A stretch of 64,000 nt of DNA, from assembly GCF_000143415.4 (NCBI RefSeq), contig NW_003314268.1:2620494-2684493 (forward strand). The letters are read 5' to 3'. This DNA comes from Selaginella moellendorffii. Lineage: Eukaryota > Plantae > Lycopodiophyta. This document shows positions 1 through 64,000 of the stretch, piece by piece (the stretch's first letter is position 1; every line of letters begins with the position of its first letter). The notes under the pieces were generated by a model that was given only the letters and a program-made list of their open reading frames with translations, did no database searches and had not been told where the DNA came from. The translations under genes and the position numbers were made by a program.

Positions 1-206
1 AAGTGACCGAAAGTTTTGTTTTGAACATATTTTGTCTATCCAGGTGTGAAATCCAAAAATTCTTTTGTTCGTCATGGTATAATCTAAGAACTTAGGTGCA
101 ATGTTTTGGACATGGACCATGAGGTTATCACTTTGATCGGGCGTGCTTCTACCATCTCGCAAGTGAAAAGAGGGTTGAGAGGAAACTCCACCGCCATGTC
201 CAGCTC

Positions 207-1300
207 GTGAATCTAATCGTCAAAGCATATGCCAGGTGTGGCAGCCTCCAAGATGCCCTTTCTGCCTTTCAAACGCTCGAGTGTCCCAACCAGCACTCTT
301 GGAATATCCTGCTCTCGGGCTACGTCCGCAATGGAGGTATTGCCCAAGCGGAGGAGCTGTTTGGAGTCTTGCCATTGCGAGATCGAGTGACTTGGAATAC
401 GCTGGTTGCAGCTTATGCTAATGCTGGGCATTTGCGTAAGGCAAAACAGCTGTTTGATACGATGCCGGACAGGGACATTGTTTCCTGGGCGTCACTTCTC
501 CAGGCGTTTGTAAAGAAGGGAGATTTGAGCAGTGGAAAGAGGTTGTTTGATCTTATGCCCAGATGGAACGTTGTAGTCTTTAATTCCATGATATCTGGAT
601 TTGCAAACTTGGGTGATCTGTCCAGCGCCGAGAGTATGTTTGCATGGATCCCAGAAGCGACGCTCGTTACATGGACAACCATGGTGGCCGCGTTTTGCGA
701 AAAGGGTCTAATAGCTAGAGCTAAAGACCTCTTCTCCAAAATGCCCGAAAGAAACATGCTAGCCTGCACTACCATGCTTGAAGCTTTTTCTCTGAAAGGT
801 GATCTCACCGAAGCAAAGCGGGTCTTTGATTCCATGCCAGAGTGGGATCTTGTCTCGTTTACGGTGATGCTTCAGGCATATGGCAAAAGAGGGCATTTGG
901 TAGAATGTATACGTTTGCTCCAAACCACGAGAAAAATGTGGTCTCCTACAATGCGGTGATTTCGGCATTTATTAACGCTGGAGACTTAGAGGGAGCCAAG
1001 TCTCGGTTTGATTTGTGCCCAGAATGGGACATTGTGTCGTGGACAACTTTGATTTCAGGATATGCCGTGGCCAGGTATTTTGATGCTGTAAAGAGCTTTT
1101 TGGCAAGAATGCCCGATGTGGACACAATGACGTGGAATACCATCCTAGCGGCGTATGTCGGCGATAGAAATATCTCTCGTCCAAAGACAACGTTCTATTC
1201 CATGAAAGAGCGGGATACCATTTCATGGAACGTGATTTTAGCAGCGTATTCCCAAGCTGGAGATTTGGAGGAGGCAAGGAGGCTGTTCTCGGCAATGAGT
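207..1300 (+). pseudogene. PLS-type PPR protein, frameshifted and truncated
   Basis: Repeats such as AKQLFDTMPDRDIVSWASLLQAF. The frame changes from ORF 207..959 to ORF 842..1546, and the 3' end is joined to an antisense DCI fragment. Confidence 0.85.
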
Positions 1301-1724
1301 CCTAGATCCACCTCCTTGACGGAGAAGAGTGAATCTCTAGTGCAGTTCCTCACGTCGCAGGCCGTGATGACATCGATCCGCGCCAATGCACGCGCCATAG
1401 ATCATCGCGATGACTGGCTTGCGGCAAATCTCGGGCGAGAGATTCGGCGCCTACATCAGGTGGTTCCAAGACTCCCTCTCGGCGGCCGCGAGCGCCATCG
1501 CCATCGCCATGGGCCGAGGAAGAGGAAGAAGAGGATTTGGTGCTGAGGATGTTGGTGTCGATACCCGCGCAGAAATTGGAGCCATTCCCCGAGAGCAGCA
1601 CCACGCGCACCTGTGGATCATCGTCCAGTGCTCGCAGCGATCGGGAGCTCGCGGAGGACGGCGTCGTCCAGGGCATTGCCCAGGTTGAGGAGGAGACGTG
1701 CTCCTCCACGCCCATAGCCATCAA
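1300..1724 (-). pseudogene. Delta(3,5)-Delta(2,4)-dienoyl-CoA isomerase (enoyl-CoA hydratase family) fragment
   Basis: DDDPQVRVVLLSGNGSNFCAGID, EICRKPVIAMIYGACIG and IDVITACDVRNCTRDSLFSVKEVDLGL lie in different frames. Internal micro-inversion. Confidence 0.8.
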
Positions 1725-2069
1725 GAACCCTAATTTTTTAATTTTAGCTCTTCAATCACGCAAAATCTTTGGGGGTTAAGAAAGTTTTTCTCTGAGTCTA
1801 CAAGAATCCCATTCCTTGGATTATTCCAGAAGTTGTCTCTGTAATTGTCAACCTCCTTTAGATCCCTCCTTAGAACAGTCAAGTCCTGCAATAGATGCTA
1901 GAAAGTTAACCGAAATTGCTCACAATTCTTCCCAAACCTCTTCGCTGGTGCACAAGCAAATTCATGTGAACGAATTTGCTGTTCATCAGTTAGATCACAT
2001 CAGGTTGGTCAAATTTTGTGTTTATGTTTCTTGCTTTTCCCTCTTCTTCCTTGGGTGCAGTGTGCTGTC

Positions 2070-3620
2070 CCAGTTCGAGCTGTTCGAAGGCCACGCATGA
2101 ACGTTGGAAGGCAAGCTTTCTCTGGAATCCTGCTTTTGCAGATTCGACATGAGCACGTAGAGCGCCGAGTCCCATGGTTCCATCTCCAAGAGTTTCTCTG
2201 CGGCACGATGCAGCATCGATGTTCTTGCCGCTGCCATGAACTTTGCAAGCGCTGATCAAGCTCTTCCACGCGAGGAAATGCGGCTGGAAGGGCATCACCA
2301 GCAGCAGACCTTCGGCCTCGGCAACCAGCCCGGCTCGTCCCAGCACTGCCATCGCCTGGAAGTGAATCACATGGAGAAATGCTGTACTCGGCCACCATAG
2401 ATCGAAAGTAGTTGAGTGCCACTCGGAGCTTCCGCAAGTCAGGAGAATCGCCTGGAAACTTATCTCGTTTCTCGTCTCGCCCTCCATCGCCATGCTGTCA
2501 AAAACTCAGCGTGGCCATTCTGTGCGCAGCCATGGATCATCGCGTTCCGCGGCACAATGGAGAAGATGTTCCCAGCCTGCAAGAGATTCCCCCTTTGAGT
2601 GCTCGCGGCAATCCAGCTCGCTGTGTCTCTCACCAGCATGGCCGCGAAGAGCTCCCGCGCTGGACGAGGGCAATTGCTCTGGATGTAAGCTCCCAGCGTG
2701 TTTCACGCGACGCTATCATGCTGTGGCATTTGGTCGAACAAGATGGCACCCGTGCAAAGCAATTGACGCCACCATTGCCGTCTAAGCGACGTGATCGCGC
2801 TGTGGCATCCGTGCAAACATCTTCATGGCTTCTTCGAGGTGGCCGTGGTTGGAGTAGGCCAAGGTCATGTCAGTCCACACCACGTCGCCGGGGAGGTCGA
2901 TCGAAGAAAATGCGAGCTTCTTCGAGCTGGTTTCTCTCGGCCAGTGTTGTGATATTGTCGACCACGATGCAACGTTCTTCTGTGGCACATTTTACTGAAA
3001 CGCTCCTTGGCTGTTTCATTATGCTCAAGCTGGGGGACAAGAACAGTTCATCCCAGCTCGTTGGTTTCGGGGATTCCCATAAACAAACGTAGCGCGTCGT
3101 TAACAAGACCTTTTCTTGCATACCCAGTAACCATAACAGCCCAAGAAACTATGTTGTGTTCTAGCATTCCATCAAAGACCGTTGATCCATATGCCCGTTA
3201 TGGGCATATACTGTAAGTAGAGAGTTCCAGAAAACTACATCCCATTCTGGAACCTGATCAAACAATGCTCGGCATTCCTCAAAGTTTCCACGGTTTTCAC
3301 AGGCCGTCATAAAAATCATCCATGCAGAAACATCCCTTTGTGGCATCTGATCAAACGGCTCTTTGCTTCCTCAAGATACCCACTTTGGGCATAAGCGCCA
3401 AGCAGCAAGTTCCAAGAGAATCTATTGGACTCGTGGATGCTGATAAACACCTGCCAATGCTCGATCCGCGCGCTCATAGAGTTGGATGAGAAGATTTGCG
3501 AGGTACCTGCTGGATTAGTGGTGGGTGCTCCCAAGGATGAGCGCGTGGCGCCTTGACGCAATTCGATGCAAGCTGTGAGAAGTTGCGCGTAGTATGCGCG
3601 CTGCTCTAGATCGGCCACCC
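2070..3620 (-). pseudogene. PLS-E class PPR pseudogene
   Basis: Fragments FSWNLLLGAYAQSGYLEEAK, AMKMFARMPQRD and E-motif-like VLGRAGLVAEAEGLLLVMPFQPHFLAWKSLISACKVHG. Many frameshifts. Confidence 0.85.
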
Positions 3621-3825
3621 GTGGTGAGGCGGGGGGACTACTGCCCGACCAGCAGGACCGGGCAGCACTGACTGCCGCGTTCTAGAGGCTTGAATCAGTA
3701 CGTCCGCGTGGTAGTACAGGTGTTTCCCTGGATAGAGCTTTGATTTTTCAATGCCATCTCTCTCCTATTTAAAGGCGCTTTCAAAGAACAAGCCAAACTT
3801 TGCAAAACAATCCCTGAGAGGAAAC

Positions 3826-3936
3826 TATCGATCACAGAGCCGCCATACCAGCGCCGTCCTCGAGGGCATCGGTGGCAGGGAGCGCCTTTGCAACATGGCG
3901 AGAACCGAAAACAACACCAAGCAAGCCTATGAAACA
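3826..3936 (-). pseudogene. Paralogue B of the secreted Cys-rich peptide (deleted and frameshifted)
   Basis: Retains LVLFSVLAML and CHRCPRGRRWYGG, plus the same gctataaa promoter context as the intact peptide gene. Confidence 0.65.
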
Positions 3937-4907
3937 AAGAGTTCAACTTTGTTCTAGTATATTCGAGTTGATCTGTGAGGCCGCTTGTATTTTTATAGCT
4001 CGAGGCAGCATACAATGCTTGAGTGGCCCCTCTTGGGACGGCATCTCTTTGTCCTTTAAAAGTTAGTCGAGGAAGTCGTTCCGTGTTTGTCAATTCCTTT
4101 TCTCTTCTGTAATGCTGGGACATAGAACAACACAGGAAGTGAAGCTGTGAATCCAGATGAGTAAAGACAACATTTCTAGTTTTTTCACAGTTTATATAAT
4201 ATATGAACTCATGCATCACCACGCGCTAGATTTCACTGCCACTGGGAAGAACAAAAATCCAAATAAATAGTTGGAACTTAACGAATATGAAAAAAGTTCC
4301 TACATATTAAAAGTCCATACGATACACAACTTTGCAGAAAACGCACCATGTTTATCATTGACAGTCTCAGGGCACCAAACACGTGAATAGACTCCAAAAC
4401 ATCTTCGTTCACCTTTTCATGATTCGAGATTCGTTCCCGTGGTTCTTCGAGGCAATTCTTCAGTGGAGGCCGCCACCCTCGATGGCAGCTGTTGTCATAC
4501 CCGTACCAATTGCATTGCGCGCAGCGAAATCCATCCCTCTGAAGCAGCGATGCGCCATCGCCTTGGTGATCCTCCCGACCTCCACTCCCACCGCTAGGTG
4601 TGCCTGGGCCTGGTTTTGACGCTCCAATCGAGTCTTATTGCTTGCCGATCATTGGAGCAATCGACTGGAAGTCGAGGGACTTGGAGGAAGGAGCAAGGGC
4701 AGATTCAGACATTTTATATCAAGGCTTGGACAATTTATATTTTATTGCTGGAACTCATGCAATGCCATGCAGCATCGCACGATACAGAAAACACGTCATC
4801 AGTGTCTTTATTCTTGTTTCCAGACCCTTGGCACTGCAGAGCGATGAAATCAAAGGCAATTACGATGCTGATTCTTAACTTGGCCTTACCCCGTGAAACT
4901 GGAGGTT

Positions 4908-5105
4908 TCAGTTGCGCCAGCAGCGATTGTTGCGCCAGCTCCAACCCTTCTGGCAACGGTGGCAACTGTTGTCATACCAATACCACCCCGACTGGCAGCG
5001 CTGGGCAGCAGCCTTTGCGATTCCTCCCACGTCCACGCCCATGGCCAGCATCATCACAAATATGGCGAGTGCCAAAAACAACACGAAGAAAGCCTTGTTC
5101 TCCAT
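4908..5105 (-). CDS. Small secreted Cys/Trp-rich peptide, copy 1 (65 aa)
   Basis: Hydrophobic signal region ending AKAAA, then mature QRCQSGWYWYDNSCHRCQKGWSWRNNRCWRN. TATA (gctataaata) ~65 bp upstream. ORF kept in five copies. Confidence 0.8.
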   Translation of the reverse strand: MENKAFFVLFLALAIFVMMLAMGVDVGGIAKAAAQRCQSGWYWYDNSCHRCQKGWSWRNNRCWRN

Positions 5106-5634
5106 GCTTTGCTGCTTGTTCTATTGGAGAGAAGTGGTTTGATCTGTGAGGCAGGAGGGGCTCATATTTATAGCTCGAGCCAGCACACAATGCTAGAGAG
5201 TTGTCGTGGGACGGCATTGCTTAGTCCTTATCTAATTTGGTTCCGTGTTTGAGAATTTCTTCTCGTTTCTATAATATCTCTCCAACCCTTCAAATGAGGA
5301 TCACAAATCGCCATGCTAGTTGAATATGGGACGGTTGAGATCATGTTAGATCGACGGCTTCGATTAATTAGTACGACAGCCAAGATTTTACACACTGTAC
5401 GGCTCAAATTGGTCCAGAAAGTTTTAAATGCACGGTCTAGAGTGTACAAGAATGACTACTATTCTTCTATTTGTACGAAAATACCATTCGTTTACCGTAC
5501 ACATTAAGTACTTAGCTTTCAGACACTTTAATGCCCTAAGAAAGGGGAAGTAAGCAAGCGCGAGTGTTCTCTGGTAAGCAAGCGAGTTTGAGCTGAAATA
5601 CTGCGACTTTCTCTGGTAAGCTTGATCTCTGACT

Positions 5635-7386
5635 ATGGCTCGCAAAATCTCCACGCCACCGCCCCCGCCGCCTCATCGGGAGCACGCGAGGAGGACGCCG
5701 CCGCCCAAACCATCGCCAAAGAGGGCACCGACAACTTCATCTCCGCCACCAAAGAGGTCTCCACCGGCGCCAGCCAAGAGGCACAGTCATTCACCACCAA
5801 AGCCCACAGAGGGACATCACTCACCAGCAAAGCCACCACCGAGTTCTCCTGAGCATCATGGAGCTGGACATCCACCACCGAGCTCTCCTGAGCATCATGG
5901 AGCTGGACATCCACCGCCGAGCTCTCCGCCCACCAAGGAACATCCAGCAGCAGAGCCAAACAGGCACCATGGACATCGACGAGCTGGTGATGGAGCTGCT
6001 ACAGGGCCGCCACCTTCTTCTTCGCCGCCCAACAAGGCCGACACTGTAACCTGGCGACCAAGGAGGGCCGGGCCGTCATCGCCACCACCTTCGAGCATAA
6101 TGTGGAACCCAAGGTCGCCATCGCCACCACCTTCGAGCATAACGTGGAACCCAAGGCCGCCATCGCCACCACCTTCGACCATAACGTGGCAACCAAGGCC
6201 CCTTGGCTTGGACACCTCTCCGCCTACGGCGTCGTCAGCACCATCTTCAGCAGCAGCAGCAGCTGCAGCTGCATTCGTGGCATCACCTGGTGTGCTCGCG
6301 GCAGGCATCGTTATGCTCCTGCTCGCACTGGTAGCTATCGTCACTGGAGTCTGGATACTCTTGAAGAGGAGAAGGAACAAGGTGCACAGCGACATCCACC
6401 ACGACAACATCCTGGTGGAGGATGGCCATGAGCCTAGCGGTGGCAACAGCGGCAGCAGCAGCAACCAGCGGGAGCATCTCATTACCAAAGTGGAGCCTCG
6501 ACCATCATCGCAGTTGAATGCCGGCAGGAAGAAGGCGGCTGCTGACCCCCTAATTCGCGAGCTCCTGAGGCCACCAAGGCGGCTGCCACCGTCTGCTCTT
6601 CCCGCTGGTGCTCGCCACAAGTCTGCATCCGGAAACGATCCACTCTTTCGTGCTGCTGATCCAGTGCATGGCCAGCAGGGAAGCCGGGGAAACGTCATTA
6701 TGGAGGATCCTCTCGTCGTCTTTCCTGCGTATGAAGTTGACGAGCAGCCAAGGCTGTTCTCAGCCACTCCGGAGGATGATCCACTTTTCTCGACTGGTGG
6801 CTACTCTCATCATCCAGCAGGCGAGAAAATGGCTGCAAACGAGCTCCCAGTGTGCATATCATCCCGATGCGACCGGGTTCCAGAGCAGTTTCATGGCCGG
6901 GAACAAGGACGAAAGGTGGCGGATCGTTCTGGCACCGTGTTCGATCCTGGAGATGTCGCAGCACTGGCAAAGAAGCGGGCTGAGATGGAGAAACAGATGC
7001 AGAAGTTCATCATGATGGAGCCCCGCATCCGGCCTTTTTTCCACAGGTTAGTAGTTTCTGCACTTGAGCTGACTGATGAAGCTGAATCGATCAGGAAGCG
7101 CGATGTGGAGAACAGCCCCGAGATCACGAGCGACGAGAACCTCGTCCGGAAGTTGACAGCCAATGATCCCAAGCGGGTCAAGAGTGATTTGGAGGTGGAG
7201 CCATCTGCTCCGGGGCACGCTTCTCTGACGGGTGAAAACGCCGATCAGGTACGAGCCTTTCTGTGAATTCTTCCACCTCTGAGAGAGACAGGGAACTTGA
7301 CGAGGTACGTTTCTTCGAAGTCAATTTGTATAGATGCTACTCTTTGATTGCAGGCACTGCAAGAGACAAAACATAAGAACAAGTAA
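5635..7386 (+). CDS. Pro-rich (extensin/PERK-like ectodomain) single-pass membrane protein without kinase, copy 1
   Basis: ORF 5635..7266 has an SPPP-rich N-terminus, TM GVLAAGIVMLLLALVAIVTGVWILL and KRRR. A possible intron 7249..7353 gives a short last exon ALQETKHKNK*. Confidence 0.75.
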
Positions 7387-7665
7387 AAAACAAATCGAAT
7401 GAAGAGCGAAAGCTCGTCATTTATCTGGCCTTCTCTTCAGTCCCTTCTATGGGCTTGAGTAAGTCACAGGAAGGTCTTCCTCGCCTTTCATCGGGGTACA
7501 AAAGTTTAGGAGGAGCCATCAATCATCGATATACAATAGCCAGGATGATCACAAATTTATTTTGTTAATTTTTATTCTGTTTTTATGAAATCTAAACTAT
7601 CGATGCTTGAGTCGGTGATAATATTATTGCACTAATAGATATTAGACAACACCAGAATTCGTACG

Positions 7666-8150
7666 GTGGTTTTCCTCATGCAACTGAAATCAAATTTCAC
7701 GGTGGTTTTGGTCGCAGGCCCCCAGAATGGCCATTTTGAAACGGTGTTTGTCATCGACAATGTTCTCCCTCGCGTGACTCCCAGATTGTGGGAAGAGCCA
7801 AAGGATGTACATCAACGACGATTCCACCAACACCAACATCACAACCGGTTTGTTCTTGACATTCGTGGCTGTGTTCAAGGATGGGACGATGAGCATGCGC
7901 AGACAACAGCATCTTTTTTGAGCTCTCTATGACATAGTCCTAGGTGGCAATAGTGCCACCTCACTGTCTCTTGTATTGTACCTATCCTTGAGTTATCCTT
8001 GCCTGTTGTAGCTTTTGCATATCTCTTCAATCTTTGATGAAGATTGCGATAATTGCAGGCACCGGAGCTTACAGATTTGCGTCGGGGTATTTGCAGATCA
8101 GGAGCTACATGCTCATTCCACCGTTTTCGGCAATCTTGCGCTATTTAGTG
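7666..8150 (+). pseudogene. Dirigent protein remnant
   Basis: GHFETVFVIDNVL and IAIIAGTGAYRFASGY dirigent motifs in broken frames. Further copies at ~17020-17400, ~48880-49020 and ~58330-58800 (-). Confidence 0.7.
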
Positions 8151-9063
8151 TTAATTGATCATGTCAAAATTGAACGAGCCAAAAATGTATCTATATCTCC
8201 GAAGTCCCTCTTGTAGCTCAAACTCAAAGTTTGATAGAACCAAGTCAGTAGTCGAAATGGAAGACAAGAACTCTAGAGTATATATATTAGGAGTACATAC
8301 ACTGGAAGAATAGTGGTAAATGCTCTCTTCTCACTGGGAGGCTGTTGACAATATCTTGGGCAATCCAGCACCCAAACAGATTGATCATGCAGCAGTTAGT
8401 GATCAGTGACAGGACCAGAAAGTGGTCTATGCTTCAGCCATCCAGCATGGGAGGTATTATCCGTTTAAAATGAATTAATTAACAATTATTTTCTGATATT
8501 AAATCTTGTTAAAGTAATAAATATTTGCAGCCTATCCTCCTCTCCATCACCATTATTTCGAGCTTTTGGGTTACATTCTTCCTTCAAAAGGCATTATCAT
8601 ATAACTTTCTAAAGTTTCCTTAATCTTAGATTTGCAGGAAGTAATCTCTATGTGTGGTATTTAATATTTTCACTAGCTTTACCAATTTTTACTGTCGTTT
8701 CATTCCCATTTGCTGCCTAAAATTTTTCCCAAAACCTTTAAAAGTTTATTGTAGTAGTACTGTTAAAGTTCATACTTTTATTTTTAGAGAATAATATACC
8801 ATTTAAGTAGTGTCTTGTAAGATTTTGTTTAGTACTAAGTTTTATGAAAAATACAGAAAACCTGTTAGTGGATATACTTAGAATATCTATTCTGTGATTT
8901 TTAGTTTGAATACAAACCATATTTATAATCTAGTAGAAATTTAAATTTAGATAAGGTTGAATGCCCAATACCTTGCAGGAATTATGACAATTGGCTGGAT
9001 CTAGTCTTCCATCACACGATAGTAATTCTCATCACATTTGCCAACTTTTCTCTGTGGTTTTTA

Positions 9064-9425
9064 AGGTCCAGATTTCCATAACCAAGCTTCCAGAGATTGA
9101 AATCCACGCTGCCGAGTATGAATTCCCAGACGAGGCTTTGCCAACCGACTCCGGCTATCTCCCCATTGACGAGTCGCCTTTTTTACGTTTACTACGAAGC
9201 GAGCAAGCCAGACACCGAGCTGGAAATCTCACCGATTATGGTGTGGCTCAACGGCGGACCCGGTTGCTCCAGCTTGATCGGTTGCTTCTACGAGCTCGGC
9301 CCATGGATTCTCCAAGAGAACTTCAGCTTGCAAAAAAATCCAGGAGCATGGAACCGAAGGTATCGTAGATTTTTGTTTTCGAAGTGACCGAAAGTTTTGT
9401 TTTGAACATATTTTGTCTATCCAGG
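9064..9425 (+). pseudogene. Duplicated SCPL exon fragment at the repeat junction
   Basis: Copy of 18894..19255 (WLNGGPGCSS) with an 11-bp frameshifting deletion. The sequence then switches to PPR-upstream DNA. Confidence 0.9.
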
Positions 9426-9587
9426 TGTGAAATCCAAAAATTCTTTTGTTCGTCATGGTATAATCTAAGAACTTAGGTGCAATGTTTTGGACATGGACCA
9501 TGAGGTTATCACTTTGATCGGGCGTGCTTCTACCATCTCGCAAGTGAAAAGAGGGTTGAGAGGAAACTCCACCGCCATGTCCAGCTC

Positions 9588-10464
9588 GTGAATCTAATCG
9601 TCAAAGCATATGCCAGGTGTGGCAGCCTCCAAGATGCCCTTTCTGCCTTTCAAACGCTCGAGTGTCCCAACCAGCACTCTTGGAATATCCTGCTCTCGGG
9701 CTACGTCCGAAATGGAGGTATTGCCCAAGCGGAGGAGCTGTTTGGAGTCTTGCCATTGCGAGATCGAGTGACTTGGAATACGCTGGTTGCAGCTTATGCT
9801 AATGCTGGGCATTTGCGTAAGGCAAAACAGCTGTTTGATACGATGCCGGACAGGGACATTGTTTCCTGGGCGTCACTTCTCCAGGCGTTTGTAAAGAAGG
9901 GAGATTTGAGCAGTGGAAAGAGGTTGTTTGATCTTATGCCCAGATGGAACGTTGTAGTCTTTAATTCCATGATATCTGGATTTGCAAACTTGGGTGATCT
10001 GTCCAGCGCCGAGAGTATGTTTGCATGGATCCCAGAAGCGACGCTCGTTACATGGACAACCATGGTGGCCGCGTTTTGCGAAAAGGGTCTAATAGCTAGA
10101 GCTAAAGACCTCTTCTCCAAAATGCCCGAAAGAAACATGCTAGCCTGCACTACCATGCTTGAAGCTTTTTCTCTGAAAGGTGATCTCACCGAAGCAAAGC
10201 GGGTCTTTGATTCCATGCCAGAGTGGCATCTTGTCTCGTTTACGGTGATGCTTCAGGCATATGGCAAAAGAGGGCATTTGGTAGAATGTATACGTTTGCT
10301 CCAAACCACGAGAAAAATGTGGTCTCCTACAATGCGGTGATTTCGGCATTTATTAACGCTGGAGACTTAGAGGGAGCCAAGTCTCGGTTTGGAACGTGAT
10401 TTTAGCAGCGTATTCCCAAGCTGGAGATTTGGAGGAGGCAAGGAGGCTGTTCTCGGCAATGAGT
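9588..10464 (+). pseudogene. PPR pseudogene, copy 2 (217-bp internal deletion)
   Basis: Same protein as 207..959 except D>H. Confidence 0.85.
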
Positions 10465-10888
10465 CCTAGATCCACCTCCTTGACGGAGAAGAGTGAATCT
10501 CTAGTGCAGTTCCTCACGTCGCAGGCCGTGATGACATCGATCCGCGCCAATGCACGCGCCATAGATCATCGCGATGACTGGCTTGCGGCAAATCTCGGGC
10601 GAGAGATTCGGCGCCTACATCAGGTGGTTCCAAGACTCCCTCTCGGCGGCCGCGAGCGCCATCGCCATCGCCATGGGCCGAGGAAGAGGAAGAAGAGGAT
10701 TTGGTGCTGAGGATGTTGGTGTCGATACCCGCGCAGAAATTGGAGCCATTCCCCGAGAGCAGCACCACGCGCACCTGTGGATCATCGTCCAGTGCTCGCA
10801 GCGATCGGGAGCTCGCGGAGGACGGCGTCGTCCAGGGCATTGCCCAGGTTGAGGAGGAGACGTGCTCCTCCACGCCCATAGCCATCAA
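10464..10888 (-). pseudogene. Dienoyl-CoA isomerase fragment, copy 2
   Basis: Same ORFs as 1300..1724. Confidence 0.8.
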
Positions 10889-11233
10889 GAACCCTAATTT
10901 TTTAATTTTAGCTCTTCAATCACGCAAAATCTTTGGGGGTTAAGAAAGTTTTTCTCTGAGTCTACAAGAATCCCATTCCTTGGATTATTCCAGAAGTTGT
11001 CTCTGTAATTGTCAACCTCCTTTAGATCCCTCCTTAGAACAGTCAAGTCCTGCAATAGATGCTAGAAAGTTAACCGAAATTGCTCACAATTCTTCCCAAA
11101 CCTCTTCGCTGGTGCACAAGCAAATTCATGTGAACGAATTTGCTGTTCATCAGTTAGATCACATCAGGTTGGTCAAATTTTGTGTTTATGTTTCTTGCTT
11201 TTCCCTCTTCTTCCTTGGGTGCAGTGTGCTGTC

Positions 11234-12785
11234 CCAGTTCGAGCTGTTCGAAGGCCACGCATGAACGTTGGAAGGCAAGCTTTCTCTGGAATCCTGCTTT
11301 TGCAGATTCGACATGAGCACGTAGAGCGCCGAGTCCCATGGTTCCATCTCCAAGAGTTTCTCTGCGGCACGATGCAGCATCGATGTTCTTGCCGCTGCCA
11401 TGAACTTTGCAAGCGCTGATCAAGCTCTTCCACGCGAGGAAATGCGGCTGGAAGGGCATCACCAGCAGCAGACCTTCGGCCTCGGCAACCAGCCCGGCTC
11501 GTCCCAGCACTGCCATCGCCTGGAAGTGAATCACATGGAGAAATGCTGTACTCGGCCACCATAGATCGAAAGTAGTTGAGTGCCACTCGGAGCTTCCGCA
11601 AGTCAGGAGAATCGCCTGGAAACTTATCTCGTTTCTCGTCTCGCCCTCCATCGCCATGCTGTCAAAAACTCAGCGTGGCCATTCTGTGCGCAGCCATGGA
11701 TCATCGCGTTCCGCGGCACAATGGAGAAGATGTTCCCAGCCTGCAAGAGATTCCCCCTTTGAGTGCTCGCGGCAATCCAGCTCGCTGTGTCTCTCACCAG
11801 CATGGCCGCGAAGAGCTCCCGCGCTGGACGAGGGCAATTGCTCTGGATGTAAGCTCCCAGCGTGTTTCACGCGACGCTATCATGCTGTGGCATTTGGTCG
11901 AACAAGATGGCACCCGTGCAAAGCAATTGACGCCACCATTGCCGTCTAAGCGACGTGATCGCGCTGTGGCATCCGTGCAAACATCTTCATGGCTTCTTCG
12001 AGGTGGCCGTGGTTGGAGTAGGCCAAGATCATGTCAGTCCACACCACGTCGCCGGGGAGGTCGATCGAAGAAAATGCGAGCTTCTTCGAGCTGGTTTCTC
12101 TCGGCCAGTGTTGTGATATTGTCGACCACGATGCAACGTTCTTCTGTGGCACATTTTACTGAAAAACTCCTTGGCTGTTTCATTATGCTCAAGCTGGGGG
12201 ACAAGAACAGTTCATCCCAGCTCGTTGGTTTCGGGGATTCCCATAAACAAACGTAGCGCGTCGTTAACAAGACCTTTTCTTGCATACCCAGTAACCATAA
12301 CAGCCCAAGAAACTATGTTGTGTTCTAGCATTCCATCAAAGACCCTTGATCCATATGCCCGTTATAAGCATATACTGTAATTAGAGAGTTCCAGAAAACT
12401 ACATCCCATTCTGGAACCTCATCAAACAATGCTCGGCATTCCTCCAAGTTTCCACGGTTTTCACAGGCCGTCATAAAAATCATCCATGCAGAAACATCCC
12501 TTTGTGGCATCTGATCAAATGGCTCTATTTTGCTTCCTCAAGATACCCACTTTGGGCATAAGCGCCAAACAGCAAGTTCCAGGAGAATCTGTTGGGCTCG
12601 TGGATGCTGATAAACACCTGCCAATGCTCGATCCGCGCGCTCATAGAGTTGGATGAGAAGATTTGCGAGGTACCTGCTGGATTAGTGGTGGGTGCTCCCA
12701 AGGATGAGCGCGTGGCGCCTTGACGCAATTCGATGCAAGCTGTGAGAAGTTGCGCGTAGTATGCGCGCTGCTCTAGATCGGCCAC
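11234..12785 (-). pseudogene. PLS-E PPR pseudogene, copy 2
   Basis: Colinear with 2070..3620. Confidence 0.85.
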
Positions 12786-14281
12786 CCGTGGTGAGGCGGG
12801 GGGACTACTGTCCGACCAGCAGGACCGGGCAGCACTGACTGCCGCGTTCTAGAGGCTTGAATCAGTACGTCTGCGTGGTAGTACAGGTGTTTCCCTGGAT
12901 AGAGCTTTGATTTTTCAATGCCACTTTTTCTTCATCTCTCTCCTATTTAAAGGCGCTTTCAAAGAACAAGCCAAACTTTGCAAAACAATCCCTGAGAGGA
13001 AACTATCGATCACAGAGCCGCCATACCAGCGCCGTCCTCGAGGGCATCGGTGGCAGGGAGCGCCTTTGCAACATGGCGAGAACCGAAAACAACACCAAGC
13101 AAGCCTATGAAACAAAGAGTTCAACTTTGTTCTAGTATATTCGAGAGAAGTGATTTGATCTGTGAGGCCGCTTGTATTTTTATAGCTCGAGGCAGCATAC
13201 AATGCTTGAGTGGCCCCTCTTGGGACGGCATCTCTTTGTCCTTTAAAAGTTAGTCGAGGAAGTCGTTCCGTGTTTGTCAATTCCTTTTCTCTTCTGTAAT
13301 GCTGGGACATAGAACAACACAGGAAGTGAAGCTGTGAATCCAGATGAGTAAAGACAACATTTCTAGTTTTTTCACAGTTTATATAATATATGAACTCATG
13401 CATCACCACGCGCTAGATTTCACTGCCACTGGGAAGAACAAAAATCCAAATAAATAGTTGGATCTTAACGATCTTTAGAACAGAAATGTGTGTTTCATTT
13501 CATTCTCGATCGAGAGAGGTTATACGTGGTTGGGGTATGTAATTGCTAAACTTTGTCTTGGACAAATTTGTCTCCACTACTGCGTCATATTTCCATCTTG
13601 TTGCTTTTCCAATTTCATTGACAAAAATATATTTAATATTATATATAATATAAATTTGAGTCTAGATTATATGAAAAAAGTTCCTATATATTAAAAGTCC
13701 ATACGTTGCAGAAAACGCACCATGTTTATCATTGACAGTCTCAGGGCACCAAACACGTGAATAGACTCCAAAACATCTTCGTTCACCTTTTCATGATTCG
13801 AGATTCGTTCCCGTGGTTCTTCGAGGCAATTCTTCAGTGGAGGCCGCCACCCTCGATGGCAGCTGTTGTCATACCCGTACCAATTGCATTGCGCGCAGCG
13901 AAATCCATCCCTCTGAAGCAGCGATGCGCCATCGCCTTGGTGATCCTCCCGACCTCCACTCCCACCGCTAGGTGTGCCTGGGCCTGGTTTTGACGCTCCA
14001 ATCGAGTCTTATTGCTTGCCGATCATTGGAGCAATCGACTGGAAGTCGAGGGACTTGGAGGAAGGAGCAAGGGCAGATTCAGACATTTTATATCAAGGCT
14101 TGGACAATTTATATTTTATTGCTGGAACTCATGCAATGCCATGCAGCATCGCACGATACAGAAAACACGTCATCAGTGTCTTTATTCTTGTTTCCAGACC
14201 CTTGGCACTGCAGAACGATGAAATCAAAGGCAATTACGATGCTGATTCTTAACTTGGCCTTACCCCGTGAAACTAGAGGTT

Positions 14282-14479
14282 TCAGTTGCGCCAGCAGCGA
14301 TTGTTGCGCCAGCTCCAACCCCTCTGGCAACGGTGGCAACTGTTGTCATACCAATACCACCCCGACTGGCAGCGCTGGGCAGCAGCCTTTGCGATTCCTC
14401 CCACGTCCACGCCCATGGCCAGCATCGTCACAAATATGGCGAGTGCCAAAAACAACACGAAGAAAGCCTTGTTCTCCAT
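14282..14479 (-). CDS. Small secreted Cys/Trp-rich peptide, copy 2
   Basis: Differs from copy 1 by M>T and K>R. TATA conserved. Confidence 0.8.
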   Translation of the reverse strand: MENKAFFVLFLALAIFVTMLAMGVDVGGIAKAAAQRCQSGWYWYDNSCHRCQRGWSWRNNRCWRN

Positions 14480-15010
14480 GCTTTGCTGCTTGTTCTATTA
14501 GAGAGAAGTGGTTTGATCTGTGAGGCAGGAGGGGCTCATATTTATAGCTCGAGCCAGCACACAATGCTAGAGAGAGTTGTCGTGGGACGGCATTGCGTAG
14601 TCCTTATCTAATTTGGTTCCGTGTTTGAGAATTTCTTCTCGTTTCTATAATATCTCTCCAACCCTTCAAATGAGGATCACAAATCGCCATGCTAGTTGAA
14701 TATGGGACGGTTGAGATCATGTTAGATCGACGGCTTCGATTAATTAATACGACAGCCAAGATTTTACACACTGTACGGCTCAAATTGGTCCAGAAAGTTT
14801 TAAATGCACGGTCTAGATTGTACAAGAATGACTACTATTCTTCTATTTGTACGAAAATACCATTCGTTTACCGTACACATTAAGTACTTAGCTTTCAGAC
14901 ACTTTAATGCCCTAAGAAAGGGGAAGTAAGCAAGCGCGAGTGTTCTCTGGTAAGCAAGCGAGTTTGAGCTGAAATACTGCGACTTTCTCTGGTAAGCTTG
15001 ATCTCTGACT

Positions 15011-16654
15011 ATGGCTCGCAAAATCTCCACGCCACCGCCCCCGCCGCCTCATCGGGAGCACGCGAGGAGGACGCCGCCGCCCAAACCATCGCCAAAGAGG
15101 GCACCGACAACTTCATCTCCGCCACCAAAGAGGTCTCCACCGGCGCCAGCCAAGAGGCACACAGAGGGACATCACTCACCAGCAAAGCCACCACCGAGTT
15201 CTCCTGAGCATCATGGAGCTGGACATCCACCACCGAGCTCTCCTGAGCATCATGGAGCTGGACATCCACCGCCGAGCTCTCCGCCCACCAAGGAACATCC
15301 AGCAGCAGAGCCAAACAGGCACCATGGACATCGACGAGCTGGTGATGGAGCTGCTACAGGGCCGCCACCTTCTTCTTCGCCGCCCAACAAGGCCGACACT
15401 GTAACCTGGCGACCAAGGAGGGCCGGGCCGTCATCGCCACCACCTTCGAGCATAATGTGGAACCCAAGGTCGCCATCGCCACCACCTTCAAGCATAACGT
15501 GGAACCCAAGGCCGCCATCGCCACCACCTTCGAGCATAACGTGGCAACCAAGGCCCCTTGGCTTGGACACCTCTCCGCCTACGGCGTCGTCAGCACCATC
15601 TTCAGCAGCAGCAGCAGCTGCAGCTGCATTCGTGGCATCACCTGGTGTGCTCGCGGCAGGCATCGTTATGCTCCTGCTCGCACTGGTAGCTATCGTCACT
15701 GGAGTCTGGATACTCTTGAAGAGGAGAAGGAACAAGGTGCACGACCACGACGACATCCTGGTGGAGTATGGCCATCAGCCTAGCGGTGGCAACAGCGGCA
15801 GCAGCAGCAACCAGCGGGAGCACCTCATTACCAAAGTGGAGCCTCGACCATCATCGCAGTTGAATGCCGGCAGGAAGAAGGCGGCTGCTGACCCCCTAAT
15901 TCGCGAGCTCCTGAGGCCACCAAGGCGGCTGCCACCGTCTGCTCTTCCCGCTGGTGCTCGCCACAAGTCTGCATCCGGAAACGATCCACTCTTTCGTGCT
16001 GCTGATCCAGTGCATGGCCAGCAGGGAAGCCGGGGAAACGTCATGATGGAGGATCCTCTCGTCGTCTTTCCTGCGTATGAAGTTGACGAGCAGCCAAGGC
16101 TGTTCTCAGCCACTCCGGAGGATGATCCACTCTTCTCGACTGGTGGCTACTCTCATCATCCAGCAGGCGAGAAAATGGCTGCAAACGAGCTCCCAGTGTG
16201 CATATCATCCCGATGCGACCGGGTTCCAGAGCAGTTTCATGGCCGGGAACAAGGACGAAAGGTGGCGGATCGTTCTGGCACCGTGTTCGATCCTGGAGAT
16301 GTCGCAGCACTGGCAAAGAAGCGGGCTGAGATGGAGAAACAGATGCAGAAGTTCATCATGATGGAGCCCCGCATCCGGCCTTTTTTCCACAGGTTAGTAG
16401 TTTCTGCACTTGAGCTGACTGATGAAGCTGAATCGATCAGGAAGCGCGATGTGGAGAACAGCCCCGAGATCACGAGCGACGAGAACCTCGTCCGGAAGTT
16501 GACAGCCAATGATCCCAAGCGGGTCAAGAGTGATTTGGAGGTGGAGCCATCTGCTCCGGGGCACGCTTCTCTGACAGGTGAAAACGCCGACCAGGTACGA
16601 GCCTTTCTGTATCCTGGTGAATTCTTCCACCTCCGAGAGAGACAGGGAACTTGA
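15011..16654 (+). CDS. Pro-rich single-pass membrane protein, copy 2
   Basis: 547-aa ORF. The indels relative to copy 1 within the main exon (21 and 6 nt) keep the frame. Confidence 0.75.
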   Translation: MARKISTPPPPPPHREHARRTPPPKPSPKRAPTTSSPPPKRSPPAPAKRHTEGHHSPAKPPPSSPEHHGAGHPPPSSPEHHGAGHPPPSSPPTKEHPAAEPNRHHGHRRAGDGAATGPPPSSSPPNKADTVTWRPRRAGPSSPPPSSIMWNPRSPSPPPSSITWNPRPPSPPPSSITWQPRPLGLDTSPPTASSAPSSAAAAAAAAFVASPGVLAAGIVMLLLALVAIVTGVWILLKRRRNKVHDHDDILVEYGHQPSGGNSGSSSNQREHLITKVEPRPSSQLNAGRKKAAADPLIRELLRPPRRLPPSALPAGARHKSASGNDPLFRAADPVHGQQGSRGNVMMEDPLVVFPAYEVDEQPRLFSATPEDDPLFSTGGYSHHPAGEKMAANELPVCISSRCDRVPEQFHGREQGRKVADRSGTVFDPGDVAALAKKRAEMEKQMQKFIMMEPRIRPFFHRLVVSALELTDEAESIRKRDVENSPEITSDENLVRKLTANDPKRVKSDLEVEPSAPGHASLTGENADQVRAFLYPGEFFHLRERQGT

Positions 16655-18757
16655 CGAGGTACGTTTCTTCAAAGGCAATCTCTATAGATGCTACTCTTTG
16701 ATTGCAGGCACTGCAAGAGACAAAACATAAGAACAAGTGAAAAACAAATAGAATGAAGAGCGAAAGCTCGTCATTTATCTGGCTTTCTCTTCAGTCCCTT
16801 CTATGTGCTTGAGTAAGTCACAGGAAGGTCTTCCTGGCCTTTCATCGGGGTACAAAAGTTTAGGAGGAGCCATCGATCATCGATATACAATATCCAGGAT
16901 GATCACAAACTGATTTTGTTAATTTTTATTCTGTTTTTATGAAATCTAAACTATCGATTCTTGAGTCGGTGATAATATTATTGCACTAATAGATATTAGA
17001 CAACACCAGCATTCGTACGGTGGTTTTCTCATGCAACTGAAATCAAATTTCACGGTGGTTTTGGTCGCGGAATGGCCATTTTGATGCGGTGTTTGTCATC
17101 GATGATGTTCTCCCTCGCGTGACTCCCAGATTGTAGGAAGAGCCAAAGGGATGTACATTCCACCAACACCAACATCACAACCGGTTTGTTCTTGACATTC
17201 GTGGCTGTGTTCAAGGATGGGACGATGAGCATGCGCAGGCAACAGCATATTTTTTGAGCTCTCTATGACATGATCCTAGGTGGCAGTAGTGCCACCTCAC
17301 TGTCTCTTGTATTCTAGCTATCCTTGAGTCATCCTTGCCCATTGTAGCTTTTGCATATCTCTTCAATCTTCAATGAAGATTGCAATAATTGCAGGCATTT
17401 TCGGCAATCTTGCTATTTAGTGTTAACTGATCATGTCAAAATTGAACGAGCCAAAAATGTATCTGTATCTCCGAAGTCCCTCTTCTAGCTCAAACTCAAA
17501 GTTTGATAGAACCAAGTCAGTAAAGAACTCTGGAGCATAATATTAGGAGTATATTACGCTGCAAGAATAGTGGTAAATTCTACATCGTCTCTTCTCACTG
17601 GGAGGCTGTTGACAATCTTTTGGGCAATCCAGCACCCAAACAGGTTGATCATGCAGCAGTAGTGATCCGTGACAGGACCAGAAAGTGGTCTATGCTTCAG
17701 CCATCCAATGGGAGGTATTGCCCGTTTAAAATTAATTAATTAATTATTATTTTCTGATATTAAATCTTGTTAAAGTTATAAATATTTGCAGACTATCCTC
17801 CTCTCTATTGCCATTATTTCGAGCTTTTGGGTTATATTATTATCATATAACTTTCTAAAGTTTCCTTAATCTTAGATTTGCAGGAAGTAATCTCTATTCG
17901 TGGTATTTAATAATTTTTTTTAGCTTTACCAATTTTTACTGTCGTTTCATTCTCATTTGCTGCCTAAAAGTTTTCCCAAAACCTTTAAAATTTTATTGTA
18001 GTTTTATTATTAAGCTCCTGGTTTTAGTACTGTTAAAGATCATACTTTTAATACTTAAAAGCCATTCCAGCATTCATTTAAGTAGTGTCTATTCTGTGAT
18101 TTTTAGTTTGAATACAAACCATATTTATAAGCTGGTAGAAATTTAAATAGATAAGGCTGAATGTCAAATACCTTGCAGGAATTATTCTCATCCAATGAGC
18201 CTAACCCTATCTCTTAACCTAGAGAGGACTGCCATGGAATGCAGAAATAGAGTGGAAAAATCCACAGGTCAAACATTATAAACTACTTTGTGGCTTGATT
18301 ATCATCAGCAGGGATGAAGGATGCTTTCTTCATGGAAGAAATCATTTACTTAAGCAAAGAACCAGTAAAGATTCGATTTCAAATAAAGAATTTAGGGTTC
18401 TTCCGGGGCTTCGATCGACGGGGCACACGTCGCTTGCCCCCGGCGCGGGCGATCGCGTCGCAATGCAGTTCGCCAGCGGCAGCAGCGCTGCGAGCAGTCC
18501 CAGATTCAACGTCCCGTTTCGAGAGATCAGGCTGCCAACGCCGAATCGGGGTCCCTCTTCTTGCTTTCGAACCACTGTTCGAAGCAAAGCTCGCAGGATC
18601 GTACGTATGGCCGCTGATTTCTTCTATCTTTGCCTTATTTGAGAATCTCCTCTCTCATTGGGATCGTTCCTTTAGTTCCTGCTTTGCTTTATCCTTCGTT
18701 AGTGAATTTCTTTTCCTTTTTTCTTTTCTTCTTCCTTCAAGCAAAAGCTGGGTGTTG

Positions 18758-20563
18758 ATGGAAGTTGCTTGTGATCGAAGTATTATGGCCTGCGACCAGG
18801 TTTAGCTCATGAAAAAAAAAAAAACAGAGAGAAGAAATCATAAGATAGAAATTTCTCACCTGCATTTGCCAACTTTTCTCTGTGGTTTTTCAGGTCCAGA
18901 CTTCCATAACCAATGAAATCCACGCTGCCGAGTATGAATTCCCAGACGAGGCTTTGCCAACCGACTCCGGCTATCTCCCCATTGACGAGTCGAGCGAGTC
19001 TCGCCTCTTTTACGTTTACTACGAAGCAAGCAAGCCAGACACCGAGCTGGAAATCTCACCGATTATGGTGTGGCTCAACGGCGGACCCGGTTGCTCCAGC
19101 TTAATCGGTTGCTTCTACGAGCTCGGCCCATGGATTGTCCAAGAGAACTTCAGCTTGCAAAAAAATCCAGGAGCGTGGAACCGAAGGTATTGTAGATTTT
19201 TGTTTTCGAAGTGGCTGAAAGTTTCGTTTTGAACACCTTTTTCCTTCCAGGTGTGGGATTTTGTTTGTAGACAATCCAATTGGGACTGGCTTCAGTATTG
19301 CAACGTCGGAGCTCGAGGTTCCAAGGTGCCAGGAAACGGTAGCTCTTCATTTGCACAACGCGCTGTCGACTTTCATGGAGCAAAAGAGCTTTACAAAGCG
19401 TCCATTGGTTCTTGCTGGAGAGAGCTACGCGGGGAAGTACTTGCCGGCTCTCGCTCACCATATTCTGACCAGGAAGAACGGGAATGGTCTGAGCTCTCAG
19501 CTCTCTGGAGTTGCCATTGGAAACGGGTTGATACATCCAAGAACACAGGTATGAAAAAGCTAATATGCTTTGAAACGTTTTCTTCCTCTCTCACTCTTTT
19601 CGGCTTTCGGCCTTGCAGGTGCAAATGCACGCCGAAGTTGCCTTTTGTTTTGGGCTTTTAGACAAGCAGCAAAGCCAATACGTTCAAGAGCTCGCTCGAG
19701 AAGTCGTCGAGCTTATTGATAGGTTGAAAGAATTTTTCTTTTGGTTTGTGTTTCATATCCCCTCTGAGCTGAACTTTTTTATTCAGGGAAGATTGGTTAG
19801 CTGCACACGACCAGAGAACTTACCTTTGCAAGTGGATTGAAACAACGAGCGGCATTCCGACGCTTTTGGATGTAAGACGCTCCTCGAGATACCATCGCCG
19901 AGAGGTAAAAAATCACAGGATTTCCTGTCCCAGTTTCGAGATTATAAAACTTGGACGCAGGATGGAACCGACTATCTGGCAGAGTTTCTGAATCTACCGC
20001 ACGTAAGAACGAGCCTCAAAGTGGATCCGACCGCTCTAAACTTCGCGTGCTGCCGTAAATCGGTGAAACTTCTCATGGCAGAGGTAAGTTCTCCAAGAAG
20101 AAACAGAGACAAACATGGAATGGCTTTGCAGGACACCATGAAGAGCACGAAGTGGATGCTGGAGACGGTCCTAAAGAAGGGGCTGCCAGTGCTGCTCTAC
20201 CAGGGAGTTTACGATGCCAAGGACGGTGCCGCATCCTCGGAAGCTTGGATGCGCTCCCTCAACTGGGAATACGTAGACAGGTTTTGGAAATCGCCCAGAG
20301 AGATCTGGAAAGTCATGGGAGACAAAGCGGGCTACTGGAGGCAAGGCCGGAATCTCACACACGTTGTCATCGCTGGAGCCGGACATGAGGTAGGAGTGGC
20401 AAGAACTTTACTTGATCTTTGCGATCTTCGCAAGAAAAAGAGGATTTTTTTCTCACAGAAAATGTGGTCCAATTCGCAGGTTCCAGCGGATCAACCAGTG
20501 TGCTCTCGCGCCATGATAGAAACATGGATGGCCGGATTAGCGTGCTGGAAAGCAAAGTTATAG
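18758..20563 (+). CDS. Serine carboxypeptidase-like protein (peptidase S10), multi-exon, start uncertain
   Basis: WLNGGPGCSS, FVDNPIGTGFS, GESYAG (catalytic Ser), GVYD (Asp) and GAGHEVP (His). GT-AG introns such as 19187..19250 and 19549..19618. Confidence 0.9.
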
Positions 20564-20633
20564 CGCAAATGTCTTGTTTTGAAATTTAAGGACGCGGGGT
20601 TATTTACAGTGGGGCTTTATCAAGGACACCGGC

Positions 20634-20670
20634 TAGGGTTTTAGGATCTAGAAGTTTCGCCGTAGGGTTT
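20634..20670 (+). promoter_or_regulatory. Two telo-boxes (TAGGGTTT) upstream of HSP60
   Basis: tagggttt at 20634 and 20663, within 100 bp of the ATG. Confidence 0.6.
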
Positions 20671-20731
20671 TAGAGATTTTGAGCTAGGGTTCTTCGTCGT
20701 TGTTGTCTCGGTCGCTCCTCGCCTGCCAAGG

Positions 20732-23423
<2,692 letters not shown>

Positions 23424-23835
23424 GAGACCACTTCTTTCCGTTAGAAAAGAGGGAATAACCAACACAGATTTTAAGAGACCAAGGACGAAAGAGAGGAGAG
23501 TTTTAGGAGACAACGTTTGCAATTTTGATTATAGTTTAATAGCCCGCCTTTATCCCGTGTTGGCACGACTCAGTCTAGGATAGTGGTCTCTTGGAAGTTT
23601 CTTTGGTTGTTTCGTGATCACAGCCTAGGGGTCAAAGATCGCATCTATATAATGGACGCTAGTCCAGAAGAGCTCTGCAGTTCCAGATCGTGTTTTCGTT
23701 CTTCAAAGAGTTTCAGATTTCATCCAGAAAATCTCTCAGAGTTCCAATCCAGAAAAGCTCATCACTCGAAGTGTTCCAGGAGATAGTTCCAGATTTCTGG
23801 TAGTCGTTTTTCGATCATCAACAAGAAGTTCCAAG

Positions 23836-24063
23836 ATGTTTGGCGAGGGGCTGCTTGTTCTTGGGGCGATCCAAGCTCTGCTCGTCTTCGTGACGCTGCT
23901 CTCTTCCAGTCTCCTCCCCTTGCCCCAGAGCCTCCAGCACCGATACAAGATGCTCGATCATTCCAAGTCTCTCAAGCCCTCCTTGTCCAGGGTCATGTCC
24001 AGCGCAGGACTTCCTCAGCTCTTCAGCCCCCGGTCCAAGCGATTCGCTCAAGAGGACATGTAA
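23836..24063 (+). CDS. Small 75-aa protein with N-terminal hydrophobic segment
   Basis: ATG-initiated ORF MFGEGLLVLGAIQALLVFVTLLSSS with TATA ctatataa at ~23645. Fills the gap between HSP60 and RPSA. Confidence 0.5.
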   Translation: MFGEGLLVLGAIQALLVFVTLLSSSLLPLPQSLQHRYKMLDHSKSLKPSLSRVMSSAGLPQLFSPRSKRFAQEDM

Positions 24064-24221
24064 AAAGCATAGAATCCTAGCGTTTGAAGCTCTCTAGATT
24101 TATTCTCTGTTTTTGGTTCACCTCACAACACGAAAAAGCAAAGTTGAAAGAGTAAATTGCTCCCAGGCTTTCATTCTTTCCATACAAAACTTGATGTTAC
24201 TCTGGTTTCTAAAAGCTTGGC

Positions 24222-25493
24222 TCAGTACATTGGTGTTGTCTCAGACCAGCCAGTCGCGGCCGGAGTGCTCTCCCATCCAGCAGCCGCAACTGGAGCAGCG
24301 GCCGCGTCCCAACCTGGTGCGTTTGCAAAGTTTTAGAGCACAAACTGACTAGCAACAAAACCAAAGAAAAGCAAAGAAAGTTGCGAACCTTGTGCGGCAG
24401 CAGGGGGAGGAGCTGCTGCAGCCCATTCTGGAGCAGCGACAGTAGCAGCAGTAGCAGGATCAACAGGAACAGCTGCGGGTGCAGCGGTCGCTTCCCAGGT
24501 AGCCTCTGCGGCAGCACCGTCCCAGGCCGCCTCCGGCACGGACGCGGTCGAGTAAGGCAGTGGCGCAGTCGAAAACTCGTTGTACTCCTGCGGAACAATC
24601 GCGGCTTCCTCGCCCTCCCGGTCCTTGGTCTCATCGGGCTCCCGGTAGAAAAACAAGTCCACCTACGAAAGGAATAGCCAAACAAGTGTGTAAGTTACAG
24701 CAAAAACCACGAGCACGAACAAGTGTAGGTGACAGCGAAAAAACCACCAGCAAGAACAAGAGATGAGCGAAGAAAATAGATCTTACCATGACATCCCACT
24801 TCTGGCTGGGAGCGATGGTGCCGCGCATCTGGAGCACCATCCGAGCGAGCATCCAAAACAAGCACCCAATGCTGTGCTTCCCCTTGTTGTTGGCCGGGAT
24901 AGCAATGTCCACGTACTTCATGGGCGAGTCCGTGTCGCAGAAGGCGATCACAGGGATGTTTCCAAGCGCGGCCTCCTTAATCGGCTGGAAGAACACACAC
25001 ACACAAAACAAAAGAAGGAAACCAATGAGGAAAAAAGTCGTGCTAGATCGAGCGAGCAAACTTACCTGGTGATCTGTGCGCGGATCCGTGAGAATGAGGA
25101 GGCGAGGCTCCGAGAAGGAGTTCTGGAGCTGATTGGTGAAAGTTCCAGGGGTGTGCCTCCCGGCGATGGCCTGCGCGCCAGTGTACTGCGCAAACTTGAG
25201 CACCGCGCGCTGCCCGTAAGGCCTGGCCGACTGCACGATGATATCGTGGGGGTTCTCGATGCCCACAATCACGCGGGCCGCGAGCTGGAGCTTCTCCCAC
25301 GTCTTCCCGACATTGATGATGAAGATGCCTGTGGCACCACAAAGCTAAGATCGCGAGAAGCGACTAGGATCTTACCGTCGGAGCGGCGCTTCCAGACGTA
25401 GCGCTCCATCTGGAAATCGCAGTTCTTGGTGCCCAGATGCACTGCCGAGGCCAGCATCATCTGGATGTCGGCTTCCTTCGGCGAGAGCGCCAT
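24222..25493 (-). CDS. RPSA: 40S ribosomal protein SA (uS2), 5 exons
   Basis: [60 protein letters not shown] and VDLFFYREP, with an Ala/Trp-rich tail. Confidence 0.97.
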
Positions 25494-25508
25494 TTCGCTG
25501 GAGACCTC

Positions 25509-25560
25509 AACCCTAGCGGCTGGTTTAGGGTTGTAGGGATTAAGGCGAACTCTGTGGGCC
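25509..25560 (-). promoter_or_regulatory. Telo-box-like and site II (TGGGCC) elements upstream of RPSA
   Basis: aaccctag, tttagggtt and tgggcc within 70 bp of the ATG, typical of plant ribosomal protein promoters. Confidence 0.6.
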
Positions 25561-25888
25561 GCCGGATCTGGCCAATCGGCACCGTCGGATGGAAGGTAAC
25601 CTGAAAAAGTTTATACATCCTTGTTTAACCCTCTTTGGAGAGGGTTTCAGACGTTTTCTTAGAAATCAATACGCTATTTTCCTTGAAGGCGTGATATAGT
25701 CTCGTAAAGGAATACACCACACAATGCAATCAGTTCTCATCTTTGGCAGCTCTTACGTTGCTGGTGGCAATAGTTGTTTGTTATTTCTGATACTAATTCC
25801 TTTCCAAGGAAGCTTGTCTCACGATGAATCCTGGCCGAAGTCCTTCCTTCTTTCTTGCTTTCATTATTGTCCAAAAGAAAAGAAGTTC

Positions 25889-26191
25889 ATGGAGTGCTTT
25901 CCTTTGCTCTTGCTCCTAGCGGTCTCTCTGGCTTTTGGTTTCACGCATGCAACTCAAATCGAAGGGCTGGAGCTCTACTTCCACGACAAGGTCGATCTAA
26001 CCAATCCCAGCAATTCCACTGTGGCTGTGTTCAAGGATGGGACGATGAGCATGCACGGGCAAGACAGTATCTTTGATAAAGTTCGAGAGGTTGCGGTGAT
26101 TGGCAGCACCGGAGCTTACAGATTTGCGTCAGGGTACGACCTAGAAGCTCATTCCACCGTTTTCGGCAATCTTGGCTTTTACAAGAACTGA
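25889..26191 (+). pseudogene. Dirigent protein with internal deletion
   Basis: Signal peptide, LELYFHD and REVAVIGSTGAYRFASGY. The central FG..V.DD segment is missing. Confidence 0.75.
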
Positions 26192-26854
26192 TCTTGTCAA
26201 AATTGGAGGAGCTTAATAAAAATGCTTCTTCAAGATGCTACGTTTTTAAGAGTTCCTCCAGTTTTTAGTGTGACTCATTTTAATAACACTAAGGTGGGGA
26301 ATTTGTTTGTTGTTTCTGGCGTTGTTAATATCTATTAGTGCAATAATATAGTTTAGATTTCATATGAAAATCAACAAAAAAAACTGTGATCATCCTGGCT
26401 AATTGTATATCGATGATTGATGCCTCCTCCTAAACTTTGGTACCCCGATGAAATGCGAGGAAGGTACGAGGACCTTCCTGTGACTCAAGCCCCTAGAAGA
26501 GAAACCCAGATAACTGACGAGCTTTCGCTCTTCATTCTATTGGTTTTTCAGTTGCTCTATGCCTCCCACAGTGCCTGCAATTAAAGAGTAGCATCTATAC
26601 AAATTGACTTCGGAAAAACGTACCTCGTCAAATTCCCTGTCTCTCTCAGAGGTGGAAGAATTCACACTCGTACCTGATCAGCGTTTTCACCCGTCAGAGA
26701 AGCGTGCCCCGGAGCAGCAAAGAGAGATGGCTCCACCTCCAAATCACTCTTGACCCGCTCGGTATCATTGCCTGTCAACTTCTGGACGAGGTTCTTGTCG
26801 CTCGTCATCTCGGGGCTGTTCTCCACATCGCGCTTCCTGATCGATTCAGCTTCA

Positions 26855-28213
26855 TCATGTCAGCTCAAGTGCAGAGACTACTAACCTGTGGGGAAAAGGC
26901 CGGATGCGGGGCTCCATCATGATGAACTTCTGCATTTGTTTCTCCATCTCAGCCCGCTTCTTTGCCAGTGCTACGACATCTCCAGGATCGAACACGGTGC
27001 CAGAACGATCCGCCATCTTTCGTCCTTGTTCCCGGCCATGAAACTGCTCTAGAACCCGGTCGCGTCGAGATGATATGCGCACTGGGAGCTCGTTTGCAGC
27101 CATTTTCTTGCCTGCTGGATGATGAGAGTAGCCACCAGTCGAGAAGAGTGGATCATCCTCCGGAGTGGCTGAGAACAGCCTTGGCTGCTGGTCAACTTCA
27201 TTTGCAGGAAAGACGACGAGAGGATCCTCCATCATCACGTTTCCCCGGCTTCCCTGCTGGCCATGCACTGGATCAGCAGCACGAAAGAGTGGATCGTTTC
27301 CGGATGCAGACTTGTGGCGAGCACCAGCGGGAAGAGCAGACGGTGGCAGCCGCCTTGGTGGCCTCAGGAGCTCGCGAATTAGGGGGTCAGCAGCCGCCTT
27401 CTTCCTGCCGGTATTCAACTGCGATGATGGTCGAGGCTCCACTTTGGTAATGAGGTGCTCCCGCTGGTTGCTGCTGCTGCCGCTGTTGCCACCGCTAGGC
27501 TGATGGCCATACTCCACCAGGATGTCGTCGTGGTCGTGCACCTTGTTCCTTCTCCTCTTCAAGAGTATCCAGACTCCAGTGACGATAGCTACCAGTGCGA
27601 GCAGGAGCATAACGATGCCTGCCGCGAGCACACCAGGTGATGCCACGAATGCAGCTGCAGCTGCTGCTGCTGCTGAAGATGGTGCTGACGACGCCGTAGG
27701 CGGAGAGGTGTCCAAGCCAAGGGGCCTTGGTTGCCACGTTATGGTCGAAGGTGGTGGCGATGGCGGCCTTGGGTTCCACGTTATGGTCGAAGGTGGTGGC
27801 GATGGTGCCCTTGGGTTCCACGTTATGCTCGAAGGTGGTGGCGATGATGGCCCGGCCCTCCTTGGTCGCCAGGTTACAGTGTCGGCCTTGTTGGGCGGCG
27901 AAGAAGAAGGTGGCGCTCCATCATCAGCTCGTCGATGTCCATGGTGCCTCTTTGGCTCTGCTGCTCGATGTTCCTTGGTGGGCGGAGAGCTCGGTGGTGG
28001 ATGTCCAGCTCCATGATGCTCAGGAGAACTCGGTGGTGGCTTTGCTGGTGAGTGATATCCCTCTGTGGGATTTGCTGGTGAGTGACTGTGCCTCTTGGCT
28101 GGCGCCGGTGGAGACCTCTTTGGTGGCGGAGATGAAGTTGTCGGCGCCCTCTTTGGCGATGGTTTGGGCGGCGGCGTCCTCCTCGTGTGCTCCTGGTGAG
28201 GCGGGCGAGCCAT
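26855..28213 (-). CDS. Pro-rich membrane protein, copy 3 (C-terminal frameshift, possibly pseudogene)
   Basis: 452-aa ORF. A 1-nt insertion after ALELT truncates it, and homology continues to ~26670. Confidence 0.65.
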   Translation of the reverse strand: MARPPHQEHTRRTPPPKPSPKRAPTTSSPPPKRSPPAPAKRHSHSPANPTEGYHSPAKPPPSSPEHHGAGHPPPSSPPTKEHRAAEPKRHHGHRRADDGAPPSSSPPNKADTVTWRPRRAGPSSPPPSSITWNPRAPSPPPSTITWNPRPPSPPPSTITWQPRPLGLDTSPPTASSAPSSAAAAAAAAFVASPGVLAAGIVMLLLALVAIVTGVWILLKRRRNKVHDHDDILVEYGHQPSGGNSGSSSNQREHLITKVEPRPSSQLNTGRKKAAADPLIRELLRPPRRLPPSALPAGARHKSASGNDPLFRAADPVHGQQGSRGNVMMEDPLVVFPANEVDQQPRLFSATPEDDPLFSTGGYSHHPAGKKMAANELPVRISSRRDRVLEQFHGREQGRKMADRSGTVFDPGDVVALAKKRAEMEKQMQKFIMMEPRIRPFPHRLVVSALELT

Positions 28214-28800
28214 AGTTAGAGATGAAGCTTACCAGAGAGAGTCGCAGTATTTCAGCTCAAGCTCGCTTGCTTACCAGAGTCTTGTACGTATGATGTGTAC
28301 GGTAAAGGAATGTATTTTCCTACAAATAGAAGAATGGTATATTCTTGAAAGTTTTAAGAATTTGAAATCTGGGCCGTCTATTGGACAGTCATTGTTCTAC
28401 AATCTAGACCGTGCATTTAAAACTTTCTGGACCGTTCCTTTATATACAATCTGAGCCGTACACTGCATAAAATCTTTGGCTGTCATATTAATTAAATCGA
28501 AGCCGTCGATCTGACATGATCTCAACCGTCCCATATTTAACTGACACACACGTGGCTAATGTGATTCGTTTAACATGGGCCGATCTTTGTAATATGAACT
28601 TGTAAAGTTTTAGCAACGTGGAATGGCGATTTTTGGGAACTTAGTGATCCTCATTTGAAGGGTTGGAGAGAGATTATAGAAACGAGAAGAAAGTCTCAAA
28701 CACGGATAGATAAGGACTAAGCAATGCCGTCGTGTGCTGGCTCGAGCTATAAATATGAGCCCAAATCAAACCACTTCTAACAAGCTTACTCTAGCAGATC

Positions 28801-28980
28801 ATGAAGAACAAGGCTTTCTTCATGTTGTTTTTGGCACTCGCCATGTTTGTGATGATGCTGGCCATGGGCGTGGACGTGGGAGGAATCGCAAAGGCTGCTG
28901 CCCAGCGCTGCCAGTCGGGGTGGTATTGGTATGACAACGGTTGCCACCGTTGCCAGAGGGGTTGGAGCTGGCGCAACTGA
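28801..28980 (+). CDS. Secreted Cys/Trp-rich peptide, copy 3 (59 aa, last Cys lost; not in ORF track)
   Basis: MKNKAFFMLFLALAMF...QRCQSGWYWYDNGCHRCQRGWSWRN*. 18-nt deletion between gctggcgcaac direct repeats. Confidence 0.7.
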   Translation: MKNKAFFMLFLALAMFVMMLAMGVDVGGIAKAAAQRCQSGWYWYDNGCHRCQRGWSWRN

Positions 28981-30163
28981 AACCTCCAGTTTCACGGGGT
29001 AAGAAATTTGCCTTTGATGTCATCATTCTGCAGTGCCAAGCTCAATCAAGACACTGATGACGTGTTTTCTGTATCGTGGGATGCTGCATGGCATTGCATG
29101 AGTTCCAGCAATAAAATATAAATTGTCCAAGCCTTGATATAAAATGTCTGCATCTGTCCTTGGTCCCTCTCCTCTCTTCTCCAAATCCCTGACTTCCAAT
29201 CGATTGCTCCAATGATCGGCAAGCAATAAGACTCGATTGGAGCATCAAACCAGGCCCAGGCACACCTAGCGGTGGGAGTGAAGGTCGGGGGGAGCTGCGG
29301 AGGATGGTAGTGGGATGGATTTCGCTGCGTGCAATGCAATTAGTACGGGTGTGACAACAGCTGCCATCGAGGGTGGCGCTGGAATGGCAGCCGCTGCTTC
29401 CGCTGAAGAATTGCCAAAGCTCGGGCCTCAAAGAACCAGGAACGAATCTCGAATCATGAAAAGTGATATATATATAGAATAAGAGTATGTTTTGGAGTCT
29501 ATTCACGTGTTTGGTGCCATGAGACTGTCAATGATAAAATGGTGCGTTTTCTGCAAAGTTGTTGCTGCAGTGTAACGTTAGGAACTTTTTCATATAATCT
29601 GGACTCAAATTTATATAAACTGTGAAAAAACTAAAAATGTTGTCTTTACTGATCTGGAATCACAGCTTCACTTCGTGTGTTGTTCTATGTCCCAGCATTA
29701 CAGAAAAGAAAAGGAATTGACAAACATGGAACGACTTCCTCAGCTAACTTTTAAAGGACAAAAAGATGCCGTCCCAAGAGGCTAGCATTGTATGCTGCCT
29801 CGAGCTATAAATACGAGCGGCCTTACAGATCAAATCACTTCTCTCGAATATACTATACCACGAGGGCATCGGTGGCAAGGAGCGCCTTTGCAACATGGTG
29901 AGAACCGAAACAACACCAAGCAAGCCTATGAAACTATGGCGGCTCTGTGATCGTAAGTTTCCTCTCAGGGATTGTTTTGCAACGTTTGGCTTGTTCTTTG
30001 AAAGCGCATTTAAATAGGAGCGATATGAAGAAAAAGTGGCATTGAAAAATCCAGGAAAACACCCGTACTACCACGCAGACGTACTGATTCAAGCCTCTAG
30101 AACACAGCAGTCAGTGCTGCCCGGTCCTGCTGGTCGGGCAGTAGTTCCCCCGGCTCACCACGG

Positions 30164-31545
30164 GTGGCCGATCTAGAGCAGCGCGCATTGTCGCTCGACG
30201 ACGACTACGCGCAACTTCTCACAGCTTGCATCGAATTGCGTCAAGGCGCCACGCGCTCATCCTTGGGAGCACCCACCACTAATCCAGCAGGTACCTCGCA
30301 AATCTTCTCATCCAACTCTATGGAAGGTGCTAGCGCGCGGATCGAGCATTGGCAGGTGTTTATCAGCATCCACGAGCCCAACAGATTCTCCTGGAACGTG
30401 CTGCTTGGCGCTTATGCCCAAAGTGGGTATCTTGGGGAAGCAAAAGAGCCGTTTGATCAGATGCCACAAAGGGATGTTTCTGCATGGATGATTTTTATGA
30501 CGGCTTGTGAAAACAGTGGAAACTTGGAGGAATGTCGAGCATTGTTTGATCAGTTTCAGAATGGGATGTAGTTTTCTGGAACTCTCTACTTACAGTATAT
30601 GCCCATAACGGGCATATGGATCAAGGGTCTTTGATGGAATGATAGAACACAACATAGTTTCTTGGGCTGTTATGGTTACTGGGTATGCAAGAAAAGGTCT
30701 TGTTAACGACGCGCTACGTTTTTTTTATGAGAATCCCCGAAACCAACGAGCTGGGATGAACTGTTCTTGTCCCTGCATATCCCCAGCTTGAGCATAATGA
30801 AAAAGCCAAGGAGCTTTTCAGTAAAATGTGCCACAGAAGAACGTTGCATCGTGGTCGACAATATCACAGCACTGGCCGAGAGAAACCAGCTCGAAGAAGC
30901 TCGTATTCTCTTGGATCGACCTGAGGACTTACATGATCTTGGCCTACTCCAACCACGGCCACCTCAAAGAAGCCATGAAGATGTTTGCACGGATGCCACA
31001 GCGCGATCTCGTCGCTTAGTCGGCAATGGTGGCGGCAATTGCTTTGCACAGGAGCTTGTTCGACCAAATGCCACAGCACGATAGCGTCGTACATCCAGAG
31101 CAATTGCCCTCGTCCAAGCGCGGGAGCCCATGCTGGTGAGAGTCACAGCGATCTGGATTGCCGCGAGCACTCAAAGGGGGAATCTCTTGCAGCCCGGGAA
31201 GATCTTTTCCACGTTGCCTGATCGGCACATTGTCCCGTGGAACGCGATGATCCATGGCTGCGCACAGAATGGCCATGAGCGAAAGCCACTGAGTTTTTGG
31301 CAGCATGGCGATGGAGGGCGAGGCGAGAAACGAGATAAGTTTCCAGGCGATTCTCCTGGCTTGCAATCACGGTGGGAAGCTCCGTGTGGCACTCGACTAC
31401 TTTCGATCTATGGTGGCCGAGTACAGCATTTCTCCATGTGATTCACTTCCAGGCGATGGCAGATGTGCTGGGACGAGCCGGGCTGGTTGCCGAGGCCGAA
31501 GGTCTGCTGCTGGCAATGCCCTTCTAGCCGCATTTCCTCGCGTGA
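30164..31545 (+). pseudogene. PLS-E PPR pseudogene, copy 3
   Basis: Same fragments as 2070..3620, reversed and truncated in the E motif. Confidence 0.85.
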
Positions 31546-31717
31546 CAATTTGTAAATAATAATTTATTGATTCTTGATACAATTTTTGGAACTAATCGTT
31601 ATAAATTAAAGTTTTTATTTATTCTAATCACTATAAAGTAAAGTTTTCATTTAGTTTAAAGTGAATAATCTTTGATAATTTACAATTTCCATTATACACT
31701 TTTATTATGCTCTTTTT

Positions 31718-32580
31718 TGGGCAGAGAGCTCGGTGGTGGATGTCCAGCTCCATGATGCTCGGGAGACCTGGTGCTCCATGATGCTCAAGAGAGCTCGGGC
31801 TGACCCCCAAATTCGCGAGCTCCTGAGGCCACCAAGGCGGCCTTCCCATTGGTGCTCTGCATCCGGAAACGATCCACTCTTTCGTGCTGCTAATCCAGTG
31901 CATGGCCAGCAGGGAAGCCAGGGAAACGTCATGATGGAGGATCCTCTTGTCGTCTTTCCTGCAAATGAAGTTGACGAGCAGCCAAGGCTGTTTTCAGCCA
32001 CTCGTCCTGATCCGGAGGATGATCCACTCTTCTCGACTGGTGGCTACTCTCATCATCCAGCAGGCGAGAAAATGGCTGCAAACGAGCTCCCAGTGCGCCT
32101 ATCATCTCGACACGACTGGGTTCCAGAGCAGTTTCATGGACAGGAACAAGGACGAAAGGTGGAAGATCGTTCTGGCACCGTGTTCGATCCTGGAGATGTC
32201 GCAGCACTGGCAAAGAAGCGGGCTGAGATGGAAAAACAAATGCAGAAGTTCATCATGATGGACCCCTGCATCCGGCCTTTTTCCCACAGGTTAGTAGTCT
32301 CTGCACTTGAGCCAGGAAGTGCGATGTGGAGAACAGCCCCGAGATCACGAGCGACGAGAAGCTTCTTTGGAAGTTGACAGCCAATGATCCCAAGTGGGTC
32401 AAGAGTAATTTGGAGGTGGAGCCATCTGCTCCGGGGCATGCTTCTTTGACAAGTGAGTTCTTCCACCTTTGAGAGAGACAGGGAACTTGATGAGGTATGT
32501 TTCTTTGAAGCCAATTTGTATAGATGCTACTCCTTGATTGTAGGCATTGTGAGAGACAAAACATAAGAACAAGTGAAAAA
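31718..32580 (+). pseudogene. C-terminal fragment of the Pro-rich membrane protein
   Basis: ADPQIRELLRPPRR...ALAKKRAEMEKQMQKF, preceded by an antisense piece of the N-terminal repeat. Confidence 0.8.
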
Positions 32581-32819
32581 CAAATAGAATTGAGAGTGAA
32601 ATCTAGCTTTCTCTTTAGTCCTTAGGGTCCTCTTACCTTAAATGCTTTTCATACTCCACCACCCATAAACAAAGTTTGATGTCCTCATCGAACGCTAAAC
32701 CATTTTATAAAGTAATATTAGCATGTATTACTCTTTCCATATTTGGCACATAACTAATATTCGTCAATAGTTTAACACTAAAGGCTCACCATGCCTTGTC
32801 CATTCTTTAAGGAGCATAA

Positions 32820-33184
32820 TGTAAACAACTAAAGGGAACGACTCAAGAGACGATCCATAGGGTTCAAATATAGAGGGAAAAGGCTCATGAATAAAAGTGC
32901 ACCCTCTTTTCCAATCGGTTAAAGGTGTTGAGATATTTGGGGTTAAGTGTCCTTAGGTTTGAATAGTACTGGGTTAGGAAGTCCAAATTTAGGAGCTTAT
33001 ATTTAGTATCAGAGAGGTCTCAGGTCCATGGGATTCAAATATAGAGGGAAAGGGCCCATGAATAAAAGTGCACCCCTTTTTTCAATTGGTTAAGGGTGTT
33101 GGGATATTTGGGGTTAAGCATCCTTGGGTTTGAATAGTACTGAGCTGGGTGACATCCCGGAAAGTTTAAATTCCAGAGCTTACA
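32820..33184 (+). mobile_element. Internally deleted Cassandra-like TRIM
   Basis: TG..CA ends with TSD CATAA (32815-19 and 33185-89). LTR, degenerate PBS tagtatcagag, then partial second LTR with a 5S-like domain. Confidence 0.8.
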
Positions 33185-34751
33185 CATAATCTCTCTAACA
33201 TAGAGACTCATTTGACCACTTGTGGTGGTTCTTTCCTTTTATTAGTTTAATTCTTGTTAAACCTCTTAAAAACACCTTCTTTATCTCAATCCCACTATTC
33301 ATTCTCTAATATTCTTAATTTTTATCGATATAACTTTTGCACTTTGGAACTTTTAATTTTGACTTTTTGAAGTCGATTTCCTAAGTGTCTCTAACACCTT
33401 GCATTGCACATATTGTGCAACTCCACTTCCCCATCCTTGGAAGTTCTCTATTTAAGGGCATCATCATTTTCTTTTCTATTTTGTGTCACATTTGGCACTA
33501 AGTTCCAATTATCATAATTCGTGTTAAGGCTATCCACAGCCCTACCATTTGACTACCTTATTGCTTATTCCTTTGGAGCTTTCACTTTCACCAAATCGGA
33601 GCAATTGAGAATCCATCCTTGGAAATATATTGCCTTTCCTACAATCCATTAGCATCCAACATCTTGGTGTTTCTGGTCTAACTTTGCCATTTAGATTCCT
33701 TTTCATAATTCCCATGGTTGTTTTCTTAATCACTAGTCTTTGCTTCTATCCTTTGATTGTTGCACCTAGCAATATAAGATTGCTACCTCCATTCTTGAGG
33801 TATTCTTTTGGTTCCATAGTAAAGATTTTTTTTTGCCAAGTCCAGAGGGTGTTCACCCCTAGTATGTCTTTTTAGCATTTTCTGCTGTGGGCTCTATCCA
33901 TAGCCCAACTTTGTGACCCTCCCATAAGTTTTTTTATAAAGATTACTTTCTCCAGACTCACTATGCCATCGCTTTGACATAACTTTTTTCCTTTAGGTGT
34001 TTTTCCCATTTGATCACTTTGACCAAGCCACACCATCATCAATAGTTCAAACCAACACTTTGAACTAAGAATGTTATTCCTCAACTTCACAAGGACCTTG
34101 TCTTTACTTAGTCATAAGATCACTTAATGATCTACCCTTGACACCATAACTGGTTTGCCAATAAGTATTAGGCCTTCTAGATCTTTAAGTTGTTGACCAT
34201 GAACCCAGGACACTTGGTAATGTACCCAAGTTAGCCCTTCTAGCCAAGGGTCCATAGCAACTAAAATTGGGTGTCCCCATCTCATTCACCACGTCATTGA
34301 TGCCATTTATACCAAAGTGTTCAAATTAAATATGCCGAGCTTTCACACTAAGCTGTCAAGACCCCCAACAAGATCAAGGCTGGAAAATGCTAAAGACAAA
34401 GAGAAAAAGCTAGTGAAAACAAAGAAGAGGCCTTAGACTAGCGTTGATTCAGATTGTGGAGAAATGGAACAAGGCTAACCTATATATACTATAGGTTGAT
34501 GAAGCTCCACCACTCTTGGATCGAGGACGGCCTAAATATAGTTGAGGTCGAGGAGGCGCCACATCAATATTAGGAATGTGGCTCGAGACTCAGGAATCGG
34601 GAAGTGTTTTGAGAGTTAGGAATAGGGAAGTGTCTCAAGAGTCAGGAATAGGGAAGTGTCTCGAGAATCAGGAATGTGGTCTGCAGGTCAGGAATCCGGC
34701 GAGAGTCAGGAATATGGCAAGAATTGGGGGATTCCTAACAGCACCCCCTCC

Positions 34752-37700
34752 TCAAGAACGAGTGGAACGAGAATGTGAATGAGAACGACGAGGAGGATGA
34801 GATGAGCGGCGAGGGATGGGAGATGGAGAAAACGAATGAGGACTGGGACGACTAGGATAGCGGCGGTGGAAGTCCTGAACAAGGTCAGGAGAATGAATCA
34901 GGTTGTCCGCAGGTTCCCAAGTGTGTTCTTCAGGCTCGTAACCCTTCCAGTCGACCAGATAGTAGAGTTTAGACCGTGAAATCTTGGAATCAAGGATGTC
35001 CTGAACCTCGTACTCAGACCCATCCTCGAGCTGCACTGGTGGAGGTGGAGGAATGACCCGATTGGGAATAGGACTGGGAATATAAGGCTCAAGGAGAGAG
35101 GAATGAAAAACGGGGTGAATTTGATATGAGGAGGGAAGTGCAAGGCGATAAGTGACAGGATTAATGATGGCAGTGATAGGGAAAGGATCGAGGCGTTTGA
35201 AATCAAGTTTTGGACAGGGCCTGGTGGTGGAGATATTTTGCCTGAGGAGCCAAACTTTATCCCCGATATTGTAAGGGGGACAATCCTGACGATGGACATT
35301 GGCAAATGTTTTGTGAGATTCCTGAGCACGATGGAGGTGGAAGGAGATGGAGTTGTGGATTTCTTGGAGGTTGGAGACAAATGCCTCAGAGCGGGGATTT
35401 GAATGAGAGGATTCGGATGGAGAAGGAAGTGAGAGATTGAATCGGGGATTTCAGCCAAAGTTTGCAAAGAAGGGGGAAATTCGAAGAGAGGAGTGGATAA
35501 AGTTGTTATAAGAGAACTCAGCAAGGGGAAGGATATCGAACCAGTTATCCTGATGATAGTTGATGAAGCACCTCAAGAATTGTTCCAACGTCTGAATCGT
35601 TCGCTCGGACTGCCCATCAGTTTGAGGATGATACGCCGAAGAGAGGTTGGCCTTCACTCCAAGCAGCTGCAAAAACCGTTGCCAGAAATGAGAGATGAAC
35701 TGAGGCCCCCGATCCGAAACCACATCTGTAGGAATCCCATGAAGTCGGAAAATTTCCCTGAATACCAGTTTTGCCATGTCCTCGCCCGAAAACTCCTTGG
35801 TACATGGCAAGAAGTGCGCCATCTTTGTGAAGCGATCCACCACGACTAAAATGCTGTTGAAGCCTCCAGAACTCGGAAGATCACTCAAAAAATCCATGGA
35901 GATGGATTCCCAAGGACCTGAAGGGACCGGAAGGGAACGAAGCAAACCTGAAGGAAGGTGGCGAGGTACCTTATTCCGGGCGCAAGTGTCACAAAAGGTG
36001 ACAAAAGCTTTGATGTAGTCGTCCATGTGAGGCCACCAAAAGTCCCGTGCAACTAGCTCATAGGTTTTCGCAATGCCAAAGTGACCAGCAGTCGGGCTAT
36101 CGTGGCACGCCATTAGGACCAACCTTCGAGCATCACCTTCAGGAACGTAAAGCTGCTCCCCACGGTATAATAAGCCATCTAAGAACTCGAACTCGTCAAA
36201 TCATCGGCAGTCGGGAGTCACAGGGTGTCCAGCCTGAAGATGGGGGAAAATGTCGATGGCGAGATCATCGGATTGAAGATTGTTTCTGATGGCATCCATC
36301 AAGGAGGAGTTCTGAGGGGCCAGGGAAATTGCCATAACTTGAAGCCGATTAGGACCGAGGATAATTTGATCCTGTTGATCGAAGGCAGGATTACCAGGCC
36401 TGAGACTGAGATAGGAGCGCCTTGAAAGAGCATCAGGAAGGCCTTGAAGCTTTCCAGGTCTATACTTGATAACAAAGTCAAACCGACTCAAGAATTGTGC
36501 CCACCTTGCTTGACGACGGCTTAAAACTCGAGAAGTGGCAAAGTACTCGAGATTTTTGTGATCCATCCAGACTGTTGTTTGATGGCCCGCCCCCTCCAAG
36601 AAACGGCCCCACTCTCCAAAGGAATCCACGATGGCAAGGAGCTCTTTGTCGTGGATTTCGTAATTGATCTCCGCAAGCTGGAATTTCCGAGAATGGAAAG
36701 CGACCGGATGAAGTTCTTGATCCGCTCCGAGTTGAGACAGCACAGCACCGATGGCAAAGTCGGAGGCGTCAGCCTCGATGAAGAAAGGTTGTGAGGAATT
36801 AGCATGGATCAAAACAGGAGCAGAATTGAAGGCTGCCTTGAGTGTGTCGAAGGCGTGCTGGGCAGCAGTAGACCAAGAGAAGGGGACATCCTTGCGAGTG
36901 AGATGCGTGAGAGGAAGGACAATGTCAGAGTAGTGATCAATGAATTTGCGGTAGAAGTTGGCGAAGCCAAGGAAAACCTGAACGTCCGACATTGATTGTG
37001 GAGGCTCCCACTCGAGAATAGTCTTGACTTTGGCAGGATCCATCGTGATACCCTCAGGAGTGACAATGTACCCAAGGAACTCCACAGACTGCTGATCGAA
37101 GGAACATTTCTCAAGCTTCGCGTATAGGCCGTGTTCTCGCAGCTTTGCCAGCACCTTGCGTACATGTTCGTTGTGCTCCTCCTGAGTTCTTGAGTAGATG
37201 AGGATGTCATCGAGGTAGACGATCACCATCTGATCAAGAAACTCCCGAAAGACGTCGTTCGCCATGTGTTGGAAAACTGCTGGAGCATTTGTCAAGCCAA
37301 ATGGCATGACAGTGTACTCGAAGTGGCCATAGCGGGTTCGGAACGCAGTCTTCCATTCATCACCAGGCCGGATCCGGATCAGGTTGTATGCGCCACGGAG
37401 GTCAATCTTGGTGAAGAAGCGGGCACCGCCGAGGCGTTCCAACAGGTCCGAGATCAGGGGCAGCGGATAACGGTTCCAAACAGTCACCTTGTTCAAACCT
37501 CGGTAATCGATGACTAGCCGCAAACTCCCATCCTTCTTCTTGACAAAGAAGGCAAGCGCTCCAGCCGGGGACTGCGAATGCCGAATGAACCCTGAGGCAA
37601 GGTTCTCATCCACGTACTCTTTGAGGGCCTTAAGCTCGGACGGGGATAACCCGTAGATAGGCCCCTAGGGAGGCGACGCTCCTTCCTGTAAATCAATGGG

Positions 37701-38360
37701 ACAGTCATAAGGCCGATGAGTAGGCAGAACACTAGCTTTTTTCTTGTCAAACACATCCCCAAAATCATGATACTTCTCAAGAAGATTGACAGGAAAAACA
37801 TGCAAAACAAAAAGGAAAATAGGTTCTTCATGAAGGAGTTCTTGCATAGTGATTGTGGAGATAGGAGGACATGTACGCCTAAATGGAATGATGAGACGAG
37901 GATACTATCCAGTGTAAGATGGAAAAGAGGAAAAAGAAGAGGGTGAAAACTTCGTAGAATCAGGAACAGAACCCCGATTTGAGTTTAGGAACTTTTCCTG
38001 ATTCGGACTCGATGAACAGCAGGGGAAGCCGTGGGAGATGGTGATATGGGAGAGATGAGCTGTAAGTCCTTCCAACAAATTTGAGGCTGATGTAGTTGGA
38101 ACCAAGGAAGACCGAGCACCACAGAGGAGGACTTGCTGTTGATGATATTGAAGGCAATATCGGTGACGGTGGACCCAATGTGTACTCGAACGGGCAACGT
38201 TTCCCTAATTCCAGAAGATGGAGACACAAAATGCCCGCCAATGCCTTCAACCCTCAGATCCCGTATGGTAGGAGAAAGAGGAACGTGATGTCGGGCAGCA
38301 AAGTCCGTGTCCATGAAGCAGGAAGTTGCACCCGAGTCCAGTAGCGCCTAAGCCTTGAGT
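34752..38360 (-). pseudogene. Pol (PR-RT-RH-IN-chromodomain) with premature stops
   Basis: ORFs 37985..38314, 36201..37613, 35451..36122 and 34752..35036. Confidence 0.92.
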
Positions 38361-38496
38361 CCTGATTGTCTAGTGAAAGAAAGGAGACATGGGACGCAGA
38401 AGTTGCGGGAATTGGTGGTGGCTTTGATAAAAGGTGGTGAGGAGCTTGATAAGGAAGAAAAGTGATTTTTATTCAGGGAGTCCAAACAGACAACTC

Positions 38497-39450
38497 CTAC
38501 TCTGTTTGGACAGGGTCGTTTCCCGACTGCAACAGAGGTGGACTTTGAGGCAGAGTGAACTCAAGCAATTGGGGAGGCTTCTTGGGACACACAGTTGCTT
38601 TGTGATTAGGATCAGCACAATAGAGGCAAAGATTATGAGATATTCGACGTTGCTTCTCAATAGGACTCAAATTCCCTTTAATGAGTCGGGGAGTACCAGA
38701 AATATCCATCGGGACCGGAGCAATAGGTTCAGGACTATGCCCCGAAGACTCAAGCTGGGATTCCTGAGTCTGGGACGGAAAAACAGCGGCGCGGTGACTT
38801 TCCTGACGACGTTCAAAGAGACGATTGTCATATTGAACAGCTTTGTTGATGGCGTCTGACAGGTCCTTGGGATCCTCCATGGTGAGCAACAAATCCTTGA
38901 CACCGTTGTTGAGGCCAAAACGAAATTGGTCAATCAGGGCCCGCTCATCCCACTGAGTGTCCAAGGCAAGGAGTTGGAACTCTGCAGCGTAGATCGAGGC
39001 AAGACGAGACCCCTAAGAGAGACGTCTCATCTTTGTGGTAGCAGCCCAAACCCGATCCGTCTCGCCAAAACATGCTTCGAGCTTCTCTTTGAACAATTGA
39101 AGATCCATTAGCTCCGGAACCACGAACCCTTTCATGCTCTTCTCCAGAAGAGGAGAAAACCATGACAAAGCTGCACCCTCGAGCAACGTCCCAATCGCGC
39201 CGATTTGAGACTCAGGAGTGGGGTACCGCCGATGTTGAAGTGCAAAGATCAGCTTCATTTGGTTCAAAAATCCACGAAGCTCCAAACGCTTGCCTGAAAA
39301 TTTCGCCGGGAAACTCACCTTCGGTTCAGGAACTTTGCTGGATCCTTGAGCCGAAAGTGAAGCAAGCTCTTGCTGCATGCGAAGAAGGGTCGCCTTCAGC
39401 TCGGTATTCTCAGACTGGATTTTTGCAAGGACTTCAGCAAAGAAATCAGG
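38497..39450 (-). pseudogene. Gag with one in-frame stop
   Basis: FPAKFSGKR, LLEGAALSWF and a zinc knuckle. TAG at 39013..39015. Confidence 0.88.
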
Positions 39451-39957
39451 ATGGCTTGGAGACTCTATTGGCAAGAAGAAAGAAAAGAAAGGGGGGAAAA
39501 AGACAAAGGCAATCAAATAATCAAAACAAGCTAAAAGAAAAGCAAAAAACACAATCTGAATCAAACTGTCAAGACCCCCAACAAGATCAAGGTTGGAAAA
39601 TGCTAAAGACATAGAGAAAAAGCTAGTGAAAACAAAAAAGAGGCCTTAGACTGGCGTTGATTCAAATTGTGGAGAAATGGAACAAGGCTAACTTATATAT
39701 ACTATAGGTTGATGAAGCTCCACCACTCTTGGATCGAGGACGGCCTAAATATAGTTGAGGTCGAGGAGGCGCCACATCAATATTAGGAATGTGGCTCCAG
39801 ACTCAGGAATCGGGAAGTGTCTTGAGAGTTAGGAATAGAGAAGTGTCTTGAGAGTCAGGAATAGGGAAGTGTCTCGAGAATTAGGAATGTGGTCTGCAGG
39901 TCAGGAATCCGGCGAGAGTCAGGAATATGGCAAGAATTGGGGGTTCCTGACATAAGC

Positions 39958-42633
39958 TACCTAACCGTGTATCACGACTCCAAGGCATCCCCCACTTAGC
40001 AGTGTGCCCAAGCCAGTCTCCTTACTAAGAATCCATGACCATTGAAAAATGAATATTCTCATATTCTAAACCATCACCACACCCTAATGAGTTGGGATTC
40101 GAACCCAAGCACTAGAGGGTTGGGACTCAAACCCAACCTCCATATATACATCTATGGATGGCATCACCTAGGATGCCTAGCGTGACTCCACACACCAGTG
40201 CATCAATTTATACTTAAAGCACATTATATATCATAGCTTAGGAATTTAGTTCCTCTACACTGCCAAGTCCTCTCATTTGACATGTCTGTAATCATGCATA
40301 AACTCCTCCATGCTTGGCCCTATGGGCCACCCTTTTTGAAGTTAGCACCTTCAACTAAAGTTTTTGTTCCCCCGACTTACTAATCTCACATAGCAAATCA
40401 TCCGACCACCATAACATAGTTCATGCACAAGCATGAAAGTCCTTAACCATCAATTTTCATTCAAAGCCCTTTCTTTGAACACTCAAGAACTACTTCTCTA
40501 ACCTTGATAGCCTCGCCTCCTAGCACACTTCAAAACCACGCTTTTGCTGCACCACTTTAATTTTGCACACTCTATAAATCATTTACACTTGGCTTTCTAA
40601 GTACTTATTTACTTAAAATTGTCTTTGGGAACCTTCAAGGAACTCTATTCTTTAGCTTGTTAACACCTTTTCTTTTTGCAAGTTTTCTAATTAAGTTTAA
40701 CATAGATAATTCCATATTTAGACTCTCCATGGTATCATAGTTGCTTGAGCCCCCATTTAATTCTCTACTCCCAACTCGCATAACCACATTTAGTTATGTC
40801 CTTCGATTCCTATGATTCGGTTCTATCCCTTTTTTACTCCTTATACATTTCCTTTGGTTATTCTCCTTCAACCTAGGAGGATCTTTGCACTTCTACCATG
40901 CCTTAGTAAGTATTCTTAAAGATGAACCTACCCAATGGCCTAGGGAGTGGTTCCTCAATCTAAGTATGCTTACCTTGTAATCCCATATACCGAAATTAAT
41001 GTTGCCACTTATGGGCCTTTATATGCCTATTACTAGCCTTGCCAAAATCACTTTTTAGCTTTGTCCAATTCAAGTAGACGGACTTCTCTCGTCTCCACAA
41101 CCTTAAACATTTGGATAGCACCTCCTATCCATCATTCATTAGGGACTTAGTCCCTTAGGCCTTATCTAATGCACTCACGATAGCAAACATCACTTTTTGG
41201 TGTTTTAGAGCGTTTGAGTGTCCCAATGATAGCCTTCTTTGATAATAAACATTCCCTTTATAACATTGACTTACTATATCGCAACATAAACAATTTATCC
41301 TCTATAAAGGTATGTTCAACTTCTTTATCCTAATAAGAAATCTTAGGTAGCTATTTTTTACCAGTTTAATCAATTATTTTGCACCTTTTGCTTAGTTGCC
41401 TCATAGTTGTCAAGTCCTACAACTCATTAATGGTGTTTCCATACCTCTATCATTATTTGGGTCATCACACTCCAACTGCATGCCTTCTAGCTTAGGCTAT
41501 GTAATTCTTATTTCCATTAGGATTTTTTGGAAAAGGGTTCTCATTAACCCACTAACTTGACCTCAAGGCATCATGCCTTGGCACATTTGGTGTTTCTACA
41601 CCATTGGCTTTACAAGCCTACCTTTACAATACTTCCCATTTGTGTTTAGGTCTTTGCCAAGACCAAAGCAATCTTTTTTTATGCCAATAATCAATTAGCA
41701 TTGCACCATAGTGTCCACATACAACCTTGTGCCAAAGTTGTTTTCTTCTGGAAACACATTTCCCACAATTTTAGTATGGTACATTTTGTCATCAATGAGA
41801 TACTCACTATTCTCACTATTAGATTTTATAATCATCCCCATCCTTCGTGGGGTACAACACACCTCAGTCCAAATACTCTTATCAATCCCTTAGGACTATT
41901 CCTTGACTTTACTTGAGTCATTGGACTTTACTAATTTGACGACCCGTGAAGTCTTATTTTTGAGGTGCCAGCTCATTAAAATGCAACTTCTTGTATTCAT
42001 GTTCTACTCACAAAGACCATCTTTGCAAGTGTTTCTTTGACACTTGATTATTTTCCATTCTCTGTAGGCTACCTTTACCCTTTAGGATTATTTATCCATA
42101 TAATGAGAATACCAACTCATCCTCTGAGCACACCCCCAATTCCTTGGGTTTATTTCAGCATTTATAAAAGGTAGCCCTGCTTACCATTTCAAGGACTTGT
42201 GTCCCCATCTGTATTTGACCTTTCACGGTCATTAATTCCAGTCTCAAATTCATGAGCACTAGCTTTAACTATATAAGGATAATCTTGTGACTCCTTTATT
42301 ATTTTGGAGTCTTTATCTTTCCTGTAATCCCAACCATAGTTATTTAACACAACTACATTAGCAATTTGCTAAGTCAAATGCTCATTTGGATCACATCCTC
42401 AACTCTCTAAGGAGAACCTTATATTATTCCCAAAATCCTGAAGTCGTTCTCTTATTGACCCTTTCCTATCCATCACATTGCCTACAAGTTCACACATAAA
42501 CTGTAGTGGGGAGCCATGTCCTCTTAACATGTTGTTCCTCAAGGATAAGCCAAATCCTAAGACCTTCTGATACCAATATAAGTGGTGATATACTTGGCCA
42601 TCAATAAGAATCAGACTAAAGAACAACTCAAAT
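39958..42633. mobile_element. Highly degenerate retroelement-derived DNA (host of the chromovirus, continues at ~33190..34348)
   Basis: CpG-depleted, no long ORFs, flanked by retroelements. Only weak pol-like hints. Confidence 0.4.
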
Positions 42634-43895
42634 TGTAAGCAACTAATTTTTCCATTCTACTTTAGTCACTTAACCACACCTCCGACCACTTAGAGGAGTC
42701 TCATTCACAACCTCTATAAGTCCAATTTAGGACTTGGGACTTACTAGCCCCAAGAATGGCATCCATACCACTCAACCTTTGCACTTGGCATAAGTGCTCC
42801 ACGTGTTTGATCCCATGACTGACACCCCAAAGTACCACTGATATATCAGCCCGTTACATTAAGGCTATGCCTATTCATCTTGGTCATACCGGTGGTATAA
42901 CACCACTTGCATCATAATCCCATCTCTTAAAAACTAAGCTATCCGTCCATGAGTGATTATCCCAGATCCACTCCTTAGCATCCTTAGAATGCCCGCAAAT
43001 ATGAGGTACAACCTTCCCCAATATCCCTTTACAATCCCCAAGTCAAATCCCTTTTCTGTCTATAGCCGTGTTTGCCAACACTACCCTTGGGACAAGGCCC
43101 ACAGGCCCTACCACTAAGTCTCACTATTTTTTAAGACTTCCTCCCCACATGATTATATCCTTGGTCCCCCCACTAGAGGATTGCTCCTTTTCCTTTCCCC
43201 AGTTTAGGACTTTAGGACAACATTTCGGAACACTGTGGCTCTTTATGAGCCTCATAGGTACTCTCCCCCCCTTCTGTCTTTGGGTGCTCTACTCATGGGT
43301 TTAGAGCGAGGTTTTGTTGAGCCCCCCCCCCCCCCCACTCCTTGGGGGACAATTGCTTTGGGCTTTCACCCAACAGCCTGTATTAGTATTCAGACTCAAA
43401 CTCGGACTCAAAATCAGTCTCAGTCTCGGACTCAGACTTGGTCTCGGTCTTGGTCTTGGTTCCACCTCGAACTCCATCTCGGGTCCATTTTAGACTCCAT
43501 CTCGGGTCCATCTTGGACTCCATCTCGGATCCATCTCAGACTCCATCTCGGACTCCATTTTGAACTCCATCTGGGACTCCATTTGAGACTCCATCTCGGG
43601 TTTATCTCGGACTCTGTCTCGAATCCANNNNNNNNNNNNNNNNNNNNNNNNNNNNNNNNNNNNNNNNNNNNNNNNNNNNNNNNNNNNNNNNNNNNNNNNN
43701 NNNNNNNNNNNNNNNNNNNNNNNNNNNTTGTTGCTCGCTTCGTGCTCATTCCTTAAGCACTTTGTTAAGAGTTCCACTCCCACTCTCAACTTTTTAAGTT
43801 GGAGTTTTTAGTCCAAATGCGTTACTTTCGCTTCCGCCACTACCACATGGCACCCTTTTGGCTCCACTTTGTGGCTTAGGGATTTGTGTCTCACA
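42634..43895. mobile_element. Long LTR-like repeat, homologue of 44440..46094, containing the N gap
   Basis: tgtaagcaactaatttttcc start and gatttgtgtctcaca end match the other copy. No TSD seen. Confidence 0.75.
43628..43727. other. Assembly gap (100 N)
   Basis: Run of n. Confidence 1.
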
Positions 43896-44439
43896 GAATG
43901 CTAAAACACCACTCGATTGAGGAGGAAGTATTTAACAACAATTGTAGAGGCACTAGCAAGAGCACTAACTTCCACATAGTGAGTCAAATAGTTAGAAGCA
44001 ATAATAACATACTCATTGCCAACAATCAATTGTAGAAAAGGTCTCATAAGATCAAATGCCACCAACTCAAATGGACGGGAAATTGCAATTGACTCCAACC
44101 ATCCTTCTGTACCATGAGGGGGAGTATTACAAGCTTGGCAATAAATGCAACTACGCACATACCGGATAATATCACGTCGCATCTCCAGCCAATAGAAAGA
44201 CCTGTGCAACTTCTCGGTCACATGACGATGTCCCATATGCCGGCGTAGAATAGAAGAATCATGGTAGGTATGGAGAAACCGTGGAATAAAGACAAAAGAC
44301 ACCATTGGCCATAAAAGATCATCAGGATCCAACCCCACAAATAAAGAAGGCTATCGTTAAGGCGATACTGAGAATGTAATGTAAACAACCAAAGGGAACG
44401 ACTCAAGAGACGATCCAATTGTAAGCAACCAAAGGGAAC

Positions 44440-46094
44440 TGTAAGCGACTAATTTTTCCATTCTACTTTAATCACTTAACCACACCTTTGACCACTTGGA
44501 GGAGTCTCATTCACAACCTCCTTAAGTCCAATTCAAGACTTGGGGTTTGCTAGCCCCGAGGATGGCATCTATGCCACTCATCCCTTGCACTTGGTCTAAG
44601 TGCTCCACGTGTCCGGTCCCAAGACCGACACCTAAAGGTACCACTGACATATCGGCCCGTTATGCTAAAGCCATGCCCATTCACCTTTGCCACACTAGTG
44701 GTCCAATACCACTTGCATCACAATCCCGTCTCTCCAAGACTGGGCCATTCGTCCACAAGTGGTCAACCCAAATCCACTCCTTAGCATCCTTAGGATGCCT
44801 ATAGACATGGGGAATAGCCTTCCCCAATATCCCTTTGTTAGTTCCTACCAAGTCCCTTTTCTGTCCATGGCCATGTTCGCCAACACTGCCACTAGATCAA
44901 GGCCCACAGGCCCGACCATTATGTCCCACGGTCTTTTGGGACTTCCTCACCACTCGATTGTATCCTTGGTCACTACACCAAAAGACTACTCCTCTTCCTT
45001 TCCACAGTTTGGGCCTTTGGGACAACATTTCGGAACACCGTGGCCCTATGCGGGCCTCATGGGTACTCTCCCCACCTTCCGCCATTGGGTGCTCTAGCCA
45101 TGGGCTTAGAGTGAGGTTCTATTGAGCCACACCAGGTATCCAAGTAGGTAGTGCCACCCACACTTGGACTGGGAGCATCGGCCAGTCGATCTCCCGGGGG
45201 AACTAGAGCCGGCTCTTGAACACTTCACCAAGCTACCCCGCTTGTCGGTCCGTATTCACTCTAGTTTTGGACTTCCCAGTGGTCAGTTCATCACCCAACA
45301 CTGGGTCTGGCCTTCCTGGGCCAAACTGGCCTTCCCTGGCCAAATTGGCTCCACTGCAGTCCTCCCCCCTTACTATACTTTTGGAGCTCACCAAACCCCC
45401 TAGGGTCTGGGAGACGAACGCTTTGGGCTTTCACCCTCTCAGACTCGAACTCGGACTCGGACTCGGACTCAGGCTCGGGCTTGCGCTCGGTCTCGGCCTC
45501 GGATTCGGACTCAGACTCGGGCTCGAGCTCGAGCTCGGTCTCGGCCTCGGCCTCAGCCTCGGTCTCGGTCTCAGTCTTGGTCCCGGTCTCCGTCTCGGTC
45601 TCAATCCCGGTCTCGGTCCCGGTCTCGGTCTTGACCTCGGACTCCATCTTGGGTCCTTGTCGGACTCCATCTCGGACTCCATCTCGGGTCCATCTCAGAC
45701 TCCATCTCGGACTCCATCTCGGGTCCACCTCGGACTCCATCTCGGACTCCACCTCGGACTCCGTCTCGGGTCCACCTCGGACTCCATCTCGGATTCCATC
45801 TCGGGTCCATCTCGAACTCCATCTCGGACTTCGTCTCGGTCCATCTCGGATTCCATCTTAGACTCCCCCATGTGTCATATGTTGGTCCTTTTGGGTCCCT
45901 TTTTGGAGCCTTGCTTATTGCTCGCTTCATGCTCGTTCCTTGAGCACTCCGTTGGGAGTTCCACTCCCGCTCTCGACCTTTCAAGTCAGAGCCTTTTAGT
46001 CCAAATGTGTTACGCTCGTTTGGCTTTTGCTTCGGCCACTACCACGTGGCACTCTTTCGGCTCCACTTTGGGGCTTAGGGATTTGTGTTTCACA
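44440..46094. mobile_element. 1655-bp solo LTR (innermost insertion)
   Basis: TG..CA ends, TSD GGAAC at 44435-39 and 46095-99. Confidence 0.88.
45441..45860. repeat. 6-mer (CTCGGW) and 12-mer (GACTCCATCTCG) minisatellite inside the long LTR
   Basis: Visible tandem array. A degenerate counterpart lies at 43390..43627. Confidence 0.9.
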
Positions 46095-49000
46095 GGAACG
46101 ACTTGAGAGACGGTCCATGGGGTTCAAATATAGAGGGAAAGGGCTCATGAACAAGAGTGCACCCCCTTTTCCAATCGATTAAGGGTCTTGGGGTACTTGG
46201 GGTTAAGAGTCCTTGGGTTTAAATAGTACTGGGCTGGGTGGCCTCCCGGTTTGTCCAAACTCAGGACTTTACACCAATGGGGTTCAAATATAGAGGGAAA
46301 GGGCCTATGAATAAAAGTGCACCCCCTTTTCCAATCGGTTAAGGGTCTTGGGATACTTGGGGTTAAGCGTCCTTGGGTTTGAATAGTACTAGGCTGGGTG
46401 ACCTTCCGGGCTAGCACTTCCAAGTCGGAGCCAATGACACAACGTTGAGCTCCTCCGGCGTCACTCTCTGGAAAGTCCAAACTCAGGAGCTTACATTTGG
46501 TATCAGAGCAGTCTTAGGTTCGACTCTGTTGGTTGGCTAAGTGAATCACACCACATGTTGATTGACATCTGGCTGGTCCAGTTTGCTCCCGCTAGGCTCG
46601 ACCCGAGGGGTAGGGTATCAAGAGAGCGGGGCTCTCGGGAGAGCTGCAGCTCGTAACATGGTGGATTGTAAGCAACCAGAGGGGTAGGGTATCAAGAGAG
46701 CGGGGCTCTCGGGAGAGCTGCAGCTCGTAACATGGTGGATTGTAAGCAACCAGAGGGAACGACTCGAGAGACGATCCAATGGGGTTCAAATATAAAGGGA
46801 AAGGGCCCATGAATAAAAATGCACCCCCTTTTCCAATCAATTAAGGGTCTTGGGATACTTAGGGTTAAGCGTCCTTGGGTTTGAATAGTACTGGGCTGGG
46901 TGACCTCCCGAAAAGTCCAAACTCAGGAGCTTATATGTAAATGCTGAAATGGCAAGTCATCAGCAAGTGATGCAGGATTCTCAAACCCATCTCGAAGCCT
47001 TCGAATCCATAGCTTAAGCTTTTGAGCCTTGCTTTTGAACCTCATCAAGAGAAGGTAGATCTTGTTTTACACCTTATAGACATTGAACATTAAGTACAAC
47101 AACTGCCACAAAATCTTCATATAGAAAATCTATATATGCCAGAACAATAGGCTCATCAGAAATATGAGAAAAGAGTGGAAAAGGAAGAGGAACTTAAGAA
47201 AGAGCATCAACATCAGCCATAGAACTCCCTAGATGATGAACAACATCAAAATCATATATCTAAAACTTCAAAGCCCACTAAGTAATATGACTAACCAGGT
47301 TTTTTCACTTCAATAATAAAATAACGGTAGCATGATCACACATCCAAGAGCATGAAGTTTCTCGAAACCCTAGACTACTGCTAAACACTCCTTCTCTATA
47401 GTGGAGTAGTTCACCTCCACTGGTTGTAATGTACAGCTTATATATGCAATAGGATGGCACTAACCAAGCACACTCGGGCTCTCTTACATCAACACACCTC
47501 CAAGACCAATATCAAAAGCATTCACGCGCAAAATAAAAGGTTGAGTGTAATAAGGATATACCAAAACTAGAGGAGTTGTCAAGAGCTCTTTAAGATCCAC
47601 AAACGCCTGCTCACAATCCGAATATCAGATGAAAAATGACATTGATGATTTCAACAATGCTTGCAACAGTTCAATACTATCAAAAAGATGATCCACAAAA
47701 CAACCGAGATACTACACCTTGCCCAGAAAGCACTACACACCATTCACACATTTCAGAGTAGGGAATTTTAGAACTGCCACAATTTTGTCATAATCAATTT
47801 GCAAACCTTCACGAGAAATATGGTACCCAAGATAAATTGTATCCTTGGACCCAAATATGCACTTCAACTACTTTAGTTTTAAACTAATGTCCTGTAGTTG
47901 ATCCAACACTTTACAAATATCACAAATGTGCTCCTTTCACATCCCCTCCGAGTGGATTAAGACATCATTAATAAAGTTAGCAATCACCTTTGGCATATCG
48001 CAAAGAACCTCATCCATCATTCATTAGAAAGTTGCTGGAGCATTGTTCATACTAAACGGCATCACTAAGAATTCATACAAACCAAACAGTGTATGAAAAG
48101 TAGTTTTAGGAATATTTTCTTCGACTATCGATACTTGTCAGTACCCAAAAGCAAGATCTAGCTTGGTGAACTAACGACTTCACCCCAAATGATCCAAACG
48201 ATCAGCAATGTGAAGAAAAGGGTACATATCTGGGATTGTCACTTTATTTAATAAACGATAGTCAATGCAGAACGAATACTCCCATCAAGCTTCGTCACAA
48301 CATGAGGTTCATAAGCCCAAGGACTCCGTAACTTCCAAATAACACCCTTCTTTAACATCTCCTTGACGTTTGCATGTAAAATCTTGATCTCTTTGGGTGA
48401 TCGATGATGAATAGGAACCTTGATTGGACGAGCATCCCCAGTTGGAATCAAATGACGTGTGGCAATTTTGACCCCAGACGATAAGTCAAATTCAAAGAGA
48501 TCATAATACTCCTTCATAAGCTGATCAACTACTGTAGCACAAAGGTTGTCAAAGGGATTAGAAAAGGGAAAAGCAAAATAAGATGGAAATATAAGAGGAA
48601 ATAGTGGGGGGACAAAAGTAATAGAGGTAGAGGTAAAAATAGAGGGACGAAAAGGTACAGAAGTGAGAGGGATGGATGAAATATAAAGAAGTATGAGACA
48701 AGGGGGAAAAGTCTCAAAGTCACACTTTAAGTAACAATAAAAATGTGTGGGTAAAACAACATATTTTTTGAGTATATATGCTCTATATGTGACATAATCT
48801 TAGATTGGAATAGTGCCAAGGTGTGGCATGCCTCTTGATCAGTATATTTGGCTAGATGATATATTCTAGCTATCCTTAAATCATCCTTTTTTATTGTAGC
48901 TGCTGCATATCTCTTCAATCTTTGGTGAAGATTGCGGTAATTGGAGGCACTTGAGCTTACAGATTGCATTGGGGTGTTCAACCTACATGCTCATTCCACC

Positions 49001-50986
49001 ATTTTTGGCAATCTTGCACTATTGAGTGTTAATTGATCATGTCAAAATTGAACGAGCCGAAAATGTATTTATCTCCAAAGTCCCTCTTCTAGCTTTTACA
49101 AACTCAAAGTTTGATAGAACCTAATCTGTGGTCAAAATGGAAGACAAGAACTCTGGAGCATATATAGTAGGATTATATACGCTACAAGAAAAGTGGTAAA
49201 TGCTTCATCGTCTCTTCTCACTGGTAGGCTCTTGACATCTCTTGGGCAATCCAGCACACCCGATTGATCACACAGCAGTAGGGATCATCTCAGCCATTGG
49301 GAGGTATTATCCATTTAAAATTAATTAATTTATAATAATTTTCTGTTATTAGATCTGTGCGCTGCTCTAGATCATCCACAGCCTGTTCTAGAGGCTTGAT
49401 TGAATCGGTAAGTAGTGCCATCTTACCGATGTTTTCCTGGAGACTGAAGATAGAGCTTTGATTTGTCACAAGGAAGTGCGCACTAAACGGTGGTCATTTC
49501 AGGACTTTATTAACTGTTTCTTCATATCGCTCCTATTTAAAGGCGCTTTCAAAGAACACGTTGTAGCCAAAATTTGCAAAACAATCCCCGAGAGGAAACT
49601 TAGAGGAGCTAGCTGCAGCGCTTTTGACGTCCACTCCCATGGCCAGCACCAGCAACATGGCGAGAACCGAAAACAACACCAAGCAAGCCTATGATCAACG
49701 AACTCTAGTATATTCGAGAGAAGTGATTTGATCTGTGAGGCCGCTCGTATTTATAGCTCGAGGCAGCATACAATGCCAGAGTGGTGCCTCTTGGGAACTT
49801 TGTCCTTTGAAAGTTATTCAAGGAAGTCGTTCCGTATTTGTCAATTCCTTTTCTTTTCTATAATGCTGGGACATAGAACAACACACGAAATGAAGCTGTG
49901 AATCCAGATGAGTAAAGACAACACTCTAGTTTTTTCACCATTGCTATAGATTTCACTGCCACTGAAAAGAACAAAAATCCAATAAATAGTTGGATCTTGA
50001 CGATCTCTGGAAGAGAAGTGTGTGTCATTTCATTTTCGATTGTGTTTTATATACGTGGTTGGTGTATGTAATTGCTAGACTTTGTCTTGGGAAAGAGATC
50101 AGATTTGTTGAAAAACTTGTCTCCACTAAAATATATATCATTTTAGTCAATATTATATAATATAATTTTGAGCCCAGATAGATTGACTTGGCTTTCTTTC
50201 TATTTTATCTGTCATGTTCTAAATTATCCTGTCATTCTGGTTCAAGTTTTTTGACTGAATATGTCACGTTTCTATATATTAAAAGTCCATACATTGTGAA
50301 CGCTACACTGCAACAACAACTCTCCAGAAAACGCACCATATTTATCATTGACAGTTTCAGACCCAGGGCATCAAAGACGAATAGACTCCAAAACATCTTC
50401 GTTCACTCTTATTCTACATATATCTCATCCAGGCTGTCAACCCAACTTTTCATGATTCGAAATTCGCTCCCGTGGTTCTTTGAGGCCCGAGGCTCGCGAA
50501 CTTTGGCAATTCTTCAGCAGATGCAGCGGCTGCCATTCCAGCGCCACCCTCGATGGCAGCTGTTGTCATACCCGTACCAATTGCATTGCACGCAGCGAAA
50601 TCCATTCCAGTACCAAGCGCTGCGCCATCGCCTTGGTGATGCCGCCGACCTCCATTCCCACCGCTAGGTGTGCCTGGGCCTGGTTTTGATGCTCCAATCG
50701 AGTCTTATTGCTTGCCGATCATTGGAGGAATCGATTGGAAGTCGTGGGATTTGGAGAAGAGCGGAGAAGGACCAAGGACAGATTCAGACATTTTATATCA
50801 AGGCTTGGACAATTTATATTCTATTGCTGGAACTCATGCAATACTATGCAACATCGCACGATACAGAAAACACGTTATCATTGTCTTTATTCTTGTTTCC
50901 AGACCCTTGGCACTGCAGGATGATTAAATCAAAGGCAATTATGATGCTGATTCTTAACTTGGGCTTACCCCGTGAAACGAGAGGTT

Positions 50987-51184
50987 TCAGTTGCGCGAGC
51001 AGCGATTGTTGCGCCAGCTCCAACCCTTCTGGCAACGGTGGCAACCGTTGTCATACCAATACCACCCCGACTGGCAGCGCTGGGCAGCAGCCTTTGCGAG
51101 TCCTCCCACGTCCACGCCCATGGCCAGCATCATCACAAATATGGCGAGCGCCAAAAACAACACGAAGAAAGCCTTGTTCTCCAT
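50987..51184 (-). CDS. Secreted Cys/Trp-rich peptide, copy 4
   Basis: 65 aa, ending DNGCHRCQKGWSWRNNRCSRN. TATA present. Confidence 0.8.
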   Translation of the reverse strand: MENKAFFVLFLALAIFVMMLAMGVDVGGLAKAAAQRCQSGWYWYDNGCHRCQKGWSWRNNRCSRN

Positions 51185-51705
51185 GATTTGCTGCTAGCGA
51201 AGTAAGCTTGTTAGAAGTGGTTTGATTTAGGCTCATTTTTATAGCTCGAGCCAGCACAGAGACGGAGTCCTTATCTATTTTGGTTCCGTGTTTGAGAATT
51301 TCTTCTCTTTTTTATAATGCTGGGATCCACATAAAATCTCTATTAAGTTCCACAAAATCGCCAACAAGCCCTGCATTTGCCACGTGTGTGCCATATCATC
51401 AGTTAAATATGGAACGGTTCCGATTATTTTAGATCGACGGCTTTGATTTAAGTATAACGACAGCCCAGATTGTATACAGTGGACGGCTCAGATTGTATAT
51501 AAAGGAACGGTCCAGAATGTTTTAAATGCACGGTCTAGATTGTGACTAGCTTTCCAGAATATACTATTCTTCTATTTATACGAAAAGGATATATTTACCA
51601 TTCGTTTACCGTACGCATCAGAAGTACTTAACTTTCAGACAGTTTAATGCCCAGCGAGCTTGGCTGAAATACTGCGACTTTCTCTGGTAAGCTTCATCTC
51701 TGACT

Positions 51706-51913
51706 ATGGCTCGCACGCCACCTCCACCTCACCGGGAGCATGCGAGGAGGATGCCGCCGCCCAAACCATCGTCAAAGAGGACGCCGACAACTTCATCTCC
51801 CCCAAGAGGTCTCCACCGGCACCAGCCAAGAGGCACAGTCATTCACCACTAAAGCCCACAGAGGGACATCACTCACCAACAAAGCCAGAGCACCATGGAG
51901 CTGTACATCCACC
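51706..51913 (+). pseudogene. 5' fragment of the Pro-rich membrane protein, copy 4
   Basis: Frameshifted and cut at the palindrome junction. Confidence 0.8.
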
Positions 51914-52652
51914 ATCTTCCTGCCGGCATTCAACTGCGATGATGGTCGAGGCTCCACTTTGGTAATGAGGTGCTCCTGGCTGCTGCTGCTGCCGCTGTTG
52001 CCACCGCCAGGCTGATGGCCATACTCCACCAGGATGATGTCGCCGTGCACCTTGTTCCTTCTCTGCTTCAAGAGTATCCAGACTCCAGTGACGATGGCTA
52101 CCAGTGCGAGCAGGAGCATAACGATGCCTGCCACGAGCACACCAGGTGATGCCACAAATGCAGCTGCTGCTGAAGATGGTGCTGACGGCGCAGTAGGCGG
52201 AGAGGTGCCCAAGCCAAGGGGCCTTGTTATGGTCGAAGGTGGTGGCGATGGCGGCCCGGCCCTCCTTGGTCGCCAGGTTACAGTGTTGGCCTTGTTGGGC
52301 GGCGAAGAAGAAGGTGGCGGCCCTGTAGCAGCTCCATCATCAGCCCGTCGATGTCCATGGTGCCTCTTTGGCTCAGCTGCTGGATGTTCCTTGGTGGGCG
52401 GAGAGCTCGGTGGTGGATGTCCAGCTCCATGATGCTCAGGAGAACTCAGTGGTGGCTTTGCTGGTGAGTGATGTCCCTCTGTGGGCTTTGCTGGTGAATG
52501 ACTGTGCCTCTTGGCTGGTGCCGGTGGATACCTCTTTGGTGGCGGAGATGAAGTTGTCAGTGCCGTCTTTGGTGATGGTTTGGGCGGCGGCGTCCTCTTT
52601 GTGTGCTTCAGTGAGGTGGCATGGGCGGGGGCGTGGAGATTTTGCGAGCCAT
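51914..52652 (-). pseudogene. 5' half of the Pro-rich membrane protein, copy 5
   Basis: The ATG frame stops after 14 codons. Ectodomain and TM lie in another frame, truncated after NAGRK. Confidence 0.8.
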
Positions 52653-53391
52653 AGTCAGAGATCAAGCTTACGAAAAAGTCGCAGTATTTCAGCTCAAGCT
52701 TGCTTGCTTACCATCGTGCTCAAGTTACTTCCCCTTTTTTAGGGCATTAAAGTGTCTGAAAGCTAAGTACGGTAAACGAAATCCTTTTCGTACAAATAGA
52801 AGAATAGTATATTCTTAAATCTATAAGATCTGAGAACTTGAAATCTGGGCCGTCTATTGGACAGTCATTCATGTACAATCTAGACCGTGCATTTAAAACA
52901 TTCTGGACCGTTTATTTATATACAATCTGAGCCGCCCACGGTGTAAAATCTGGGCTGTCGTATTAATTAAATCAAAGCCGTCGATCTAACATGATCTGAA
53001 CCGTCCCATATTTAACTGATGATATTGCAGGCTAATGCAAAGTGGTGTGTCTTTACAAGAACATGTGTGCTTTCAAACACTACTTAGGATTGTTTTCATC
53101 TTTTCGAGCTAAACTCCATGGCTTTCTCTATCTGCAAGCTTGTAGTACGAACTTGTGAAGTTTTAGCAACGAATGATTCTCATTTGAAGGGTTGGAGAGA
53201 TTTATGAGTATTATAGAAAGAGAAGAAAATTTCAAACACAGAAGCAAAATAGATAACGACTAAGCAATGCCGTCCCACAACAACTCTCTAGCATTGTGTG
53301 CTGGCTCGAGCTATAAATACAAGCCCCTCCCATCTCACAAATCAAACCACTTCTCTCTAATATAACAAGCTTACTTCTCTAGCAGCAAATC

Positions 53392-53589
53392 ATGGAGAAC
53401 AAGGCTTTCTTCGTGTTGTTTTTGGCACTCGCCATATTTGTGATGATGCTGGCCATGGGCGTGGACGTGGGAGGACTCGCAAAGGCTGCTGCCCAGCGCT
53501 GCCAGTCAGGATGGTATTGGTATGACAACAGTTGCCACCGTTGCCAGAAGGGTATGAGCTGGCGCAACAATCGCTGCTCGCGCAACTGA
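53392..53589 (+). CDS. Secreted Cys/Trp-rich peptide, copy 5
   Basis: 65 aa, ending DNSCHRCQKGMSWRNNRCSRN. TATA at ~53311. Confidence 0.8.
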   Translation: MENKAFFVLFLALAIFVMMLAMGVDVGGLAKAAAQRCQSGWYWYDNSCHRCQKGMSWRNNRCSRN

Positions 53590-53990
53590 AACCTCTCGTT
53601 TCACGGGGTAAGCCCAAGTTAAGAATCAGCATCATAATTGCCTTTGATTTTATCATCCTGCAGTGGGTCTGGAAACAAGAATAAAGACAATGATAACGTG
53701 TTTTCTGTATCGTGCAATGTTGCATAGTATTGCATGAGTTCCAGCAATAAAATATAAATTGTCCAAGCCTTGATATAAAATGTCTGAATCTGTCCTTGGT
53801 CCTTCTCCTCTCTTCTCCAAATCCCACGACTTCCAATCAATTCCTCCAATGATCGGCAAGCAATAAGACTCGATTGGAGCATCAAAACCAGGCCCAGGCA
53901 CACCTAGCAGTGGGAATGGAGGTCGGCAGCATCACCAAGGCGATGGCTCAGCGCATGGTACTGGAATGGATTTCGCTGCGTGCAATGCAA

Positions 53991-55590
53991 TAATGAAATT
54001 TGTGACCTATAGTTTATCCTTTACTTTTACTATTTAGTGATAAAGGTTGGCATGAAAAAATCTACCATAATAAGTTGTACGTACTACTTCAGTATTATAT
54101 ATATTAATTATCTCAATGAGATAACATTAACAATGTTTTCCTTTATGATCAATTACTACATATTGGGAAGTTCATTCAATAATTTATAGTTGATGTTTAT
54201 GCAAAGGTTGAGTCTAACAATTTTTATTTCTTTCACACTCATAAAAAACACTTAAAAATGGATTACTATATGAGTCTTATGGATTATGTTAGCAATAGAG
54301 CTGCTACTAATAATGTTGAGTCTGGAAAAATTATAATTTTGCCTTTTACATTTCTTAATATCCCACGAGCAATGCAACAACATTATCAAGATGCTATTGC
54401 TATTGTCACACATTCTTGAACTTATTCATTACATTTATATACAACCTTAAAATTGTGTAAAATTTATAGCCAAATGAATCATCTAAGGATTAACCAAATC
54501 TTATTTCAAGAGTTTTCCAACTTAATTCTTATATAACATAAGTATCAAATGAATTTTTAGAAAATGCATTACATATGTTTATGTTATTAAATTCTAGAAA
54601 GAGGTCAGCCTCATTGTCATTTTTTAGCAATATTCGTCTGGGTTATTGTTTAACTATTTCTAAAGCCAAAGGCCAAACTTTTGACCATGTTGGCCCTTAT
54701 CTCCCCCAAACTATTTTCACACATAGTCAACTTTATGTTGCTCTCTCAATATGTAGATTATATGAACAACTTTGTGTTCAAGTGCTCGTAAGCCCCTTTC
54801 AATGCAATCTTATACCACATGATCAACACTTTCACACTCTAAATACAATTTATGGTGAGATTCTTATAATTACATGGCATAATTCCAAATCCAATTATAA
54901 TTCTACAAAGCTATCTACTCAACCACCCTTGACCTGCAATTGCAAGTTTCAAATCCATGGCACAGGAAAGTTAGCATTGACTGGTGTGCATTGAGTGGTG
55001 TGCCATTTTAGTTATGGTAACGTGCTATCAAGGTCCTATTGCTTCTTGGGTGCAACTATCATTGCAGTGTAATGGTTTCCAGCTCATCCTAGGAGGATTC
55101 TCCTGCTCTGTGGGTGGGCTGTGGAGCAAGTGGCAACAATTAAGCCAAAGATGGACTTAGAAGCATTCTTTTGCCTTTTTATGTTTAGAATTGAGGAATG
55201 CAACTCAACATTGATCTGATTTGGCTTATGAAATCTGGATTTGAGAAGTTTAGACAACAATCAAGTACACTAAGTCCATTACTGTTTTATGATTACAACT
55301 AACTTGTGGGGCATGATGCAGGGGCTGAGCAATAACCACAGCCACCACAATTTAGTTTTTCTGAAATGTCTAGCACTTTAACACACACTAAGTTATCATT
55401 AAGACATTTTTGGTCAAGAGAATGCCTTTCAATTGTGGAGTTGATCAAGTAGCAAACATATCTAAACTCAGTAAACCTCTTGAAATAGCATGAAATCTGC
55501 CAACCACCCAGCATTTGCTGGGCAATTGCTAGTAATATAATATATATTTTTGTCAATGAAAGTTGTGGACACTCTGCCATCTTAGTCTCG
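53991..55590 (+). mobile_element. Internally deleted Helitron remnant
   Basis: Rep motifs FIVDVYAKVES, GKIIILPFTF..PRAMQQHYQDAIAIV and KF*KRGQPHCH (HUH), joined to PIF1 motifs IRLGYCLTISKAKGQTF..HSQLYVALS. Ends approximate. Confidence 0.8.
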
Positions 55591-56080
55591 ACATGGAACT
55601 TGGAAAAGCAACCAGATGGAAATATGACACAGTAGTGGAGACAAGTTTTTCAACGAATCTGATCTCTTTCCCAAGACAAAGTCTAACATATATAAAACAT
55701 GATTGAAAATGAAATTAAACACACACTTCTCTTCTAAAGATCGTCAAGATCCAACTATTTATTTGAATTTTGTTCTTTTCAGTGGCAGTGAAATCTTTAG
55801 CAGTGGCGCATGGTGATGCATGAGTTCATATATTATATAAACTGTGAAAAAACTAAAATGCTGTCTTTACTCATCTGGATTCACAGCTTCATTTCGCTCT
55901 GTCCCAGCATTATAGAAAAGAAAAGGAAACGACTTCCTCGACTACCTTTCAAAGGACAAAGTGATGCCGTCCCAAGAGGCGCCACTCTAGCATTGTATGC
56001 TGCCTAGATTACGTCAGGAGCTATAAATACGAGAAATCACTTCTGTCGAATATACTAGAGTTCGTTGAACTCTTCGTTTC

Positions 56081-56230
56081 ATGGAGAACAAGGCTTGCCT
56101 GGTGTTGTTTTCGGTTCTCGCCATGTTGCTGATGCTGCCATGGGAGTGGACGTGAGAGGAATCGCAAAGGCTGCTGCCCAACGCTGCCAGTCCGATAGTT
56201 GCCACCGATGCCCTCGGCGCTGGTTACAAC
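56081..56230 (+). pseudogene. Peptide paralogue B, best-preserved copy
   Basis: MENKACLVLFSVLAMLLML, frameshift, then MGVDVRGIAKAAAQRCQSDSCHRCPRRW. Other copies at ~13005-13112, ~29856-29957 and ~49610-49692. Confidence 0.8.
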
Positions 56231-56419
56231 GTGTTCTTTGAAAGTATGAAGTTAACGGATTATGGATAAAGTCGGTGAAATGTTTAGTCGAACCTCATGC
56301 ACAATGGAAACGCATTGACAAATCAAAGCTCTATCTTGTCAGTCTCCAGGAAAACACCGGTAAGATGATAGGAATCACTACCACGCAGACGTACCGATTC
56401 AAGCCTCTAGAACAGGCCG

Positions 56420-58090
56420 TGGACGATCTAGAGCAGCGCGCATCGTCGCTCAAGGACGACTACGTGCAATTCCTTACAGCTTGCATCGATTTGCGTCAAG
56501 GTGCCAGGCTCCACGCGCTCATCCTTGGGAGCAGCCACCACCAATCCAACAGGTACCTCGCAAATCTTCTCATCCAACTCTATGGAACGTGCGAGCGCGC
56601 GGATCGAGCATGGCAGGTGTTTATCAGCATCCACGAGCCCAACAGATTCTCCTGGAACTTTCTGCTTGGCGCTTATGCCCAAAGTGGGTATCTTGAGAAA
56701 GAAAAAGAGCTGTTTGATCAGATGCCACAAAGGGATATTGTTGCTTGGATGATTTTTATGACGGCTCGTGCAAACCGTGGAAACTTGGAGGAATGCCGAG
56801 CATTGTTTGATCAGGTTCCAGAATGGGATGTAGTTTTCTGGCGGGCATATGGATCAAGCAAGCCAGATCTTTGATGGAATGCTAGAACACAACAGAGTTT
56901 CTTGGGCTGTTATGGTTACTGGGTATGCAAAAAAAGGTCTTGTTAACGACGCGCTAATTTTGTTTATGAGAATCCCCGAAACCAACTGTTCATATGCCCA
57001 GCTTGAGCAAAATGAAAAAGCCAAGGAGCTTTTCAGTAAATGCCACACCGCGACTTAATCTCGTGGAACGCAATGCTATCGGCAACGTCCAGCCTGCAAG
57101 AAGCTGTTTGATGCCATGCCACAGAAGAACGTTGCATCGTGGTCGACAATGATCAAAGCACTGGCCGAGAGAAACCAGCTCGAAGAAGCTCGCATTCTCT
57201 TCGATCGACCTCCCTATCACGACGACGTGGTGTGGCCTGACATGATCTTGGCCTACTCCAACCACGGCCACCTTGAAGAAGCCATGAAAATGTTTGCACG
57301 GATGCCACAGTGCGATTTCGTCCCTTAGACGGCAATGGTGGCGGCAATTGCTTTGCACGGGAGCTTGATCGATACCAGAGTCTTGTTCGACCAAATGCCA
57401 CAGCACGATAGCGTCGTACATCCAGAGCAATTGCCCTCGTTCAAGCGCAGGAGCCGAGAGACACAGCGAGCTGGATTGCCGTGAGCGCTCAAAGGGGGAA
57501 TCTCTTGCAGGCCGGGAAGATCTTCTCCACGTTGCCTGATCAGAGCATTGTGTCGTGCGTACAGAATGGCCATGAGCGAAAAATCCGCTGAGTTTTGTGG
57601 CACCATGGAGCTTCCCACCGTGATTGCAAGTCAGGAGAATCGCCTGGAAACTTATCTCGTTTCTCGCCTCGCCCTCCATCGCCGTGTGGCCTAGTACAGC
57701 ATTTCTCCAAATGTGATTCACTTCCAGACGATGGCAGATGTGCTGGGACGAGCCGGGCTGGTTGCCGAGGCCGAAGGTTTGCTGCTGGTGATGCCCTTCC
57801 AGCCGCATTTCCTCGCATGCGGTTTTAGGTTTTAGCGCTTGCAAAGTTCATGGTAGCGGCAACAACATCGATGCTGCAGCTCGTGCCGCAGAGAAAATCT
57901 TGGAGATAGAACCAGGGGACTCGGCGCTGTACGTGCTCATGTCGAATCTGCAAAAGCAGGATTCCACAGAAAGCTTGCCTTCCAACGTTCATGCGTGGCC
58001 TTGCAACAGCTCGGTTTTTCAAGATCTGGGACAGCACAATGCACAAGAAGAGGAAAAAATAAGAAACATAAACATAAAATTTGACCATTA
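56420..58090 (+). pseudogene. PLS-E PPR pseudogene, copy 4 (least degraded N-terminus)
   Basis: DDYVQFLTACIDLRQGARLHALIL..NRYLANLLIQLYGTC, with later frameshifts. Confidence 0.88.
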
Positions 58091-58984
58091 GCTTGTGCAC
58101 AAGCGTAACTTTAAGAAGATTTAATTAGTAACAGAAAAGTAATTATAAAATAGTTTTAAATTTACCACTTTCATTGATGCTCTCCCATGCTGACCACTTT
58201 CTGGTCTTGAGGGTCTTGTTGCTGATCACTACTGCTGCATGATCAATCTGTTTGGGTGTGCTAGATTGCCCAAGAGATTGTCAAGAACGATGTGGCATTT
58301 ACCACTTTTCTTGGAGTCCGTGGTTGTCAATTTTTAACACTTGATAGTGCAAGATTGCCGAAGAGAATGACCGTGTATGTCCTGATCTGCAAATGTAAGC
58401 TCTGTTACCTCCAATGACCAGAATCTTCATTGAAGAGATCTGCAAAAGCTACAACAGACAAGGATGGCTCAAATATAGTCATACATGCCTACACCTGGAT
58501 GAGTGAGGTGGCACTACTGCCACCTAGGATCATGTCATAGAGAGCGTATATACTCGTATGCTCATTGTCCCACCCTTGAACACAGCCAAGAATGTCAAGA
58601 ACAAACCGGTTGTGATGTTGGTGTTGGTGGAATCGTCGCTGATGTACGTCCCTTTGGCTCTTCCCACAATCTGGGAGTCATGCGAGGGAGAACATCTTCA
58701 ATGACAAGCACCACTCCAAAATAACCATTCTGGGGGTCTGCGACCAAAACCACCATGGAATTTGATTTGAGTTGCATGAGAAAAACCAACTGAGCGCCAT
58801 AGGATTTCTGGTTAATCAATAATATAGTTTAGATTCTAAAAATTAAAAAAAATAGATTATATCGATTCCTAAACTTTTGCACCCCGATTAAAAGTGAGGA
58901 AGGCAACAGGACCTTCCTGTGACTTACTCAAGCCCATAGAAGGGACTGAAGAGAAAGCCAGATAAATGACGTATTTGTTTTTCA

Positions 58985-60673
58985 CTTGTTCTTATGTTTT
59001 GTCTCTTGCAGTGCCTGCAATCAAAGAGTAGCATCTAGACAAATTGGTTTCCAAGAAACGTACCTCGTCAAGTTCCCTGTCTCTCTCAGAGGTGGAAGAA
59101 TTCACCAGGATACAGAAAGGCTCGTACCTGGTCGGCGTTTTCACCTGTCAGAGGAGGGTGCCCCGGAGCAGATGGCTCCACCTCCAAATCACTCTTGACC
59201 CGCTTGGGATCATTGGCTGTCAACTTCCAGACGAGGTTCTCGTCGCTCATGATCTGGGGGCTGTTCTCCACATCGCGCTTCCTGATCGATTCAGCTTCGT
59301 CAGTCCATATTGTCAGCTCAAGTGCAGAGACTACTAACCTGTGGGAAAAAGGCCGGATGCGGGGCTCCATCATGATGAACTTCTGCATTTGTTTCTCCAT
59401 CTCAGCCCGCTTCTTTGCCAGTGCTGCGACATCTCCAGGATCGAACACGGTGCCAGAACGATCCGCCACCTTTCGTCCTTGTTCCCGTCCATGAAACTGC
59501 TCTGGAACCCCGTCGCGTCGAGATGATAGGCGCACTGGGAGCTCGTTTGCAGCCATTTTCTCGCCTGCTGGATGATGAGAGTAGCCACCAGTCGAGAAGA
59601 GTGGATCATCCTCCGGAGTGGCTGAGAACAGCCTTGGCTTGTCGTCAACTTCATGCGCAGGAAAGACGACGAGAGGATCCTCCATCATGACGTTTCCGCA
59701 CTGGATCAGCAGCACGAAAGAGTGGATCCACTGCGAGCTTGTTTCCGGACGCAGACTTGTGGCGAGCACCAGCGGGAAGAGCAGACGGTCGTAGTCGCCT
59801 TGGTGGCCTCGGGAGCTCGTGAATTCGGGGATCAGCAGCTGCCTTCTTCCTACCGGCATTCAACTGCGAAGATGGTCGAGGCAATACTTTGGTCAGGGGA
59901 ACATTAATGAGGTGCTCCTGGTGGCTGCTGCTGCTGCGGCTGTTGCCACTGCCAGGCTGATGGCCATACTCCACCAAGATGTCATCGTGCACCTTGTTCC
60001 TTCTCCGCTTCAAGAGTATTCAGACTCCAGTGACGACGGCTACCAGCGCGAGCAGGAGCATAACGATGCCTGCCGCGAGCACACCAGGTGATGCCACGAA
60101 TGCTGCTGCTGCTGAAGATGGTGCTGACGACGCAGTAGGCGGAGAGGTGCCCAAGCCAAGGGGCCTTGTTATGGTCGAAGGGCGGCGATGGCGGCCTTGG
60201 GTTCCACGTTATGCTCGAAGGTGGTGGCGATGGCGGCCCGGCCATCCTTGGTCGCCAGGTTACAGTGTCGGCCTTGTTGGGCGCTGAAGAAAAAGGTGGT
60301 GGCCCTGTAACATCTCCATCACCAGCTCGTCGATGTCCATGGTGTCTCTTTGTGGGCGGATGGCTCGGTGGTGGATGTCCAGCTCCATGATGTTCTGGAG
60401 AACTCGCTGGTGGATGTCCATCTCCATGATGCTCAGGACTCGCTGGTGGCATTGCCGGTGAGTGGTGTCCCTCTGTGGCACAGAAAGTATCCGGCTACCA
60501 TCGCTTGCACAGACGCCTCCTCCACATCCTGATCACTGACCAGTGGTGAATGACTGCTGGCACCGGTGGAGTGGTGGCGGAGATGAAGTTGTCGGCGCCC
60601 TCTTTGGCGATGGTTTGGGCGGCGGCGTCCTCCTCGCGTGCTCCCGGTGAGGCGGCGGGGGCGGTGGCGTCAT
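58985..60673 (-). pseudogene. Pro-rich membrane protein, copy 6, frameshifted
   Basis: Split among ORFs 59982..60452, 59651..60013 and 59086..59859. Confidence 0.85.
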
Positions 60674-60797
60674 AGTCAGAGATCAAGCTTACCAGAGAAA
60701 GTCGCAGTATTTCAGCTCAAGCTCGCTTCCTTTTTTAGGGCATTTAAGTTTCTACGAAAGGCTAGGTTAGCCGGCGGGATTAGGGCATTAGGGGGCG

Positions 60798-62039
60798 ATG
60801 GGGTACAAGAACAAGGAGAAGCAGAAGAGACCGCAGCCGCCGGCACCTCCGACGCGTCCACCGGTTAGCCCTGTGTCTCTGACCATCCTCTACTACGAGC
60901 TTCGCAAGGACTGGCCGGTGCCCCCGAGTCGAAGATGGACGATCTATGCAACGACAATGGTTTCGTGGCTGACGTGGACGCGTGGCTCAACACCCTAGGT
61001 CTCTCGGAAGAGGTTGGCGTGGAGCGAAACCTTCATCCTCATGGTAAGGGAGGCTGGGCCGTGCGTTAAGTTCATAGAACAGGGCTGCTTTGTTGCGTAC
61101 TGCCCTAATGCCAATAGCAAAGATCACACTGGATTGCTGTACCGGCAGGCGCTGCGTTTCCAGAACTATGCGAAGGCCATGTTGCTCGCGGAAGAGGCAG
61201 CGCAGGCAGTGCAAGAAAGGCAAGATGAAGGGGGAGGCAGCGGTAGAGGTGGCGGCACAGGCAGCGCAGGTGGAGGAGGAGAAGAAAGGGAAGATGAAGG
61301 AGGCAGCGGTAGAGATGGCAGCTGAGTCTAGTGGTAGCAAGTTTGTGACAACACTCGTATTCCAAAGCAGCAATCTTCACGTCCAAAGCAGCAATCTTCA
61401 CATTCAAAGCAGTGATCTAACTTGGTGCAGCGGGAGCAGATTGCTGCTTCGGATGTGAAGATCGCTGCTTGGGAAGACGAGAAGTCGGTGCAGCGGGAGC
61501 AGATCACTGCTTTGATAGAGGAGAACTTGGAGCAGCGGCAGCAGATCGCTGACTTGAAAGATCAGATCACTTCACTAAACCGGGAGAAGGCTTCGATGCG
61601 GTCGACCTTGAGTTCGCTCAAAGCCCTGTTCAAGAGGAAGCTACTGGAGTCATTCAGAGTGAAAGTCGCGCGCATGTTCCCAGAAGCAGTCTGGAACGGG
61701 AGCGTCCCTGAGATTCGATGGTGGCGTACCTTCATCCAAGACCCCAGGAGCATTGCAGCTCTCTCTTCGGCATCGGGAATCGCTTTTGACATGCCCGACG
61801 CTTGCACTGACGAGCTACGACCACGGCTCAGCTCAATCCAGCAAGCGGGAGGAGTGGCTGCACATGTCATCACCGAAGAACCCGAGGTCTATGCCACTCT
61901 GGTCTGTCAGTACGCTGGCGCTTCGCTGGAGAGGATGAAGAAGATCTATCGGCTGGTCTTCGGGCGTGACGCTGCCCAGGATGCCTTTGGGGACGTGGGG
62001 TGCTGCAAGTGTCCAGTCCATTGTCCGGAGGTGGAGTAA
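60798..62039 (+). pseudogene. Unknown coiled-coil protein gene, frameshifted, inserted in the module
   Basis: Overlapping ORFs 60798, 61014, 61090 and 61422, with heptad-like EQITALIEENLEQRQQIADLKDQITSL. Confidence 0.5.
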
Positions 62040-62515
62040 GTATATCTTCCTCTGCAAAAGTTCTATTGGTTGTTTCTCTTATGCAGGGCGTAAAAACGGG
62101 GCAGTCTCCTTCCAGAAGACAAGCCAAGGATTTTGTTTGCCTCTTTTATTTTGTTTCTTGTCTTTTCTTTTGTTTTCGCATACAACGTCTCAAGCTCAAA
62201 GGCTCCTTCCAGAAGATAAAGAACGAGTAGATAGAAGCAATATTACATACCCGACCTGTATTTGGCTTTTATCCAAAATAGTAAATGCGGCTTCCATAAG
62301 TATGGGGTATTTGCAAAGCTCTGGGATGCTTTTACAAGTTTTGTTAACCAAATACAGGTTATTTGCTGCATTGTATGGATGCTGGTTCCAGTCGCATTGT
62401 CTCCGAGTCTTGGCGATTTTGTGGAACTTAATGATCCTCATTTGAAGGGCTGGAGAGATTTTATGAGCATTATAGAAAAAGAAGAAAATTTCAAACGCGG
62501 AACCAAAATATCATA

Positions 62516-63345
62516 TTGGCCAACTCCAACCACGGCCACCTCGAAGAAGCCATGAAGATGTTTGCATGGATGCCACAGAGCGATCTCGTCGCTTAGACGG
62601 CAATGGTGGCGGCAATTGCTTTGCACGGGATCTTGAGTCTTGTTGGACCAAATGCCACAGCACGATAGCGTCGCGTGAAACACGCTTAGATCCAGAGCAA
62701 TTGCCCTCGTCCAAGCGCGGGAGCTGAGAGACACAGCGAGCTGGATTGCCGCTCAAAGGGGGAATCTCTTGCAGGCCGGGAAGATCTTATCCACGTTGCC
62801 TGATCAGAGCATTGTGTCGTGGAACGCGATGATCCCTGGTTGCGCACAGAATGGCCATGAGCGAAAAGCCGCTGAGTTTTTTGGCAGCATGGAGCTTCCC
62901 ACCGTGATTACAAGTCAGGAGAATCGCCTGGAAACTTATCTCGTTTCTCGCCTCGCCCTCCATCGCCGTGTGGCACTCGACTACTTTCGATATGGTGGCC
63001 TAGTACAGCATTTCTCCAAAAGTGAGTCACTTCCAGGCGATGGCAGATGTGCTGGGACGAGCCGGGCTGGTTGCCGAGGCCGAAGGTCTGCTGCTGGTGA
63101 TGCCCTTCCAGCCGCATTTCCTCGCGTGGAAGAGCTTGATCAGCGCTTGCAAAGTTCATGGTAGCGGCAAGAACATCGATGCGGCAGCTCGTGCCGCAGA
63201 GAAACTCTTGGAGATGGAATTGGCGCTCTACGTGCTCATGTCGAATCCGCAAAAGCAGGATTCAAGGTTGCCTTCCAACGTTCAAGTGCGGCCTTCTAGG
63301 TTTTTCAAGATTTGCACGCTGCACCCTAGGAAGAAAAAAACATAA
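62516..63345 (+). pseudogene. PLS-E PPR pseudogene, 3' part, copy 5
   Basis: HFQAMADVLGRAGLVAEAEGLLLVMPFQPHFLAWKSLISACKVHG..YVLMSN. Confidence 0.85.
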
Positions 63346-64000
63346 ACACAAAATTTGAAATTCGTTCATTAGCTTGTGGGAAGAATTGCGATTACTGCAA
63401 TTTCGGTTAACTTTCTAGCATCTAAAAATGTAACATAATACAAACAGAAAAATAATTATTAATTAATTAATTTTAAATGGATAAATGAAGCATAAACCAT
63501 TTTCTGATCCCATTGCTGATCACTACTGATGCATGAATCTATTTGGGCATGTTAGATTACTCAATAGATTGTCAAAAGCCTACCAATGTAGCATTTATTT
63601 ATATGCTTTAGAGTTCTTATCTTCCATAAATCAAACTTTCAAATAGTTTAATTATGTGCAGATTATTTACCACAGAAAGTATTGTGATAATAATAAGATT
63701 CCCTATTATGGTCAACTTGATCTGACTAAAGAAAAATCACTATTTAATTAAAAAAATTTGGTAGATATTCAAAATTAGGTGATTCATATGATTTAATGGG
63801 ATTTTATATCAAAATAAAGTTATAATAAATATATACAAATTGTGGAAAAAAACAAATCAATTGATAAACTTCTTTATTAAAATAGTTTTTTGGCTATGCA
63901 GAATATCAACAATTTGCATAAAAAGTATTTTTTGTCAACTTATTGACTATACAAGAATGATGCATAAAGTGTATGTATATAGAAAAACACAAATCACATG

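Follow-up and report, generated by a model that had tools for sequence, protein, structure and literature searches.

The question raised by this locus is whether a very short reading frame in the genome of Selaginella moellendorffii is a real gene and, if so, what kind of peptide it would encode. The window (the whole stretch of DNA analysed) comprises 64,000 nucleotides, and the frame, named c1, is an intronless ORF of 65 codons plus stop located on its minus strand (4908-5105). The features of this gene and of its copies are collected in Table 1. Residues 35-65 (encoded at 4911-5003) are formed by a Gln, the units RCQSGWYWYDNSCH and RCQKGWSWRNNRCW and a final RN, being a tail of 31 residues rich in Cys, Trp and Arg. 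The four Cys (37, 48, 51 and 62) follow the pattern C-x10-C-x2-C-x10-C, the five Trp occupy positions 41, 43, 55, 57 and 63, and the calculated pI and charge at pH 7 are 9.6 and +4.8. Translation and calculation agree with the first-pass annotation, which had described 31 residues, a tandem of period 14, this Cys spacing, five Trp and a charge of about +5; its coordinates also included the stop codon (4908-4910). Compared with each other, the two units are identical at 8 of 14 amino acid positions and at 25 of 42 nucleotides, a residue count that was never reached when the 28 tail residues were shuffled 100,000 times (p<1e-5). A polyprotein releasing single hairpins was considered and rejected, the units being two residues apart with neither spacer nor processing site.

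Table 1. Features of c1, its paralogs and relics in the 64,000-nucleotide window.
Feature	Position	Strand	Basis
c1, complete CDS	4908..5105	-	ORF list, translation; conserved above flanks; stranded RNA-seq cover over 4761-5117
c1, leader (residues 1-34)	5004..5105	-	hydropathy; AlphaFold helices; conserved in paralogs and P0012
c1, hairpin unit 1 (residues 36-49), RCQSGWYWYDNSCH	4959..5000	-	translation; predicted strands 41-44, 47-50; pLDDT ~86
c1, hairpin unit 2 (residues 50-63), RCQKGWSWRNNRCW	4917..4958	-	translation; predicted strands 55-58, 61-64
56-nt GT..AG intron in 3'UTR, 18 nt past stop	4834..4889	-	spliced reads, contigs
Distal 3'UTR, transcript end near 4735-4760	4735..4833	-	depth ~0-4 in bin 4710-4760
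TATAAATA box ~60 nt upstream of ATG (putative TATA box)	5165..5172	-	read from sequence
c2, intact paralog (M18T, K53R)	14282..14479	-	tblastn, translation
c3, intact paralog (I29L, S47G, W63S)	50987..51184	-	tblastn, translation
c4, intact paralog (I29L, W55M, W63S), inverted relative to c3	53392..53589	+	tblastn, translation
c5, paralog of 59 codons; six codons lost in frame, fourth Cys gone	28801..28980	+	tblastn, translation
Relic of a second, longer-repeat paralog type, frameshifted	4404..4658	-	tblastn, three-frame translation
Pseudogene relic, frameshift, GWYWYDN stretch deleted	56081..56241	+	tblastn, translation
Relic with leader only	49533..49682	-	tblastn

The family is represented in the window by four intact copies, by a fifth (c5) whose last Cys is missing and by six or more decayed relics, as identified by tblastn. 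All of them sit in segmental duplications, direct and inverted, that form a patchwork, c2 being located inside a tandem unit (9382-18002) of 97-99% identity, and more family copies adjoin other PERK-like paralogs in two further loci (L013 and L014). The longer-repeat relic lies about 400 bp downstream of c1 and is covered by weak same-strand reads (depth 7-18, with paralog-type differences); relics of the same type also follow each of the other copies (13847-13971, 50523-50667, 29266-29403 and 53904-53969). The coding sequences of c1 and c3 differ in 4 of 198 nucleotides (2%), whereas their flanks (300 nucleotides each) are 87% identical downstream and 62% upstream. The four Cys, G40, G54, W41, W43 and W57 do not vary among the six intact copies or among the expressed variants. 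The dN/dS among copies, calculated from very few changes, is about 0.3-0.7, which is neither clearly purifying nor clearly diversifying.

The GenBank record GL377572.1:2625504-2647233 (assembly GCA_000143415.2, here L001) is 100% identical to positions 5011-26740 of the window, and no gene is called in it at the position of c2 (L001 9275-9469). The c1 precursor has no relative among 5.8 billion protein clusters (lengths 36-114 aa). From the empty c2 position and the lack of a protein of comparable length in these clusters it follows that the family is unannotated at the window locus, apart from one RefSeq fusion model. As far as these databases show, this S. moellendorffii family is lineage-restricted.

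Two stranded raw-read RNA-seq runs (X39 and X40, two RNA samples with tissue and condition not given) and two contig sets (X15 and X17) were aligned to positions 4200-5700. Read cover was limited to 4404-5117, with the first mate on the plus strand except for a handful of reads. Peak depth over the c1 CDS was 695 in X39 and 2574 in X40; cover ended at about 5117-5140 and depth was zero from 5169 onward. The joint 4833/4890 (CT..AC on the plus strand) was crossed by 12 reads in X39 and 65 in X40 and was present in contigs of X15 and X17, and the GT..AG orientation of this 56-nt intron indicates RNA from the minus strand. The family as a whole amounted to about 254 (X39) and 898 (X40) reads per kb per million, a difference in abundance of 3.5-fold. 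Two plus-strand ORFs (4598-5149 and 4893-5252) were rejected, given that intron orientation, the putative TATA box and codon-level conservation favour the minus strand. The c1 ORF is a real gene and not a chance ORF, since its coding sequence is more conserved than the flanks, the four Cys are kept in the six intact copies and the family is transcribed from the minus strand.

The abundant transcripts are mostly not those of c1. Reads at least 99% alike to c1 were 8 of 820 in X39 and 34 of 2894 in X40, the others (812 and 2860) being 95-99% alike. Fixed differences were K53R (about 99% of reads), I15M (82-98%) and F6L with F7L (about 75-88%); S47G was identified in about two-thirds of the reads, and variants W63S, S56 and I29L were minor. 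No difference touches any Cys. At the diagnostic K53 codon the c1-type reads were 0.5-1.3%, and the reference-type share at diagnostic sites was 0.5-6%, with the exception of 18% at 5061 in X40. Upstream of 5116 the reads diverge wholly from c1, its 5'UTR having a depth of 0.8 against 316-1166 in the next bin, and the dominant 5'UTR and 3'UTR read tags are absent from the window, L013 and L014. The c1 share of the family transcripts is roughly 1% or less. The fixed differences, the upstream divergence and the UTR tags located outside the window together indicate that c1 is near-silent in these two samples and that the abundant transcripts come from paralogs elsewhere. The expectation that a transcript exists was therefore borne out by stranded reads and a spliced 3'UTR for the family, with c1 itself contributing this small share.

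These data bear directly on a rival explanation of the locus, in which c1 would be a silent young duplicate en route to pseudogene with no phenotypic contribution. It accounts for the few reads at least 99% alike, for the low reference-type share at diagnostic sites and for dominant UTR tags found nowhere in the window, L013 or L014, and among its neighbours c5 and the relics have already lost an intact frame or domain. However, the ORF, the putative TATA box and the intron splice sites of c1 are intact, a few reads match it exactly and the RNA samples are only two. For c1 alone this fate is a serious possibility, with the odds somewhat against it.

The leader of c1 comprises an n-region (MENK), a hydrophobic core of 18-19 residues (A5-G23) and the segment GVDVGGIAKAAA, which would serve as a c-region or as a short propeptide. 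Residues 4-20 exceed a Kyte-Doolittle hydropathy of 2, and AlphaFold predicts helices at 3-21 and 26-35, the second being weaker. With this n/h/c layout and small residues at -3/-1 before the candidate cleavage sites, the leader probably directs the protein into the secretory pathway. Gln35 had been proposed as the start of the mature peptide; it is allowed by the -3/-1 rule, which permits cleavage after A34, and it is not confirmed, the same rule fitting cleavage after G23 or A32; the pyroglutamate suggested for this Gln is speculative. A core of 18-19 residues, predicted as a single helix (3-21), is also long enough for an uncleaved signal anchor, in which case the hairpin domain would not be released but displayed on the cell surface as part of a type II membrane protein. 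Metagenomic look-alikes are indeed membrane-anchored, though at the C-terminus. Against such an anchor, the core is followed by a Gly-rich helix breaker (GVDVGG) and then by AKA and AAA, classic -3/-1 sites, and this whole segment is conserved in the paralogs and in the pectinesterase-like protein P0012 described below. The type II arrangement is improbable. Matches of the leader to Pfam POPLD and Sar8_2 were rejected, being below threshold and located on the hydrophobic stretch.

The spacing of the Cys was compared with those of the known classes. Defensins contain 8 Cys, thionins 6-8, snakins 12, nsLTPs 8, heveins 8 and knottins 6; c1 contains only four, and no Pfam match to any of these six classes was identified at E up to 10. 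Alpha-hairpinins carry C-x3-C ... C-x3-C on two antiparallel helices, whereas in c1 the spacing is x10/x2/x10 and the Cys domain comprises four predicted strands and no helix. Cys pattern and Pfam tests are in line with the claim that the spacing differs from those of defensins, thionins, LTPs, heveins, snakins and alpha-hairpinins. Furthermore, the Pfam/HMMER check proposed in the first-pass annotation was run and no Pfam family reached threshold for c1. DUF4215 matched both hairpin units below its gathering score of 27, the mature part of c1 scoring 13.5 bits and that of c3 14.2 bits (E 0.05-0.09), and the c1 precursor 9.8 bits; DUF5874 matched the unit of P0012, likewise below its gathering score of 27.1 (19.3 bits, E 0.0015), and had no match for c1 or c3. 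DUF4215, a cysteine-rich repeat of Myxococcus, and DUF5874 are generic Cys-Gly-aromatic hairpin repeats, as are the Selaginella units, the latter being far richer in Trp and Arg. The product does share these traits of secreted cysteine-rich peptides in general: the mature part is small, an even number of Cys is conserved and the family is transcribed.

The fold predicted by AlphaFold for c1 (single sequence and small alignment) comprises two beta-hairpins, 41-44/47-50 and 55-58/61-64, with pLDDT 80-86. The nearest solved structure to the model is the TNFR-type domain of UL144 (6nyp_E; Z 2.3, rmsd 2.1 A, 33 residues), together with the cysteine-rich domain of mGluR/CaSR (TM 0.5-0.55; mGlu2 0.53-0.55), R-spondin furin repeats and a granulin-like conotoxin, all these scores being within the noise range for a model of 35 residues. 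The matches are nevertheless of one kind, hairpin modules stapled by disulfides. When the whole precursor was the query, the leader helix governed the fold matches, which gave no information, and neither the precursor nor residues 35-65 obtained a usable match in the ESM Atlas feature search. Structural neighbours in the ESM Atlas were C-type lectins and Cys-repeat proteins of Myxococcota and archaea.

The best PDB sequence matches, non-significant at E 0.8-3.7, came from long-form C-type lectins and covered their N-terminal C0-C0' hairpins. Both c1 units match the motif C-x-x-G-W-x6-C-[YF] and its spacing, though only at these E values, and the likeness to these hairpins, already proposed from the letters, is thus repeated by the PDB matches and by the Atlas neighbours. 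In 6a7t and in the snaclec agglucetin (3ubu) the C0-C0' hairpin has the C-x10-C spacing of c1, the shared pattern being C-x-x-G-W-x-[WY/aromatic]-x-x-x-x-C-[YH] (CQSGWEWFGGSCY in 6a7t), and the Cys pair of the lectin hairpin forms a single stapling disulfide. C-type lectin-like domains comprise about 115-130 residues with a WIGL core and C1-C4/C2-C3 disulfides. No match to Pfam Lectin_C was identified for c1, whose mature part has 31 residues and is alike only in the 13-residue motif of the N-terminal hairpin; in lectins this hairpin is a structural appendage, neither stand-alone nor in tandem, whereas c1 presents it without the rest of the domain.

A second likeness is found in the TNFR A1, furin-like and NCD3G repeats, formed by stacked and stapled short beta-hairpins with a C-x2-C junction between modules. 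These domains differ from c1 in their 6-9 Cys, their inter-hairpin disulfides, the lack of W-x-W and their place in large receptors. Membership in TNFR_c6, Furin-like or NCD3G found no support (PDB sequence E 3.7-9, Foldseek E of at least 2.9, VIA-align Z of at most 2.3, no Pfam match), and the resemblance is one of architecture only. Each unit of c1 is best taken as a putative Trp-enriched form of a generic one-disulfide hairpin module. By analogy with such modules the disulfides would pair C37-C48 and C51-C62, giving two separate hairpins.

Peptides with similar properties are found in animals and plants. Tachyplesin, protegrin, arenicin and gomesin are short cationic stapled beta-hairpins rich in aromatic residues and made with a signal peptide. 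They serve as the functional model for a defence role of c1. They have no sequence relationship with c1, and each consists of one hairpin of 17-21 residues whose cross-strand disulfides are in register, unlike the two tandem hairpins of c1, each with a C-x10-C staple of lectin/TNFR type. The Ib-AMPs of Impatiens balsamina are basic peptides of 20 aa, rich in Trp and Arg, with four Cys in two disulfides. They differ from c1 in the pattern CC-x8-C-x3-C and in a multi-peptide precursor with spacers, and have no sequence similarity to it. Neither the family nor its motif strings nor DUF5874 were described in the literature searched, and the pattern is absent from its reviews and screens of plant cysteine-rich peptides. 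The proposal of a new peptide class stands in part: no Pfam match at threshold and no relative of similar length were identified, and the scaffold does have generic hairpin precedents, all sub-threshold.

A HMMER search against 1.84 billion representatives gave six matches. The best (E 4e-10) was the RefSeq protein XP_024531936.1 (P0012), a 'putative pectinesterase 11' of S. moellendorffii, which over its N-terminal 52 residues shares 59% identity with the leader, unit 1 and C-x2-C-PKG junction of c1. This protein comprises the leader, one hairpin unit with C-x2-C-PKG, a poly-Asp linker and the pectinesterase domain. The metagenomic proteins P0017 and P0018 (83-85 aa; library-wide E 2e-4) present the two-unit layout and a C-terminal membrane anchor, P0018 being identical to c1 in 14 of 24 residues, including GWYWYDN-CHRC-KG. 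P0013 and P0016 (581-1041 aa; library-wide E 1.5e-5) are large metagenomic surface proteins with Ig-like/PKD domains and three single GWYWY units each; one unit contains the exact decapeptide GWYWYDNSCH, expected by chance about 7e-5 times in the library. The source organisms of these metagenomic relatives are uncultured, and their DNA is low in GC with genes packed in prokaryote style; the units are C-x11-C and C-x12-C in an acidic context, unlike the basic C-x10-C of c1. Motif scans of viral contigs and of 185,579 reference prokaryote genomes identified no relative. Two prokaryote matches were rejected as a chance SGWYWYDN in a membrane permease without the second Cys, and the scan of metagenome contigs gave only P0013-like proteins and a chance match in a lysozyme-like ORF. 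The likeness may reflect either common descent or convergence on a stable hairpin; the matches are few, and short strings rich in Cys and Trp inflate the scores.

The relatives also point to an alternative function, in which the peptide, rather than killing microbes, would be a mini-module binding carbohydrates or the cell wall, with the W-x-W strips forming an aromatic platform for pectin, cellulose, chitin or glucan. Alternating aromatics on beta-strands are typical of carbohydrate-binding faces. The layout of P0012 is that of a binding module on a cell-wall enzyme, the hairpins of the large metagenomic proteins are displayed on Ig-like/PKD surface proteins beside a membrane anchor, and the second unit of P0018 has a weak match to the chitin-binding Peritrophin-A family (CBM_14; 18.8 bits where the cut-off is 22.1, E 0.002). 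However, P0012 comes from one automated prediction only, the Cys count of its N-terminal part is odd, its fusion is unshared (the N-terminal 56 residues found only P0012 itself among the protein clusters) and it may be a chimeric gene model. The CBM_14 match is sub-threshold and belongs to a metagenomic protein rather than to the plant peptide, and the strong positive charge of c1 is atypical of such modules. Glycan binding is therefore rather unlikely, and it is the strongest of the competing functions. A bolder version would make the 14-residue hairpin a stand-alone glycan module, used both free and fused to pectinesterase and sharing its origin with the prokaryote GWYWYDNxCH through an old horizontal transfer or deep ancestry; this version has very little probability.

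The function considered most probable, at roughly 0.4-0.45 and still tentative, is that of an apoplastic defence peptide. This reading is drawn from a small, rigid, cationic, aromatic-rich and abundant product (+4.8, pI 9.6) and from a family that amplifies and decays locally, the 64 kb holding six or more relics and one crippled copy beside the four intact ones. The leader would send the precursor into the secretory pathway, and each unit would fold as a beta-hairpin with its own disulfide, in the manner of the C-type lectin C0-C0' and TNFR A1 hairpins. The W-x-W pairs would pack on the disulfides leaving the Arg and Lys side chains exposed, and the resulting rigid cationic aromatic mini-protein might bind and perturb anionic microbial envelopes. 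Copies would arise by local duplication and then decay, a turnover also seen in families of defence peptides. The Trp residues may simply form the structural core of the 31-residue domain, so that in so small a mini-protein membrane insertion does not follow from richness in Trp.

Lycophytes are the oldest living lineage of vascular plants and, to our knowledge, their repertoire of secreted peptides is almost unexplored. The family is unannotated at its locus and lacks a full-length database match, yet in both samples its transcripts belong to the abundant ones. If antimicrobial, it would add to the plant defence repertoire a compact and easily synthesised double-hairpin scaffold with two disulfides; if glycan-binding, it would be among the smallest carbohydrate-binding folds known. 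Either way, standard annotation overlooks abundant tiny genes, and Selaginella peptidomics has a target in a two-disulfide species of about 4.06 kDa.

Finally, the arrangement of the genes raises another possible role. The copies are co-duplicated head-to-head with an ORF for a proline-rich, kinase-less PERK-like membrane protein, both genes being divergent and about 530-690 bp apart in c1, c2, c5, L013 and L014. Many plant cysteine-rich peptides are ligands, and the peptide could be an extracellular one, like EPF, RALF or LURE, with a membrane receptor possibly linked to this PERK-like protein. However, no reads of either strand were identified over about 5118-5700, including the first 66 nt of the PERK-like ORF, in the very samples that are rich in transcripts of the peptide family, and co-duplication is expected for any neighbours within a segmental duplication. 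An expression level in the hundreds of reads per kb per million is also unusual for ligands, as is a rapid birth-death process. A signalling ligand is therefore improbable, and less likely than defence or glycan binding. The neighbouring ORF of 543 codons (5635-7266) has up to 94% identity to hypothetical proteins of S. moellendorffii.

Each peptide copy in the window is accompanied head-to-head by a PERK-like ORF, and both have been duplicated together. The ORF encodes a proline-rich, single-pass protein without a kinase, and neither RNA sample yielded any read over its first 66 nt. Every peptide copy is also followed, some 400 bp downstream, by a paralog of another type that has a larger number of hairpin units, of pattern ...RC-GGWxWDGFRC-xQC-NWYGYDNSCH-RGWRWNGSRC. 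This second paralog type is frameshifted or stopped in the window. Read mapping on this type was weak, the reads deriving from an intact relative elsewhere. A pentatricopeptide-repeat (PPR) sequence was also duplicated along with its segment and is probably a frameshifted gene, since its coding sequence is divided between two overlapping frames. Strong GC skew extends over approximately 34-46 kb.

Features identified in the window
Feature	Position	Strand
PPR coding sequence	207-1546	+
PPR coding sequence	9588-10340	+
PERK-like ORF	5635-7266	+
PERK-like ORF	15011-16654	+
PERK-like ORF	26855-28213	-
PERK-like ORF	59086-59859	-
Second paralog type	4404-4658	-
Second paralog type equivalent	13847-13971	
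Second paralog type equivalent	50523-50667	
Second paralog type equivalent	29266-29403	
Retrotransposon pol region (reverse transcriptase and RNase H domains)	34898-37613	-
Assembly gap (100 N)	43628-43727	

The hairpin unit was also identified in a Selaginella pectinesterase model, P0012 (RefSeq XP_024531936.1), where a paralogous leader and one unit are followed by a poly-Asp linker and the pectinesterase domain; this is either a genuine fusion of module and enzyme or a chimeric gene model.

The GWYWY hairpin core is present in rare metagenomic proteins (P0013, P0016, P0017 and P0018; loci L002, L005, L006 and L007), whose source contigs have low GC and prokaryote-style gene packing; the motif was not found in GTDB reference genomes. 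One unit among these proteins is the exact decapeptide GWYWYDNSCH. In some of them the core occurs once or three times beside a membrane anchor; in others it forms a two-unit domain resembling that of the Selaginella peptide.

Finally, X15, a run labelled as a different organism (organism B), includes contigs at least 99% identical to the locus of peptide copy c1. One of them (275 nt, 4489-4763) bridges the c1 3' end to the downstream relic. Possible explanations are genomic DNA within this run, or a mislabelled sample of the same species.
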